Shown piece after piece: positions 1 through 64,000 of a stretch of DNA of 64,000 bases. The position numbers and the translations under genes were made by a program. Below the pieces are notes generated by a model, which saw nothing but the letters and a program-made list of their open reading frames with translations, was not told the DNA's origin and searched no databases. The stretch lies in the NCBI GenBank assembly GCA_965365945.1, contig CBDUDP010000009.1:21331-85330 (forward strand), read 5' to 3'. How positions within the stretch are numbered: position 1 is the stretch's first letter; every line of letters starts with the position of its first letter. Source of the stretch: an uncultured Gammaproteobacteria bacterium. GTDB taxonomy: Bacteria; Pseudomonadota; Gammaproteobacteria; Methylococcales; Methylomonadaceae.

Positions 1-315
1 AATACCTTGCACTTGATCATAGCTTAATGTGGAATTTAAAAAAGCCGCTTTTACACCTAATTGGTGCAAAGCATTCACTTGATCTTCCATTAAAGCAATT
101 AAAGGCGAAATAACAATACCCACGCCTTCGCGCATCATCGCGGGGATTTGATAGCATAACGACTTACCGCCGCCTGTGGGCATCAACACTACAGCACTTT
201 TGCCTTGCATTAACTGCTCAATAATTGCTGCCTGCTGACCACGAAAATTTTCATAACCAAAAACAGCCTGCAAGACTTCTACTTCTGAGCTTCCTTTATA
301 ATCCGATTGCTGCAC
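1..315 (-). CDS. recQ: ATP-dependent DNA helicase RecQ, N-terminal part (runs off window start)
   Basis: Not in the ORF track. Manual translation from GTG at 315 gives VFGYENFRGQQ...LMPTGGGKSLCYQIPA...VISPLIALMEDQV (helicase motifs 0, I, Ia). Confidence 0.93.
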   Translation of the reverse strand, partial: MQQSDYKGSSEVEVLQAVFGYENFRGQQAAIIEQLMQGKSAVVLMPTGGGKSLCYQIPAMMREGVGIVISPLIALMEDQVNALHQLGVKAAFLNSTLSYDQVQGI

Positions 316-401
316 AATATTTATCTCTAGCCTTGAAACAGTTATATAATAGCGCCATTATAAATTAAGCATGCTCGCGTTTATCAGGATTTTTTAACAT
401 T

Positions 402-1979
402 TTGAATATAACAGCCACGAATCGCCTAAAACTCTTATTGGCAAACAAACAACAATCGCTCTTAAAAAACGGGCTTAAAGGCATAGAAAAAGAAAATCTA
501 CGTCTAAACGAGCAAGGTTTTATCGCGCAAACTCCTCATCCTGAAAAGCTTGGAGCCGCGCTGACGCACCCGCATATTACCACCGATTATTCTGAAGCTT
601 TATTGGAATTCATTACTCCACCGTTTGCCGATATTAATAAAACCTTAGGCTTTATGCAAAATATCCATCAATTTGTTTATGACAATCTGGATAATGAACA
701 TTTATTAGCTACCAGCATGCCTTGTGGTATTAGTGGCGATGAAAGTATTCCGCTCGCTAAGTATGGCAGTTCAAATATAGGTCAAATGAAATATGTTTAT
801 CGTAAAGGTTTATGGCATCGTTATGGTAGAACCATGCAAGCCATCGCCGGTATTCATTTTAATTATTCTGTTCCTGAAGCACTTTGGCCGACATTACACC
901 AGCTTGAAGGCTCGGAGCAAACATTAGATGAATTCAAATCCTCGGGTTATTTTCATTTAATCCGTAATTTTCAGCGCCAAGGCTGGATCATTCTGTATTT
1001 ATTCGGTGCTTCACCCGCTATCTGTAAAAATTTCTTCAAAAGCCGCCCTGAATTAATGGCACAGTTTGCAGAGTTTGATCACGGCACACTCTACCATCCT
1101 TATGCAACCTCCTTGCGCATGAGCGATATAGGCTATAAAAGCAATAATCAAGCTGACTTAAATATCGATTACAACTCGCTCACCGGCTATGTTGATAGTC
1201 TGTCTCGTGCGATTAATACGCCTTACCCTGAATACGAAGCTATAGGGGCAGAAGTAGACGGCGAATACCAACAACTGAATAGCAATATCCTACAAATTGA
1301 AAACGAGTTTTACAGTACAGTACGCCCTAAACAAATCATTGAGCCTTGTGAAAAACCGACCTTAGCACTTAAACGTCGAGGGGTTCGTTATGTAGAAATT
1401 CGCTCTCTAGATTTAGATTTATTTGACCCTATCGGGATTGATGCGAATCGCGCACGCTTTATTGAAGCCTTATTACTAAGCTGCTTATTACATGACAGCC
1501 CAGAAATGAATATTGCTGATTTTAAAACGCACAATGCCAACCAACTGACCGTTGCCCATAAAGGCCGTAAGCCCAATGTCGAACTCATTAAAGACGGCGA
1601 GCCAATTCGTTTACAAGATTGGGCCAATAGCATATTGGATGGCATGCAAGCTGTCTGCAACATCTTAGATGAAAACGAGCCTGAGGATTATTACAATCAA
1701 GCTCTCATAGAGCAACGTAAATTAATTGCCAATCCAGACCTAACACCGTCAGCAAGAATTCTGGCTAAAATGCGTGAAGAAAAGAAACCTTTCGCTCACT
1801 TTGCAGAAGGCGTATCACAACAGCATGCACAAAACTTTAGCACTCAAAAACTCAATGCAACGGATACCGATAAATTCACACAAATGGCGCTGGAATCGCA
1901 TGCTAAACAACAAGAAATTGAAGAAAATGACACACTTTTATTTGATGATTTCTTAGCAAAATATTTCTCACAAAAATAA
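402..1979 (+). CDS. gshA: glutamate-cysteine ligase
   Basis: GIEKENLR, ITTDYSEALLEFITP, YATSLRMSDIGY, QIENEFYSTVRPK and YVEIRSLD motifs. Confidence 0.96.
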   Translation: MNITATNRLKLLLANKQQSLLKNGLKGIEKENLRLNEQGFIAQTPHPEKLGAALTHPHITTDYSEALLEFITPPFADINKTLGFMQNIHQFVYDNLDNEHLLATSMPCGISGDESIPLAKYGSSNIGQMKYVYRKGLWHRYGRTMQAIAGIHFNYSVPEALWPTLHQLEGSEQTLDEFKSSGYFHLIRNFQRQGWIILYLFGASPAICKNFFKSRPELMAQFAEFDHGTLYHPYATSLRMSDIGYKSNNQADLNIDYNSLTGYVDSLSRAINTPYPEYEAIGAEVDGEYQQLNSNILQIENEFYSTVRPKQIIEPCEKPTLALKRRGVRYVEIRSLDLDLFDPIGIDANRARFIEALLLSCLLHDSPEMNIADFKTHNANQLTVAHKGRKPNVELIKDGEPIRLQDWANSILDGMQAVCNILDENEPEDYYNQALIEQRKLIANPDLTPSARILAKMREEKKPFAHFAEGVSQQHAQNFSTQKLNATDTDKFTQMALESHAKQQEIEENDTLLFDDFLAKYFSQK

Positions 1980-1987
1980 AAAGTATG

Positions 1988-2046
1988 TTGTCGGAGGGCC
2001 TTTAGCCGCGATTTTATACAAGTTGCGGCTAAAGGCCCTCCCACAA
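1988..2046. repeat. REP-like inverted repeat downstream of gshA
   Basis: Perfect 17-bp arms GGAGGGCCTTTAGCCGC (1993-2009) and GCGGCTAAAGGCCCTCC (2025-2041), extendable with one mismatch. Confidence 0.75.
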
Positions 2047-2119
2047 ATAGCATCATAATCAATAATACTAAAAACTGCGTAACATCAGCTATTTAACATA
2101 CCCGCAATACCTATTAACA

Positions 2120-2845
2120 ATGACCGAACAATTTATCATGAACACCATCGAACAAGTACACAACGAATTACAAGGTAAAAACCCACGTAAAATCCTTAGA
2201 CATGCTTTAGAAAATTATGACCAAGTAGCAATTTCATTTAGTGGCGCGGAAGATGTCGTGTTACTTGATATGGCTTTAAAAATTCGTAAAGACATTCAGA
2301 TATTTTCTTTAGATACAGGTCGTTTGCACCCAGAAACTTACCAATTTATCGAAAAAGTCAGAAAGCATTATAAAATTGATATTGAGCTACTTAGTCCTGA
2401 ACATACTCAACTTGAAGCTTTTGTTAAAGAAAAAGGCTTGTTTAGCTTTTATCACGATGGACATCAAGAATGTTGCGCTATCCGAAAAGTACAGCCATTA
2501 AAGCGTAAACTCGCGCAAGTCGATGCTTGGATTACAGGGCAACGTAAAGACCAAAGTTTAGATACGCGGCAGAATATCCCAGAAATTCAAATTGACCCAG
2601 CGTTCTCAACAGCGGAACATACCTTAGTTAAATTTAACCCTTTAGTTAATCAAAGTTCTGCACAAATTTGGGATTATATAGAAGCGTACCAAGTGCCTTT
2701 TAATGCATTACATCAACAAGGCTTTATTAGCATAGGTTGTGAGCCCTGTACTCGCGCGGTATTGCCTAACCAACACGAGCGCGCAGGGCGCTGGTGGTGG
2801 GAAGATGCCACAAAGAAAGAGTGTGGCTTGCATGTAAAAAAATAA
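2120..2845 (+). CDS. cysH: adenylyl-sulfate (APS)/PAPS reductase, 4Fe-4S type
   Basis: [34 protein letters not shown] and KKECGLH motifs. Confidence 0.93.
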
Positions 2846-2847
2846 TG

Positions 2848-2916
2848 GTAGGGTGGACATCAACCCGCTAACGCACATATCTCACACTCGAAATAGCGGA
2901 CTGAAGTCCGCCCTAC
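2848..2916. repeat. GTAG-family REP doublet
   Basis: GTAGGGTGGAC... at 2848; inverted copy GCGGAC-TGAA-GTCCGC-CCTAC at 2896-2916. Confidence 0.75.
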
Positions 2917-2940
2917 CCAGCTCACAACAGGACAAAACAC

Positions 2941-3867
2941 ATGCAAATTCAATGGTACCCAGGGCATATGCACAAAGCAGGCAAAGAGATAAAAGAAGCT
3001 TTGCCCGATATAGATTTACTTATCGAAGTACTAGATGCTCGTATCCCCTTTAGCAGTGCGAACCCACTACTATCTGAATTACGTGCCGATAAACCCTGTA
3101 TCAAAATACTCAATAAAGCCGATTTAGCTGATCCCATCAGAACACAGCAATGGCAAGAATACTTAGAGCGTGAACAAGGCGTAAAAACCTTAGCAACGAC
3201 AGCAGTACATTCCGAAAACGTAGAGCAAATCATTGACCTATGTCGTAAATTAATTCCCCACAAAGCAGAAAACACCAAAGTCATACGCGCTTTAATTATG
3301 GGTATTCCAAACGTGGGGAAATCAACCATCATTAATTCGCTGGCAGGACGTACTATTGCCAAAACAGGCAACGAACCAGCTGTAACCAAAAGACAGCAAC
3401 GCATTGACTTACACAATGGCATTATTCTTTGCGATACACCGGGTATGTTATGGCCAAACTTAGAGAACCCTAATACTGGCTATCGCTTAGCAACTACCGG
3501 AGCGATTAAAGATACCGCCTTAAAGCATGATGATATCGCTTCATTTGCTGGCGAGTTTCTATTACGCGATTATCCAGAAAGCTTAAAGCAGCGCTATCAA
3601 ATTGATAAACTGCCCGAAACTGATTATGAATTACTACTCTTAATCGGCAAAAAACGCGGGTGCCTGCGTGGTGGTGGCAACATTGACATCGACAAAGTCG
3701 CTAAAATCCTACTGACTGAGCTAAGAGATGGACAGCTCGGTAGGCTAACTCTAGAAACTCCCGAGGATATGGAAAAAGAGCTTATCGAGCTTGTTGCTTT
3801 ACAAGAAAAAAGAGAGGCGAAAAAAGCCTTACGTAAAAACAAATGGAAGGCAAATAGGGACACCTAA
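2941..3867 (+). CDS. ylqF: ribosome biogenesis GTPase YlqF/RbgA
   Basis: IQWYPGHM start; circularly permuted G-motifs NKAD, GIPNVGKS, DTPG. Confidence 0.95.
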   Translation: MQIQWYPGHMHKAGKEIKEALPDIDLLIEVLDARIPFSSANPLLSELRADKPCIKILNKADLADPIRTQQWQEYLEREQGVKTLATTAVHSENVEQIIDLCRKLIPHKAENTKVIRALIMGIPNVGKSTIINSLAGRTIAKTGNEPAVTKRQQRIDLHNGIILCDTPGMLWPNLENPNTGYRLATTGAIKDTALKHDDIASFAGEFLLRDYPESLKQRYQIDKLPETDYELLLLIGKKRGCLRGGGNIDIDKVAKILLTELRDGQLGRLTLETPEDMEKELIELVALQEKREAKKALRKNKWKANRDT

Positions 3868-4122
3868 AAATATTTCCCAGTTAACAAATGAGTCTGAACA
3901 AAGTATCTAGCCCCCCTAAAATCAGGCTTTGTTTATAAGGGAAAATATACACTAAAGCTAGTAATTCTGGCTGTATTATTAGCTTTAAAATTTCACTAGA
4001 AAATAAGTAATTCTCGCTGATAAGTAATAATTTTTCATAGATAGCAACACCTATGCTTACTGCAAGTAAGCCATACGATACAGTAATCTACACCCAAAGA
4101 AGCATTAAAAGGTAAACAAATT

Positions 4123-5184
4123 ATGATGATGGATTTACTGGACATAGAAAGTGCCAATATTTTGGTCATTGATGGTGAAAAAATTAACCTAGAAATTATC
4201 GATGAACTATTGGAAAACAATGGTTTTTCTAATATCACTTTTTTTTCTGACCCAGTAAAAGCCGTTGAATATTACCAAAAAACGCCGCCCGACTTGGTTT
4301 TATTAGATATTAATATGCCGGTTTTGTCTGGCTTTGATGTTTTACAACGCTTTGAAGATATTCACCACACACCTCAGCCACCGGTGCTGGTAATAACCGT
4401 ATTAACGGATAGAGAAACGCGTTTGCAAGCATTAAAATTGGGTGCCAGAGACTTTATAAATAGACCCTTTGATGACGAAGAAGCTGTCATGCGCATGCGG
4501 AATTTGCTAAAAATGCATTTAGCGTATAAAGAAAATATAGGATATTCACAAACTCTTGAGGAACTCGTTCAATACCGCACTAAAGATTTATTAGAAACCC
4601 AAAATGAAATGATTGAACGCTTGGGTTTAGCTGCTGAATACCGAGATAATGATACAGCTGACCATACCATTCGAGTAGGCCATTATGCTAAAGCGCTTGC
4701 GCAAGCATTAGGAATGAATGAAAAAGAAGCTGAGAACCTTAGGTTGTCTGCTCCTATGCATGATGTAGGAAAGTTAGGCATTCCAGACAATGTGCTGCTA
4801 AAGACCGGTAAATTAAATGCGGATGAGTGGGCATGCATGAAGGGGCACGCTGAAATTGGCTATAAAATCCTAAAAGATTCTAACAGTCTTATTTTAAAAA
4901 ATGCAGGTATTATTGCCTTGTCACACCATGAAAAATGGGATGGTAGTGGCTACCCTTCTGGTTTAAAAGGAACTGAAATACATCTTTATGGCCGAATCAC
5001 TGCTGTGGCTGATGTATTTGATGCGCTAACTATGATTCGACCGTATAAAAAAGCATGGACTATTGAAGACGCCACTCAACTGATAAGAGATGAATCAGGT
5101 AAGCATTTCGACCCATCTATCGTTGAGGCTTTTAATCAAGTACTTGATCAGTTAGTAGTAATAAGAAAAACATTTTCTGATTAG
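4123..5184 (+). CDS. response regulator with HD-GYP cyclic-dinucleotide phosphodiesterase domain (RpfG-like)
   Basis: REC domain (LVLLDINMP), then HTIRV, HDVGK, HHEKWDGSGYP and RPYK. Confidence 0.9.
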   Translation: MMMDLLDIESANILVIDGEKINLEIIDELLENNGFSNITFFSDPVKAVEYYQKTPPDLVLLDINMPVLSGFDVLQRFEDIHHTPQPPVLVITVLTDRETRLQALKLGARDFINRPFDDEEAVMRMRNLLKMHLAYKENIGYSQTLEELVQYRTKDLLETQNEMIERLGLAAEYRDNDTADHTIRVGHYAKALAQALGMNEKEAENLRLSAPMHDVGKLGIPDNVLLKTGKLNADEWACMKGHAEIGYKILKDSNSLILKNAGIIALSHHEKWDGSGYPSGLKGTEIHLYGRITAVADVFDALTMIRPYKKAWTIEDATQLIRDESGKHFDPSIVEAFNQVLDQLVVIRKTFSD

Positions 5185-5255
5185 CTTTCGCCCAGCACAA
5201 GATTGACCTACATAGTTAGAAGCGAGAATTCAATAATACCCTCGCTCCTTAGCAA

Positions 5256-7478
5256 CTAAAACTCAACTTTTCCTGTTTCGATATTATACATAGCACTCAC
5301 AATATCAATTTCACCAGCAACTTGCATTTCATGTAATAACGGGCTTCTTTGCTTAATTTGCTCGACCATAATTTCTACATTACGATCAGCAACTTTATCC
5401 TCTAAGCAACTATCTAATCGACTATTTTTAGCCAAATCACCCTCTTTTACAGAGTCAACAGCAGGCTGAATTTTATCTAACAACCCAGTTAAATTACCTA
5501 ACTCTACACCAGCACAAGCACCTTTAATAGCCCCACAATGCGTATGTCCCAAAACCACGACTAACTTAGATCCAGCCACTTTACAAGCATATTCCATACT
5601 GCCTAAAATATCTTCATTGACCACATTCCCGGCGACTCTGACACTAAAAATATCTCCCAAACCTTGGTCAAAAACCAGCTCTGCAGAAGTGCGTGAATCA
5701 ATACAACTTAAAATAATAGCGATAGGAAATTGCCCTTCCACAGTCTCATTAACCTGCGATAGTAAGTTACGCTTGTCCTTAATACTATTGACAAAACGGT
5801 TGTTACCCTCTTGCAGTATTGCCAACACGTCTGTCGGGGTTAATGATTGCTGCGATTCTTGACTAACCGGCAAAACATGTTCAACGGGCTTTAAAAACCC
5901 AAAACCACGTAGGTTCTGAACCACAAGATTAATCCCCTTACGCTTAGCATCAACTTTAAAGTTTTGAATCACCTCGTAAACATCGTAGTCTATGTATTTT
6001 GCATAAGTTGCATCAATGACGATATTGGCATTTTGTGGTAACTCACTAAGCAAATGCAAGATATTGGATTTATTTAAAAATGAAACGTTCTCCGACAAAG
6101 TGATAATGGTTTTATTGTGTCCGTATTGTTCATGCAGATGAAAACCAACTTTTTTATTTTCCAGCAAAATAAAAAATAAAGCACAGCCCATACCGATACT
6201 AAAACCTGTCAACATATCAGAAAACAATAGACCAATAATCGTCGCAATAAACGGAATGAAATGATAAAAACCGACCTGATACATGGTTTTAAACCATTTA
6301 GGGTTAGCTAACTTATAAGCGACCACCAGAAAAACTGCAGCTAAACTAGCTAACGGAATCTTATTGATTAAATTAGGCAGTAATAACGCCGTAATTAATA
6401 AGAAAATACTCTGCATAAAAGCTGATGTTTTAGTGCGACTACCCGATTGCACATTGGCAGAACTACGCACAATTAATTGCGTCATAGGTAATCCACCGAG
6501 TAAGCCGGAACAAATATTACCAATCCCTTGCGCTCTTAATTCGCGATTATTTGACGTTACTCGCTTATATGGATCAAGCTTATCCATCGCTTCAACACAT
6601 AATAAAGTCTCCAAACTCGCGACGATAGCAATCATAAAAGCGACATGATAAATCGCTGGATTATTAATCTGCGAAAAGTCTGGGCTCGTAAAAACCTGCC
6701 CGAAATCGGCAAACGTTTCTAAAATAGGCAATTCTAGCAAGTGTCTATCTGCTAAAGCCCATTGAGGATAGAAAGTGAGAAATACTTGATTTAGCAGCAC
6801 ACCGACGATAACTGCGACAATTGCTCCATGCAAACCCTCACTAAATCGGTATTGTTTAATCCATTGAGTTTCCCATAACAACAAAATTGCCAAACCAACT
6901 AAACTAATAACAAGCGCACCAGGAGCCATAAAATCCAGCATATGCTGCAATTCAGAGAGCGTCGTATATTGATCACTCTGAGAAAAAGAGAGATCCCCCT
7001 CGTAATCTCTATCATAGCCTATCGCGTGCGGAATTTGCTTAAGAAAAACAATGATTCCTATACCTGATAGCATGCCGGTAATGACCGCAGAAGGAAAATA
7101 GTAACCAATAATTCCAGCTCTAATATTACCCATTATAAATTGGATAATCCCCGCCAAAATAACTGCCAGTAGAAAAGGTTCAAAACCTAACTCTGAAATA
7201 GCACCAAAGACAATTACAGCAAGCCCCGCAGAAGGGCCAGTAACACCTAGCGCCGAACCACTTAAACTCGTGACGATAAGACCACCAACGATTCCAGCAA
7301 TTAATCCTGCATACAAAGGAGCCCCTGAAGCCAAAGCAACACCCAAGCATAAAGGTAAGGCTAATAGAAATACAACTAGGCTGGCAGGAAAATCATAACG
7401 CAGATTTTCTTTATAACTTAAAACTGGGCCTCTATTTGCAGAAAATGGATTTTTTATCATAGTTACTTTCTCTTTCAT
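5256..7478 (-). CDS. SulP anion transporter-STAS-beta-carbonic anhydrase fusion
   Basis: SulP signature ALPLCLGVALASGAP...GPSAGL; STAS-like segment; C-terminal CIDSR and HTHCG zinc ligands. The start may be a few codons downstream. Confidence 0.92.
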   Translation of the reverse strand: MKEKVTMIKNPFSANRGPVLSYKENLRYDFPASLVVFLLALPLCLGVALASGAPLYAGLIAGIVGGLIVTSLSGSALGVTGPSAGLAVIVFGAISELGFEPFLLAVILAGIIQFIMGNIRAGIIGYYFPSAVITGMLSGIGIIVFLKQIPHAIGYDRDYEGDLSFSQSDQYTTLSELQHMLDFMAPGALVISLVGLAILLLWETQWIKQYRFSEGLHGAIVAVIVGVLLNQVFLTFYPQWALADRHLLELPILETFADFGQVFTSPDFSQINNPAIYHVAFMIAIVASLETLLCVEAMDKLDPYKRVTSNNRELRAQGIGNICSGLLGGLPMTQLIVRSSANVQSGSRTKTSAFMQSIFLLITALLLPNLINKIPLASLAAVFLVVAYKLANPKWFKTMYQVGFYHFIPFIATIIGLLFSDMLTGFSIGMGCALFFILLENKKVGFHLHEQYGHNKTIITLSENVSFLNKSNILHLLSELPQNANIVIDATYAKYIDYDVYEVIQNFKVDAKRKGINLVVQNLRGFGFLKPVEHVLPVSQESQQSLTPTDVLAILQEGNNRFVNSIKDKRNLLSQVNETVEGQFPIAIILSCIDSRTSAELVFDQGLGDIFSVRVAGNVVNEDILGSMEYACKVAGSKLVVVLGHTHCGAIKGACAGVELGNLTGLLDKIQPAVDSVKEGDLAKNSRLDSCLEDKVADRNVEIMVEQIKQRSPLLHEMQVAGEIDIVSAMYNIETGKVEF

Positions 7479-7493
7479 TAAGTAGTTTCAGGC

Positions 7494-10169
7494 TTATTCA
7501 GCTAAGGCTATTTCTGGCTGCCACTCTAGCCATTCTTGTTCATAGTCGTCATGTAAATCAAACACATGCCCAACTTCAATACCATTACTAGCATCTTCAT
7601 CTAACTCTGGTGTAGCAAAAGCGATACCACCCATAACAATACTTTCCACTGACTCAGTACGTACTTCTGCACCCGATATCCAGCCAAAATCCATTTTTAC
7701 ACCACTGGCATTCCAAAACTTAGTATTTTGTTTTATCAAGGCGGCATATTGAGGCGCAATATAAATATCAATTAAAACCTGTGTAGCATTATTGGATAGT
7801 TGAAAACTTCTCACTTCACCCACATTAATTTGTCGATAAGAAACACTATTACCCATTTTAATGGAGCCTAAGCGCGACGCTTGCAAAACAAGATGTAAAC
7901 CTTGCTTTATTTCTGCTTGATCAAGTTTTGCTACAAATTCTGTTTGCTTTTCTCCATTTCCGGGCTCTATATCCAAATAGTTTCCTTTAATTAACGTATC
8001 TAGGTTTTTATTTTTAAATAAACCTAATTGCGCCGATACTAACCAAAATTTTGTCCCAGCTCGGGCGAAATCAATCGCTGAACCGAATAATTTTGCACTG
8101 GCAATAATCGACTGATTATCTTCTTCTAATTCAACCGTGCTTATTTCTCCAACGGGGATACCTAGGTACTTAATGGCCGTGCCTGCACTAACACCATTTG
8201 CCAATGAAAATTTTATTTTAATTTCCTGAGCTAGTTGCAAAGCGATTTGTTCATCGGGATAAAGATGATAAATTTTATTGTCTTTTACTTTTCTAGTGAC
8301 TGTACTTTTCTGTGCAGGATTAGCAAAACTAATACCACCATTCAACAAAGCACTGACAGATGCCATATCCACATCAACACCTGATAAATCTGCTTTAACT
8401 TTCAGCCCACTATTACGCCAAAAGCGACTAGAATCGTTAAGTAAATGTCGATATTTATTACCTATAACAGCACTAATAATAATGCTGTTATTATCTTCAC
8501 TCAAACGGTAGTAAACCACTTTACCTACGGGGATTTTCTTAAAATAAATTTGAGACCCAATAGCTAAAGAGCCTAAATCATTCGCGCTAAGCTGAATAAC
8601 AGTTTCATCTTTTGCCGGTTTATAAGGCGTTAACCCCGCTTCTGTCGCGGCAGCATAATTAGGGTATAAATCATAAAGTACGTGATTTTTAATTTTCTTA
8701 GTACTCAAGGCTGGTGTTATGAATTCAATTCCACCATTCAACACCGTCCCCATCGTACCCGTTTGAATATCCATACCCGTTGTACCAACGCTAACTTGCA
8801 CACCACTAGCATTCCAAAAGCGCGAACTAGGTGCAACTAAATGTGCATAACGTTCAGTAATATAAACATCAATTAATACATGTTCACCTTTTTTATCGAG
8901 TTTAAAATCATGCACTTGGCCCACTTGTATTTTTTTATAAAGGATAGGACTTCCATATTCGATAGAGCCTAAAGAATCTGATTTTAAAATCAGATGAATA
9001 CCTTTATCACCAATAGACATTAGAGGCCGTTTATTAAGCGCAATAAACTCTCTGACACTTACCCCTTCGCCCACTTGCATTTTAATATGGTTTCCTTGCA
9101 ATAAGGACTTTAAGCCTGAAAAATCAGTGAGGGAGAGTTTCGGTTTATCTAACCAGAATTTTGTTCCAGCTTTTAATAACTCTTCGGCACGCGGATCAAA
9201 CATTACTTCAGCAATGACACTTTTACCGGTCTTTTTATAACTTAATTTCTTAACAATTCCAATTTTAAAAGCATCATACTGAACCTCCGTCACGCCCTCT
9301 TGCAATCCAATCGCTGATTCAAAACTAATTTTGACTAAAATACCGACCTTGGCACTATCAAAATCACCATGTAATTTAAATTGCGTGCCATTACCTGCAG
9401 TATCAACACTTTCGGTATCCGGCGTATAAAAGGCAATGCCCCCAGAAATCAATGCAGCTAATGACTCCGTCTGCATGGAAAATCCACTCAGCCCTGCTTT
9501 TATCGATAAACCACTAGCATTCCAAAATCGTGATGATTTTTTTACCAAATAAGCGTAACGCTCTTCAATATGGGTTTTAATAATCACACCATTTTGCTCG
9601 TCAGCCAATTCATAATCCAAAACCTCACCCACAGGAATTTGTCGAAAATAAATTTTTGAGCCGCGTGCAATTGAGCCTAAACTATCAGCAAGAATATCAA
9701 TATTCAAACCCGACTTATGCTCTTCTATAATCGGCGGTTTGTCTAAAGCAATGAATTCACTTTGCAGCTCGCCTTCCCCAGGGTCCATACGTATATAATT
9801 CCCTGAAACAATAGTGTCTAAACCAGTAATTTCAGTCAGCGAAACCTTGGGCTTAACCAACCAAAACCCAGTTGTTTTTCTAAGACCTTCACTTGCTGCG
9901 CGCTGAATTTCAGCCAATACTTTAACTTGTTGCAAGTTCGCACTAATATCCACTTTTTTGACAACACCAATGCGCACACCTTTATACATAATCGGTGTTT
10001 TTCCTTCGCGAACTCCTTCTGCATCATCAAAGATAATTGAAATTTCAACTCCTTTTTCATTCATACTTTGGTAAATCGTCCAACCGCCCATTAAAGCAGC
10101 CAATAAAGGCAATAACCAAATACCCGATAACCAATGTTTTTTTGTAATAACGGGCTTAGCTAAGTTCAT
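7494..10169 (-). CDS. letB: multi-MCE-domain lipid transport protein (LetB/YebT, PqiB family)
   Basis: N-terminal TM helix; repeated MCE units (LGSI..GS.I.YRQI.VGEV, SRFWNASG); 891 aa. Confidence 0.88.
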   Translation of the reverse strand: MNLAKPVITKKHWLSGIWLLPLLAALMGGWTIYQSMNEKGVEISIIFDDAEGVREGKTPIMYKGVRIGVVKKVDISANLQQVKVLAEIQRAASEGLRKTTGFWLVKPKVSLTEITGLDTIVSGNYIRMDPGEGELQSEFIALDKPPIIEEHKSGLNIDILADSLGSIARGSKIYFRQIPVGEVLDYELADEQNGVIIKTHIEERYAYLVKKSSRFWNASGLSIKAGLSGFSMQTESLAALISGGIAFYTPDTESVDTAGNGTQFKLHGDFDSAKVGILVKISFESAIGLQEGVTEVQYDAFKIGIVKKLSYKKTGKSVIAEVMFDPRAEELLKAGTKFWLDKPKLSLTDFSGLKSLLQGNHIKMQVGEGVSVREFIALNKRPLMSIGDKGIHLILKSDSLGSIEYGSPILYKKIQVGQVHDFKLDKKGEHVLIDVYITERYAHLVAPSSRFWNASGVQVSVGTTGMDIQTGTMGTVLNGGIEFITPALSTKKIKNHVLYDLYPNYAAATEAGLTPYKPAKDETVIQLSANDLGSLAIGSQIYFKKIPVGKVVYYRLSEDNNSIIISAVIGNKYRHLLNDSSRFWRNSGLKVKADLSGVDVDMASVSALLNGGISFANPAQKSTVTRKVKDNKIYHLYPDEQIALQLAQEIKIKFSLANGVSAGTAIKYLGIPVGEISTVELEEDNQSIIASAKLFGSAIDFARAGTKFWLVSAQLGLFKNKNLDTLIKGNYLDIEPGNGEKQTEFVAKLDQAEIKQGLHLVLQASRLGSIKMGNSVSYRQINVGEVRSFQLSNNATQVLIDIYIAPQYAALIKQNTKFWNASGVKMDFGWISGAEVRTESVESIVMGGIAFATPELDEDASNGIEVGHVFDLHDDYEQEWLEWQPEIALAE

Positions 10170-10779
10170 TTATATCATCCCAAATTAATCTTGAATCAAA
10201 ACGTATGGCGGCCAGCATGGTTAAGATAATCACTATTGCAAATAATAACCCCGCCGGCTCTATATCCACCGAGGCTATTTTATTAAATTTAACAATGCCT
10301 AATAAAATACTAATCACAAAAACATCCAACATAGACCAGCGACCAACAAATTCGATCATGCGGTACATTTTCGTTCTCATATAAACACTCATTCGCCATT
10401 TAAATTGCGTTGCCAGCAAGATCATAGCTAAGGCGACCATTTTTAATGCCGGCACTAAAATACTGGCAATAAACACAATCACAGCAATAGGAGCCATGCC
10501 AATATTCGCTAAATTAATAATGCCAGACATAATAGTATCTGTACGGATTACACCACCCTTAGTTAAAGTCATAATAGGCAAGACATTAGCCGGAATATAA
10601 AGAATAAAACCGCTAATCAAAAGCGCCCAACTTTGGCTGAGACTATTCGGAATTCTTGGGTAAACCTTGCTCTGACAACGCGGACATTGAATCACTTGCT
10701 GTTGTTTTTCAGGTATCACTTTATGACACTGTCGACAGCACAAAAAACCTTGTTTTAAGGCTGAATAAGATTTATTCAC
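10156..10779 (-). CDS. pqiA: PqiA/LetA-family protein, second half
   Basis: CRQC/CPRC, LYIPANVLPIM and GRWSMLDVFV motifs. Confidence 0.9.
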   Translation of the reverse strand: MNKSYSALKQGFLCCRQCHKVIPEKQQQVIQCPRCQSKVYPRIPNSLSQSWALLISGFILYIPANVLPIMTLTKGGVIRTDTIMSGIINLANIGMAPIAVIVFIASILVPALKMVALAMILLATQFKWRMSVYMRTKMYRMIEFVGRWSMLDVFVISILLGIVKFNKIASVDIEPAGLLFAIVIILTMLAAIRFDSRLIWDDINELS

Positions 10780-11416
10780 CGTGTTTCTCGATTAAAGTCC
10801 ATACCAATTTTTTATTTAGAAATTGAGTTTGCAGTGCCTTGATTAATAACAAGGCTATAAAAGCATATAAGCCTAAACCTGGTTCTAACTCTGCATCATC
10901 GTGTAATTTAATCGAGGCAACAATAATACTCAGCATAAAAATATCCAACATTCCCCAAGCATTTAGATAACCATACCATTTAAAACAGAACGCTAAATAA
11001 TGACTTTTAACTTGATAATAAAAGCGCGTGGTAACAAATATAATCAATATCATTTGCACTAAAGGCACGAACATTAAAGAAAAAAATATAACTAAACCAA
11101 CACCCCAGTTTCCGGTACTAAACAGCGTTTGTAAGCAAACTAAAATCGACAATGCTTCGGTATTACCGACCATCGTGAATTGTAAAATAGGTAATAACAT
11201 CGCTGGAAAATAAAAAATCAACCCAGCGAAAACACAAAAGAAATTATTTCTAATAGACAGCCGAGTTGGGTGCTCTAAAGTATATCCACATCGTGGACAT
11301 TGGCTAACATAGCCTTCTTTCACCAGTGCGGCAGTCATCAGTAAATCGCAGTCAGGGCATGCCTCTATGTGTTGAGCATTATCGATATCTAATGTTGACC
11401 GCATCATCTCTACCAA
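10772..11416 (-). CDS. pqiA: PqiA/LetA-family protein, first half
   Basis: CPDCDL/CPRC and WGMLDIFML motifs; start overlaps the dnaE 3' end. Confidence 0.88.
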   Translation of the reverse strand: MVEMMRSTLDIDNAQHIEACPDCDLLMTAALVKEGYVSQCPRCGYTLEHPTRLSIRNNFFCVFAGLIFYFPAMLLPILQFTMVGNTEALSILVCLQTLFSTGNWGVGLVIFFSLMFVPLVQMILIIFVTTRFYYQVKSHYLAFCFKWYGYLNAWGMLDIFMLSIIVASIKLHDDAELEPGLGLYAFIALLLIKALQTQFLNKKLVWTLIEKHGE

Positions 11417-14400
11417 TTAATTTCTGTAGTCGGGTAATAAGCTCATCAGTTGGATGGACTCGCCATGCATCACCTAACTGCACACTGGCTTTTGCGCTTG
11501 ACGCTAGGTAATTAGCCACAACCATGCATTGTCCACCACTAAAAGGCTGCATTATTTCCTGTAATTTATGCACAAAATCACGCCCCTGCTTTGCCGAATG
11601 CACACTGTCCCAATCCAACATTAAACAGCGCGCAAAATTTTCTCGAGCCTGTTCCATACTTAATAGCTTGTCAGCGGTAATACTCAGCATACCTGAATAA
11701 CCATCCATGCGCGCCGAGCCTTCTACGATTAAAACCTCATCACCTTTTAATAAGTCCTTATAGGTTTCAAAGGTTTCACTGTAAATAGCCACATCAACAC
11801 GCGCACTTTTATCATCCAAAGTGGCAAAGCCCATCATGCGACCTTTGCGATCCTGACGCGTACGCATGCCAATTAATAAGCCTGCTAAGCGTGTATCAGA
11901 TTTGCCGCGAGAGCCTTCAACACTAGCTAAAATATGCGCAATACTACCATGTGTGATATGTTGTAATTCAGCACTACATTCATCAATCGGATGGCCGGTT
12001 AAAAACAAACCTAAGGCTAATTTTTCAAAAGCTAAGCGCTCTTTTTCCGACCACGGTGGAACATTAGCTGAATAATCTTTTACTTCATCTTCACTCGTTT
12101 CTGCATTAACGGCTAAACCAAATAAATCATTTTGCCCGACTTCAGCCATTTTCACATGACGTTCTGCTACTTTTATCGCGGTTGGCAATTCAGCCATATG
12201 ACTAGCACGATTTTCATTAAAAACATCGAATGCTCCGCCACGAATTAAAGCCTCAAATACGCGCTTATTAACCTTGCGCAAATCCACGCGTTTACATAAA
12301 TCGTATAAACCTTTAAAAGGTCCATTTTCTTTACGTTCCTGCAATAAGTCCTCAATCGCAGCCTCACCAACACCTTTAATTGCCCCAATTCCGTAAACAA
12401 TTTCTCCTTGTTCATTCACAGTAAAATGCAAATTAGAGACATTAATATTAGGCGAACAAACTTCTAGTTTCATATCCTGACATTCGGCAATCAAGATCAC
12501 CACTTTATCAGTATTGTCCATATCAGCGGATAATACCGCAGCCATAAAAGCAGCGGGGAAATGCGCTTTTAACCAAGCGGTTTGGTAAGCCACCAAAGCA
12601 TAAGCGGCTGAATGCGATTTGTTAAAACCATACCCAGCAAATTTCTCCATCAGATCGAAAACATAAGTAGCAATACTTTCTTCAATCCCAGCCGCTACAG
12701 CGCCTTTGGTAAAAATGGCTCGTTGCTGAGCCATTTCTTCCACTTTTTTCTTACCCATGGCACGACGTAATAAATCCGCGCCACCTAAACTATAACCGCC
12801 CATTTCCCGCGCAATTTGCATTACTTGTTCTTGATACAAAATAACGCCATTGGTCGGTTCTAATACCGGAATGAGAATAGGATGCGCATATTCGGCTTTC
12901 GCACCATGCTTAACATTAATATAGTCATCAACCATCCCCGACTCTAGCGGCCCTGGTCTAAATAAAGCCACCAAAGCAATAATGTCATCAAAGCAATCTG
13001 GTTTTAGCTTTTTAATCAGCTCTTTCATACCGCGCGATTCCAGCTGAAATACCGCGGTTGTTTGTGCGTTTTTTAACAGTTCATACGAAGCCACATCATC
13101 ACGAGGGATTTGCGTAATATCAACTAAGGGCTTGTTTAGTTCCGCTTGTTTCTTATTGATCGTCTGTAATGCCCAATCAATAATGGTTAAAGTCCGTAAG
13201 CCTAAAAAGTCAAACTTGACCAAGCCCACCGCTTCGACATCATCTTTATCAAACTGAGTAACTAAATTTCCGCCGCCTTGTTCACAATATAAAGGCGAAA
13301 AGTCAGTTAATTTAGTCGGTGCAATAACCACACCACCGGCATGTTTACCGGCATTCCTAACCGTACCCTCTAAAGACAAAGCCATATCCATCAAGGCTTT
13401 TACATCGTCATCCGTCTCATACCGCTCCTTAAACTCAGGCACCTGGTCTAAAGCCTTAGTCAGCGTTATACCAATTTCAAACGGCACTAACTTTGATAAA
13501 CGGTCGACAAAACCATAAGGATGACTTAAAACTCGACCTACATCACGGATAACCGCTTTTGCAGCCATCGAACCATAGGTGATAATTTGCGATACTTTTT
13601 CACGACCGTAATGACTCGCTACATAATCAATCACTTCGTCACGTCGATCCATACAGAAATCGACATCGAAATCTGGCATAGAAACCCGTTCGGGATTTAA
13701 AAAACGCTCAAATAATAAATCAAATTCAATCGGGTCTAAATCGGTAATATTCAGTACATAAGCCACTAAAGAACCCGCACCCGAGCCACGCCCTGGACCA
13801 ACAGGAATAAGATTATCCTTAGCCCACTGAATAAAGTCGGCAACAATCATGAAATAACCCGGAAAACCCATTTGTACAATGGTGTCCAATTCCATTTTTA
13901 AGCGCTCATCATAAGCTTTACGATTTTCTTCGGGTGTGCCGTTACCTACGGCGGGGTATTTTTCTAAACGCGCATCTAAGCCTTTTTTTGATTCCTCAAT
14001 AAAAAACTCATCCAAGGACATACCTTCTGGCACAGGAAAGTCAGGTAAAAAGTTTTCTCCTAAAGTTAATTTGAGATTGCAGCGCTTAGCAATTTCAACA
14101 GTATTCGCTGTAGATTCCGGAATATCGACAAACAATGCCAACATCTCATCGGTGCCACGTAAATACTGCTGATTGGTATAATCTTTAGGGCGGCGCGAAT
14201 CATCAATAACACGGCCTTGGTTAATACACACACGAACTTCATGCGCATCAAAATTGGAAGATTTTAGAAAACGAACATCATTAGTAGCAACAACGGGTAA
14301 ATCTAACTCAGTCGCCAAGGCAACGGCTCTGGCTATATAAGCCTCTTCATTTTGTTTACCGACGCGCTGTAACTCTAAATAAAAACTTTGTGGAAATAGA

Positions 14401-14876
14401 GACTGCCAGTATTGCGCTGCCTGTTTTGCCAGTACCTGATCATCAGCTAATAAGGCTGTACCTATATCACCTTCCATCGCGCCAGATAAAACAATTAAGC
14501 CTGCGTGATTTTGCTCAATCCATTCCCGCCTGAGCATAGGTACACCCTGATGTTGCCCTTCTTGATAAGCGATAGAAATTAATTCAGTTAAAGTAACGTA
14601 ACCGACATTATTTTTAACCAGCAGGGTAAGCCGAAAAGGCTGAGCGGGGTCATCTGGATTAAAAATATGCACATCGGCGCCAGCAATCGGTTTAATTCCT
14701 TTACCTAAAGCAGAGCGATAAAATTTGACTAGAGAAAAAAGATTAGATTGATCGGTAATAGCAACTGCAGGCATGCCTAAATTTGCAAGCTCATTAATTA
14801 GCGGCTTTACTTTGACAATACCATCCACTAAGGAATATTCAGAGTGCAGGCGTAAATGAATAAACTTAGGTTGCAT
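11379..14876 (-). CDS. dnaE: DNA polymerase III alpha subunit
   Basis: PHP domain (HLRLHSEYS), GRGSGAGS, SMPDFDVDF and KFDFLGL motifs. Confidence 0.99.
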   Translation of the reverse strand: MQPKFIHLRLHSEYSLVDGIVKVKPLINELANLGMPAVAITDQSNLFSLVKFYRSALGKGIKPIAGADVHIFNPDDPAQPFRLTLLVKNNVGYVTLTELISIAYQEGQHQGVPMLRREWIEQNHAGLIVLSGAMEGDIGTALLADDQVLAKQAAQYWQSLFPQSFYLELQRVGKQNEEAYIARAVALATELDLPVVATNDVRFLKSSNFDAHEVRVCINQGRVIDDSRRPKDYTNQQYLRGTDEMLALFVDIPESTANTVEIAKRCNLKLTLGENFLPDFPVPEGMSLDEFFIEESKKGLDARLEKYPAVGNGTPEENRKAYDERLKMELDTIVQMGFPGYFMIVADFIQWAKDNLIPVGPGRGSGAGSLVAYVLNITDLDPIEFDLLFERFLNPERVSMPDFDVDFCMDRRDEVIDYVASHYGREKVSQIITYGSMAAKAVIRDVGRVLSHPYGFVDRLSKLVPFEIGITLTKALDQVPEFKERYETDDDVKALMDMALSLEGTVRNAGKHAGGVVIAPTKLTDFSPLYCEQGGGNLVTQFDKDDVEAVGLVKFDFLGLRTLTIIDWALQTINKKQAELNKPLVDITQIPRDDVASYELLKNAQTTAVFQLESRGMKELIKKLKPDCFDDIIALVALFRPGPLESGMVDDYINVKHGAKAEYAHPILIPVLEPTNGVILYQEQVMQIAREMGGYSLGGADLLRRAMGKKKVEEMAQQRAIFTKGAVAAGIEESIATYVFDLMEKFAGYGFNKSHSAAYALVAYQTAWLKAHFPAAFMAAVLSADMDNTDKVVILIAECQDMKLEVCSPNINVSNLHFTVNEQGEIVYGIGAIKGVGEAAIEDLLQERKENGPFKGLYDLCKRVDLRKVNKRVFEALIRGGAFDVFNENRASHMAELPTAIKVAERHVKMAEVGQNDLFGLAVNAETSEDEVKDYSANVPPWSEKERLAFEKLALGLFLTGHPIDECSAELQHITHGSIAHILASVEGSRGKSDTRLAGLLIGMRTRQDRKGRMMGFATLDDKSARVDVAIYSETFETYKDLLKGDEVLIVEGSARMDGYSGMLSITADKLLSMEQARENFARCLMLDWDSVHSAKQGRDFVHKLQEIMQPFSGGQCMVVANYLASSAKASVQLGDAWRVHPTDELITRLQKLIGRDDAVNIRYR

Positions 14877-14967
14877 AAGATAGGAGAGTTAAGTAAGAAA
14901 TGATGCTAATGCACAACTGCATACAATAGACATTGATAATCGAGACTGTAGCAAGTACTCGTTTATT

Positions 14968-15540
14968 CTATAGCATCTGTTTAACAGGTGAGAATGAACG
15001 TCGGTGTTGTTCAGTAAGCCCTAAACTGAGCAGCTTTTCTTTATGTAATTTTGTTGGGTACCCTTTATGTTTAGCAAATTCATAGCCGGGATAAAGCCTA
15101 TCTAAAGTGGTCATTTCACTATCTCGATAGACCTTAGCTAAGATAGAGGCAGCTGAAATTTCTGCTACTAACAAATCACCTTGAATAATAGTTTCCCCCG
15201 GATAATCTATATCAGGGTATTGATTGCCATCAACCTGAACCCAGGTAGGCTGAACTGATAATGACTCGACTGCGCGTTTCATCGCTAATAATGAGGCTTG
15301 CAAAATATTAATGCTATCGATTTCACTAGGCTCTGCTCGCGTAACCGTCCATGCTAAAGCATTCTCTTTTATCTGCTTTGCAAGTATTTCACGTTTTTTA
15401 GCTGAGAGTTTTTTAGAGTCCGTTAAGCCCTGAATAGGTCGCTGTGGGTCTAATATAACCGCAGCAGCGACAACAGGCCCAACGATACAGCCACGCCCAA
15501 CTTCGTCAACTCCAGCAGTAAGTATTTGGGCAAGAGGCAA
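14968..15540 (-). CDS. rnhB: ribonuclease HII
   Basis: [25 protein letters not shown] and HKGYPT motifs. Confidence 0.97.
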
Positions 15541-15545
15541 TTGAA

Positions 15546-16322
15546 TTACCTTAAAATACCACGCGATACATTGCGTAAGAAACTCACCATATTAGAGATT
15601 TCATCACATTCTGCGGCTAAATCTTCCATTTCTTCTATGGCATCATCCAATCGCAGATTGTTTTTATATAAAATCTTATACGCTTTACGAATTAAACGCA
15701 CCGCTTCAGCACTACTTCCTGCACGCTCCATACCTACAGAATTAATACCATGAGGGCGCGTAGGGCGGCCGCCGACCATAACATAGGGCGGAATATCTTG
15801 AGTAATTGCGCTACCCATAGCGGCAAAACTAAACGTACCAATTTGGGTAAATTGATGTACTAAAGTAAAGCCACCTAAAATGGCATTATTGCAAAGATGT
15901 ACATGTCCCGCTAAAGACGCACCATTAGCCATAATCACGTTATTACCTACGATACAATCATGAGCAACATGTGTGTAAGCCATAAACAGGTTATCGTCAC
16001 CAATCTTAGTAACACCATGATCTTGTAAAGTACCACGATGCATTGTAGTAAATTCGCGGATTACATTTCTATCGCCAATCACTAATCTGGTTTTTTCATC
16101 AGCATATTTTTTATCTTGAGGATCTTCCCCAATTGATGAAAACTGATAAATATGATTATCTTTGCCTAGTGTAACTGGCCCTTTCATAACAACGTGAGGG
16201 CCAATAACGGTACCTTCACCTATGCTTACTTCTGGGCCAATAATAGAATACGGGCCTATTTGTACATCATCTGCAATCTCGGCATGGCTATCAATAATAG
16301 CCGTTGGGTCAATCAATTTCAT
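15546..16322 (-). CDS. lpxA: UDP-N-acetylglucosamine acyltransferase
   Basis: Hexapeptide repeats; [10 protein letters not shown] and HVAHDC motifs. Confidence 0.97.
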
Positions 16323-16764
16323 CGACTACCGCAGCACAACGAATATTAGCACTTGCAACAAATTCACCATCGACCGTTGCAGTACAGTTAAAGGACCAAA
16401 TATTACGTTTACTTCTTTCAAAAACAGCTTCTAGCATCATTTGATCACCTGGTACCACAGGTCGTTTAAATCTAGCCTTATCAATACCGGTTAAAAAATA
16501 AGTCATACCATGACCTAATTCATCAGGTTTTGTTTCAGAGGCTAATAAACCTGTCGCTTGAGCTAATGCTTCTAAAATTAAAACACCAGGAAAAATCGCC
16601 ATGTGCGGAAAATGTCCCTGAAAAATGGGCTCATTATAAGTAACATTTTTCACGCCCAATAAGCGTACACCCGGCTCACATTCCACAACTTTATCAATAA
16701 GTAGAAATGGATATCTGTGTGGTAAAAACTCTTGAATTTGTTTTATATCAAGTAATGTTTTCAA
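16309..16764 (-). CDS. fabZ: 3-hydroxyacyl-ACP dehydratase
   Basis: LPHRYPFLLID, FQGHFP and PGVLILEALAQ motifs. Confidence 0.97.
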   Translation of the reverse strand: MKTLLDIKQIQEFLPHRYPFLLIDKVVECEPGVRLLGVKNVTYNEPIFQGHFPHMAIFPGVLILEALAQATGLLASETKPDELGHGMTYFLTGIDKARFKRPVVPGDQMMLEAVFERSKRNIWSFNCTATVDGEFVASANIRCAAVVDEID

Positions 16765-16911
16765 TGTAACAACCTTTTAACTTTAATCTAATTAATACTT
16801 CAATACCAGAATGAACTGGCGCGATCTTTTGTTTTATAGGCTGATTCTTTCAATTAGAACCAGCCTTAAATCTAATATGCAACTTTTCGCTTCAATAGAA
16901 AATGTAATCTA

Positions 16912-17409
16912 TTAAGGCATTGCAGAAAGTTTGTCTTGTACTTTATTCGTTACATCTACTTGAGGGCTTGCATAAATAACGCCTTCGGTCAGTAACAGGT
17001 CATATTTACCTTCTGCTGCCAAGGCTTTAACTGCTTCAATGATTCTATTCTGCATTTTCCCTAATTCTTCATTACGACGAATACTAAAGTCTTCTTTAAA
17101 TTCTTGCTGCGCACGTTGAACATCTCTGCGTTTAGCAATAATATCGCGTTCTAAATTTCTTTTTTCCGTATCCGTCATAGTCAGGCCATCTCTCGCTAGT
17201 TTTTCTTCTAGCTTTTTGATTGCTTTGCCTTGCGAGACTAGCTGTTTATCTTTAGGAGAAAACTCTTTTTCCAAACGTTTTTTAGCATCTGCAGCCTGAG
17301 GCGCATTCGCCATCAATAAAGGCACATTAACCACACCAATCTTTATTTCCGCTTGTACTGCTTGGCTTGTCATAATCAAAGCCGCTAAAAAAAACATTTT
17401 TTTCAACAT
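16912..17409 (-). CDS. skp: periplasmic chaperone Skp/OmpH
   Basis: Signal peptide, KIGVVN start, coiled coil, GKYDLLL; located after bamA. Confidence 0.93.
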   Translation of the reverse strand: MLKKMFFLAALIMTSQAVQAEIKIGVVNVPLLMANAPQAADAKKRLEKEFSPKDKQLVSQGKAIKKLEEKLARDGLTMTDTEKRNLERDIIAKRRDVQRAQQEFKEDFSIRRNEELGKMQNRIIEAVKALAAEGKYDLLLTEGVIYASPQVDVTNKVQDKLSAMP

Positions 17410-17519
17410 TAAAAATTCTCCATATATCTATTCAAAAAAACAAAACCTAGCTGAGTATTATACTGCATATCCAGAAAAGTGAGAGTGTTTCACTTAAGAC
17501 AGGCATAAATTTATTTCAT

Positions 17520-19901
17520 TTAAAACTGCGAACCAAAACTAAATTGGAATGATTGCAGTTCATCACCCTCTTGATCGTTCAGTGGAATACCATAACTCAC
17601 TTGTAACGCGCCAAAAGGAGATAGCCATTGTGCAGCAATACCCGTTGAATACCTGAAGTCGCCAAATGAAATACCTGAATTGAATCGAGTATAACAAGAC
17701 GTGTCACTAGGTGTACAAGTAGGGTCGTCTGCATGATACTGTATATAAGGCCCCTGTACCGTCCCCATATCAAGAAAGACACTTAAGCGTATAGAATCTA
17801 TATCAGACATAAAAGGAACTGGGAAAATAAGCTCAGTATTAGCTAATACTTTAAAATTACCCCCGTACGGGCGTGACTCAAATTCTCCAGGACATGTCCC
17901 ATTACAGTGATCTCTCGGCCCCAGAGTATTGTCTTTGAAGCCACGCACAGAATTTACACCACCGGCAAAATAGTTTTCAAAAAAGGGCAATTGATCCGTA
18001 CCGCTATAACCATCACCATAAGCTGCTGAAGCCATGATTTTAAAGACTAAATCTTTAGCAATGCTAAAATAATGCTGATCTTTTGCACTCACTTTAAAAT
18101 AAGTTAAATCCCCACCTGGAAGAGCCACTAAACCGGAAAGTCGCTGTTGACTTCCCGTTGTCGGAAAAGTAGGGCGATCAAGGGTGTCACGCACCCAACC
18201 GATTGAAAGAGGCAAAGTTAAAAATTTATCTCCATTAGCTTCAATCCAAACAGGCAATTCCGGCGGTGGAGTATCGCCAGCCTTAAGCGTTGTATGCTTA
18301 ACATTGAAACCCAAATTAAAACGCTGATTTTCATTAATTGGGAAGCCAAAATTGACACCACCACTAATTACATCCGTTAAATAATTTGAAATATTAGCTT
18401 GCTCTGCATCAGTAGACCTAAACAATATATTATAACCAACACTTACACCGTCTCGGGTGAAATAGGGGTTAGTAAAACCTAGGCTATATAAAGTCGACAC
18501 ATCACTTTTATTAAAATTGACACTAACGCGTTTACCCGAGCCAAACATATTGTCTTGAGTAACGCTGGCATTATAAATAACGCCTTGTGTTTGTGAATAA
18601 CCAATACCTGCCATTAAATTACCTGAGGACTTCTCAGTTACAGAATAATTTAAGTCCATTTGATCTCGAGTTCCCGGTACTACAGGTGTTTCTATACCGA
18701 TATTTTCAAAATAGCCTAAGCGATTCAAACGCGCCTTAGAGCGTTCAATTTTAACCGACGAAGCCCACGCACCTTCCATTTGACGCATTTCTCTACGTAA
18801 AACCTGATCACGTGTCTTGGTGTTACCTTGCAAGCCAATACGGCGCACATAAACGCGATTAACTGGATCAACAAAAAATGTCATATCGACTAATTTTGTA
18901 TCATTATGAATATCGGGCACCATATTAACATTTGCAAAGGCATAACCTTCTTCGCCCAAGCGATCAGAGATAGCTTTAGATGTTTGTGTTGCCGCTTTGC
19001 GCGAAAAAATTTCGCTTGGGCCTACTTGTAGTAAAGCAATCAATTCTTCTGGATCTACAACTAAATTACCACTTAACTTAACCTTGTCTAAAGTAAATAA
19101 ATCGCCTTCGCTTAAGTTAACCGTAAGATAAATATCTCTCTTATCTGGAGTCATTGAAACTTGCGTCGATTTAATCGCAAAATTAATATAGCCACGATCA
19201 AGGTAGTAAGAACGTAATCGTTCTAAATCCGCACCAAGCTTTTGCTTAGAGTATTGATCATCTTTAGTATAAAAAGACAACCAACCAGAAGTCTGCAATT
19301 CAAACAGTTTTAATAATTCATCTTCAGCAAAAACCTTGTTACCAACAATATTGACTGATTTTATTTTTGAAACAGCTCCTTCAGAAATATCAATACTAAT
19401 ATTAACTCTATTTCTTTCTAATTCAAGAACCTCGGTATCAATTTTTACACTGTATTTTCCATGACTAAAGTATTGGCGCATTAACTCTTGCTCCACTTTA
19501 TCTAGAATTTGTCGATTAAATACTTTACCTTTTGATAAGCCAATGGTTTTTAATGCAGTCAATAAATCTTCAGTAGTTAAATCATCATTGCCTGAAATGT
19601 CTATTGCAGAAATTGAGGGGCGCTCTTTTACAAGTACCAATAAAACATTACCTTCGCGTTGCATGGCAATATCTTTAAAAAAACCCGTTTTAAATAAAGC
19701 CCTGATTGCAGGTGCAATATTCTTATTTAACAGTGTTTCACCTACGTTAACTGGCAAGTAATTGAATACCGTTCCAACAGAGATACGCTGCAAACCTGTT
19801 ACTTGGATATCCTTGACAACAAAGCCAGCTTCATCACTGTGTACCACGGAGGAAATTGATAGCAAGACAAACAACAGTGAGAATAAAAATTTAAATTTCA
19901 T
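17520..19901 (-). CDS. bamA: outer-membrane protein assembly factor BamA
   Basis: POTRA repeats (GLQRIS, GNTKTRDQVLRREMRQ), VRGF motif, C-terminal QFSFGSQF. Confidence 0.98.
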   Translation of the reverse strand: MKFKFLFSLLFVLLSISSVVHSDEAGFVVKDIQVTGLQRISVGTVFNYLPVNVGETLLNKNIAPAIRALFKTGFFKDIAMQREGNVLLVLVKERPSISAIDISGNDDLTTEDLLTALKTIGLSKGKVFNRQILDKVEQELMRQYFSHGKYSVKIDTEVLELERNRVNISIDISEGAVSKIKSVNIVGNKVFAEDELLKLFELQTSGWLSFYTKDDQYSKQKLGADLERLRSYYLDRGYINFAIKSTQVSMTPDKRDIYLTVNLSEGDLFTLDKVKLSGNLVVDPEELIALLQVGPSEIFSRKAATQTSKAISDRLGEEGYAFANVNMVPDIHNDTKLVDMTFFVDPVNRVYVRRIGLQGNTKTRDQVLRREMRQMEGAWASSVKIERSKARLNRLGYFENIGIETPVVPGTRDQMDLNYSVTEKSSGNLMAGIGYSQTQGVIYNASVTQDNMFGSGKRVSVNFNKSDVSTLYSLGFTNPYFTRDGVSVGYNILFRSTDAEQANISNYLTDVISGGVNFGFPINENQRFNLGFNVKHTTLKAGDTPPPELPVWIEANGDKFLTLPLSIGWVRDTLDRPTFPTTGSQQRLSGLVALPGGDLTYFKVSAKDQHYFSIAKDLVFKIMASAAYGDGYSGTDQLPFFENYFAGGVNSVRGFKDNTLGPRDHCNGTCPGEFESRPYGGNFKVLANTELIFPVPFMSDIDSIRLSVFLDMGTVQGPYIQYHADDPTCTPSDTSCYTRFNSGISFGDFRYSTGIAAQWLSPFGALQVSYGIPLNDQEGDELQSFQFSFGSQF

Positions 19902-19953
19902 GTATAAGTTAATAGCAAAAAAAAATCAGTAATCAGTATAAAAGCTAGGCCTA

Positions 19954-20928
19954 TCAAGCATTCTCAATCGGAAATGCCAAGACTTCATCTATTGAGCTTT
20001 TTTGACTTATTATCATCAATAACCGATCAATACCAATGGCAATACCAGAACAGTCAGGTAACCCACTCTGCAGTGCTGCTAAAAATCGCTTATCCTTGTC
20101 AATTTTTGCTGCTCCATTGTTTTTTCTATCCATAATATCTTGATCAAAACGTCTCATTTGCTCATCAACATCAGTTAATTCGAAAAAACCATTACCAATC
20201 TCTACACCGTGAATAAACAGTTCGACACGCTCTACCACACGAACATCATCTGATTTCATTCGCGCTAAAGAAGGTAGACAAGCAGGATAATCAAACACCA
20301 TACACAATCGCACCAGCCCTAGATGTTGCTGCACTACATGACTAAATAAAAAATCTAACCACAATGCATGATCTAAAACACAAAGCTGAGCTGCCTCGGG
20401 AAAACCCAACCTTTCAGCGCATGCTTGATACTCAGTAGCATCAAACTGCAGAGCGTTTAACCCTGTATGTTTTTTAAAAATATCAACATAAGCAATACGC
20501 TCAGCTTTATCTGAAAAATGCTCAGCAGTTAACAAGGGACTTAGTAGGAGCTCTACATCATCCATTAACTGCTGCAAATCAAAGCCAACTCGATACCACT
20601 CCAGCATGGTAAATTCAGGATTATGATGACGCCCTGACTCACCATTTCTAAAAGCTTTGGTGATTTGATAAATAGAGCCGGTACCAGCCGCCAACAAACG
20701 TTTCATTGCAAACTCTGGAGAACTTTGCAAAAAATAGTCCTGACTGGGTATTGAATAGTAACTCCTAAAGTATTCTAAATAGGGGTCAGTTCCTACCGAC
20801 TGGCAAAGTAGTGGAGTTTCAACTTCCAACACCTTATTGACATAAAAATAAACTCTAATTTCATGCAATAGTTTAGCTCTTAACTGAATAAGCTCCAGTG
20901 AACAACTAGGTTGCCAGCTTAAACTCAC
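19954..20928 (-). CDS. epmA: EF-P lysine-34 beta-lysyltransferase
   Basis: LQSSPEFAMKRLL, FRNGESGRHHNPEFTMLEWYR and GIAIGIDRL motifs. Confidence 0.96.
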   Translation of the reverse strand: MSLSWQPSCSLELIQLRAKLLHEIRVYFYVNKVLEVETPLLCQSVGTDPYLEYFRSYYSIPSQDYFLQSSPEFAMKRLLAAGTGSIYQITKAFRNGESGRHHNPEFTMLEWYRVGFDLQQLMDDVELLLSPLLTAEHFSDKAERIAYVDIFKKHTGLNALQFDATEYQACAERLGFPEAAQLCVLDHALWLDFLFSHVVQQHLGLVRLCMVFDYPACLPSLARMKSDDVRVVERVELFIHGVEIGNGFFELTDVDEQMRRFDQDIMDRKNNGAAKIDKDKRFLAALQSGLPDCSGIAIGIDRLLMIISQKSSIDEVLAFPIENA

Positions 20929-21497
20929 TACGCTTTAGCACGCGAAACATATTCGCCAGTACGCGTATCGATCTTAAGTAGCTCACCAATCTGTATAAAT
21001 AAAGGCACACGGACAACAGCCCCTGTCTCCAAAGTCGCTGGCTTACCACCACCTCCAGAAGTATCCCCTTTTAAACCAGGGTCTGTATCAGATACTTCTA
21101 ATTCAACAAAATTAGGCGGTGTTATACTAATCGGCGCATTATTCCACAAAGTAACAATACACATCGCTTGGTCTTTTAACCATAATTTAGCATCCCCTAC
21201 CGCATTTTCATCTGCTTGAAATTGGTCGAACGATTCTAGCTGCATAAAGTGAAAAAATTCACCATCATGATATAAATATTGCATATCTATATCCACAACA
21301 TCAGCCGCTTCTACAGATTCACCAGACTTAAAAGTACGCTCAATAACACGTCCATTTTTTAAATTTCTAATTTTGACACGGTTAAAGGCCTGACCTTTAC
21401 CCGGTTTAACAAATTCATTTTCTATAATGGCGCAAGGATCGGAATCCAGCATTATCTTCATCCCTGCTTTAAACTCACTTGTACTGTAATTCGCCAT
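20928..21497 (-). CDS. efp: elongation factor P
   Basis: [15 protein letters not shown] and KIDTRTGEY motifs. Confidence 0.99.
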
Positions 21498-21631
21498 TCT
21501 GCCCTCAGTTGATTATATAACTAGAAATTTTGCTATTATACCTTGCATCCAATCATTTCTGCAGAATATAGTCAGGCTTTGCTAATAAATATGCAAAGCA
21601 ACATATTAAAAAATATCCTTTCATTTACTCT

Positions 21632-22615
21632 ATGACTCCACTCACTCCAACTTGGCAAACTGAATTAGCATCCGCTTTCACAAAACCGAGTGACTTGCTG
21701 CACTACCTGAATATCAATACTCACTCAGTATCGACTCTTGCCGAACATGATTTTGCTATGCGCGTTCCTTTAAGTTATGCCGCTTGCATGGAAAAAGGCA
21801 ACTTAAACGACCCCTTACTCAAACAAGTCTTACCTCACGCCAATGAACTCACTCAACAAGCTGACTATACAAATGACCCCGTGGGTGATTTACCTGCATT
21901 GACCGAAGACTGTATAATCCATAAGTATCAAGGGCGTGTTTTGTTTATTACCACCGGGGGCTGTGCGGTTAACTGCCGGTTTTGTTTTCGACGTAACTTC
22001 CCCTATAGCGAAGTTCAACTAAACAAACAAAAAGAAGCGAGAGCACTACAATATCTACAAGGCCATGACGATATACATGAAGTTATCTTAAGTGGCGGTG
22101 ACCCTCTATTATTAAATGATCAGCGACTGAAGCATTTAATTGATCAATGCGCTGCAATAGCCCACATTAAACGCATCCGTATTCATACCCGTATTCCTAT
22201 CGTACTGCCTGCTCGTATTACCGATAATTTAATTGATCTTCTAAGTAATGCTGTACTCCCCATCATTCTAGTAACACACTGCAACCATGCTAACGAGTTA
22301 AGCAAACAAGTTGCAACAGCGTGTTTAGCATTAAAAAAACAGAATATTACCTTACTCAATCAATCTGTTTTATTAAAAGATATTAATGATAATGAAAAAA
22401 TACTACAAGACTTAAGCGAGCGCTTATTTAATTGCGGAATATTACCTTATTATTTACATTTATTAGATAAAGCAACTGGAACAGCGCACTTTGAGGTAAA
22501 ACAAGAGGTGGCACTAAAAATACACCAGCAATTACAAAATAGTTTGCCGGGCTATTTAGTACCAAAATTAGTCCAAGAACAAGCAGGGGAAGCATCAAAA
22601 ACATTGCTTATTTAA
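21632..22615 (+). CDS. epmB: EF-P beta-lysylation lysine 2,3-aminomutase (radical SAM)
   Basis: CAVNCRFCFRRNFPY and EVILSGGDPL motifs; divergent from efp. Confidence 0.95.
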   Translation: MTPLTPTWQTELASAFTKPSDLLHYLNINTHSVSTLAEHDFAMRVPLSYAACMEKGNLNDPLLKQVLPHANELTQQADYTNDPVGDLPALTEDCIIHKYQGRVLFITTGGCAVNCRFCFRRNFPYSEVQLNKQKEARALQYLQGHDDIHEVILSGGDPLLLNDQRLKHLIDQCAAIAHIKRIRIHTRIPIVLPARITDNLIDLLSNAVLPIILVTHCNHANELSKQVATACLALKKQNITLLNQSVLLKDINDNEKILQDLSERLFNCGILPYYLHLLDKATGTAHFEVKQEVALKIHQQLQNSLPGYLVPKLVQEQAGEASKTLLI

Positions 22616-22740
22616 TAAACTAGCAACCAGCATACAAGCTTTTAACCACAGAGAAGAAAAAGGATCTTCTTTGTTGATTTTAAGCCATCTACAGTTAAAT
22701 TTTTTATGATTACGAACTTTCAGCCAACAAAAAACCTATT

Positions 22741-22772
22741 GTAGCCCGTTATGGAGCTTACGAAATACGAGA
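22741..22772 (+). repeat. degenerate GTAG-type REP-like element
   Basis: GTAGCCCGTTATGGAGC...GAAATACGAGA between convergent genes. Confidence 0.35.
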
Positions 22773-22913
22773 GATTTGGAGCAATTATTCCCCCGCATTC
22801 AACAACAACATGTGACTACAATGGCAAATCATTTTTTTCAAGATAACTGAAGCTTTCGGGGAATCAAAAAAACTTTTATGAAAAAATCAGTTTAATTATG
22901 TAAGCGCAGGAAA

Positions 22914-23309
22914 TCAGGAATTATTAACCATTGCACACAATACGTCAGTACGACTAATAATACCAACTAACTCTTTATTTTGATAAACAGGAAAACTACG
23001 CACCGAAGACTTTTGGAATTGGGCTGCCAAATCAACCACACTCATGTCGGCAGCAACTTGAACAACCTCTTCTGTCATAAATTCTGAAACACGCCCTGCA
23101 CTGCTTTGATTGTATGCTGTTTCTACGACCATTTTTAAGGCATCTTTTTCAGAAAACATACCCACCACGTTATTGTGCTCATCCATAACGGGTGCGCCTG
23201 TGATTTTATGGCTTAATATCATCTTAACTGCATCAACGACATTCATGTCTTTAGTCAATTTCACTAAATGCTTAGTCATATAATCTGCTACTGTGATTTT
23301 TGCTAACAT
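22914..23309 (-). CDS. tandem CBS-domain protein
   Basis: TVADYMT, ITGAPV...VVGMFSEKD and FPVYQNKELVGIISRTDV motifs. Confidence 0.9.
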   Translation of the reverse strand: MLAKITVADYMTKHLVKLTKDMNVVDAVKMILSHKITGAPVMDEHNNVVGMFSEKDALKMVVETAYNQSSAGRVSEFMTEEVVQVAADMSVVDLAAQFQKSSVRSFPVYQNKELVGIISRTDVLCAMVNNS

Positions 23310-23384
23310 AACTCTTCCTCGTTATTATTTTTATAATTCAATCGTTCTATAGCGTAAATCCTTTTATTAAATAAGCGCCTCTAG

Positions 23385-23573
23385 TCAACCTGCGCTTGCT
23401 TCAGCCTCTGCATCCTGCTTCTTTCTTTTATCACACTTTTCAATACAAATACAATCCGCAGCGCCTTCACCGCCACAAGAACCTTTAATCGCATTTCGGC
23501 CAAAAATTACACCAACTGCCATAACGACGATAACGAGAACCATAAATGCAAATGTCACTAAAAAATAAATCAT
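23385..23573 (-). CDS. nqrM: Na+-NQR maturation factor NqrM (DUF539)
   Basis: TM helix followed by IKGSCGG and C-x-C-x3-C; directly after apbE. Confidence 0.88.
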   Translation of the reverse strand: MIYFLVTFAFMVLVIVVMAVGVIFGRNAIKGSCGGEGAADCICIEKCDKRKKQDAEAEASAG

Positions 23574-24625
23574 TGTTTTACCTTTATATAGTCTGTAAAC
23601 AAAGGCGTTGCACGCTCGACAAACCCTTGCTCTGTTTTAATAATAAAAAATACGGCTAATTGTTGCTCTTCAGCCAGTTTATAAGCCGCTTCAGGACCTA
23701 GCACCATTAATGCAGTTGCCCACGCATCTGCAAGCATACAAGTCTCAGTTAGTACTGTGACAGATGCCAATTTATGGGTAATGGGATACCCTATTCTTGG
23801 GTCAATAGTATGCGAAAAGCGCTGCCCATCTTGCTCAAAGAAATTCCTATAATCACCTGAGGTAGCCATTGCTGTATCGGTAATAGCAACTACCCTTTCT
23901 AATTCTCTTTTATTGATAGTAGGCTTTTCTATGGCAATACGCCACTTTTTACCTTGTAAATTTTTTCCTTTTAAGCGAAGTTCTCCACCAATTTCGACTA
24001 AATAATCTTTAATTCCCTGCTCTTCCAATACTCTAGCTACTTCATCAACAGCATAGCCCTTAGCTAAGGCCGATAAATCCATTGATAAACTAGCTAAGGT
24101 TTTAGTAACCGTTAAATCTTGTTTATTCAGCTGTAATTTATCATAACCACTTCGAGCTAATAATTGTGCAATGGCTTCCGGCTTAGGCATTTGAGAAAGC
24201 ATCATATCAGGCCCAAAACCCCATAAATTCACTAAAGGTCCGACCGTAATATCAAATGCACCCGCTGACAATTGACTAATATTTTGCGCTGCATCAAGTA
24301 CCGTATAGAGTTCAGCTGAAATAATTTTCGGCTCTGTATCTGATAAAATATTTAATAAGGATAGCTCTGAATCCTTTAGATAAGTCGACATGCGCTGATT
24401 AATCGCCTGCAAACGCATTAGGATTAACTGCTGCAAATTATCTACGCTAATCTGCTCAGGTATATGACTCGCTTTAATAGCAAAGCTGGTGCCCATAATT
24501 GGCCCAGAATAAACAAAAGGATATTTCTGAGGCGTGACACTTTCACAGCCTGATAATAAAAAAACGAGCATTAAGCATAAGCCTAATCCTCGTTTAAATA
24601 ATTTTTGTAACATATTTTTATCCAT
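23570..24625 (-). CDS. apbE: FAD:protein FMN transferase
   Basis: Lipobox LSGC; MGTSF, DLSALAKGYAVD, ATSGDYRN and ADAWATAL motifs. Confidence 0.96.
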   Translation of the reverse strand: MDKNMLQKLFKRGLGLCLMLVFLLSGCESVTPQKYPFVYSGPIMGTSFAIKASHIPEQISVDNLQQLILMRLQAINQRMSTYLKDSELSLLNILSDTEPKIISAELYTVLDAAQNISQLSAGAFDITVGPLVNLWGFGPDMMLSQMPKPEAIAQLLARSGYDKLQLNKQDLTVTKTLASLSMDLSALAKGYAVDEVARVLEEQGIKDYLVEIGGELRLKGKNLQGKKWRIAIEKPTINKRELERVVAITDTAMATSGDYRNFFEQDGQRFSHTIDPRIGYPITHKLASVTVLTETCMLADAWATALMVLGPEAAYKLAEEQQLAVFFIIKTEQGFVERATPLFTDYIKVKQ

Positions 24626-24661
24626 ACATCAGACAATGCTTCAACACTAACTGATAGCATT

Positions 24662-24691
24662 AAAAAAGGGTGACTAAAACTCAGTCACCCT
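24662..24691 (-). terminator. intrinsic terminator after nqrF
   Basis: Minus strand reads AGGGTGACT-GAGTTTT-AGTCACCCT followed by a T tract. Confidence 0.75.
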
Positions 24692-24717
24692 CCTCATATT
24701 CCTTATAAAAGGATTAC

Positions 24718-25938
24718 TTAACCACCGAAGTCATCTAACATGATATTTTCTGGCTCAACACCATTTTCTATCAACATATTGATTACCGCAGAGTTCATCA
24801 TTGGTGGACCACACATGTAATATTCACAATCTTCTGGTGCTGGGTGGTTTTTAATAAACTCCTCCAACAAGATATTATGAATAAAGCCTGTGTAACCTTC
24901 CCAGTTATCTTCTGGTAACGGGTCAGATAAACCGACATGCCACTCAAAATTGTCATTTTCACCCGCTAGCATATCGAAATCTTCTACATAGAACATTTCA
25001 CGCTTAGAGCGTGCGCCGTACCAAAAAGTCATCTTACGATTAGTTTTTAAAGTACGTAACTGGTTAAAGATATGCGACCGCATAGGTGCCATACCCGCTC
25101 CACCACCAATAAAGACCATTTCTGCATCAGTCTTTTTCGCGTAGAATTCACCATAAGGCCCTGATACGATACATTTATCACCTGGTTTCAGATCAAAAAT
25201 ATACGACGACATAATACCTGGAGGTACCGAGTCAGGCGCTCCTGGTGGAGGCGTAGCAATACGAACGTTTAACATGATTTCTTTCTCTTCTGGGAAAGAA
25301 GCCATTGAATAAGCACGTAACGCATCTTCTTTTACATCAGAAGTATAGCGCCATAAATCGTATTTATCCCAATCACCGCGGAAGTCTTCTTCAATGTCAA
25401 AATCAGCATATTTAGCGATATGTGGTGGACATTCAATCTGAATATAACCACCCGCTTCATATTTAATCTCTTCGCCATTTGGCAATTCTAAGACTAATTC
25501 TTTAATAAATGTTGCTACGTTATGGTTTGATTTAACCGTACATTCCCATTTCTTTACACCGAAAACACTGTCTTCGACTTCAATGTTCATGTCATGCTTA
25601 ATCGCAACCTGACAAGCTAAACGCTCGCCTTCTGCCGCTTCACGCTTAGTAATATGACCTAATTCAGTAGGTAGAATTTCACCACCACCAGAATTGATTT
25701 TCACTTTGCATTGTGCACACGTACCACCACCACCACAAGCAGAAGGCACGAACAAGCCGTTATCTGCAAGTGCGGTTAATAATTTACCACCCACTGGTAC
25801 ATGAATCTTTTTCTCATCATTGATAAGAATTTCAACATCTCCAGAGGCAACTAATTTACTCTTTGCACCGATAATAACAAATACCAGAGCAATCACGATA
25901 ACCGTGAAAATAATAATTCCTAATGCAATTTCTAGCAT
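24718..25938 (-). CDS. nqrF: Na+-translocating NADH:quinone reductase subunit F
   Basis: [12 protein letters not shown] 2Fe-2S motif, RAYSMA and [12 protein letters not shown]. Confidence 0.98.
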
Positions 25939-25950
25939 TACGATACCTTC

Positions 25951-26559
25951 CTAAAGTTGGATTCCAGAGAAAGCCATGAAGCCAAGTGACATCAGACCCG
26001 CGCTAATAAATGTAATCCCAAGACCTTCAAGGCCTTTAGGAATATCACTGTATTTTAGTTTCTCACGAACACCCGCCATCACTGTGATAGCTAACATCCA
26101 ACCGAAACCACTACCGACACCATATACGACTGATTGAGTAAAATCATAGTCACGTTCAATCATGAACAAACTACCACCTAAAATCGCACAGTTTACAGTG
26201 ATTAATGGTAAAAATACGCCCAATGCATGATACAAAGCAGGAAAGAATTTATCTAAAATCATTTCCAAAATTTGTACTAATGCAGCGATCATACCAATAC
26301 AGCTTAATAACGCTAAAAAGCTTAGATCAACACCAGTGATGCCCATCCATGCCAATGCATCTTCTTTTAGTAAAGTATGGTAAATAATGTTATTCACAGG
26401 CACCGTAATAACCTGTACAACCATTACTGCAATACCTAAACCCATTGCTGTCGATATTTTCTTCGACACCGCTAGGAAGGTACACATACCCAAGAAAAAC
26501 GCTAAGGCTAAGTTCTCTACGAAAACCGCTTTAATAAATAAACTAAGATAAGCTTCCAT
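25951..26559 (-). CDS. nqrE: Na+-NQR subunit E
   Basis: [14 protein letters not shown] and LITVNCAI motifs. Confidence 0.97.
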
Positions 26560-27224
26560 TAGTGATGCCCTCCTTCACCATGAGAAATATCCATGATTTT
26601 AAAATCAGCTGCTTCATTTTGATCAGGCTTCCATTGACGGAATACCCAAATAATACAACCAATAATAAAAAATGCGCTTGGCGGCAATAACATCATGCCA
26701 TTAGGCTCGTACCACCCACCATCTTTAATCAATGGAAAGATATCTATACCTAACAATTTACCAGAACCAAACAACTCTCTGAAAAAGGCAACAATAACCA
26801 AGATCAAACTATAGCCCAAGCCATTACCAATACCATCTATAAAACTCGCCATCGGCGGATTTTTCATAGCATAAGCTTCAGCACGCCCCATTACGATACA
26901 GTTAGTAATAATCAAACCAACAAAAACCGATAGTTGCTTACTCACATCATAAACAAAGGCTTTTAAGACTTGATCAACCACGATAACCAAAGAAGCAATA
27001 ATCGTCATTTGTACAATGATGCGAATACTACTAGGAATATGGTTACGGATTGAACTAATCGCCGCACTTGAACAGGCTGTTACTGCAGTTAATGCCACCG
27101 CCATAATTAATGACGTTGACATTTGCGAGGTAACCGCTAATGCTGAACAGATACCCAATACTTGTAAAGTAATCGGGTTATTATTGACCAACGGATCGGT
27201 CAGTACTTTTTTTGTATCACTCAT
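26559..27224 (-). CDS. nqrD: Na+-NQR subunit D
   Basis: [13 protein letters not shown] and [14 protein letters not shown] motifs. Confidence 0.97.
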
Positions 27225-27233
27225 AAGTAACTC

Positions 27234-28109
27234 CTAACCCTTAGTTCTTACTTTAGCTAAATAAGCGGCAAAACCTTCTTGGCTCATCCAATATTTAACA
27301 AGATTGGTAACACCTACACTGGTTAGTGTAGCACCCGCTAAACCATCAACTTGAAACTCAGATCCTGGCTTTGAAGTATCCACTAAGCCTTTAATTAAGC
27401 CTAAAGATACATTACCCGCTTCATCATAGACTTTTTTACCTTTCCATAATGCACGCCAGTTAGGATTCACAACTTCAGCACCTAGCCCAGGAGTTTCACC
27501 TTGATCATAAAAATTAATGCTTTGCACAGTCTGTCCATCCGCCTCTAAAGCAAGGAAACCATACATAGTTGACCATAGGCCATAACCATGAACCGGAAGG
27601 ATAATAGACTTAACTGCACCACCTTCTTTCACTAAATAAACTTTAGCAATTTTAGCGCGAGTTTTAATGCTAGCAAGATCTTGAGTAGTCGTTAATTTTA
27701 TATTTAACGCCGGATCTTTAGCCGCTTTACGTTGGTCGTAAGCATCTACATCACCTTCTACATAATCACCCGTCGCAACATCAACTAATTTAGCTTCGAT
27801 TTGTTCAGCGAAAGCTTCATTAATATCAGTACCTTCTTGCAATAATCCCGCAACATCAAGAATATTCTTCTTCATGTCTAAGGCTTTATTTTCAATTTGC
27901 AAAGGACGCAAAGCAACCGCGGCAATTGATACAAGAATCGCACAAACAAAACATAATGATAATGCAATCGCAATAGTTTTTTCTAAGCTATCGTTACTTA
28001 ACGATAAAATATGATCTCTGTACTTAGCAAATTTTTGGTAGTGCTCGCACTTGTCCAATTTTTCACACAGTCCCGCCATATACTTACAAGTCTTTTTTTC
28101 GTTAGGCAT
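27234..28109 (-). CDS. nqrC: Na+-NQR subunit C, with an N-terminal Cys-rich extension
   Basis: [21 protein letters not shown] and FMN-binding [10 protein letters not shown] motifs. Confidence 0.96.
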
Positions 28110-29303
28110 GACGTTTCATCCTTCTCTTAATATTTGCCTGAACGACAAAATAATCAATTACAGGTGCAAACATATTAGCGAACAAAATAGACAGCATCAT
28201 GCCTTCAGGGAAAGCAGGATTAACTACGCGCACTAATACAACCATGACACCAATAACAGCACCATAAATCCAACGACCTTTATTAGTCATTGCCGCAGAA
28301 ACAGGATCTGTTGCCATGTACACCATACCAAAAGCAAAACCACCCAAGGTTAAATGCCAGTAAAAAGGCATAGAAAACATTGGATTAGTATCACTACCGA
28401 TCATATTGAACATTAAAGAGGTGGCAACCATACCGAACAAAACACCACCCATAACGCGATAAGATGCAATCTTCGTATAGAGTAAAAATGCCGCACCAAT
28501 TAAGATGGCTAAAGTCGATGTTTCACCGATTGAACCCGGCATAAAACCCATAAAGGTTTGAAACCAGCCATAACCAGCAGCATGAACAGCATCAAGCCCA
28601 CCGGTTGCCGCCAAACCTAATGGTGTTGCCGCAGTAAAACCATCAACACCAACCCAAACAGAGTCACCTGAAATCGCTGCTGGATAAGCAAAGAATAAAA
28701 AGGCACGACCTGTTAAAGCAGGATTCAAAAAGTTTTTACCTGTTCCACCGAATACTTCTTTACCGATAACAATACCGAAAGAAATACCTAATGCAACCTG
28801 CCATAAAGGCATGTCAGGCGGTAAAATCAAGGTATATAGCATAGAAGAAACTAAGAAACCTTCGTTTACTTCATGACCACGCACCGTAGAAAATAAAACT
28901 TCCCAAACACCACCTACTGCTAAAGTAACAATATAAATAGGTAAGAAGAATAAAGCACCATGAACCATATTAGAAATAGGATTCATCGGGTTATAACCAA
29001 ATAGCATCATAGGAATACTACGCCAGCTATTTGCTTCCTCTAAGCCCATTGCTTCCATAGCCAAATTAGCTTGATAACCTGAGTTATACATCGCCATTAA
29101 GATACAAAAGAAACACGCAATAACCACAAAGGTCATGGTACGCTTTAAATCATTACCATCACGTACATGTGTAGTACCACGCGTAACATCAGATGGTGTA
29201 TAAATAAAAGTATCGACCATCTCATAGAGACCGTAATACTTCTCTAGTTTGCCGCCTTTGGTAAAGTTCGGCTCAATACTATCTAAAAAATATCTAGCAG
29301 ACA

Positions 29304-29304
<1 letters not shown>
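28102..29304 (-). CDS. nqrB: Na+-NQR subunit B
   Basis: [27 protein letters not shown] and MATDPVS motifs. Confidence 0.97.
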
Positions 29305-30698
<1,394 letters not shown>

Positions 30699-30819
30699 TT
30701 AATTTTCATAAGCATGAAAACAAGAGGCACTTCAATACATAAAACTTTACTATTATTCCATAAAAAAGCCCCATTCTCAATGCGCTTATCAGACAAAAGA
30801 GTATAGTCAGGAGATTTTT

Positions 30820-31704
30820 TTATTCAGCAAAGTAATTTACCAAGAAATCAATAAAAGTACTCATTTTAGCTGGGTAGTAATTGCGCTGTAAGTAAGTAGC
30901 GTAAACAGACAATTTTGGAATCTTATACAACTCTAACACCTCAACTAGTTCGCCTGAATGCACATAACTCCGCACCGACAAAGCCGGCGCACGAATCAGC
31001 CCCATCCCTAACGAAGCTGCTTGGCATAAAGCTCGCCCATTATTCGATGCAAATGACCACTTTGGACGTATATCAAACCGCTTATTATCTTTATGGAATA
31101 CCCACACATCAGCATGCGGTGTATCTAAATAATGCAGGCATTTATGCTGCTCTAAATCCTCCACCGTTTTAGGAACCCCATGCTGTTTTAAGTAGCTAGG
31201 CGCAGCATAAGTACATAGAGAGGTTTGTGCAATTTCCCTTGCAACCACCCCCTGATCCAGTTTATCTGTAACAACAATAGAAATATCAAATTTCCCCGCA
31301 CGCAAATTAATAAAGGCATTATTGAGTGACATCAAAACATTAACATCGGGGTATTCTTTTTGGTATGCATCAATTACTGGCACCATATATAGACCGCCAA
31401 AATCAATAGGCGCATTAATTTTAAGCACACCTTTAACAATTTCCCCCGATTGCGTAACCGAACTTTCTATATCATTCAAATCAGCCAACAACTGCTTGCA
31501 CTGACGATAATAGTTTTGCCCCAATTCAGTCACATGCAATTGCCGAGTCTTGCGATTAATTAACGTTACACCTAAGGAGTGCTCTAAGCTGCGCATATAT
31601 TTACTAACCATCATTGCGGAAACACCCATTTCCCGTGCAACGGCCGCAAAAGTACCTAACTCTACAATGCGACAAAAAACCTGCATATTCTTTAACTTAT
31701 CCAC
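30820..31704 (-). CDS. LysR-family transcriptional regulator (CrgA/DmlR-like)
   Basis: N-terminal HTH (GTFAAVARE...VSKY..LEHSLGV.LINRKTR) and substrate-binding domain; GTG start with an AGGGAGG RBS. Confidence 0.93.
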   Translation of the reverse strand: MDKLKNMQVFCRIVELGTFAAVAREMGVSAMMVSKYMRSLEHSLGVTLINRKTRQLHVTELGQNYYRQCKQLLADLNDIESSVTQSGEIVKGVLKINAPIDFGGLYMVPVIDAYQKEYPDVNVLMSLNNAFINLRAGKFDISIVVTDKLDQGVVAREIAQTSLCTYAAPSYLKQHGVPKTVEDLEQHKCLHYLDTPHADVWVFHKDNKRFDIRPKWSFASNNGRALCQAASLGMGLIRAPALSVRSYVHSGELVEVLELYKIPKLSVYATYLQRNYYPAKMSTFIDFLVNYFAE

Positions 31705-31716
31705 TAGCCCTCCCTT

Positions 31717-31735
31717 TATAAACCATAAGTTTATA
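31717..31735. promoter_or_regulatory. dyad operator candidate between lysR and beta-CA
   Basis: Perfect TATAAAC-N5-GTTTATA just upstream of the lysR RBS. Confidence 0.55.
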
Positions 31736-31944
31736 TAACATAAACTATAAAGTCTCTACCGTAATTATTATTCAAGCTATACAATTCATTCCGGAGATAA
31801 CAAAACGACAAGCGCTTATTGGGTATTGAGTTTGCAGCACAGCTTAAATCTCGTCATGATTAATGACTCAGACTAAGAAACTTGCTCAAACCCATACCAA
31901 GTAAGTGCTTTCTTTAAACTAAAGAACATTACAAAGGCTGCATC

Positions 31945-32523
31945 ATGAGTAAAATATTAAATGAAGTACTTTTGGCTAACCGCGACTATACAGCAAGTTT
32001 TGATAAAGCTGATTTAGCGATGCCTCCAGCTCGCCAATTTGCCATACTCACTTGTATGGATGCGCGCCTAGATCCCGCTAAATATGCAGGCCTTTCCGAA
32101 GGCGATGCACATGTTATTCGTAACGCAGGCGGACGCGCAAGTGATGATGCTATCCGTTCGCTAGTTATTTCATATAAACTACTAGGTACGCGTGAATGGT
32201 TTGTTATTCACCATACAAACTGCGGTATGGAAACATTTACCGATAATATTATGCGCGAACTGCTATCAACTAGCTTAAAAACAGCTTCTGTTGATGATAC
32301 CGGTTGGCATGACTGTTGCGAAGGCAATGGCTCGGCAGAAGGCAATTATATTGATTGGCTAACTATCGAAGAGCAAACACAAAGCGTACTAGAAGATGTA
32401 ACTCGCATTAGAAATCACCCACTTGTTCCTGGTGATATTCCTGTTTATGGCTATATTTACGATGTAAAATCTGGCTCACTGATAGAAGTCCCAGAAGCTA
32501 CAACTGCCGGACAGTGCCGATAA
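31945..32523 (+). CDS. beta-class carbonic anhydrase (clade D-like)
   Basis: [22 protein letters not shown] and GYIYDV motifs. Confidence 0.92.
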
Positions 32524-32542
32524 ACTTGCTAAAAACACAGTA

Positions 32543-32567
32543 AAGTCGTGAAGCTGCTTCACGACTT
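32543..32567. terminator. perfect hairpin after the carbonic anhydrase gene
   Basis: AAGTCGTGAAGC-T-GCTTCACGACTT; weak U tract, so it could be a repeat instead. Confidence 0.5.
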
Positions 32568-32659
32568 ATTCCCATATCACATATTTCCAGACCTACCTCC
32601 GCCATAGACACTCATTACTCTACAGGCTATGATAAATAAAACATATTAAGGAGAATTTT

Positions 32660-32947
32660 ATGCCTGGCACTCTCGCAGCAATCATCATTACCGTCTTATT
32701 TTTCAAGTCAGCATCAGATGCAGGAAAAAATCCTGTGCACATGGCTTTTACTGGTTTTCTAGTATTTTTTATTCCTGCGCTACTCTGGACTTTCTTTATT
32801 ACTCCAGGATTTAAAGATACACTTGCACACGACCCTAGCAATACCTTAGTCAAACTGACCGCGAACTATGCCTATGTCGTTATTGGTACAGCATGTTCCA
32901 CTTGGGCTTGGTTTAAAATCTTCAAATCAAATAGCGAAGATAATTAA
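32660..32947 (+). CDS. small hypothetical membrane protein (~3 TM)
   Basis: GGAG RBS, hydrophobic segments, fills the intergenic gap. Confidence 0.75.
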   Translation: MPGTLAAIIITVLFFKSASDAGKNPVHMAFTGFLVFFIPALLWTFFITPGFKDTLAHDPSNTLVKLTANYAYVVIGTACSTWAWFKIFKSNSEDN

Positions 32948-33084
32948 TATCACACTACTGCCATAGCAAAACAAGGAACTGCAAAACTTTAGGTAGGTGC
33001 ACAATGGATTTCGCTTTAGTTATTTCTATAATAACTAAAGCGCATCACTCCTGCTGAACTTGATACAAGCCCAGCAGATAAACT

Positions 33085-36000
33085 TTACTGCACTTTCAAA
33101 GTAAGCTGCGCTTTTAATTCACCTTGTTCAGCCTCAGGCAGTACAGCACCATCTAAAATAAAAACTCGCGACTGGGCAATACCACCGTCACGAGTTAAAT
33201 GACGCGCTATATTTCTTGCTCTTGTCGCAGCCAAAATAAAAAGCTTATGCTCATCCGGTTTGATCATGCTACGCAACATATTTTTAGCCACCACATCAAA
33301 TTCACCCATATCAGGATGCTTTAACTTAGGCCTGCCAAATAATGATCGCCCAGCTAGTTCTGGGTATGTCTGTATAAATAAATCAGCTAATAAACGATTA
33401 TATTCATCTTCTGATAATTTAACATACTCAGCTAGCTCTACTTTTCCTTGTTTTTTTAATTCACCCGCACGTATTTGTTTTAGCTGATCCATTAAAGCCT
33501 GTTCCTGCATTACCGGCCAATCTTGCTTTATATAAGACTCTGCTTTAACTTCCAAACTCAGTTCTGATTTTTCCGCTAAAGCACCCAGTAAAGCATCAAG
33601 TTTAGCTGCCTGCTCAGCACTTAAACCTGCATTACCAGCTTGAAAACTTACCGTACTAAAATCCTCATCACTCCCTAAGAATGAACCTATTGCAGTAAAA
33701 GGAGAAGCAATTACCTTGGTTAGTAAATTGATAAAAACATCGTAAAGTAAAGGCCCGACACTAAAGTCAGGGTTATCCAAACTACCTGAAACTGGCATGT
33801 TCAGAATAATTTTCCCATCTTTATCTTTTAATAAAGCAATAGCTAGCCCTAACGGCAGGTCTACTGCATCAGGGTTTTCCACCTTTTCTCCTAACTCAAA
33901 CTGATCAATCAACAAGTTATTTTCTGAACTTAATTGCCTATTTCTAATTTGATATAAAAAGTCTACGGACATCTGCCCTTTTTCAACTTTATAGCCTGCG
34001 AATTCAACCATATAAGGCGATATAAAAGGCAAAGGCAAGCTTTTAAAGTGCATCCCTAAATCCATTTCATCCAAACCTGGATTAAAGTCTCCTTTTATCT
34101 CTACAGGTGACAAATCAAATACTTTACCTTTTAAATCTACATAGGTTTTAGCTTTTTGGTTTGAAGAAATTTTATTTATTTGCCCATCTAAAGCATTCAA
34201 CTTCACCACAAAAGGCAAGATCAAAGAATAATCAGAAAAGTCAGAACTTCCTCCTTTTATCTTAACTATACCTATGTCAAACTGCGCACTAGCCTTCTTT
34301 TTTTCTTCTTTCTTTTTTACTGGCTCATCAGTACTTTTATCGACAATGACATCATTAATATTAACCGTTTTATCTTTTTTGATAGTCACGCGTGCATAAG
34401 GCTGGTCTATATTAACGGATTTGATTTTTAATTTAACTGGTTGCAAGTCAAAATCTAAGCCATTAAGCGCCAAATTCTGCCATTTCAAAAAATCTTGATG
34501 CAAAACCTGATCACGCGTATGCAAATTTTTAACACCCACACTCCCTTTATAATTTAGTGCTAAGTCACCTTTTTTACTTTGAGTAACAACTAGCTTTCCT
34601 TGCGTATTAATATGCCCTTTTATAATATCGAGTTTAGCACTCTGATTAATATAAGGCTCAAACCTCCTAATCTCAATATGACTTATATTGACATCTAAAT
34701 TTGATGTAAAAGGCTCCAGAACAGAAGAGCCAGCCACTTTTATTTTTCCCGTTTGATTTAGTCGTGCATTTAATTCTAGGGGAAGGTGCGTACCTTTCTC
34801 AGTATTAAAGTCCGTAACAGAAAAATCTAATTCAGATAAACTTAAATCGACCGGCTTTTTCTGGGTGTAATCTTTAAACTGTAATGCGTAATTATTTATA
34901 TTGAATGATTCTAGTGCTAGTACCCAAGGTTTGACAGTTGCCCCCTCATCATCCGCTTCGTGTGCTACCTCATTCTCTGGGAACGGCGTTGTAGCGAATA
35001 ACTCCTGGTAATTAAGGAAACCACTTTTAGTCAACCAAGCGTTAATCAGAGCATCACTTGTGCTAATCGATTTAACTTTTACACTTTGATCCTGCAAATT
35101 AAAATCAATACCATCAATTTTAACGCTAGGCACTTGAACCAAAGCGGGATCTTGCTCAGTATGTAAATTAAATGTCTGTAAATTTACAAAACCCTGATTA
35201 GCTGTCATAAGTAACTGACTATCTGTTCTTAACTGATAGTTTTTCACGCCCATATCTAAGCTAGCGATATCCATTAAAACAGGTTCTTGAGGGCGTTTAT
35301 CAGTAAATTTTATATGTGTGGTATTTAACGCCACATCTGTTACTTTAATAGCCCATGGACTGCTAGGTTCAGTAGACTCTTTTTCTGGACTTTCCGGCGC
35401 TGATTGCTCTTCTTGCCCTGCAAACAGAGCTTGATAATTTAATTCACCAGACTGATTAAACCCCACGTCAAAATCAGCCTGTTTAGATTCAATCTTAGTA
35501 ATATTGATTTCTTGTTTGTTCAAATCAAAATCAAAGCCTTCAATGGAAAAATAAGGGATATCAATCAGAGTTTTATCACTGTCTCGCGCAGTGAACTTTA
35601 AATTCTCTGTTATTAATTGACCACCAGTAAGTTTAAATAAAAATGCGTCATCAGTATAAGATAGCGCATAATTAAATTTCACTGCTTGAGTACCATCTAT
35701 CCACTTAAACTGCACTCTATCTTGTAAAAATAACTGCCAAATGCGAGTAAACTGCACACCAGTTACATCTATAGAACCATTAGAAAACAATGGATTAATA
35801 CCAAAATCACCTTGCCACTGCAAATGACCGCCCGAATTGAGTTGCATAGTAAAACCCAAAACTGAACCTTCACCAAGCAAAGTACTAAAGCCATCAAGGT
35901 GTAAATTTAGAGGCTGAATAATATCTGTAATTGACTCAGCATGAACTGAGTCAATTACCGCAACTTCACCACGAGCAATATCCAACTGATGAATAATCAC

Positions 36001-36450
36001 AGGAAAAATTTCTTTAGATCCTTCCGTCTCTGGTTCTTTTTCTGGAGAATCGCTTAATAAATCACTAAAATTGTAGTGATTATCTTTAAACATTTCCAAA
36101 CGCATAAAAGGCTCTGACAGCCTAACTTCAGCTAACACTAATGCTGTGTTTTTCGCACTTTCCCACACTTGGACATTAATATAGAACTCATCAAATTTAA
36201 CAAATTCCTGACTATCTACTTCTTGCATAGAAAAATTAATCAGACTCAACTCTAATGAGAATGGGTTGAACTCTATACTTTCGATTGTTGATTTACGCCC
36301 AGTTTCGGATGTGATTAGCTTAGGTAATTTTGTTTGCATATAGCTAGGTAAAATCACAAAACCTAGCAGTGCATAGAAAGAAATTAACCCAACCACAATT
36401 AATACGGGTTTACGAATTTTTTTTATTAATTCAGTTTGCATAGTGCTCAC
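33085..36450 (-). CDS. DUF748/AsmA-like envelope protein
   Basis: N-terminal TM; FNPFSLELS, SGGHLQWQG, ISPYMVEFAGYKVEKG and LAIALLKD..G.I.LNMPVSGSLDNPDF; OmpA-like tail. Confidence 0.85.
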   Translation of the reverse strand: MSTMQTELIKKIRKPVLIVVGLISFYALLGFVILPSYMQTKLPKLITSETGRKSTIESIEFNPFSLELSLINFSMQEVDSQEFVKFDEFYINVQVWESAKNTALVLAEVRLSEPFMRLEMFKDNHYNFSDLLSDSPEKEPETEGSKEIFPVIIHQLDIARGEVAVIDSVHAESITDIIQPLNLHLDGFSTLLGEGSVLGFTMQLNSGGHLQWQGDFGINPLFSNGSIDVTGVQFTRIWQLFLQDRVQFKWIDGTQAVKFNYALSYTDDAFLFKLTGGQLITENLKFTARDSDKTLIDIPYFSIEGFDFDLNKQEINITKIESKQADFDVGFNQSGELNYQALFAGQEEQSAPESPEKESTEPSSPWAIKVTDVALNTTHIKFTDKRPQEPVLMDIASLDMGVKNYQLRTDSQLLMTANQGFVNLQTFNLHTEQDPALVQVPSVKIDGIDFNLQDQSVKVKSISTSDALINAWLTKSGFLNYQELFATTPFPENEVAHEADDEGATVKPWVLALESFNINNYALQFKDYTQKKPVDLSLSELDFSVTDFNTEKGTHLPLELNARLNQTGKIKVAGSSVLEPFTSNLDVNISHIEIRRFEPYINQSAKLDIIKGHINTQGKLVVTQSKKGDLALNYKGSVGVKNLHTRDQVLHQDFLKWQNLALNGLDFDLQPVKLKIKSVNIDQPYARVTIKKDKTVNINDVIVDKSTDEPVKKKEEKKKASAQFDIGIVKIKGGSSDFSDYSLILPFVVKLNALDGQINKISSNQKAKTYVDLKGKVFDLSPVEIKGDFNPGLDEMDLGMHFKSLPLPFISPYMVEFAGYKVEKGQMSVDFLYQIRNRQLSSENNLLIDQFELGEKVENPDAVDLPLGLAIALLKDKDGKIILNMPVSGSLDNPDFSVGPLLYDVFINLLTKVIASPFTAIGSFLGSDEDFSTVSFQAGNAGLSAEQAAKLDALLGALAEKSELSLEVKAESYIKQDWPVMQEQALMDQLKQIRAGELKKQGKVELAEYVKLSEDEYNRLLADLFIQTYPELAGRSLFGRPKLKHPDMGEFDVVAKNMLRSMIKPDEHKLFILAATRARNIARHLTRDGGIAQSRVFILDGAVLPEAEQGELKAQLTLKVQ

Positions 36451-36469
36451 AAAAATTTACGCGCCGGAT

Positions 36470-36526
36470 GTAGTGCGGACTTTAGTCCGCTAGTGTAAGA
36501 AATCGCCAATCTAACGGACTAAAATC
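36470..36526. repeat. GTAG REP with a partial inverted partner
   Basis: GTAGT-GCGGAC-TTTA-GTCCGC (same hairpin as 2896-2911); CGGACTAAA remnant at 36515. Confidence 0.7.
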
Positions 36527-36531
36527 GAGTA

Positions 36532-37932
36532 TCAAGTTCTGCCATATTTATCTTCAAAACGCACGATATCATCTTCACCCAAATAACTACCTGATTGCAC
36601 CTCTACCATTTCTAATGGAATAACTCCGGGATTTTCTAATCTATGCACTACGCCTAAAGGAATATAAGTGGATTCATTTTCTGATAACAGCATGGTTTCA
36701 TCTCCCTTAGTCACTAAGGCCGTCCCCTTAACAACAACCCAATGCTCAGCCCGATGATGGTGCTTTTGTACTGACAATTTAGCGCCAGGCTTAACAACAA
36801 TACGCTTAGTTTTATGCCGCTCGCCATTATCGACTGAATCATAATGTCCCCAAGGGCGGTAGACTTTACGGTGTAAATTCGCTTCACTCCGCTGTTGTTT
36901 CTTTAGAGCGTTAACTATTTCCTTAACTTCCTGCACCCTATCTTTTGGTGCAACCATAACTGCATCATCCGTTTCTACAATCACAAGATCTTTAACACCG
37001 ATCACAGCAACGAGTTTATTTTCCGAATGAATAAAAGAGTTTTCCGTATCTAAAGCTAAAACATCGCCTGATAAAGCATTACCACGGGAATCTTTAGCTC
37101 TTACATCCCAAAGTGCTGACCATGAACCAACATCATTCCAATGAGCATCCAATGGAATGACAACGGCTTTATCTGTTTTTTCCATCACCGCATAATCAAT
37201 AGAATCCGACGGACATTGTGCAAACAACTCTTTATCTAAACGCACAAAATCAACATCAACCTTCGCTGCTGAATAAGCCGAACGGCAAGCCGCTAACATA
37301 TCTGGTGCAAATTTTTCTAGCTCTTCCAAATAGCGCCCTGCTTTAAAAGCAAACATACCGCTATTCCAATAATATTCACCACTATCAACATAAGCTTGAG
37401 CAACTGCTGCATTGGGTTTTTCAACAAATTGAGCCACTTTAAAAGCATCTGCTATATTTTCGTGAGACCGCTTAATATATCCATAACCCGTTTCTGCAGC
37501 CGTTGGCACAACACCAAAAGTAACAAGAAATCCCTGTTGCGCTAATTCTCCCGCTTTAATAACCGCTTCTTGAAAAGCCGCTACATTTTCTATGACATGA
37601 TCCGCAGGGAGTACCAATAAAATGTCTTCAGGATCTTTTGCAGCTAATGCTGCCATAGTGACTGCAGGTGCGGTATTCTTACCTATAGGCTCTAATATAA
37701 TGCATTCGGGATGGACATCAATTCTGCATAATTGCTCAGCCATCATAAAACGATGATCTTCATTACAAACAGCAATAGGGGCTTGCAAGCCTTCTATACC
37801 TTTTAATCTAAGCACTGTTTCCTGCACCATAGTTTTATCTGAAACCAGCGGCAAAAACTGCTTAGGATAAATGCCTCGCGATAAAGGCCATAATCGAGTG
37901 CCAGAACCACCAGAGAGTATTACAGGTATCAT
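36532..37932 (-). CDS. manC: mannose-1-phosphate guanylyltransferase/mannose-6-phosphate isomerase
   Basis: ILSGGSGTRLWPLSR, YYWNSGMF and cupin LSVQKHHHRAEHWVVV motifs. Confidence 0.96.
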   Translation of the reverse strand: MIPVILSGGSGTRLWPLSRGIYPKQFLPLVSDKTMVQETVLRLKGIEGLQAPIAVCNEDHRFMMAEQLCRIDVHPECIILEPIGKNTAPAVTMAALAAKDPEDILLVLPADHVIENVAAFQEAVIKAGELAQQGFLVTFGVVPTAAETGYGYIKRSHENIADAFKVAQFVEKPNAAVAQAYVDSGEYYWNSGMFAFKAGRYLEELEKFAPDMLAACRSAYSAAKVDVDFVRLDKELFAQCPSDSIDYAVMEKTDKAVVIPLDAHWNDVGSWSALWDVRAKDSRGNALSGDVLALDTENSFIHSENKLVAVIGVKDLVIVETDDAVMVAPKDRVQEVKEIVNALKKQQRSEANLHRKVYRPWGHYDSVDNGERHKTKRIVVKPGAKLSVQKHHHRAEHWVVVKGTALVTKGDETMLLSENESTYIPLGVVHRLENPGVIPLEMVEVQSGSYLGEDDIVRFEDKYGRT

Positions 37933-37987
37933 GCTATTCCTTTCTTTGTTTATAATTTACACAATTCTAATTTAACTAAAGTGCTAC

Positions 37988-39346
37988 TTAATGCCCTTCA
38001 ATGCCGTATTTATTAAATAAAGTATACAGTGTCGGCCGCGTTACCCCCAATAGCTTAGCTGCATTTGAGATATTATTATCAGTGTGGGCTAAGGCCCGTT
38101 TAATTGCAATAGTCTCCGCATGTTCACGCACTAACTTTAAATTCAATGGTAAGGACGAATTTTCATCTGTTGTAGCCGCCATTGCCAAATCATCTAAGCC
38201 AATATAAACATCATCGGCCATAACCACAGCACGCTTAATTTTATTTTCTAATTGACGAATATTTCCAGGCCAAGAGTAAGCTTCTATGGCATGTTTTGCT
38301 TCTGTGGTAAAACCCTTAATATCTCGGCTCTCTTGCTCACTATAACGATTTAAAAAAGCCTTAGCGATCACAATTGCATCACCATCACGCTCTCTTAATG
38401 CCGGAATATTAACTACCATTTCACTCACGCGATAATACAAATCTTCTCTAAAGCTGCCCGCATCAATTAAATCTTGTACATTTTTATGCGTTGCACAAAT
38501 AATACGCACATCAACCGGTATTTCACCCCGTCCGCCCAAACGCTCAATGACACGCTCCTGAATAAAGCGCAATAATTTAGCTTGCACAGAAAAAGGTAAA
38601 TCACCTATTTCATCGAGGAAAAACGTTCCACCTTGCGCATATTCAATCTTGCCTATCGTTTGTTTAGCTGCACCCGTAAATGCCCCTTTTTCATAACCAA
38701 ATAATTCACTTTCTAATAAAGTTTCAGGGATTGCAGCACAGTTCACAGCAACAAAAGGCTTTCCGGATCTCGGACTCAGTCCATGAATTGCGCGCGCTAA
38801 CACTTCTTTACCAGTTCCGCTTTCACCTAACAATAAGGTAGTAATCGAGCTAGGGGCAATTTTCTCAACCATTCGAGAAAGTTTTTGCATTTTTTCACTG
38901 ACAGCAATAATACCCGACAAAGGCTCACTCGTTTGCTGCTGTAATTTAATATTTTCTTGCTCTAAACTATTTAATTGAAATGCACGCGTGACAATTAAAT
39001 TTAAAACATCAATATCGGCTGGTTTTTGATAAAAATCATAGGCGCCCATCGCCACTGCTTTAATAGCATTTTCACGATCATCATTACCTGTCACGACAAT
39101 CACTTTTGTTCTCGGCGCTAACTCTAAAATTTCTTTTAGCGTCGCCAAGCCCTCACTGGCATTGGCAGGATCAGGCGGCAACCCTAAATCTAAAGTCACA
39201 ACGCTCGGCGTGTAACGTCTTAAAGCATCAATGGCAGATTCTCTATCGCCAGCAATCACCACTTGATAAGCAGGGAAACTCCACTTAAATTGCTTCTGTA
39301 AGCCAAGATCATCCTCTACTACTAATAATACTTGTTTATCGTCCAT
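37988..39346 (-). CDS. prsR: PEP-CTERM-box sigma-54 response regulator
   Basis: REC (TLDLGLPPD), AAA+ (GESGTGKE, ESELFGYEKGAFTGA) and Fis HTH domains; follows prsK. Confidence 0.92.
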   Translation of the reverse strand: MDDKQVLLVVEDDLGLQKQFKWSFPAYQVVIAGDRESAIDALRRYTPSVVTLDLGLPPDPANASEGLATLKEILELAPRTKVIVVTGNDDRENAIKAVAMGAYDFYQKPADIDVLNLIVTRAFQLNSLEQENIKLQQQTSEPLSGIIAVSEKMQKLSRMVEKIAPSSITTLLLGESGTGKEVLARAIHGLSPRSGKPFVAVNCAAIPETLLESELFGYEKGAFTGAAKQTIGKIEYAQGGTFFLDEIGDLPFSVQAKLLRFIQERVIERLGGRGEIPVDVRIICATHKNVQDLIDAGSFREDLYYRVSEMVVNIPALRERDGDAIVIAKAFLNRYSEQESRDIKGFTTEAKHAIEAYSWPGNIRQLENKIKRAVVMADDVYIGLDDLAMAATTDENSSLPLNLKLVREHAETIAIKRALAHTDNNISNAAKLLGVTRPTLYTLFNKYGIEGH

Positions 39347-39357
39347 TACATCCTCTG

Positions 39358-41430
39358 CTAATCTACTTGAATTACACGTGGCAACTTAATACTAAATATC
39401 GTGCCCTCTCCTACCTCACTGACGACTGAAACACCCCCACCCTGACTATGAATATATTCGCGTGCCTCGTACACACCTATGCCCATACCCGCATTACCTT
39501 TGGTGGTATCAAATGGCCTGAATAAACGCTCGGAAATAAATCTTTGCTCCATGCCACTGCCGGTATCAATAACATCGATTAAAATATTATTTTGATCACA
39601 GTCTAAACGAATTTTTACTTCTCCATCATCTTGCGTTGCATCTTGAGCATTTTGTACTAAATGACCTAGTATCGCGACTAATTGCTCTTTATCAGCTAAA
39701 ACAAAACATTCATGTACTACACAATCAATTCTCACTGCTGGTTTATTACCCGCCTGCTGCAGGACTACATCAGAAAGTACATCAACTAACTTAATAACAG
39801 TTTTGGCTTCACTTTTAACTCCCCCCTTTTTTAATTGGGCTAACAAGCGCTCAATCTTATTGACAACATTTTCTAAAGTAGAAATAGCATCATCAATAAA
39901 CTCAGGGTTATGTTTATGCTGTTCAGCATTACGCACAATCATCGATACTTGGGCCACTAGATTTTTTAAATCATGTACTAAAAAAGCGGAAAAACGACTA
40001 TAAGCTTCAAACTGCCTTGCCCGAGATAAATCATCAGTGACATTAGTCAATGCCAAAGCATTAGCCAATTGCATGCCTACCGTTTTTAATAAATCATGAT
40101 CCTCATAATTTAACTGACGCATGACTAATGGCTGAGTTAAAACCACAAATGCAGTCACTTTATTTTGCTGCAATAAAGGAATAATTAACCATATATTGTC
40201 ACACGCCAACCATGCAGATAGATCAACATCGTCATACATTTCTGGACTATTGTTAAATTCACAAAAATCAATGACCCACTGCTTAGCGCTCAAAAACTGG
40301 ATAAACTGATCGTCGGCTGTAAAAGCAGTAGCACCAGCAGCTTCGCAGTCTAAGGACAGTTCCTCTGCCAAATAAAACACACCTTGGTCATTAGACAACC
40401 ATAACCCGCCGCCACCACTACCCACCAAATCCGCCAAAGTCTTAATAACAAAAGGGGATAAATCCTCTAATTTATGCAATGCTGCAATTTCACGACTTAA
40501 GTTAATCCATTCCTGCCTATAATCATACTGATGTTGGAAGAAATACTTATTAAAATAAACCTTGAAATATGCTCGGATAGTCCCTGATGCGAAGATAATG
40601 ATCAGAAAAATAGCCGCTAAAAAGATAAAAAAGGTCTGAAATACAGCGCCCCAAGTCCCACCAAAATTTTTAATATAATAACCAGCTAAAGACATTAAAA
40701 CCATATACAAACCAGCACCAAATAATACCGTAGTATGTACCACTGTGGTGCGCGATATAGTTACTTTATTATCAGTATCTTGTAAACGACTAAACGAAAT
40801 AGCTAGCAATGGAGCGCATAAAGCATTAATTAACCCTCTTGCATCCCACAACAAAAAATCAAGTTGGCCAAATAACAAAGACTTACTATAAATAATAAAA
40901 TCAAAAATAAAGATTGCCGATAAACCTAAACACAAATATTTAATCGCCCAACGCTGCTCAGTTGCAACACTACGATACAACTGCTCAACTAACATTAAAC
41001 CGATAATGGCAAAACTGACATGCGCAAATAAACGAATATCCTGCCCAAAAATTAGCGTCAAGCCATCTAGAATATCTGGCGATAATTCAGCACCACAAAT
41101 AGTAACTAGCCAAATAATTAATAGAATAGAAAGCTTTGATTTTTTAAAAAATGCATATTTCTCATTAAATAACTGCTTAGAAAGTAGAACACCTAAGAAA
41201 AAAAACCAAGCTGCATTACGCAAAGTTTCAAAAGCAAAAGTATCGGCAATATATAAAGTCTCATTCTGCAAGACAAAGAGTACATCTCCCATCCAAAACA
41301 CAGATGCACTTATCGCCAAAGCAAATTGCGGCACAAAAGGGTTTTTCTTTATCCGAGAAAACGCTAACAGCAATACCAGAATAAAAACTATCAATCCTGT
41401 TAGATAACTATAAAAAGAAAAATCTTGCAT
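39358..41430 (-). CDS. prsK: PEP-CTERM system histidine kinase
   Basis: Multi-TM N-terminus, YDYRQEW, GAF region, HDLKNL, NPEFIDD and RPFDTTKGNAGMGIG. Confidence 0.93.
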   Translation of the reverse strand: MQDFSFYSYLTGLIVFILVLLLAFSRIKKNPFVPQFALAISASVFWMGDVLFVLQNETLYIADTFAFETLRNAAWFFFLGVLLSKQLFNEKYAFFKKSKLSILLIIWLVTICGAELSPDILDGLTLIFGQDIRLFAHVSFAIIGLMLVEQLYRSVATEQRWAIKYLCLGLSAIFIFDFIIYSKSLLFGQLDFLLWDARGLINALCAPLLAISFSRLQDTDNKVTISRTTVVHTTVLFGAGLYMVLMSLAGYYIKNFGGTWGAVFQTFFIFLAAIFLIIIFASGTIRAYFKVYFNKYFFQHQYDYRQEWINLSREIAALHKLEDLSPFVIKTLADLVGSGGGGLWLSNDQGVFYLAEELSLDCEAAGATAFTADDQFIQFLSAKQWVIDFCEFNNSPEMYDDVDLSAWLACDNIWLIIPLLQQNKVTAFVVLTQPLVMRQLNYEDHDLLKTVGMQLANALALTNVTDDLSRARQFEAYSRFSAFLVHDLKNLVAQVSMIVRNAEQHKHNPEFIDDAISTLENVVNKIERLLAQLKKGGVKSEAKTVIKLVDVLSDVVLQQAGNKPAVRIDCVVHECFVLADKEQLVAILGHLVQNAQDATQDDGEVKIRLDCDQNNILIDVIDTGSGMEQRFISERLFRPFDTTKGNAGMGIGVYEAREYIHSQGGGVSVVSEVGEGTIFSIKLPRVIQVD

Positions 41431-41604
41431 ATCACCTCTAACTTAATGAAAAAATCTAATAAAACAGCTCTACCAACTTCCTTAGCACTTATTTTTTATC
41501 TGACTTTCGCTTTGAGTATACAAAAATCCATAATTTCAGTTGACTATAAATGATGTTCTACCATAATACATTGAAGCAACGTTATATCTTATTACTTTAA
41601 AAAA

Positions 41605-42609
41605 TTGAAGAATATGCATAAACAAAACCTCATCAGCCTTCTATTCTCTCTATTATTTTGCCTAACTACAAGCCTCAGTTATGCAAACGAAAATTCGTTA
41701 GTTACAGTACAACCTTCATTTCAATCTATTACTATCTCTGGATTTACCAGAGCAAGGCGTAGCATGCCTATTGCCAGCGAAATATCTGGCAAGGTGACAC
41801 GCATTTATGCCGACATTGGTCAGCCTATTCCTGATGACGGAATTTTTGCATGCTTAGATGATACTTTTATCAAGCTCGATATCGCCTCAACAAAAAATAG
41901 CATCGCCCAACATGGCATTGATTTAAAATTTCTAGGCAAACAAGTCAGTCGACACCAAAAGCTAGTTAAAACCAATAGTGCTGCACTCAGTCTACTTGAT
42001 GACCTGACTCGCCAAAAAGGCAATGCCTACCGCGCCATACAAAATGAAAAAATACGCCAACAAAAACAACAGGAAACAAAAAGTAGGCATTGCATAAAAG
42101 CCCCTAAGAACTGGAAAATCACCCAAAGAAAGATAGAACCAGGCCAGTGGATTACTGCAGGAGTCACTATCGCACAAGCCAGCGACTACAGCCAATTATT
42201 AATTCCTATTACATTAACAGCCGAAGAACTCCAAGCCCTACAAAACCAGGATAAACTATCAGTTTACCTACCCGAATATCAACAGAAAATACCTGTCAAT
42301 ATTGAACGTATCTCCCCAGAGTTTGACCAACAATCGCACAAAATTCTCGTTGACTTAGTTATTACTGACACATCTGAGCACCAACGCGGTGGCATCAGAA
42401 CTGAGCTCTCTTTAAATGTTACTGACAAACTCAATAATTTCCTAATCCCTAAAGATGCACTAGATGCGCGCTTTGAGGAAGTATGGCTCACCCGTAAAAA
42501 TGGCGAAAGAATACGCGTAATGCTTCAAGGTTATGCAGATAAAAATATGGCAAAAATTTCTTCAGCTGAAATCAAAATTGGCGATCAATTTAAAAGACAA
42601 AACCCTTAA
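41605..42609 (+). CDS. RND efflux periplasmic adaptor subunit
   Basis: Signal sequence, lipoyl-like ASEISGKV...IKAP halves around a coiled coil; likely start at ATG 41614. Confidence 0.85.
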   Translation: MKNMHKQNLISLLFSLLFCLTTSLSYANENSLVTVQPSFQSITISGFTRARRSMPIASEISGKVTRIYADIGQPIPDDGIFACLDDTFIKLDIASTKNSIAQHGIDLKFLGKQVSRHQKLVKTNSAALSLLDDLTRQKGNAYRAIQNEKIRQQKQQETKSRHCIKAPKNWKITQRKIEPGQWITAGVTIAQASDYSQLLIPITLTAEELQALQNQDKLSVYLPEYQQKIPVNIERISPEFDQQSHKILVDLVITDTSEHQRGGIRTELSLNVTDKLNNFLIPKDALDARFEEVWLTRKNGERIRVMLQGYADKNMAKISSAEIKIGDQFKRQNP

Positions 42610-42612
42610 AAT

Positions 42613-45600
42613 ATGGATTCATTAGTACGTTTTTCACTAAAACAGAAAGTCTTTTTTAACCTACTATTTGTTTTAATGTTTGTTGCTGGGTTTTTTGCTA
42701 TCAGTGAGCTTCCTGTTGAGCGCTACCCAAATGTGAATTTTGGTGAAGTAGTGATTACCACAATCTACCCTGGAGCATCACCAGGTGATGTAGAAGCCTT
42801 AGTCACTCGAAAGATAGAAGACAGTCTTGATAATATAGAAAATATAGAATGGTTAAAGGCCACATCTTACCCTGAGCGTTCATACGTACACCTTAAATTT
42901 GTTGACGACACCAACTATGAAGAGCTTTTTAACGAAGTGCGCTTAAAAATCCTCAATATTGTCAATGAACTCCCCGAAGAAACAGACCCTCCAGTCATTG
43001 ATAACTACACCGTTAATGACTTTTACCCGGTTGTCACTATCAATATTAGTGGGTCACAAGATAACCGTGCTTTAACACTTATTGCTAAAGAAATAAAAAC
43101 ACACCTAGAAAAGCTCTCCGGCATCAATAAGATTACAATAGAAGGTGAATATACTAGAGAATTTCACATCAATCTTGACCCTAAAAAATTACGCCTTTAT
43201 GGCGTTAGCTATAATGAGGTTGCTCAGACTCTAAAAGAAATTAACATATCAATACCTGCTGGTAGTGTTAATACACTCTATGGAAACTACCTAGTAAAAG
43301 TTGATGAAACATTCAATAATCGTGAGCAAGTCATCAAATCCATTATCCGCAAAGATGGTGACTCAAGTTTTCTTCGCCTAGAAGACTTAATTACTAATGC
43401 GCAACTTGATTATCGTGACCCTATCGTTATTTCATCCGTTAATGGGAAAAATGTCATCGCACTTAAAATCGTTAAAAACGATGCAGGCGATGCTTTATCC
43501 ATCAAAAAAGACATACTAGCAACACTAGATAAATTAAAACCACTCATAAACCAAGAACAATTAAATATTACATATACGCAAGACTCTACAATAAAAATTA
43601 ATGATGGAATCAGTACCCTAGGGCTCAACATGCTTGCCGGAATGATCCTAGTTTCAATCATTATCTGGTATTTCATGGGTATCCGGAATGCCGGACTTAT
43701 TACCATAGGTATTCCATTTTCTTTCATGATTACCATGATACTAATGCACTTAACAGGGAATAGCCTCAATGAAATGACACTATTCGCATTTGTACTAGTC
43801 ACAGGTATTATTGTCGACGATGCGATTGTAGTCACTGAAAATATTTACCGACACATTCAAGAAGGAAGAGACTTAGATCAAGCGGTAATTTTTGGTACCT
43901 CAGAAGTAGCCTTGCCCGTCATTGCGTCAACACTCACTACAATTTCCGCCTTCTTACCCATGCTGATGATGTCAGGGTCTACAGGTGAATTCTTTGCGCA
44001 AATACCTATAGCTGTATGCTATGCACTTATTGCCTCACTGATTGAATGCCTCATTATTCTCCCCATTCACTACTATGACTACGGGCCTCGCCAAAGCAAT
44101 GAGCTATCAACGCGCCTAGAAAAAGACGATTTTATTTTATCGACTATTCGCAGCATTACCGAAAAAACACTTAATATCACCCTTAAGTATCGTCGTTCCA
44201 GTTTATTAGTTATTGTTGCTCTATTCATTGCTTCAATAGGTATTTTAGCTGTTTCTATATCAGGAAAACTACCCTTGGTAAAAATTCAATTTTTTCCAAG
44301 TGATTACTCCGTCTACCATGTCAATATACAAGCAAACCCTGAGACACCAATAGAAGAAATTGATAACAAATTAAGGGAAATTTCTCAATACATACTTAAA
44401 GATGGACCAGGAAAGGTAGAGTCAGCGGCAGGCTTTGCAGGATACTATATCAGTGATAACTACCTCCCCATCCACAGTAATAACTATGGCGCTGTAATGG
44501 TCACACTCCCCGAAAAAGGTAAACGTAGCTTTACCGACCCCATGCAGCACCTAGAAGATATGCGCACTAAGCTTAAAGAAAAATTTGCACATAATGGCTA
44601 CCAAATTCATGTACAAGAACAAAAAGAAGGCCCTGTAACAGGTAAAGATGTTAGCGTAAGAGTTATAGGGAGCGATGAAACATCTATAAATGGGCTCACC
44701 CAAGCATTAGCCACATTTTTAAAATCAACACACTCTATAACACCTTATTTAGTTGACCTAAAAAATGACCAGGGACAACTAAAAAAGATTATTAACATAA
44801 AAATTGACCATGAAAAAACCAGCGAATACGAACTAAACAACAGTCAAGTTACACAACTGGCAGGGAGCGTTTTAGACGGTCAATATATTGGTAAATACCG
44901 GCTTAATGATGGAGAAATAGACTTAAAATTAGCCTTTACTCCCCAAAGTATTACCTCACTACAAAAGGTTTTAGAAATTCCTTTTATTGAAAATGCTACA
45001 GGGCCAATTCTATTAGGCGATATTGCACAACTACATAGCTATTCCGCAGAAGGCGAACTAAACCGCTATAACTCACAGCGCTCGGTCAACTTTGTTGCCA
45101 ACATCAAAACAGGAGCCCCTACCAATACAGCTACTGTACTACACGAAATAGATGAGTTTTACCAAAAAATACGCAATAACTACCCAGGAGCAAACCTGAT
45201 TTTTACCGGTGATTTTGCAGCCACACAAAAATCTTATACTTCTTTAGCCTACGCCTTTGTTATGGCTATACTAATTATCTATTTGATTTTAGCTGCTCAA
45301 TTTCAATCTTACCTACAACCTGTCATAATTTTATGCGCCATTATCTTTGCATTAATTGGTGTTATCTTAGGCAAGTTTTTTACTCAATCCTTATTTACAA
45401 TTAACAGCTTTATGGCTATTATTGGTGTCGCAGGTGTCGTCGTCAATGACTCGCTCATGCTAGTCGACTTTATGAATAAAAGTTATCGCGCCGGCCTATC
45501 TCGCCATAAAGCAATCACCGAGGGCATACGCGTAAGACTAAGACCTATAATGCTCACCACCCTAACAACCACTTTAGGACTTTTACCCATGGCTATTGGT

Positions 45601-45756
45601 ATTCCTTATTACTCAATCGTGTGGGGCTCTATGGCATCAACATTTGTAACAGGCTTGATAACGGCCACCTTATTAACGTTATTTATTGTTCCATTATTAT
45701 GGGATATGGTAATGGCAAGACAAGAAAGGAAATTAACTCCAGTAGTGGAAGAATAA
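42613..45756 (+). CDS. RND efflux permease (AcrB/AcrD/AcrF family)
   Basis: YPGASPGDVE..VT..IE, GIIVDDAIVVTENI, GVVVNDS and RLRPIMLTTLTT motifs. Confidence 0.94.
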   Translation: MDSLVRFSLKQKVFFNLLFVLMFVAGFFAISELPVERYPNVNFGEVVITTIYPGASPGDVEALVTRKIEDSLDNIENIEWLKATSYPERSYVHLKFVDDTNYEELFNEVRLKILNIVNELPEETDPPVIDNYTVNDFYPVVTINISGSQDNRALTLIAKEIKTHLEKLSGINKITIEGEYTREFHINLDPKKLRLYGVSYNEVAQTLKEINISIPAGSVNTLYGNYLVKVDETFNNREQVIKSIIRKDGDSSFLRLEDLITNAQLDYRDPIVISSVNGKNVIALKIVKNDAGDALSIKKDILATLDKLKPLINQEQLNITYTQDSTIKINDGISTLGLNMLAGMILVSIIIWYFMGIRNAGLITIGIPFSFMITMILMHLTGNSLNEMTLFAFVLVTGIIVDDAIVVTENIYRHIQEGRDLDQAVIFGTSEVALPVIASTLTTISAFLPMLMMSGSTGEFFAQIPIAVCYALIASLIECLIILPIHYYDYGPRQSNELSTRLEKDDFILSTIRSITEKTLNITLKYRRSSLLVIVALFIASIGILAVSISGKLPLVKIQFFPSDYSVYHVNIQANPETPIEEIDNKLREISQYILKDGPGKVESAAGFAGYYISDNYLPIHSNNYGAVMVTLPEKGKRSFTDPMQHLEDMRTKLKEKFAHNGYQIHVQEQKEGPVTGKDVSVRVIGSDETSINGLTQALATFLKSTHSITPYLVDLKNDQGQLKKIINIKIDHEKTSEYELNNSQVTQLAGSVLDGQYIGKYRLNDGEIDLKLAFTPQSITSLQKVLEIPFIENATGPILLGDIAQLHSYSAEGELNRYNSQRSVNFVANIKTGAPTNTATVLHEIDEFYQKIRNNYPGANLIFTGDFAATQKSYTSLAYAFVMAILIIYLILAAQFQSYLQPVIILCAIIFALIGVILGKFFTQSLFTINSFMAIIGVAGVVVNDSLMLVDFMNKSYRAGLSRHKAITEGIRVRLRPIMLTTLTTTLGLLPMAIGIPYYSIVWGSMASTFVTGLITATLLTLFIVPLLWDMVMARQERKLTPVVEE

Positions 45757-46250
45757 TTAATAAACGGCATCTTTCATGTTTACTAAAAAGTAGTTGACAC
45801 CTTTCGGTATCAAAACTAAACAGGAGGAAAATTCTATTAAGATTAACCGGTATTATAACTTTTAATTTTGTTAGAATAATTATGTATAGTTACTTATCTT
45901 CTTCTGATACAGCGGCCTTCCTAAACGCAGTATAAACTTCAGGAATCATTGTAGGCATAGCCTATTCCTATAAAAATAACCTAGTTAATATAGCTTTTTA
46001 TTATATGCTCTTGCATATAATAAATAATAGCTCAGACCCTTTTTATGAAAACCTGTCATCACGAACTGTTAAAAAACTGACACATTCTGGCTGCCACCCC
46101 TACCACCTAGGACTACAGTCAATGAATCAGCTACCAGAACCTATACAAAACTCATCAACACCATTAATCCAGCCCAGATCCAGAGAGGATTTTATCGCCT
46201 AGCCGGTTTTCAAATAAACACAGTGCTTATTTAAACTTGAAGTACAAGTA

Positions 46251-46277
46251 TTTGTAATTGATGCAATCAATTACAAA
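46251..46277. promoter_or_regulatory. perfect AT-rich palindrome, possible operator
   Basis: TTTGTAATTGAT-GCA-ATCAATTACAAA, about 210 bp upstream of the TPR gene. Confidence 0.45.
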
Positions 46278-46485
46278 GCATCAAGCGACAACACTACAGC
46301 ATAAACCGAGTAATTTAATTTTTGAATTATAATATCTTTATTTCTACTAAAATCAGAATATCCAATGGAGGCGTCTAAAGCTTCCTTCACAAGATAATTA
46401 AAACTCTCAAATTTGGGTATTTAACCAGCACGCCTAATTTTCCTATAATCCATCATCATTTATCAAAAAAACAAAGGGAATCAAA

Positions 46486-48171
46486 ATGATCCATAACAAA
46501 ATCAACAAAAGTACTCTTATAGCATTAGCAATAAATTGTTCGGCATCGCCCTTAATCATGGCTGCAACATACAACCCTCAAAGTGAAACAAGATCAATTT
46601 ATGACTTCTCTCCTTTAGAAAGCCAGTCTGAATTAACGAGCCTTTTTTTAGATCCTGTTCAGCAACAAGATACCAACATACAAAAAAAACACTATATTGA
46701 AACTCTTGATCTAATAAAGGAAAATAAACTACTCGAAGCAAAATTAAAAATTGATAATTTAATACAGCAGGCCCCAAATGAACCAGAAAATTATAATTTA
46801 CAAGCCCTTTTAGCAACACAAGAAAAGAATAGCAGTAAGGCTCAGAAAAGTTATCAAAAAGCAATTAAGTTAGATGCCAAAAATCTAATCGCACATCTAG
46901 GTTTAGCCAAACTTGCTTTAGACAAAGGAGACTTATTAATCGCAAAAGAATACTCTGAAAAATCGCTGATCATAAACGATAAATCAGTGTCAGCTTACCT
47001 TTTGCTAGCAGAAATTGCCAACACTAAAAAAAATGTTAAAGAAGCAGAGAATATACTATTAACTGCCATTAAAAAAGTAAAATATGATGCAATTAAAGCT
47101 ATAAACCTAGCTGATAATTTAGCTAAATTTTATGCCTTTCACAAACAGCCAGAAAAAATTCTTACTTTAAGTGAGAATCTACTGAAGCAGTACCCTAATA
47201 ACAAAAAAATGCTATCAATGCTGGCTAAGGCTCAAATATTAAATAATCAAACTAACTTAGCTGAACAAAGCTTACAACAATTAATTAATCAGGATAAGCA
47301 AGATATCGGACATAGGCTATTATTAGCTCGCATCCTAATCAATCAACAGAAAAATGAAAACAATATTTTAAAATTATTGAATGAAACATCGGCAATAGAT
47401 CCAAATGACCCAAGAGCACCTGCGTATAAAGCGGCTTATTTAATTCAACTAAATCGCTACAAGGAAGCATTAAAAATTACAGACGAGCTCGAGTTACAAT
47501 TTCCAAAATTAATGATAGGAAAATTATTAAAAGCCGATGTCTACTTAGCAGAAAAAAAGTTTGATAAAGCACTTAACATCAAGTTACAGGCTTACCAAAT
47601 AGAGCCTAATGAAAGGTTATTATCCAGCATAATTTCCTTGATGAATATGCAAGGGCAATTACCGAAGGCCGTTGAGTTACTTAAGCAAGAACTAACAAAA
47701 AAACCTAACAACAACGCAATCCATTTTGAATTAGCTATTCTCTATCAAAAGATGGGTAACTTAACGCAGGCTACTAAGCATTATCAAGCTGTTCTAAATA
47801 AAACTCCTAAGCATGCTGTTACCCTCAACAATTTGGCTTGGATTTATGTACAACAAGGTAATCCACAAGCTCTACAATTTGCAAAAAAAGCTTATAGCAT
47901 GGCACCAGAATCCGCTAATATTACTGATACATACGGGTATATACTACTTAAACAAGGACAGAATAAAGAAGGATTAAAAATTTTACTAATAGCAGAAAAA
48001 TTATCCCCCAAACAACCTGAAATTCAATTCCATTTAGCTCAAGCTTATTCTGCTAACAATGATACGAAGCAAGCTATAGCAACATTGAAGCCTATCGTGG
48101 TAGAGGGACTAACTTATTCAGAAAAAGAATCAGCCATTAGTTTATTAAAAAAATTAACAGCTGACCAATAA
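46486..48171 (+). CDS. TPR-repeat exported protein, PrsT-like C-terminus
   Basis: Signal-like N-terminus, TPRs, LNNLAWIY...ITDTYGYILLKQG...IQFHLAQAY tail. Confidence 0.8.
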   Translation: MIHNKINKSTLIALAINCSASPLIMAATYNPQSETRSIYDFSPLESQSELTSLFLDPVQQQDTNIQKKHYIETLDLIKENKLLEAKLKIDNLIQQAPNEPENYNLQALLATQEKNSSKAQKSYQKAIKLDAKNLIAHLGLAKLALDKGDLLIAKEYSEKSLIINDKSVSAYLLLAEIANTKKNVKEAENILLTAIKKVKYDAIKAINLADNLAKFYAFHKQPEKILTLSENLLKQYPNNKKMLSMLAKAQILNNQTNLAEQSLQQLINQDKQDIGHRLLLARILINQQKNENNILKLLNETSAIDPNDPRAPAYKAAYLIQLNRYKEALKITDELELQFPKLMIGKLLKADVYLAEKKFDKALNIKLQAYQIEPNERLLSSIISLMNMQGQLPKAVELLKQELTKKPNNNAIHFELAILYQKMGNLTQATKHYQAVLNKTPKHAVTLNNLAWIYVQQGNPQALQFAKKAYSMAPESANITDTYGYILLKQGQNKEGLKILLIAEKLSPKQPEIQFHLAQAYSANNDTKQAIATLKPIVVEGLTYSEKESAISLLKKLTADQ

Positions 48172-48173
48172 GT

Positions 48174-48257
48174 ATCAAAAACTCAGCCGCAAGCGACCGA
48201 GTTTGACAAAGCCACAGCTGATTTTATTTAAAAACCATTAGTTTCCAAATTTTCCGA
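48174..48257 (+). repeat. copy 1 of an ~84-bp structured repeat (partial, degenerate)
   Basis: Aligns without gaps to 53397-53480 with about a dozen mismatches. Confidence 0.85.
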
Positions 48258-48332
48258 TCAAATCAATATTAAATCAGATTCAAATAAAGCAAAGTGCAGG
48301 GTTTCCCTCACTTTGCTAACTTAGAGGTATAA

Positions 48333-49475
48333 TTACGACGCCCTAAGTTCTGACGTCTCGACACCACTGATAACTCGAAAGCATAAAGTACGACAAATAT
48401 TCATTAATATTTTGTTTGCAACTGTACTTTCGTACTTTAATAAGCGAGACATCGCCGCTTCATCAAGACTTAAAACCCGAACATTTCCTGTAGCCGCCAC
48501 AATGCTTGCCGTTCGAGGCACTTTTAAGAAATATGCAATTTCTCCTATAATTTCTCCAGGCGCTATAACTGCCTGTAGCTCCTTGCCTCGTCTAACCTCT
48601 ACAACACCTGAAAGTAGTACAAATATTGTTTTTGCAGAGTTATTTTTTTCAATAATATGATCACCTAATGAACATTCAATGATATGGCTCTTTTCAATGA
48701 CACGTTTAATTTCATCATCTCCAAGTTCATCAAATATTTTTGGCTTCGTATTTGAAAGTAACTGAGTATCAGCATAAATCTGACTCAGATATTCTCCTTG
48801 CCCTTCAATAGAATAACTAACAATATTAGTCGTATGATCAATTTTATGAATCAATTCATTCGTATGCAAACAATGACTCAGATCCTCCTCTCTCGTTAAC
48901 ATAGCAAATGGAGAGCCAACTTTCTTCAGATGCTCATAATCACCTGTAATTAAAATCATGGGGATAACCAACCCTATGCCTGGATAAGTATAAGTTTCAG
49001 TAAAAGGACGAAATCCCAACTTTAAATAAGAGTTTAAATGATGAGGTTCGCAGTCTAAAAAAACAGCTTCAACGTAATGATCCAATACAAAATGCATTAC
49101 CTCCTTATACATTCGTAGAGTTGTAGTCGATCCACGATGTGTCTCATCAACCATTAAGCGTTCAACTATGCAAATTTGTTTTGCATCCAGTAAATTAATA
49201 AACGGGGATAAGTGATAGGCTTCTATTAGTGATTGAGAAAAATCAGTATCTCCGCCCCAGAAGAGCCTAAGCGTACCAATAGCAACTCCATCCTTAATTG
49301 CAATGACAGCTCTCGCTTTTTCATCATTCTCATCACGTAACTCTTTTTGAATATGGTCACCTTTATCTTTGAGCCTACCCATACATTCTACATAAACCTT
49401 GTAACGTAATTGATAGGAAGCACGAAGCTCTTCTTCGGTTTCCGCAAATCTAACGCCATCTTCCATATTTATCAC
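48333..49475 (-). CDS. FeeM-type N-acyl amino acid synthase (GNAT) fused to a C-terminal cNMP-binding domain (NasP-like architecture)
   Basis: ASYQLRYKVYV, IGTLRL, VERLMVD...RGS and YLKLGFRPF motifs; cNMP cassette IGEIAY...PRTASIVA. Confidence 0.82.
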   Translation of the reverse strand: MINMEDGVRFAETEEELRASYQLRYKVYVECMGRLKDKGDHIQKELRDENDEKARAVIAIKDGVAIGTLRLFWGGDTDFSQSLIEAYHLSPFINLLDAKQICIVERLMVDETHRGSTTTLRMYKEVMHFVLDHYVEAVFLDCEPHHLNSYLKLGFRPFTETYTYPGIGLVIPMILITGDYEHLKKVGSPFAMLTREEDLSHCLHTNELIHKIDHTTNIVSYSIEGQGEYLSQIYADTQLLSNTKPKIFDELGDDEIKRVIEKSHIIECSLGDHIIEKNNSAKTIFVLLSGVVEVRRGKELQAVIAPGEIIGEIAYFLKVPRTASIVAATGNVRVLSLDEAAMSRLLKYESTVANKILMNICRTLCFRVISGVETSELRAS

Positions 49476-49734
49476 ACCTTTTAGTTTGAATCGTAGTCTG
49501 CTTGTGAATCACAGAATTTTGATTATGAGCACTCTAGAATAGTGAAAATCACCCTAGCCAGTCAATAAAAGTAACTGTTACTCTGCATATAACTCACATT
49601 CAAAACATTTATTACTAGCTTATTATTAAACACCTAATAATAAGTTGTTTTTAGTGCTTTGTATTTTAGCAATAAGATTGCAAATTAGGAATGGCGACAG
49701 ATCAATTAAAGCGGCATTCAAGAATATAAAAATA

Positions 49735-50750
49735 GGCTATGCCTGCATTAACTGTTGGTTTGCACTATATATACTATTGAATAGAAAAAGAAAAAATTGG
49801 AGACATAATCATGAGAAAGCAAGATTTTCAACATTGGCTAGGTCAGGTAACGCAACTGATAAACCATCAAAAAATACAAACCACAGACGAGTTATCTGGC
49901 AATACCCTCAATCGATTAACGGAAATCAATTAAGTGAAGTTAACCATTGTCCACACTGTGACTCATCTTTATTCGGTCACTGGGGCCAATCGAAGATTTA
50001 CCACGATACTACTGTAAAACATTCAACGCCTTAACGGGGGGCCTTTAGCTAGACTGTGGCATCAAGATCAATGGGTGCAATACGCGAATACGATGATTCA
50101 GAGTTTTAGTATTCAAAAGTCGGCACGATTGGTAGGCATTGATAAAAACATTTCATTCCGCTGGCGACACTGATTATTAATGTGTCCAACCTTCGATAAA
50201 CCAGAACATTTAACGGATATTGTTGAAGCTGATGAAACTTTTTTCTCTAATCACACAAGAGAGAAAAGAACCTATCACGCCCAGCTCGCAAGCAAGGTGG
50301 AAAAGCCCATAAACGAGGTGTATCTACAGAGCAGGTTCCTGCCCTTATTATGCGTGATCGTAGCGGTGTTACTTCTGAAGCTCTATTGCCCAACGTAAGT
50401 GCGGATGCTTTGGCCAAGGTTTTAATGCCTATTTTAGAACCTGATGCTATTTTATGTTCGGACGGGCACAGGAGTTATTAAACCTTTGCTAGAGTATCGG
50501 GGGGTATTCATCAGCCTGTTAATTTGGCTCCTGGTATCAGCGTGGCAGATAAAGCCTTTCATGTTCAAAATGTAAATGCATACCATCACCGCTTTAAATC
50601 TTGGCTAGACCGCTTTCATGGTGTTGCAACCAAGTATTTACCTAATTATTTGGGGTGGTGCAGGGTAATGGATCAGAACCACAATTTAACACCAGAGAAA
50701 TTGTTACATTCTGCTCTTGGTGATTTTCAATACTTAACGGTGACATGGCC
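49735..50750 (+). mobile_element. IS1595-family element with a frameshifted transposase
   Basis: Imperfect TIRs GGCTATGCCTGCATTAACTGTTG and CAATACTTAACGGTGACATGGCC (16/23). Fragments CPHC, EADETFF, LCSDG and HVQNVNAYHHRFK...GVATKYL.NYLGW lie in different frames. Confidence 0.9.
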
Positions 50751-50965
50751 AATTTATTTGGAGGAAAATTTAACTTAGGAATGAACATTTAAAACCCGAA
50801 AGTTTTATTATGTAGAGCTGCTAATATCTAAGGAACTGATAGTGGTTTCGGATATTATTTAACTTTTATTCCTTAGTAAACTCCCGCTAAGTAGACTGAG
50901 TTTATTTGCAATAACTCGATTTTCCAATGAAAATCATTATTTATGGGAATAAGTAGTATGATTTC

Positions 50966-51005
50966 AAAAAAAAACCTCATGCGGAAAAATCATGAGGTTT
51001 TCTTT
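50966..51005 (-). terminator. intrinsic terminator after the PEP-CTERM gene
   Basis: AAAACCTCATG-N9-CATGAGGTTTT stem with a long T tract on the minus strand. Confidence 0.8.
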
Positions 51006-51025
51006 GGTCATTGTACAGATATATA

Positions 51026-51925
51026 TTATTTAGCTTGCTTGCGATGTCTTAGACCTAAGCCAATCAAACCAAAGCCTAAAAGAGCAATACTTGTTGGCTC
51101 AGGTACAGCCACAAACTCACTATCTTGTGAACCAAGTAAATATGTTGTTGCATCTACTGCTATACCAACACCATTAAATTGGCCAGTACTAACTTGAATA
51201 TTGTAAAATGGAATAGGATCTACAAAAAAATCACTCCCATCATAACCCACAGCGTTATCAACAAGGTTAAAAGTTGAAGTTACTCCATAACTTCCACAGT
51301 TATTATCACCTGTACAAGTTTGATTACCATTACCTGAAGTAGTGGCACCTAAAGCCAATAAAACATCGTCAACGGTATTATTAACTGAATAAAAAGCACC
51401 TCCTGTAGATGGCTCCGAACCACCCACACCAGCTGTACCATTATTAAGAGGATTAACATTGCTATCATTGTTCATATCAGCATAGAATCTCAACTCATCA
51501 ATAGTACCTGCTCCCGCGAGAAAGGTAAATTCCGTAGATTCAGTAGCAAGACCAAAATCTGTTGTTACGAAAGTACCACCACCTTGATAAAGCGCATATA
51601 GATCATAAGTAATCCCGCCTCTACTAGATGAATCAGCTAGATCGTATGAAGCACCCAAAGGAGAATGCAATGTACCCACATCAAAGTAAAGTGATGTCTG
51701 GAAAGTACCCGCCCCCGTACCAGGATCAAAGGCAGTAATTGTAGTGGCTTCATTATATGAACCACTCATTCTGTCAACATCTGTTATTGTTGCATCTGCT
51801 TTAGTCCCACCAGTAAATGACTCATTGACTGAGAATAAAGGTGCAGCAATTGCGCCATTACTTACAACACCCATGCCTGCCATCAAAAGTGCCGTTACAA
51901 GCGGTTTCTGTATTAGTGTTTTCAT
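51026..51925 (-). CDS. PEP-CTERM sorting-domain protein, PepA (flocculation-associated)-like
   Basis: Signal peptide; Thr/Gly/Ser-rich beta-like body (YDLYALY, CTGDNNCGSYG); C-terminal VPEPTSIALLGFGLIGLGLRHRKQAK. Start placed at ATG 51925 with a GGAG RBS. Confidence 0.93.
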   Translation of the reverse strand: MKTLIQKPLVTALLMAGMGVVSNGAIAAPLFSVNESFTGGTKADATITDVDRMSGSYNEATTITAFDPGTGAGTFQTSLYFDVGTLHSPLGASYDLADSSSRGGITYDLYALYQGGGTFVTTDFGLATESTEFTFLAGAGTIDELRFYADMNNDSNVNPLNNGTAGVGGSEPSTGGAFYSVNNTVDDVLLALGATTSGNGNQTCTGDNNCGSYGVTSTFNLVDNAVGYDGSDFFVDPIPFYNIQVSTGQFNGVGIAVDATTYLLGSQDSEFVAVPEPTSIALLGFGLIGLGLRHRKQAK

Positions 51926-51978
51926 TTTCTTTGCTCCAAAAGTTATTTTCAAGAAATGCCAAATTACAATCAGATTAA

Positions 51979-51994
51979 AGCAGTTCCTATACCA
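51979..51994 (-). promoter_or_regulatory. sigma-54 (-24/-12) promoter of the PEP-CTERM gene
   Basis: Minus strand TGGTATAGGAACTGCT (GG-N10-GC). Confidence 0.72.
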
Positions 51995-52057
51995 TATTTT
52001 TTTTTACATTAAAAAACAATGTATTACATAAAAAATGAAAAATAGAAAAATAGAAAC

Positions 52058-52074
52058 TGTAAAATTTTCTGACA
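52058..52074. promoter_or_regulatory. enhancer dyad (candidate PEP-CTERM box / PrsR site)
   Basis: TGTAAAATTTTCTGACA (TGT-N11-ACA), 64 bp from the -24 element. Confidence 0.68.
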
Positions 52075-52268
52075 TAATTTAACTATTTACTAAATAGCGG
52101 TAAGTCAATTTACTCCAACCTTAACCACTTATCACAAATCAGAAAATCTTCCATGCGTTTCTGCAAGTTCAACTGCATTCCTACTATTCGCAACAAAACA
52201 CTGAATTAATGCACGCTCTAGCCGATACTCCTCACTTATCTAGTTTAACTTGATATTATTAGTTCTTA

Positions 52269-52285
52269 TGTAAAAAAAACTGACG
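52269..52285. promoter_or_regulatory. second candidate PEP-CTERM box
   Basis: TGTAAAAAAAACTGACG, same TGTAAAA-N4-CTGAC pattern and orientation as 52058. Confidence 0.55.
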
Positions 52286-52352
52286 CCGGAAAATCACCTA
52301 TTAACACGTAACAATTATTTCCTTATTTTTTGCAAGTCTGGTTATTTAGACA

Positions 52353-53210
52353 TTAAATACCCAGCATTTTTCGAGCTATTAAAAACTTTAATTTTTGCAA
52401 AGGATTTCGGTTACCCAACCAAAGATAACCTTTTTTCAAACGATTCAGCCGAGCATCATAACAAGTATAATGTGGTATTGGTTTTAGCTCATTAGGATGC
52501 AAAATAGCTAAAATAGTTTGCGTTATTACCATACCTGTTGCTAGCTTACAGCCACTGGCAATACTGGGAGCCTGTCTTTTATTTAAATCCACTGACGCTG
52601 GGTCTACATATTTCAAATGAAAACCTGCAGGAGCACAAGCTAAGGACATTTTTAATACTTGCAGTGCTGGAGGCGCGCTGTAGTCAAGATCAAAATAATC
52701 ATCAAAAGACATCCCATCAGTCGTATAGACCAGCATTCCTATACCAAATCCTAGCGGGACACCAAAAATAGCTGGTATACCTTTTTCCATACAAGCATTA
52801 ATAATCAAACGGTGAACTTCGATTTCAAAAAACTCAACCGCATCAACAAAAACATCCACACCCTCTAAAAAATCATCAACATTATCTTTATTAACCCCTT
52901 CACCATAACTTTTTATATTTGCCTCGGGGTTAATATCTAGAGCTAACTCCCCCATCACATCCATTTTTTGACGACCCACAGACGACATAGTCGCGCCATA
53001 CTGCCGATTAAAGTTACCCACCTCAAAGTCATCAAAATCTGATATTTTAAAGTTACCAATCCCTGCTCTAGCCAGTGTTATTAAGTAATCCCCACCCACT
53101 CCACCCATACCAGCAATAGCAACTGTCGACTTTCTTAACACCTGCTGCTGATCATGACTAACTATGCCGTGGTTTCTTGAAAAAGCCAGTTTGTAATCGA
53201 ATTGTGTCAT
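52353..53210 (-). CDS. ThiF/E1-like adenylyltransferase (FeeI-like)
   Basis: AFSRNHG, VAIAGMGGVGG, DFDDFEVGNFNRQ and GNRNPLQKLK tail. Confidence 0.88.
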   Translation of the reverse strand: MTQFDYKLAFSRNHGIVSHDQQQVLRKSTVAIAGMGGVGGDYLITLARAGIGNFKISDFDDFEVGNFNRQYGATMSSVGRQKMDVMGELALDINPEANIKSYGEGVNKDNVDDFLEGVDVFVDAVEFFEIEVHRLIINACMEKGIPAIFGVPLGFGIGMLVYTTDGMSFDDYFDLDYSAPPALQVLKMSLACAPAGFHLKYVDPASVDLNKRQAPSIASGCKLATGMVITQTILAILHPNELKPIPHYTCYDARLNRLKKGYLWLGNRNPLQKLKFLIARKMLGI

Positions 53211-53396
53211 TGTATTACCTTATATTATTGTCATTGCTTCAACTATTTTTATTACTTGATTATTTCACTTACGAGCTGCTCATGATGCCTTAAGAACAAC
53301 CATACAATAAGTAAAAAATACCTTAGGTAAATATAGCCAATTAGCTCTTTAATAACAATTAATTTTTACCTCTAACGGCTAACATCATTAGTAAAC

Positions 53397-53511
53397 ATCA
53401 AAAACTCGGCCGCAAGCGACCGAGTTTGGCAAAGCCAGAGCTGATTTGACTTGAAAACCATTGGTTTTCAAGCTTTCCGACTAATGTGCCGGAGGCAAGC
53501 CTCCGAGTTTT
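53397..53511 (+). repeat. copy 2 (full) of the structured repeat: terminal IRs and three hairpins
   Basis: Ends AAAAACTCGG...CCGAGTTTTT; internal TTGAAAACCA-T-TGGTTTTCAA and GGAGGC-AA-GCCTCC. Confidence 0.82.
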
Positions 53512-53598
53512 TCTTCGCGATAAAAACAAGTAATACCTCATTTTTCTTTTGGAACTCATACAGCCATTTATCAGTAAAGCAAGCTATAATGAAACCCA

Positions 53599-53637
53599 AT
53601 TACCCACATTCTTAGCTATACTAAGAATGTGGGTAAT
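53599..53637. repeat. perfect 17-bp-arm palindrome
   Basis: ATTACCCACATTCTTAG-CTATA-CTAAGAATGTGGGTAAT. Confidence 0.8.
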
Positions 53638-53764
53638 CAGGCGATGAAAACCCATCATTCTCTTCACTTATATTTTTATCTCCAGCAATTGATAATTGCT
53701 TTTTTCCGCTTTGTAATCATTCATTGACCCTAGGGCTATAGGGAAAATCCATTAAAAAATCTCT

Positions 53765-54112
53765 CTACCTATCCAAATACCCTACTTGTAACCACGGAAT
53801 TTTAGTCCATATCAAATAATGCACGTAATCTAAGATTTCATCGTAATGCTCTTTAATCGCTGCAAACAGCGAGGAACAAACCCAAAGAGATTTAAAAAAA
53901 TTGGCTGCAAGCAGGTCGAGCCTTAAAGCCATAAGTTGTCTCAGCCTACTTTTCTTCTTCTCATGCTCTTTAAACTGACCTTGAACACTAACTGCTAGCA
54001 TTCCCTGCGACTTACCAACCGATAAACATGACCTGTACTCCCCAGTAACTTCATAACCTAGATAACTTACAATAAAAAACCATTGCAAGCTATCTAGGTC
54101 GAGGCAAGTCAC
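53765..54112 (-). pseudogene. unassigned ORF or gene relic
   Basis: 115-codon open frame with a GTG start; no clear RBS and no recognisable motif. Confidence 0.2.
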
Positions 54113-54277
54113 CCGAGATTTATGCTATAGAGTTAAACGAGATTTTGTCACAGATACCCGACACCTTACCAAAATAAATAATTCTCATTACATTCCAACC
54201 AATTACTATGTTAAATAACATTTTTACCTCATTAAACTCCAGAATCATCCTCTCATCTACTGCCTACTTCATATATC

Positions 54278-54295
54278 TGTCGTGTAAATATGACA
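54278..54295. promoter_or_regulatory. TGTC-N10-GACA dyad, candidate enhancer
   Basis: TGTCGTGTAAATATGACA, about 100 bp upstream of the sigma-54 site; a second TGTC-N10-GACA lies at 54146-54163. Confidence 0.45.
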
Positions 54296-54391
54296 ATTTA
54301 TTCAAATAAAATCACCTTTTATAATAGATACTCCCTTTAAAAAAGAACGCCCTCCTTATATTTAAAAGCACCTAGCATTACTTATCATAAG

Positions 54392-54407
54392 TGGCATACC
54401 AATTGCT
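54392..54407 (+). promoter_or_regulatory. sigma-54 promoter of the second acyltransferase
   Basis: TGGCATACCAATTGCT, near-consensus -24/-12, 33 bp before an ATG with a GGAG RBS. Confidence 0.82.
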
Positions 54408-54440
54408 TGATATATAACAAATACTTCAGAGGAGACGTAG

Positions 54441-55292
54441 ATGTTACCAAATTTAGCTTTTAACCCAGTAAAAATACAACCTATAGCCGGATTACATTCT
54501 CAACCTCAAACTGTGAATATACTGAAAGATGGCGTTCGTTTTGCCGAAACCAAGGCTGAGCTTCGCGCATCTTATCAATTACGCCATAAGATCTATGTTG
54601 AGGGAATGAATAGATTTTCAGATAAAAGCAATCACGAGCTAAAAGAACTACAAGACGAGCATGATAAAAATGCCCGCGCGATTGTTGCAATTAAAAAAAA
54701 TAAACCAATTGGTACTTTACGAATTTTCTGGGGTGGAGATACTAATTTTACTCAAGAACACGAAAAAACGTATCACATTTCAAAATTCACCTCATTATTG
54801 CAAGCAAAGAAAATTTGTATAGTTGAACGATTAATGGTTGAAAATAACGCTCGAGGATCCTTAACTATTTTACGGATGTATCAGGAAGTTATGAATTTTG
54901 TTCTTAAGAACAGGGTTGAGGTCGTATTACTTAATTGCGAACAACACCATATGAATTCTTACCTAAAACTAGGGTTTCGTCCTTTTGCTCAGCAAACTAT
55001 GTATCCAGGTATTGGCCCAGTAACACCAATGGCTCTTGTTGTCGGTGACTACAAATACCTTCAGTCTATAGGCTCTTCATTTTCCCAATTAATTAATGAA
55101 GAAAACTTAAACCACTGCCATCATGTTGAAAGCCTTAAAAAGATAATTGACCACGATACAAAATCTGACTCAAAATCAAGTTCAGATAAAAATACGATCG
55201 TTAGTAATTTTTGTGCAGCTCGTCAAAAGTTATTGGCAAAAAGAACCAATATATCTGACTCGAAATTAAGAATGAAATTAAGCGTCTGCTAA
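54441..55292 (+). CDS. FeeM-type N-acyl amino acid synthase paralog lacking the cNMP domain
   Basis: DGVRFAET..ELRASYQLR, IGTLRIFWGGDT, ICIVERLMV and NSYLKLGFRPF shared with 48333-49475. Confidence 0.82.
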   Translation: MLPNLAFNPVKIQPIAGLHSQPQTVNILKDGVRFAETKAELRASYQLRHKIYVEGMNRFSDKSNHELKELQDEHDKNARAIVAIKKNKPIGTLRIFWGGDTNFTQEHEKTYHISKFTSLLQAKKICIVERLMVENNARGSLTILRMYQEVMNFVLKNRVEVVLLNCEQHHMNSYLKLGFRPFAQQTMYPGIGPVTPMALVVGDYKYLQSIGSSFSQLINEENLNHCHHVESLKKIIDHDTKSDSKSSSDKNTIVSNFCAARQKLLAKRTNISDSKLRMKLSVC

Positions 55293-55499
55293 ATGATTTA
55301 TACTTCCTTTCAAGTGATCATCAATTAATACTTACTGTTCTATTTCGGTAAGCCGAGCATAACCGAAATTTAACCCCTGAAATATCACTCAATTCGGCAC
55401 TTAACGATGACATAGCCGTCCTTTTGGCTATGTCATCGTTAAGTGCTGAAAAATTTATTAAGTAATTACCCCCCCCCCCTCAATTCTCCTTTACCAAGG

Positions 55500-55701
55500 C
55501 ATAGGTACCCACACATCTTTTGGTGAGAAAAAACACCCTGTAGGATGGGTAGAGCTATGTGCCTATCTTTTTAGGCATATAGTGAAACCCATCACAATGT
55601 GCATAAAGTGATGGGTTTCGCAAGAAGACACTCTACCCAAGTCATTGAAAGTATATATTAAAATTAATTTCTTGTAGGCCTTGTTTGTGTAGATACCTAT
55701 G
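55500..55701. mobile_element. nested ~200-bp MITE
   Basis: TIR CATAGGTAYCYACACA (14/16); TTACCAAG direct repeats at 55491-98 and 55702-09. Confidence 0.6.
55540..55639. repeat. GTAG REP doublet inside the nested MITE
   Basis: GTAGGATGGGTAGAGC...GAAACCCATCAC-N12-GTGATGGGTTTC...CTCTACCCA. Confidence 0.75.
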
Positions 55702-55798
55702 TTACCAAGAGGGAAGACTTAAGAGCTAACTTAAATCTACACTTAACGATGACATGGCCGTCCTTTTTGACTTATTTCTATAACTTCAATACCTATGA

Positions 55799-56272
55799 CT
55801 ATAAATATTTTTCAATATCATGAACTTTAAGCCCCCAAGCCATAAGGTGCTCGACACGTTGATTAGCTTTATTTAAGCGAGTTACGGAAATCTCAAATAA
55901 ATTTTTATAAAAAAGATAGCCTAATACAGGGTGTGCATCTAAAAAAACACTCAGTTTTAAACCATCCACTTCGAAAACACAAGAATCCGTTACCGCAATA
56001 ACTGTTGCTATGCGCGGGCTGGATTCATGCAGGCACGTCTCACCAAAAATACTGCCTTTTTCTAAGTCACAAATCCCTGTCTGCATATTTTTTTTATCAT
56101 CCAACTCTACATTCCCGGTCACCCGAAGTGCTCCCTCCTCAATAACAAACAGCGTTTCACCTAATTCACCTTGTTTAACGACCTGCTCATTAGCTTTAAA
56201 ATTATGTCGCTTCCAAGCAACACCTTCTTCAAATTGGGGATTTTCTAGGATTTCATGCAATATATTTTTCAA
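55799..56272 (-). CDS. stand-alone cyclic-nucleotide-binding domain protein
   Basis: VVKQGELG..LFVIEEG and FGE...SPRIATVIA; no HTH. Confidence 0.88.
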   Translation of the reverse strand: MKNILHEILENPQFEEGVAWKRHNFKANEQVVKQGELGETLFVIEEGALRVTGNVELDDKKNMQTGICDLEKGSIFGETCLHESSPRIATVIAVTDSCVFEVDGLKLSVFLDAHPVLGYLFYKNLFEISVTRLNKANQRVEHLMAWGLKVHDIEKYL

Positions 56273-56280
56273 AACAATAC

Positions 56281-57687
56281 CTACTGATGTGGAATACTGA
56301 CTGTGGATTCGGGAAATAAACGTTTAATTTCTGTTTGTAACTGCAATTTAGCGGATTGATCGCCATGCACCAATCTAATCTCTTTAGGTTTCTTGCGCAT
56401 GCCTTTAATAAAGCGCAATAAACCGGCTTGATCGGCATGCGCTGAATAGCCACTTAAGGTATAAACACCAGCATTAATAGTTAATCGCTGACCATCAAGT
56501 TCTATATAGCCATTTCTATTAGCATATTTTTGAATCTGACGACCCGTAGTACCGATCGCTTGATAGCCAACAAATAATATATCGGTACGCTGGTCTTCAA
56601 TCAAAGCTTTGAGATAGTTAACAATGCGCCCACCACTACACATACCACTGGCTGCAAGCACTATACAAGGACGCGCAGTTCTTTTTAAATAATCGATAGC
56701 ATTTAAATGATCTTGGTGGGTATTAATTGTCGTTAATTGCTCAAATGAAAGCGGGTGCCTACCTGCATTTATTTTTTTATTTGCTTCTTCATCCCAATAA
56801 GGGCGAAGTTTTTTATAAACTTCAGTGAATTTATTCGCTAAAGGTGAGTCGACAATGATTTCAAGATCATCCCAGTTTTTTGATTTTGCTACAGGCGATT
56901 GCTTAAAGTGATAAATAATATCTTCTAACTCGTAGAGTAATTCTTGTGTCCTACCAATACTAAAAGCAGGAATTAGAATAACACCGCTATTCGTAAAGCA
57001 TTTTTCTATCACTGATTTTAATTGTTTTCTTCTCGCTTTCCGGTTTTCATGATTTTTATCGCCATAAGTACTTTCTAGTACTAATATGTCTCCTTTATAG
57101 GGTGACTTTGGCGAAGGCAATAGCGGCGTATAAGAAGCACCTAAATCGCCCGAAAAAACAATACGCTGTTTATTAAAATCACATTCCACATAAGCTGAAC
57201 CTAAAATATGCCCCGCAGGCTGTAGTTTTATTCTGACTGCTTGTGAAGTATTAAGTAGAGGGATTGCCTGCCACTGCTTATATGGCAAGGCAACGATTCT
57301 AGTTTGAATAAGTGTCAGGAATTTTTCCACTAAGGCTTTATCTTTAGTAAAGCCAATTTTTATGGCATCTTCTAAAACCAGTGGCAGCAGTTGGGCGGTC
57401 GGTTCGGAGCAGTAGATTTTCCCTTTAAACCCAGCCGCTAATAAATAAGGGATTCGCCCTACATGATCAATATGGCAATGGGTAACAACCAAGGCCTGAA
57501 CTTGCTCGATAGGAAAATCGATTTTTAATTGCTCAAAATTAGAGCCATTAGGTGAGGTTTCGGCTCCCTGAAATAAGCCACAATCAATAAGTATTGAATT
57601 TTTAGCATTAAGATGTAACTCATGACAAGAGCCGGTTACGCCATTAACCGCGCCATGGTGAGCTATTTTTATAGAATTACCCTGCAA
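56281..57687 (-). CDS. metallo-beta-lactamase/beta-CASP hydrolase (RNA-processing type)
   Basis: HHGAVNGVTGSCH, THCHIDHVGR, GHILGSA, PAFSIGRTQE and YSAHADQ motifs. Confidence 0.9.
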   Translation of the reverse strand: MQGNSIKIAHHGAVNGVTGSCHELHLNAKNSILIDCGLFQGAETSPNGSNFEQLKIDFPIEQVQALVVTHCHIDHVGRIPYLLAAGFKGKIYCSEPTAQLLPLVLEDAIKIGFTKDKALVEKFLTLIQTRIVALPYKQWQAIPLLNTSQAVRIKLQPAGHILGSAYVECDFNKQRIVFSGDLGASYTPLLPSPKSPYKGDILVLESTYGDKNHENRKARRKQLKSVIEKCFTNSGVILIPAFSIGRTQELLYELEDIIYHFKQSPVAKSKNWDDLEIIVDSPLANKFTEVYKKLRPYWDEEANKKINAGRHPLSFEQLTTINTHQDHLNAIDYLKRTARPCIVLAASGMCSGGRIVNYLKALIEDQRTDILFVGYQAIGTTGRQIQKYANRNGYIELDGQRLTINAGVYTLSGYSAHADQAGLLRFIKGMRKKPKEIRLVHGDQSAKLQLQTEIKRLFPESTVSIPHQ

Positions 57688-59076
57688 TTACCTTGCTCCT
57701 CTGCCCCATAAAATCACTTCCACTGTCCCCAAAATAATCGAGAGATCTAAAAATAGACTAGAATTCTTTACATAATATAAGTCATATTCCAGCTTATTAA
57801 TGGTATCTTGTTCATTTGCTCCGTAAGGGTAACAAAGCTGCGCCCACCCTGTAATTCCTGGCTTGATTCGATGCCGTTCAGCATAAAAAGGAATTCTTTC
57901 TTCAAAGCCTTCAACGAATTCAGGCCGCTCAGGTCGAGGCCCAACAAAACTCATTTCACCCTTTAAGACATTAAATATTTGCGGCAATTCATCGATACGA
58001 CACTTCCTAATAAACCGCCCTACTCGTGTAATACGATCATCATTTTTTTGTGCCCATTGAGCGCCATTTTTCTCTGCATCTGTGCGCATACTACGAAATT
58101 TCATAACACCAAAGTGCTTATTTCCTTCTCCAACTCGAATTTGCCTATATAAAATGGGAGCTTTAACCCCACTTTCTATCATAATCGCCAGTGCTGTTAG
58201 CAACATAAAAGGCCAAGCAACAGCTAATAAACCAAGGCTCGCGACAATATCGACGACTCGTTTTATCGCAGATCTCAATCCACTAAAGTCAAAGCCATCA
58301 GAAAATAAAACCCAACTCAACGTTAACCCATCAAGATAAATCAAGCCTTGTTCACGCTCATAAAAGCTTAATAAATCCATAATTTGCACACCTAAAGCTT
58401 TACAATCCAACAAATCTTTCAGCGGCATAGCTTTACGCCGATCATCTATAGCAATAACAATTTCATCGATTTGATAGTCAATTACTATCTGAGCCAGTGT
58501 TTGCGTATTTGCTATTAATAATTTTTCATCAACAGCACTATTCTCTTCACCTACATCAAAAAAACCAACAATGCTAAAGCCTTTATGCACATACTGATTA
58601 TTGACATTATTTAATTGTTTGGCCTTTTCACCAGTACCTAGCACTAATACACGACGCAGTATCTTATCAAGGTTAACATATCGATAAAACAAATAACGAC
58701 TAGTCATCATGCCTAAAAATGCAAAAACAAGCGCATAAACAAACACACTACGCGCCATAAAGTATTTGGGGAATAAATAATAAATACTGACTGTAATAAT
58801 TGCGCCAATCAGAAAACTGATGCAGACACGTAAAACTAAATTATAATCTTCCCAATCAAGACTTCTTCTGTATAAACCTAACCCAATACAAGATAGATTT
58901 AAAGCTACCGAAAAAATAACACTGGCTTCAATAATATCTGTATCTGTATACCAAGAGGAAACAGTCAAAAATCGGATATCACTCCCTAAGTACATCGCGA
59001 GAAAAAAGAGTAGCCACTCGCCAATCATTAAGCCTAAATAGGCACTAGAAATATAATGTTTAAAAATCCTAATCAC
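57688..59076 (-). CDS. PEP-CTERM/XrtA-system priming sugar transferase (TIGR03013/WcaJ-like)
   Basis: MIRIFKHYI start, four TMs, FKFRSM-like GVMKFRSM, RIDELPQ..NVLKGEMSFVGPRPERP. Confidence 0.92.
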   Translation of the reverse strand: MIRIFKHYISSAYLGLMIGEWLLFFLAMYLGSDIRFLTVSSWYTDTDIIEASVIFSVALNLSCIGLGLYRRSLDWEDYNLVLRVCISFLIGAIITVSIYYLFPKYFMARSVFVYALVFAFLGMMTSRYLFYRYVNLDKILRRVLVLGTGEKAKQLNNVNNQYVHKGFSIVGFFDVGEENSAVDEKLLIANTQTLAQIVIDYQIDEIVIAIDDRRKAMPLKDLLDCKALGVQIMDLLSFYEREQGLIYLDGLTLSWVLFSDGFDFSGLRSAIKRVVDIVASLGLLAVAWPFMLLTALAIMIESGVKAPILYRQIRVGEGNKHFGVMKFRSMRTDAEKNGAQWAQKNDDRITRVGRFIRKCRIDELPQIFNVLKGEMSFVGPRPERPEFVEGFEERIPFYAERHRIKPGITGWAQLCYPYGANEQDTINKLEYDLYYVKNSSLFLDLSIILGTVEVILWGRGAR

Positions 59077-59107
59077 GTTTTTTCCCTTTATGTTCTCTGT
59101 AATACCG

Positions 59108-59893
59108 CTACAAACCTTTACTATTTAACAAATTTTTAACGTGCTCAATAGGAATTGCATAAGTAATGCCACTGGGCTTGGACAATATATTTTCCTTGCT
59201 TTCTTTAACGAATACTTTATTAATCACACCAATGACCTCACCTGTCTCTACACTATAAAGCGGACTACCGCTATTACCTGGGTAGGCTGTCGCATCTAAT
59301 TGAAATACATTATAAGGCTTTTGCAATCGCCTAATTAACTTCTTACTCAGTTTAGTTGAATTAAACATTGGGATTGCAACGGGGCTAATCGCTGAAATAA
59401 TCCCTCGATGTGTTACTGGGTATAAACCCAGTACCATGCCAATAGGATAGCCGGTAAAAGCATAAAGCTCACCCTCTCTTGCACTACTCACATCTCCCAA
59501 GGTTAAGGCCGGCAATACACCCTTTTTTAGTTTTAAAATCGCTATATCATGAACTTCATCAAGCGCTATACGCTCAACAATAGCCGCCTTAGGGTTATTA
59601 CCATTGGAAATAAAAATAGCCCATTGTTCCATTTTTTCATAGTCCAATAACTTTGTGACAACATGTGCATTTGTAACCACTAATTGACCATTACCAACCA
59701 CAAAACCAGTTCCTAAAAATACCCCTCGCGGACTACGAGAAGGCATAAACGTCCCAACGCCAACAATGCTAGGTTTAACTTTGTGTAAAGTTTCCGGTAG
59801 TGATTCTGCTTGTGAGCTTGTAACTAAGATAAAGCAAGCACAAAACACCCCAAGAAAGATTTTAACTAATTTCCGCACCCACCACATACACAT
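59108..59893 (-). CDS. exported trypsin-like serine protease without a PDZ domain
   Basis: Signal peptide; catalytic triad VTNAHVV, HDIAIL, GNSGSP. Confidence 0.9.
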   Translation of the reverse strand: MCMWWVRKLVKIFLGVFCACFILVTSSQAESLPETLHKVKPSIVGVGTFMPSRSPRGVFLGTGFVVGNGQLVVTNAHVVTKLLDYEKMEQWAIFISNGNNPKAAIVERIALDEVHDIAILKLKKGVLPALTLGDVSSAREGELYAFTGYPIGMVLGLYPVTHRGIISAISPVAIPMFNSTKLSKKLIRRLQKPYNVFQLDATAYPGNSGSPLYSVETGEVIGVINKVFVKESKENILSKPSGITYAIPIEHVKNLLNSKGL

Positions 59894-60167
59894 CTAATAC
59901 ACTCCCCCTATTACTTAAGCTGCACTAACTTATTCTCTATGCCTTTATTATTACCTTAAACTAATAAAAAAGCTTAACTCTTATAACAATTACCCGTTAA
60001 AATATAAAAAACTTAACAAGAAACATCTTAATTTACAAATTACACCAATGCAGTATTAATTAGACTTTCTTTTAGGTCCAAGCTCTCTCTTGCTAGGTAG
60101 AATTTTAGAATATCGTCCATCAATTTATACTAAGGAACAAGCACGAAATAACTTTTACATTATCAAA

Positions 60168-60220
60168 GGGATGCAAGTCTTTAGTCAGCACTTTAAAAAG
60201 CAGACTAAAGGTCCGCGCCC
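60168..60220. repeat. degenerate REP doublet
   Basis: ...TCTTTAGTCAGC-N9-GCAGACTAAAGGTCCGCGCCC, related to the 36470 element. Confidence 0.55.
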
Positions 60221-60285
60221 CAGAGTTATCTGGTGTTATTTTCTGCTCATTCCTAAGTAGTTACAATAAATAAAATGTAGTGTAG

Positions 60286-60966
60286 TTGATAAACCTTCAC
60301 TACCCCAGAAAATCAACTCTATTTAAATGGAATCTTATGACACACTCACCTGAAAAATCTAGCAATGTCGTTTGGCATCAATCAACAGTCAACAGAAAAC
60401 GCCGAGAAGAAAAAAACCAGCATAAATCAGCAGTTCTTTGGTTTACGGGCCTTTCTGGCTCAGGAAAATCTACGCTTGCTCACGCCGTGGAAGAACAACT
60501 CTATCAACTCGGCTTAAATACTTTTGTACTAGATGGCGACAATGTACGTCATGGACTCAACAAAGACCTCAGTTTTAGTAATACAGACCGTAAAGAGAAT
60601 ATTCGTCGTATTAGCGAAGCCGCAAAACTTATGCTGGAGGCTGGAATAATCACACTAACCGCTTTTATTTCACCTTTCAGAGAGGAGCGCACCATGGCCA
60701 GAAGTCTTATGCCACATGGTGATTTTCTTGAAATCCACTGTTACTGTCCGCTAGAAGTCTGCGAAACGAGAGATGTAAAAGGACTGTATAAAAAAGCACG
60801 TAATGGAGAGATTAAAGATTTCACAGGCATCTCATCGCCTTATGAAGCGCCAACTAACCCTGAATTAAAAATTGATACTCACGCGCTATCTCTCGAAGAA
60901 AGCGTACAAAAAGTTATATCTCTGTTACGTGCTCGTCATATACTACCTAACACAGAAGAAAAATAA
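60286..60966 (+). CDS. cysC: adenylyl-sulfate kinase
   Basis: [33 protein letters not shown] and FTGISSPYE motifs; true start probably ATG 60337. Confidence 0.96.
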
Positions 60967-61937
60967 TGCATTACGATATATTTAATGGCGATGCTGATGG
61001 CATCTGCGCACTGATACAGCTCCGACTTGCCTACCCTCTTGAATCAACACTTATTACAGGTATTAAGCGGGATATACAGTTACTTAAAAAAATCAATGCT
61101 CAAACAGGAGACCAGCTTACTGTCCTAGATATTTCCATGCAAAAAAATATGGAACAAGTAAAGGCTTTTTTAGAGCAAGGGGCGAGTATCTTTTATGCCG
61201 ACCATCATCAATCCGGCGAGATTCTTGAACATTCAAATTTACAGGCTTTAATCAACACTGATAGCAACACGTGCACGAGTTTAATTATTAATCAGCACCT
61301 TCAAGGTCAATACCCTCTATGGGCCATTACCGCAGCTTTTGGCGATAATTTACATAAAAGTGCTGAGCAATTAGCCAAAACCTTGCATATTCACCCTAAT
61401 GTATTGGCACAGCTAGAAAAACTAGGTACCTATATAAATTACAATGGTTATGGTAGCTGTATAGCAGATCTACATTTTTCACCGGATAAACTTTATCAGG
61501 AAATGGCTGACTACACCTCCCCGCTTGATTTCATTGCTAATAACCCGCTTATCTATAATCAACTTGAACAAGGTTATTTAGAAGATATGCGTAATGCAGA
61601 ACAAACTCAAGCAGAGTTTAGTAATGATAAAGTTGCAGCCTATATCCTACCGGACGACACTTGGGCAAGACGGGTAAGCGGTGTCTTTAGCAATGATTTA
61701 GCCAATAAACATCCAGATAGAGCGCATGCGGTACTCACTTTTACCCCAGATAATGACTACCAAGTAAGTGTCAGAGCGCCATTGAATAATAAGACCAAAG
61801 CAGATGAGCTATGCGCGTCATTTGCTACGGGTGGTGGCCGTAAAGCAGCTGCGGGAATTAATCATTTGCCTAAAGATAGTTTAGGTTATTTTATTACGCA
61901 GTTTGAGAAAACCTATTCATCGACTACTAGCCTCTAA
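60966..61937 (+). CDS. DHH-family phosphoesterase
   Basis: NGDADG, DHH, SVRAP and GGGRKAAAG motifs; TAATG overlap with cysC. Confidence 0.85.
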   Translation: MHYDIFNGDADGICALIQLRLAYPLESTLITGIKRDIQLLKKINAQTGDQLTVLDISMQKNMEQVKAFLEQGASIFYADHHQSGEILEHSNLQALINTDSNTCTSLIINQHLQGQYPLWAITAAFGDNLHKSAEQLAKTLHIHPNVLAQLEKLGTYINYNGYGSCIADLHFSPDKLYQEMADYTSPLDFIANNPLIYNQLEQGYLEDMRNAEQTQAEFSNDKVAAYILPDDTWARRVSGVFSNDLANKHPDRAHAVLTFTPDNDYQVSVRAPLNNKTKADELCASFATGGGRKAAAGINHLPKDSLGYFITQFEKTYSSTTSL

Positions 61938-62007
61938 CGGTCATTGTATTTCGTAATGCATTCACATATACTTCAATTTCACTCTATATCTAAAAGGATG
62001 AATTATC

Positions 62008-62433
62008 ATGCTTAAACCTTATTATTATGTTGCAATTTTGTTAGGTACTGCTGTATCCAATAGCACATTAGCGAATTGCACCACATCGCCAACATTTAAT
62101 TCTGGAGGACTTAAAAATGCACTTAAAGGGAAGACCATTTGTTACCCTGGTTCTCAAGAAGAACATCATGGAAATGGAAATGCAGAAAGTGAATTATGGG
62201 ATTATAAAACCGGCAATACATCAGACCCAGTCGATCCAAGAAAACAAATTGGTACTTGGGGAGTAAGTGGTAACCCTGCTCAGGTTGAATACAATTACAA
62301 TGACGGAACCAATAGCTCAGGCCCGTTCGTTTTCACTCCACATGACAATGGTGGGGGCTCCATATCATTTTGCTCTGGCAGTACGGAAGTGGTATTGGCA
62401 ACTATCAAGTCTGGATTTTCTGGTTGCCCTTAA
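62008..62433 (+). CDS. small secreted hypothetical protein with four Cys
   Basis: AAGGA RBS, signal peptide, Gly/Ser/Asn-rich, QEEH...LWDYK.G...DPVDP...IGTW core. Confidence 0.75.
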   Translation: MLKPYYYVAILLGTAVSNSTLANCTTSPTFNSGGLKNALKGKTICYPGSQEEHHGNGNAESELWDYKTGNTSDPVDPRKQIGTWGVSGNPAQVEYNYNDGTNSSGPFVFTPHDNGGGSISFCSGSTEVVLATIKSGFSGCP

Positions 62434-62809
62434 CTTATTTCACAACCAATCACCTGCAGCATAAATATGGTCACAAGGGTAATCTTACTAAAATTTACTA
62501 GGCTGTCGAAATAAGATATTTATTAAAAATGTTTACTACTTGCTCATTGACTACCAAAAACATAATTCATAAGATGCACTAAGGAACGAAGTGTATTAAT
62601 CACAGGTAATGCACCTCCGTGTTGGCACGCCCTATAAATATTCTTCGCCTCATAGCACTAATAAGCCAAGAGGTTAATACAAACTAAAACCAGCGAACTT
62701 CGACAGTCTAGCATTCGCCTCTCTGGTTCCCCGAATTTTGTAACAATATACAGGCTTTAGGTCAATGCGCTATGTACGCTCTAACGCAAGCAATACCAAA
62801 ATACCTTTA

Positions 62810-64000
62810 ATGAATTCACAAAAATTTCTGTATTTCTCATTTGCTTACGCCTTATTTATTATCTACGGTAGCCTAGTCCCCCTAGTCTACCGTGATATAC
62901 CTTTTGAAGACGCTTTACTAGCTTTCCAACAAATACGTTATCTCGATCTAGGCGCAGCATCCAGAGCCGATTGGATCGCCAATATACTTTTATACATCCC
63001 TCTGACTTTTTCTTTAACCGCTGCTTTTTCAAACAAAGCCAAACCCTTTGCTCTCACTCTTTTCATTTCCACACTTATTCTGGCTTTCAGTATTTCTCTA
63101 GCCATTACGATCGAGTTCTATCAACAATTCTTCCCGCCTAGAACCGTCTCACAAAATGACTTAATTGCAGAGACCCTAGGTAGCATTACCGGATTAGCAT
63201 TATGGTTGGGTTATGGAAAACACCTAACAAAGCTCTATCAACATATTTTACAAGGTGGCAAAGACGCCTTATTAGCCAGTGCGGCCTTATATATCTTAGC
63301 TTATTTGACGTTAAGCTTTTTTCCTTATGACTTTGTCACTTCATTTCAGGAATTGCAAAATAAACTAGCCAATGGCAATGATGTTTTTTTTATCTCTGAC
63401 AGTTGCGGTGCCTTTATACAGTGCTCATCAAAACTGACGACAGAAATATTGCTCGCTTTACCACTAGGTATTTTTCTTAGCGTGCTATTAAGGTGGCATC
63501 CGCGCAGAGTAGCCGCAGTGGTCATTGTTGGACTTATTATTGGGATCATCATTGAAAGCATACAGCTTTTTCTCATTTCTGGTATTGCCCAAGGCATCTC
63601 TATATTGACCCGTATTATAGGTATGTGGCTAGGAGCAAAAATATATACGCACACAAGCCTTTTACAAAGACCTTTGGCTTTTCAAGTTCCCGACTTAAGA
63701 AAATACCTTCTTATCGCAACGGTTCCTTATTTTTTATTATTAGCCAAATTAAGTGGCTGGACTCTAGCGACACAAGGGGTTAGCACAAACATCTCAGAGA
63801 AGTTCAACAATCTAAATTGGCTACCTTTTTATTATCATTACTACACCACAGAAGCTGTCGCACTAACCAGTCTACTCAGCATATTCGCCATGTATTTACC
63901 CATAGGCATAGGATTCTGGCTATGGAATACCAACAAAGCTTATACAATAAACTCCAGTCCTAAATTAACAGCCAGTTTCTATGCAGTCTGCTTATGCTTT
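62810..64000 (+). CDS. large multi-TM VanZ-repeat protein (runs off window end)
   Basis: Not in the ORF track. Frame is open from ATG 62810 to the window end: FIIYGSLVP, DWIANILLYIP, EFYQQFFPPRTVSQNDL..., LPFYYHYYT. Confidence 0.85.
   Translation, partial: MNSQKFLYFSFAYALFIIYGSLVPLVYRDIPFEDALLAFQQIRYLDLGAASRADWIANILLYIPLTFSLTAAFSNKAKPFALTLFISTLILAFSISLAITIEFYQQFFPPRTVSQNDLIAETLGSITGLALWLGYGKHLTKLYQHILQGGKDALLASAALYILAYLTLSFFPYDFVTSFQELQNKLANGNDVFFISDSCGAFIQCSSKLTTEILLALPLGIFLSVLLRWHPRRVAAVVIVGLIIGIIIESIQLFLISGIAQGISILTRIIGMWLGAKIYTHTSLLQRPLAFQVPDLRKYLLIATVPYFLLLAKLSGWTLATQGVSTNISEKFNNLNWLPFYYHYYTTEAVALTSLLSIFAMYLPIGIGFWLWNTNKAYTINSSPKLTASFYAVCLCF

Follow-up and report, generated by a model that had tools for sequence, protein, structure and literature searches.

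A ThiF-family enzyme and two FeeM-type N-acyl amino acid synthases in a methanotroph PEP-CTERM/exosortase locus match the oxazolone lipid pathway without its flavin oxidase

N-acyl oxazolone lipids are the products of a trio formed by an N-acyl amino acid synthase (NAS), a ThiF-family enzyme and a flavin oxidase (FDO), as described for OxzA/OxzB, TyzA/TyzB/TyzC and TrzA/TrzS (bioRxiv 10.1101/2020.06.11.147165; PMC10404671, PMC12856293). OxzA yields N-acyl-Tyr and OxzB, a ThiF-nitroreductase, yields oxazolones only with ATP; azlactones have been described as versatile intermediates (de Rond et al., bioRxiv 10.1101/2020.06.11.147165). In the Tyz system ATP-dependent cyclisation falls to TyzB and O2-dependent desaturation to TyzC; in TrzS cyclisation comes first and desaturation second, and the saturated cyclised intermediate is seen when the FDO is disabled (PMC10404671, PMC12856293). 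NAS genes and PEP-CTERM/exosortase loci are known to be linked (Craig et al. 2011). NasP, an NAS from soil eDNA, is cited as being activated by cAMP (Clardy & Brady 2007, as cited in PMC4897644). The promoters of the PEP-CTERM system carry a box consisting of motif 1 with a TTTACA end, a spacer of 62.8 nt on average and a sigma-54 motif, and this PrsKR/sigma-54 box is restricted to Proteobacteria (Haft 2006, PMC1569441).

Analysis of a 64,000-nucleotide stretch from a Methylomonadaceae bacterium, hereafter the window, indicated that a gene set matching the synthase and ThiF-type cyclase part of this pathway is located in a PEP-CTERM/exosortase exopolysaccharide (EPS) locus of a methanotroph. 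The features are as follows.

37988-39346, minus strand: PrsR, sigma-54-dependent response regulator of the PEP-CTERM system (TIGR02915, 717 bits, cut-off 503)
39358-41430, minus strand: PrsK, XrtA/PEP-CTERM system histidine kinase (TIGR02916, 686 bits, cut-off 300)
41605-45756, plus strand: RND efflux pair, periplasmic adaptor (41605-42609) and permease (42613-45756) (TIGR01730, NF033617)
46486-48171, plus strand: short PrsT-like TPR protein, 561 aa (TIGR02917, 277 bits over the C-terminal half only, under the 312 cut-off)
48333-49475, minus strand: NasP-like NAS, FeeM-type GNAT with a C-terminal cNMP-binding domain (Pfam FeeM, Acetyltransf_5, cNMP_binding)
49645-50778, plus strand: IS1595-family transposase remnant with at least three broken frames (ORF fragments, tblastn)
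51026-51952, minus strand: PepA-like PEP-CTERM protein (NF033554 floc_PepA, 111 bits, cut-off 80; PF07589)
51979-52075, minus strand: PrsR/sigma-54 PEP-CTERM box before PepA (sequence; architecture of Haft 2006)
52353-53210, minus strand: ATP-dependent enzyme of the ThiF family, in subclade A of the OxzB/TyzB/TrzS lineage of oxazolone cyclases (NF006077, NF011424, fusions, tree)
54146-54407, plus strand: promoter region of the cNMP-less synthase (two dyads and a sigma-54 element)
54441-55292, plus strand: second NAS, FeeM-type, without cNMP domain (Pfam FeeM only)
55799-56272, minus strand: stand-alone cNMP-binding protein, 157 aa (PF00027)
56281-57687, minus strand: beta-CASP MBL hydrolase (Pfam Beta-Casp, RMMBL)
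57688-59076, minus strand: EpsB_2, XrtA-system priming glycosyltransferase (TIGR03013, 557 bits)
59108-59893, minus strand: trypsin-like protease (Pfam Trypsin_2)

Domain and family profile searches together with a motif search recovered all five genes of the preliminary description, the adjoining prsKR, RND and TPR genes and both sigma-54 promoters in their places. The exosortase was located outside the window, some 6 kb past its 3' end, and its score was under the XrtA subfamily cut-off. We consider that the two synthases and the ThiF cyclase, without an FDO and presumably under PrsR/sigma-54 and cNMP control, probably form a small-molecule lipid module.

The ThiF-family protein matched NF006077/PRK08223 (337 bits, cut-off 266) and the ThiF half of NF011424 (294 bits). 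It is a stand-alone, cytoplasmic protein with no CxxC motifs, signal peptide or membrane segment, and the closest solved structures in a PDB comparison were TcdA cyclodehydratases. Kinship to OxzB, TyzB and NasP was judged through NCBIfam models and domain architecture, not by direct sequence comparison. The best homologues included fusions of FeeM, ThiF and nitroreductase (P0258, 982 aa; P0182, 870 aa), FeeM/GNAT and ThiF (P0126), methyltransferase, ThiF and FeeM (P0269) and ThiF and nitroreductase (P0124, 666 aa). The protein is no orphan E1; members of its clade are fused or adjacent to NAS and nitroreductase-type FDOs. A common pathway for the synthases and the E1-like enzyme, as earlier proposed, is supported by the fusions of ThiF with FeeM, nitroreductase and methyltransferase and by the co-occurrence of the genes across genomes.

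The phylogenetic tree placed the window ThiF in a tight subclade (subclade A) with sequences from Methylomonadaceae, Sedimenticola and a Bathymodiolus symbiont. In this subclade a NasP-like NAS-cNMP fusion invariably goes with ThiF, and usually so does a second NAS without cNMP domain under a sigma-54 promoter; a PepA-like gene with the PrsR/sigma-54 box of Haft and a short PrsT-like TPR gene also belong to the set. PrsT-like orthologues of 557-567 aa adjoin ThiF or NasP in six related loci (L007, L015, L016, L035, L038, L072). ThiF was present in 29 of the 101 genomes of the order, and PrsK was found in 26 of these 29 genomes versus 29 of the 72 lacking ThiF (Fisher p = 5e-6, uncorrected for phylogeny). 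ThiF, synthase and PEP-CTERM genes were found together in relatives.

The NasP-like protein carries FeeM at residues 20-174 and the cNMP-binding domain, whose phosphate-binding cassette (G-E...P-R-T-A) is intact, at residues 270-347, an architecture common to more than 100 homologue clusters. Its FeeM-only paralogue is 56% identical across 246 aa (tblastn). The pairing of two synthases with two cNMP modules had been regarded as the unusual part, but at least eight related genomes or contigs also have the tandem of FeeM-only and NasP-like genes, and two synthases are the norm within subclade A. The free cNMP protein shows only 26% identity to the NasP-type cNMP domain and 51% to an M. methanica orthologue beside prsK, and its gene is the last of a four-gene EPS operon (59893 to 55799: trypsin-like protease, EpsB_2, beta-CASP, cNMP) with intergenic gaps of 31, 0 and 8 nt. 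The RND pair is a possible exporter; no RND match was found in the other subclade A loci, and the pair is not kept beside the module in relatives.

The true start of the PepA-like protein is likely the ATG at 51925, which is preceded by GGAG, and its C-terminal sequence is VPEPTSIALLGFGLIGLGLRHRKQAK. Upstream, motif 1 of the PEP-CTERM box (ATGTCAGAAAATTTTACA, 52075-52058) is followed by a 63-nt spacer and the -24/-12 element TGGTATAGGAACTGCT at 51994-51979(-); both box motifs align in eight related loci. A second -24/-12 element, TGGCATACCAATTGCT at 54392-54407(+), lies 33 nt ahead of the FeeM-only ATG, and upstream of it are two 18-bp TGTC-N10-GACA dyads (54146-54163 and 54278-54295), the only ones in 64 kb (0.45 expected). 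The -24/-12 pattern had four matches in 64 kb versus 0.42 expected, and four were reached in no shuffle. Both sites are kept at orthologous positions in relatives, and the motif precedes the FeeM-only genes of L009, L041 and L004; a search upstream of the NasP-like gene found no sigma-54 motif. The regulation, which we infer, would have two levels, and the dual control earlier proposed is plausible. The promoters of PepA and the cNMP-less synthase, with their upstream dyads, are presumably served by the neighbouring PrsK/PrsR, to judge from motif and neighbourhood, and the other synthase would be activated allosterically through its NasP-type cNMP domain.

Comparison with OxzA/OxzB of Pseudoalteromonas rubra and other proteobacteria showed that in both cases an N-acyltransferase gene adjoins a ThiF-family enzyme, the 679-aa di-domain model PRK14851 matching the window ThiF through its ThiF half at 294 bits. 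The window enzyme is however stand-alone, with no nitroreductase/FDO domain genome-wide, has Glu at position 126 in place of Asp, and is accompanied by FeeM-type synthases (one cNMP-fused) while the di-domain forms go with TIGR03694-type synthases; its genes lie in a PEP-CTERM locus, and PEP-CTERM is unmentioned in de Rond et al. The Mycobacterium tuberculosis systems show with TyzB and TyzC that cyclase and FDO are separable (PMC10404671, PMC12856293), and an RND-superfamily transporter lies nearby in M. tuberculosis (mmpL9) as in the window, where the RND pair is not conserved in related loci; the M. tuberculosis systems belong to another phylum, while the window lacks an FDO and has cNMP and sigma-54 control. 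Likeness to NasP is one of architecture only, a synthase domain with a C-terminal cyclic-nucleotide-binding domain whose phosphate-binding cassette is intact; the window fusion differs in being one of a paralogue pair whose partner has a sigma-54 promoter and no cNMP domain. As in the loci of Craig et al. 2011, the NAS genes of Stieleria lie within a PEP-CTERM/EPS locus, and the stieleriacine cluster has several NAS genes, ThiF, a nitroreductase and a PEP-CTERM gene; unlike the window it has a methyltransferase besides the nitroreductase, makes N-acyl dehydrotyrosines (PMC7293339, PMC12479983) and is without cNMP fusion or PrsKR/sigma-54 box. The window shares PrsK, PrsR, EpsB_2, an exosortase and the PEP-CTERM gene with its box (TTTACA-ending motif 1) with the PEP-CTERM/XrtA regulon (Haft 2006, PMC1569441), and departs from it in the short PrsT paralogue and the exosortase, both under cut-off, and in the second sigma-54 promoter with 18-bp dyads, which drives a gene for a synthase and not for a PEP-CTERM protein.

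Searches of the source genome by tblastn and HMM found no FDO, and it is also absent from at least five related genomes. In M. methanica, Sedimenticola and G066 an FDO gene adjoins ThiF, NAS and PEP-CTERM genes; the FDO of relatives matches the C-terminal halves of the PRK14851 and Rv1355c (TrzS) families (160 bits for the latter model), and di-domain ThiF-FDO proteins beside NAS occur in the same order. As to the chemistry, we infer that the two cytoplasmic synthases would put an acyl chain on the nitrogen of an amino acid and that the ThiF-family enzyme would use ATP to adenylate the free alpha-carboxylate, whereupon ring closure by the amide oxygen would give a 5(4H)-oxazolone. In the canonical pathway the nitroreductase-superfamily FDO then desaturates the product to a stable tyrazolone-type oxazolone. 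Without this pathway-defining enzyme, the known unsaturated oxazolone is excluded as end product.

That the FDO-less ThiF is instead an activating enzyme is unlikely, but is the best of the alternatives. It would supply an N-acyl-aminoacyl adenylate or saturated azlactone as acyl donor to an amine or hydroxyl acceptor (EPS amino sugar, lipid or protein side chain), or epimerise the amino acid, the free oxazolone not being the end product. The known reactivity of saturated 5(4H)-oxazolones as acylating agents and their ready racemisation are in line with this, as are the retention of intact ThiF (71-89% identity, two orders) in at least six FDO-less subclade A genomes, this one included, and the substitutions D126E, R133H, A150G and R239P at conserved positions. 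The same substitutions are however carried by the FDO-containing members L004, L006, L016, L036, G058 and G107 and so do not track FDO loss, and a search of the block for a conserved candidate transferase found none. Alignment column counts indicated Asp in the other clades at position 126, and Asp to Ala at the equivalent adenylation-motif site of TrzS abolishes cyclisation (PMC10404671, PMC12856293). With Glu for this Asp and His for a conserved Arg, the chemistry of subclade A may therefore differ.

Very unlikely is a decaying module, with the oxidase lost and ThiF and/or one synthase unused, making only N-acyl amino acids or nothing. An IS1595 remnant, of which no further copy was found in the genome and whose piece 50524-50778 matches annotated IS1595 transposases (50-63% identity, tblastn), separates the NasP-like gene from PepA, and MITE-like repeats lie in three intergenic spaces, so that some decay of the region is possible; the NasP-like gene of a related Methylomonas MAG (L041) is frameshifted. 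Against decay, all five ORFs are intact, identity to the nearest metagenomic relatives is high (ThiF 88%, NasP-like 85%), the promoters are conserved in relatives, and the order ThiF, PepA, NasP without FDO recurs in Methylobacter, Methylicorpusculum, Crenothrix and Sedimenticola, and thus the IS did not remove the FDO.

The preliminary description had offered the acyl-amino acid carboxylate or the processed PEP-CTERM C-terminus as target of the E1-like enzyme; the former agrees with the reaction shown for OxzB, TyzB and TrzS, while the latter, with the acyl-amino acid then attached as lipid anchor to the new C-terminus made by the exosortase, is hardly credible, since the ThiF uses ATP and lacks signal peptide and membrane segment whereas PEP-CTERM cleavage is modelled as periplasmic and post-export (Haft 2006, PMC1569441), those of its relatives that have been characterised have small-molecule substrates, N-acyl amino acids lack a free amine with which to attack an acyl-adenylate, ThiF is fused to synthase and oxidase but never to a PEP-CTERM protein, and Alteromonas and G100 have ThiF and NAS without a neighbouring PEP-CTERM gene, even though most loci in several clades and phyla have such a gene next to ThiF or NAS and MccB and PaaA, ThiF enzymes adenylating peptide C-termini, were among the PDB matches.

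The lipid module of this methanotroph locus is thus distinguished by the FDO missing from the genome and at least five relatives and by the subclade-wide replacement of the adenylation-motif Asp by Glu. Since the genome has no FDO, its output is likely to be N-acyl amino acids together with a saturated oxazolone or acyl-adenylate prone to hydrolysis and racemisation, presumably controlled by PrsR/sigma-54 and cNMP.

Scans of the window's ORFs with Pfam and NCBIfam models recovered every gene named in the preliminary description and confirmed its overall observation. The ORF list and these scans indicated that housekeeping genes (dnaE, bamA, nqrA-F and efp/epmAB) fill the window from 1 to 32 kb, and that the PEP-CTERM/exosortase EPS locus starts at approximately 33 kb. 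The features of this locus are the following:

33085-36450: DUF748/AsmA-like protein of 1121 aa (860 bits on PF05359), at the housekeeping-side edge of the EPS locus, beside GMP/PMI
after GMP/PMI: PrsR (TIGR02915, 717 bits)
next to PrsR: PrsK (TIGR02916, 686 bits)
between PrsK and the PrsT-like TPR gene: RND adaptor and permease
before the NasP-like gene: short PrsT-like TPR protein (277 bits, below the cut-off of 312)
48333-49475, minus strand: fusion of FeeM and a cyclic nucleotide (cNMP)-binding domain, NasP-like
49645-50778: IS1595 transposase fragments, recognised by tblastn against plasmids
51026-51952, minus strand: PepA-family PEP-CTERM protein (NF033554, 111 bits; cut-off 80)
52353-53210, minus strand: ThiF-family protein
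54441-55292, plus strand: second FeeM protein, lacking a cNMP domain
59893 to 55799, minus strand: operon of a trypsin-like protease, EpsB_2, a beta-CASP hydrolase and a 157-aa cNMP-binding protein, with gaps of 31, 0 and 8 nt

PrsK, PrsR, an exosortase, EpsB_2 and a PEP-CTERM protein are all found in one locus, as in the PEP-CTERM/XrtA system. The exosortase, which the preliminary description had left to be located, is encoded at C9:91232-92080, approximately 6 kb beyond the 3' end of the window (C9:21331-85330) in a genome of 3.39 Mb. It clears the generic model TIGR02602 (159 vs 106) and misses the XrtA cut-off (158 vs 208), XrtA being the nearest subfamily. Homologues of ThiF and of the NasP-like protein placed the host in the Methylomonadaceae methanotrophs.

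The beta-CASP metallo-hydrolase gene (56281-57687) is separated by 0 nt from the gene for the priming glycosyltransferase EpsB_2, indicating translational coupling, and its top NCBIfam matches were Cas14/aCPSF1-type ribonucleases, far under the cut-offs. Pfam scans of the three transposase fragments at 49645-50778 gave no match. MITE-like short repeats occupy intergenic spaces of the module at 53397-53525, 48174-48257 and 50766-50876; the first, of 129 nt, shares 95% identity with copies on contigs C10 and C17 and 88% with 48174-48257, while the last belongs to a second repeat, some 110 nt long, of which at least five diverged copies are present in other parts of the genome. The pqiA gene (10156-11416) is divided between two ORFs that overlap, one of 214 aa and one of 207 aa, covering positions 9-201 and 215-402 of the 403 in the PqiA model; the division is either natural or due to a frameshift. 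A 65-aa ORF at 46005-46202 that matched the PEP-CTERM regular expression was discarded as a false positive, the hydrophobic tail being absent.

Both FeeM (PF21926) proteins, putative N-acyl amino acid synthases (NAS), are encoded within 4 kb of the ThiF gene and are 56% identical to each other. No TIGR03694 synthase was found in the window's genome. The NasP-like protein carries FeeM at residues 20-174 and a cNMP-binding domain at residues 270-347, whose phosphate-binding cassette is intact and reads IGEIAYFLKVPRTASIVA. It has the same architecture as NasP, an NAS followed by a C-terminal cNMP domain, the relatedness being judged by architecture. NasP is reported to be activated by cAMP (Clardy & Brady 2007, as cited in PMC4897644). 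The free cNMP protein was considered as a split-off NasP domain, and this was ruled out because it is only 26% identical to the cNMP domain of the NasP-like protein vs 51% to a conserved stand-alone Methylomonas methanica orthologue beside prsK, and because its gene is the last of the EPS operon, to which it probably belongs. In locus L041, from a Methylomonas MAG, the NasP-like gene (4031-5174) is distributed over two frames, one of 104 aa and the other of 273 aa, possibly owing to a frameshift or an assembly error.

The ThiF protein cleared the equivalog model PRK08223 with 337 bits. It also matched, over the ThiF part of each, PRK14851 (679 aa) and PRK14852 (989 aa), which are longer models labelled 'hypothetical'. 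An exhaustive homologue search of 1.8 billion representative proteins returned 361 matches below 1e-30, many of them 650-690 or 870-980 aa long. Pfam scans of ten such homologues revealed the arrangements ThiF-nitroreductase, nitroreductase-ThiF, FeeM-ThiF and FeeM-ThiF-nitroreductase, together with methyltransferase-ThiF with or without FeeM or nitroreductase. Metagenomic fusions of FeeM, ThiF, nitroreductase and SAM-methyltransferase domains (proteins P0258, P0182, P0126, P0269, P0217 and P0128) span several orders, and the 982-aa FeeM-ThiF-nitroreductase among them is the counterpart of NCBIfam model PRK14852, which has no name. A separate nitroreductase-like gene adjoins the ThiF, synthase and PEP-CTERM genes in M. 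methanica, Sedimenticola and genome G066; its product, a flavin-dependent oxidase (FDO)-type protein of 355-363 aa, matches PRK14851 and the 'Rv1355c family' over their C-terminal halves.

Such gene sets are known from N-acyl oxazolone pathways. OxzA, an N-acyltransferase, and OxzB, a ThiF-nitroreductase di-domain protein, give the oxazolones tyrazolone and phenazolone and require ATP (10.1101/2020.06.11.147165). M. tuberculosis uses TyzA for the acylation of Tyr or Phe, the ThiF homologue TyzB for cyclisation of the product with ATP and the FDO TyzC for its desaturation with O2, while TrzS (Rv1355c) is a fused form in which cyclisation precedes desaturation; when the FDO of TrzS is disabled the saturated cyclised intermediate builds up, and replacement of Asp217, the Asp of the adenylation motif, by Ala abolishes cyclisation (PMC10404671, PMC12856293). 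In Stieleria, several NAS genes are clustered with genes of the methyltransferase, ThiF and nitroreductase types, and a PEP-CTERM gene lies within the cluster (PMC7293339, PMC12479983). The window shares with the OxzAB and TyzABC pathways a GNAT-fold NAS encoded with a ThiF-lineage enzyme, and differs from them in that its genome has no FDO, fused or separate. The ThiF tree placed the window protein inside the NAS/FDO-associated radiation, and its relation to OxzB and TyzB was judged through NCBIfam models and domain architecture; the closest solved structures are those of TcdA, the tRNA t6A cyclodehydratase, and none for OxzB or TyzB was found in the PDB copy searched. The literature on N-acyl oxazolone pathways explains the trio of synthase, ThiF and FDO.

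These comparisons bear on the two substrates that the preliminary description had offered for the E1-like enzyme. Adenylation of the acyl-amino acid is the documented chemistry of its relatives, while for adenylation of the processed PEP-CTERM terminus we found nothing beyond the adjacency of the genes, and this second proposal clashes with a cytoplasmic, ATP-dependent enzyme. An E1 of the ThiF/MoeB/MccB type, activating a sulfur carrier or protein, was rejected, as no ThiS/MoaD-like small Gly-Gly gene is in the window ORF list, no CxxC motif is in the window ThiF sequence, and the protein scores far under the ThiF and MoeB model cut-offs; a separate housekeeping ThiF/MoeB paralogue is encoded on contig C7.

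About 60 related loci, several of them from MAGs, were gathered and annotated with HMMs built from the collected sequences, and a ThiF tree was constructed. Co-occurrence in other genomes, on which the preliminary description had made its module depend, was observed: the genes recur together across these loci. The ThiF tree showed that the window protein clustered in a clade of 23 rows (subclade A, support 100/99) with Methylomonas, Methylobacter, Methylicorpusculum, Methylomarinum, Methylomicrobium, Crenothrix, a Bathymodiolus methanotrophic symbiont and three Sedimenticola species, at 71-89% identity. Compared with M. methanica, identity was higher for ThiF (77%) than for PrsR (66%) and PrsK (47%). 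Among the ThiF clades only subclade A is accompanied by FeeM-type synthases. The NasP-like fusion gene is adjacent in 13 subclade A loci and stands elsewhere in the genome in the Bathymodiolus symbiont and in genomes G058, G109 and G110. The two-synthase layout, singled out earlier as unusual, proved ordinary for the lineage, a tandem cNMP-less FeeM paralogue recurring in loci L009, L038, L039 and L041, in G058, G109 and G110 and in Methylomarinum Ch1-1. The conserved block consists of the short PrsT-like TPR, NasP-like, (FDO), PepA-like and ThiF genes. The RND pump was ruled out as a part of it, being absent from the other subclade A loci.

The sister clade B comprised the remaining members of the order, Alteromonas and others, with TIGR03694 'exosortase-associated acyltransferase' synthases and the FDO either split or fused, and planctomycete loci carry ThiF and FDO genes, often with a PEP-CTERM gene. 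ThiF was present in 29 of 101 sampled genomes of the order, and PrsK in 26 of those 29 vs 29 of the 72 others (Fisher p = 5e-6, a value that ignores shared ancestry). In G107 (the Bathymodiolus puteoserpentis methanotrophic symbiont) and G058 the full set is kept and is split over two loci, with ThiF and the short PrsT-like gene on one contig and the NasP-like gene, with or without the FeeM-only gene, and the FDO on another. Two genomes of the window's genus, G100 and G035, have neither PrsK nor a NasP-like synthase, and G100 carries, without PrsK, a clade B ThiF beside a TIGR03694-type synthase; even within one genus, therefore, the presence of the whole PEP-CTERM/NasP block varies.

The window's genome, estimated to be 100% complete, gave no match to the FDO either by tblastn with the M. 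methanica protein or in a profile search, and the FDO HMM run over all its 15,145 stop-to-stop frames found only an ordinary nitroreductase of 215 aa (22.7 bits). The FDO is likewise absent genome-wide from S. selenatireducens DSM 17993 and from Methylobacter, Methylicorpusculum, Crenothrix and Methylococcaceae MAGs, while it is kept by G066, G058, S. selenatireducens BK-1, M. methanica and the Bathymodiolus symbiont; its loss is therefore recurrent. In G066 the FDO gene lies exactly between the NasP-like and PEP-CTERM genes, which had suggested that IS1595 replaced it in the window. This was ruled out because the same ThiF-PepA-NasP order occurs free of the IS in Methylobacter, Methylicorpusculum, Crenothrix and Sedimenticola, all of them FDO-less.

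Alignment of the ThiF sequences revealed that subclade A, with or without the FDO, differs from the other clades by D126E, R133H, A150G and R239P at otherwise conserved positions. At the column of residue 126, 45 rows have D and 24 have E, the latter being the mark of subclade A. The Glu126 of the window protein aligns with the adenylation-motif Asp (Asp217 in TrzS); GxGxxG, NxNRQ and the Lys of the window protein are intact. The published work that we found, as far as it could be read, does not cover this oxidase-less Glu126 subclade.

The strict sigma-54 pattern TGGYAY-N5-YTGCT occurs four times in the 64 kb vs 0.42 expected, and two of these matches, 51994-51979 and 54392-54407, immediately precede PepA and the cNMP-less synthase, respectively. 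The sequence ATGTCAGAAAATTTTACA stands 63 nt upstream of the PepA site, and the two form an element at 52075-51979 with a 63-nt spacer, the ATG following the motif at a distance of 53 nt. The element of proteobacterial PEP-CTERM genes consists of motif 1 (17 nt, with TTTACA at its end), a spacer averaging 62.8 nt and a sigma-54 motif, and its phyletic profile matches those of PrsK, PrsR and PrsT (Haft et al. 2006, PMC1569441); the architecture before PepA is exactly the same. In eight related loci, motif 1 and the sigma-54 motif also align ahead of the PEP-CTERM gene. The synthase promoter, TGGCATAC-N-A-N-TTGCT, has counterparts preceding the FeeM-only gene in L009, in L041 and in M. methanica. 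The window has only two TGTC-N10-GACA dyads, 54278-54295 and 54146-54163, at distances of 114 and 246 nt upstream from the FeeM-only sigma-54 site; the looser form TGTC-N9/10-(G/T)ACA also takes in 52075-52058 before PepA. In none of the loci checked was a sigma-54 motif found upstream of ThiF or of the NasP-like gene.

The interpretation in the preliminary description holds in part, the module being a variant of the NAS-ThiF oxazolone pathway within a PEP-CTERM locus, and most of the puzzle raised there is already answered by the literature. The variant is set apart by the lack of an oxidase and the Glu of the adenylation motif, together with predicted cNMP gating and a paralogue predicted to be sigma-54-driven. 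Both synthases are predicted to produce N-acyl amino acids, and ThiF would adenylate the alpha-carboxylate, leading to ring closure to a saturated 5(4H)-oxazolone. With no oxidase this product may be labile, either hydrolysing back, possibly with racemisation, or reacting with a nucleophile. PrsK/PrsR and sigma-54 would turn on PepA and the cNMP-less synthase jointly, while cAMP or cGMP would gate the NasP-like enzyme, by analogy with NasP. The neighbouring RND pump is a possible exporter of the lipid; it is not conserved beside the module in relatives.

NAS genes were reportedly linked to PEP-CTERM/exosortase loci by Craig and colleagues in 2011, and to our knowledge a chemical explanation has been absent since then. 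The oxazolone pathway papers of 2020-2025 mostly leave this link unmentioned. We regard as a long shot the idea that the FDO-less Glu126 ThiF does not lead to a free oxazolone and supplies instead an activated donor (saturated azlactone or acyl-adenylate) through which the N-acyl amino acid is joined to a PEP-CTERM-linked envelope acceptor such as PepA, an EPS amino sugar or an exosortase nucleophile; if true, it would be the reason why acyl-amino-acid synthases are always found beside exosortase loci. The ThiF cyclase, usually with an oxidase, travels with the synthases and a PEP-CTERM gene in Methylococcales, Sedimenticola, Alteromonas, Planctomycetota and others, and in Proteobacteria one synthase paralogue also bears a sigma-54 promoter resembling that of the PEP-CTERM gene. 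The locus thereby renders the old question of the NAS-exosortase link directly testable.
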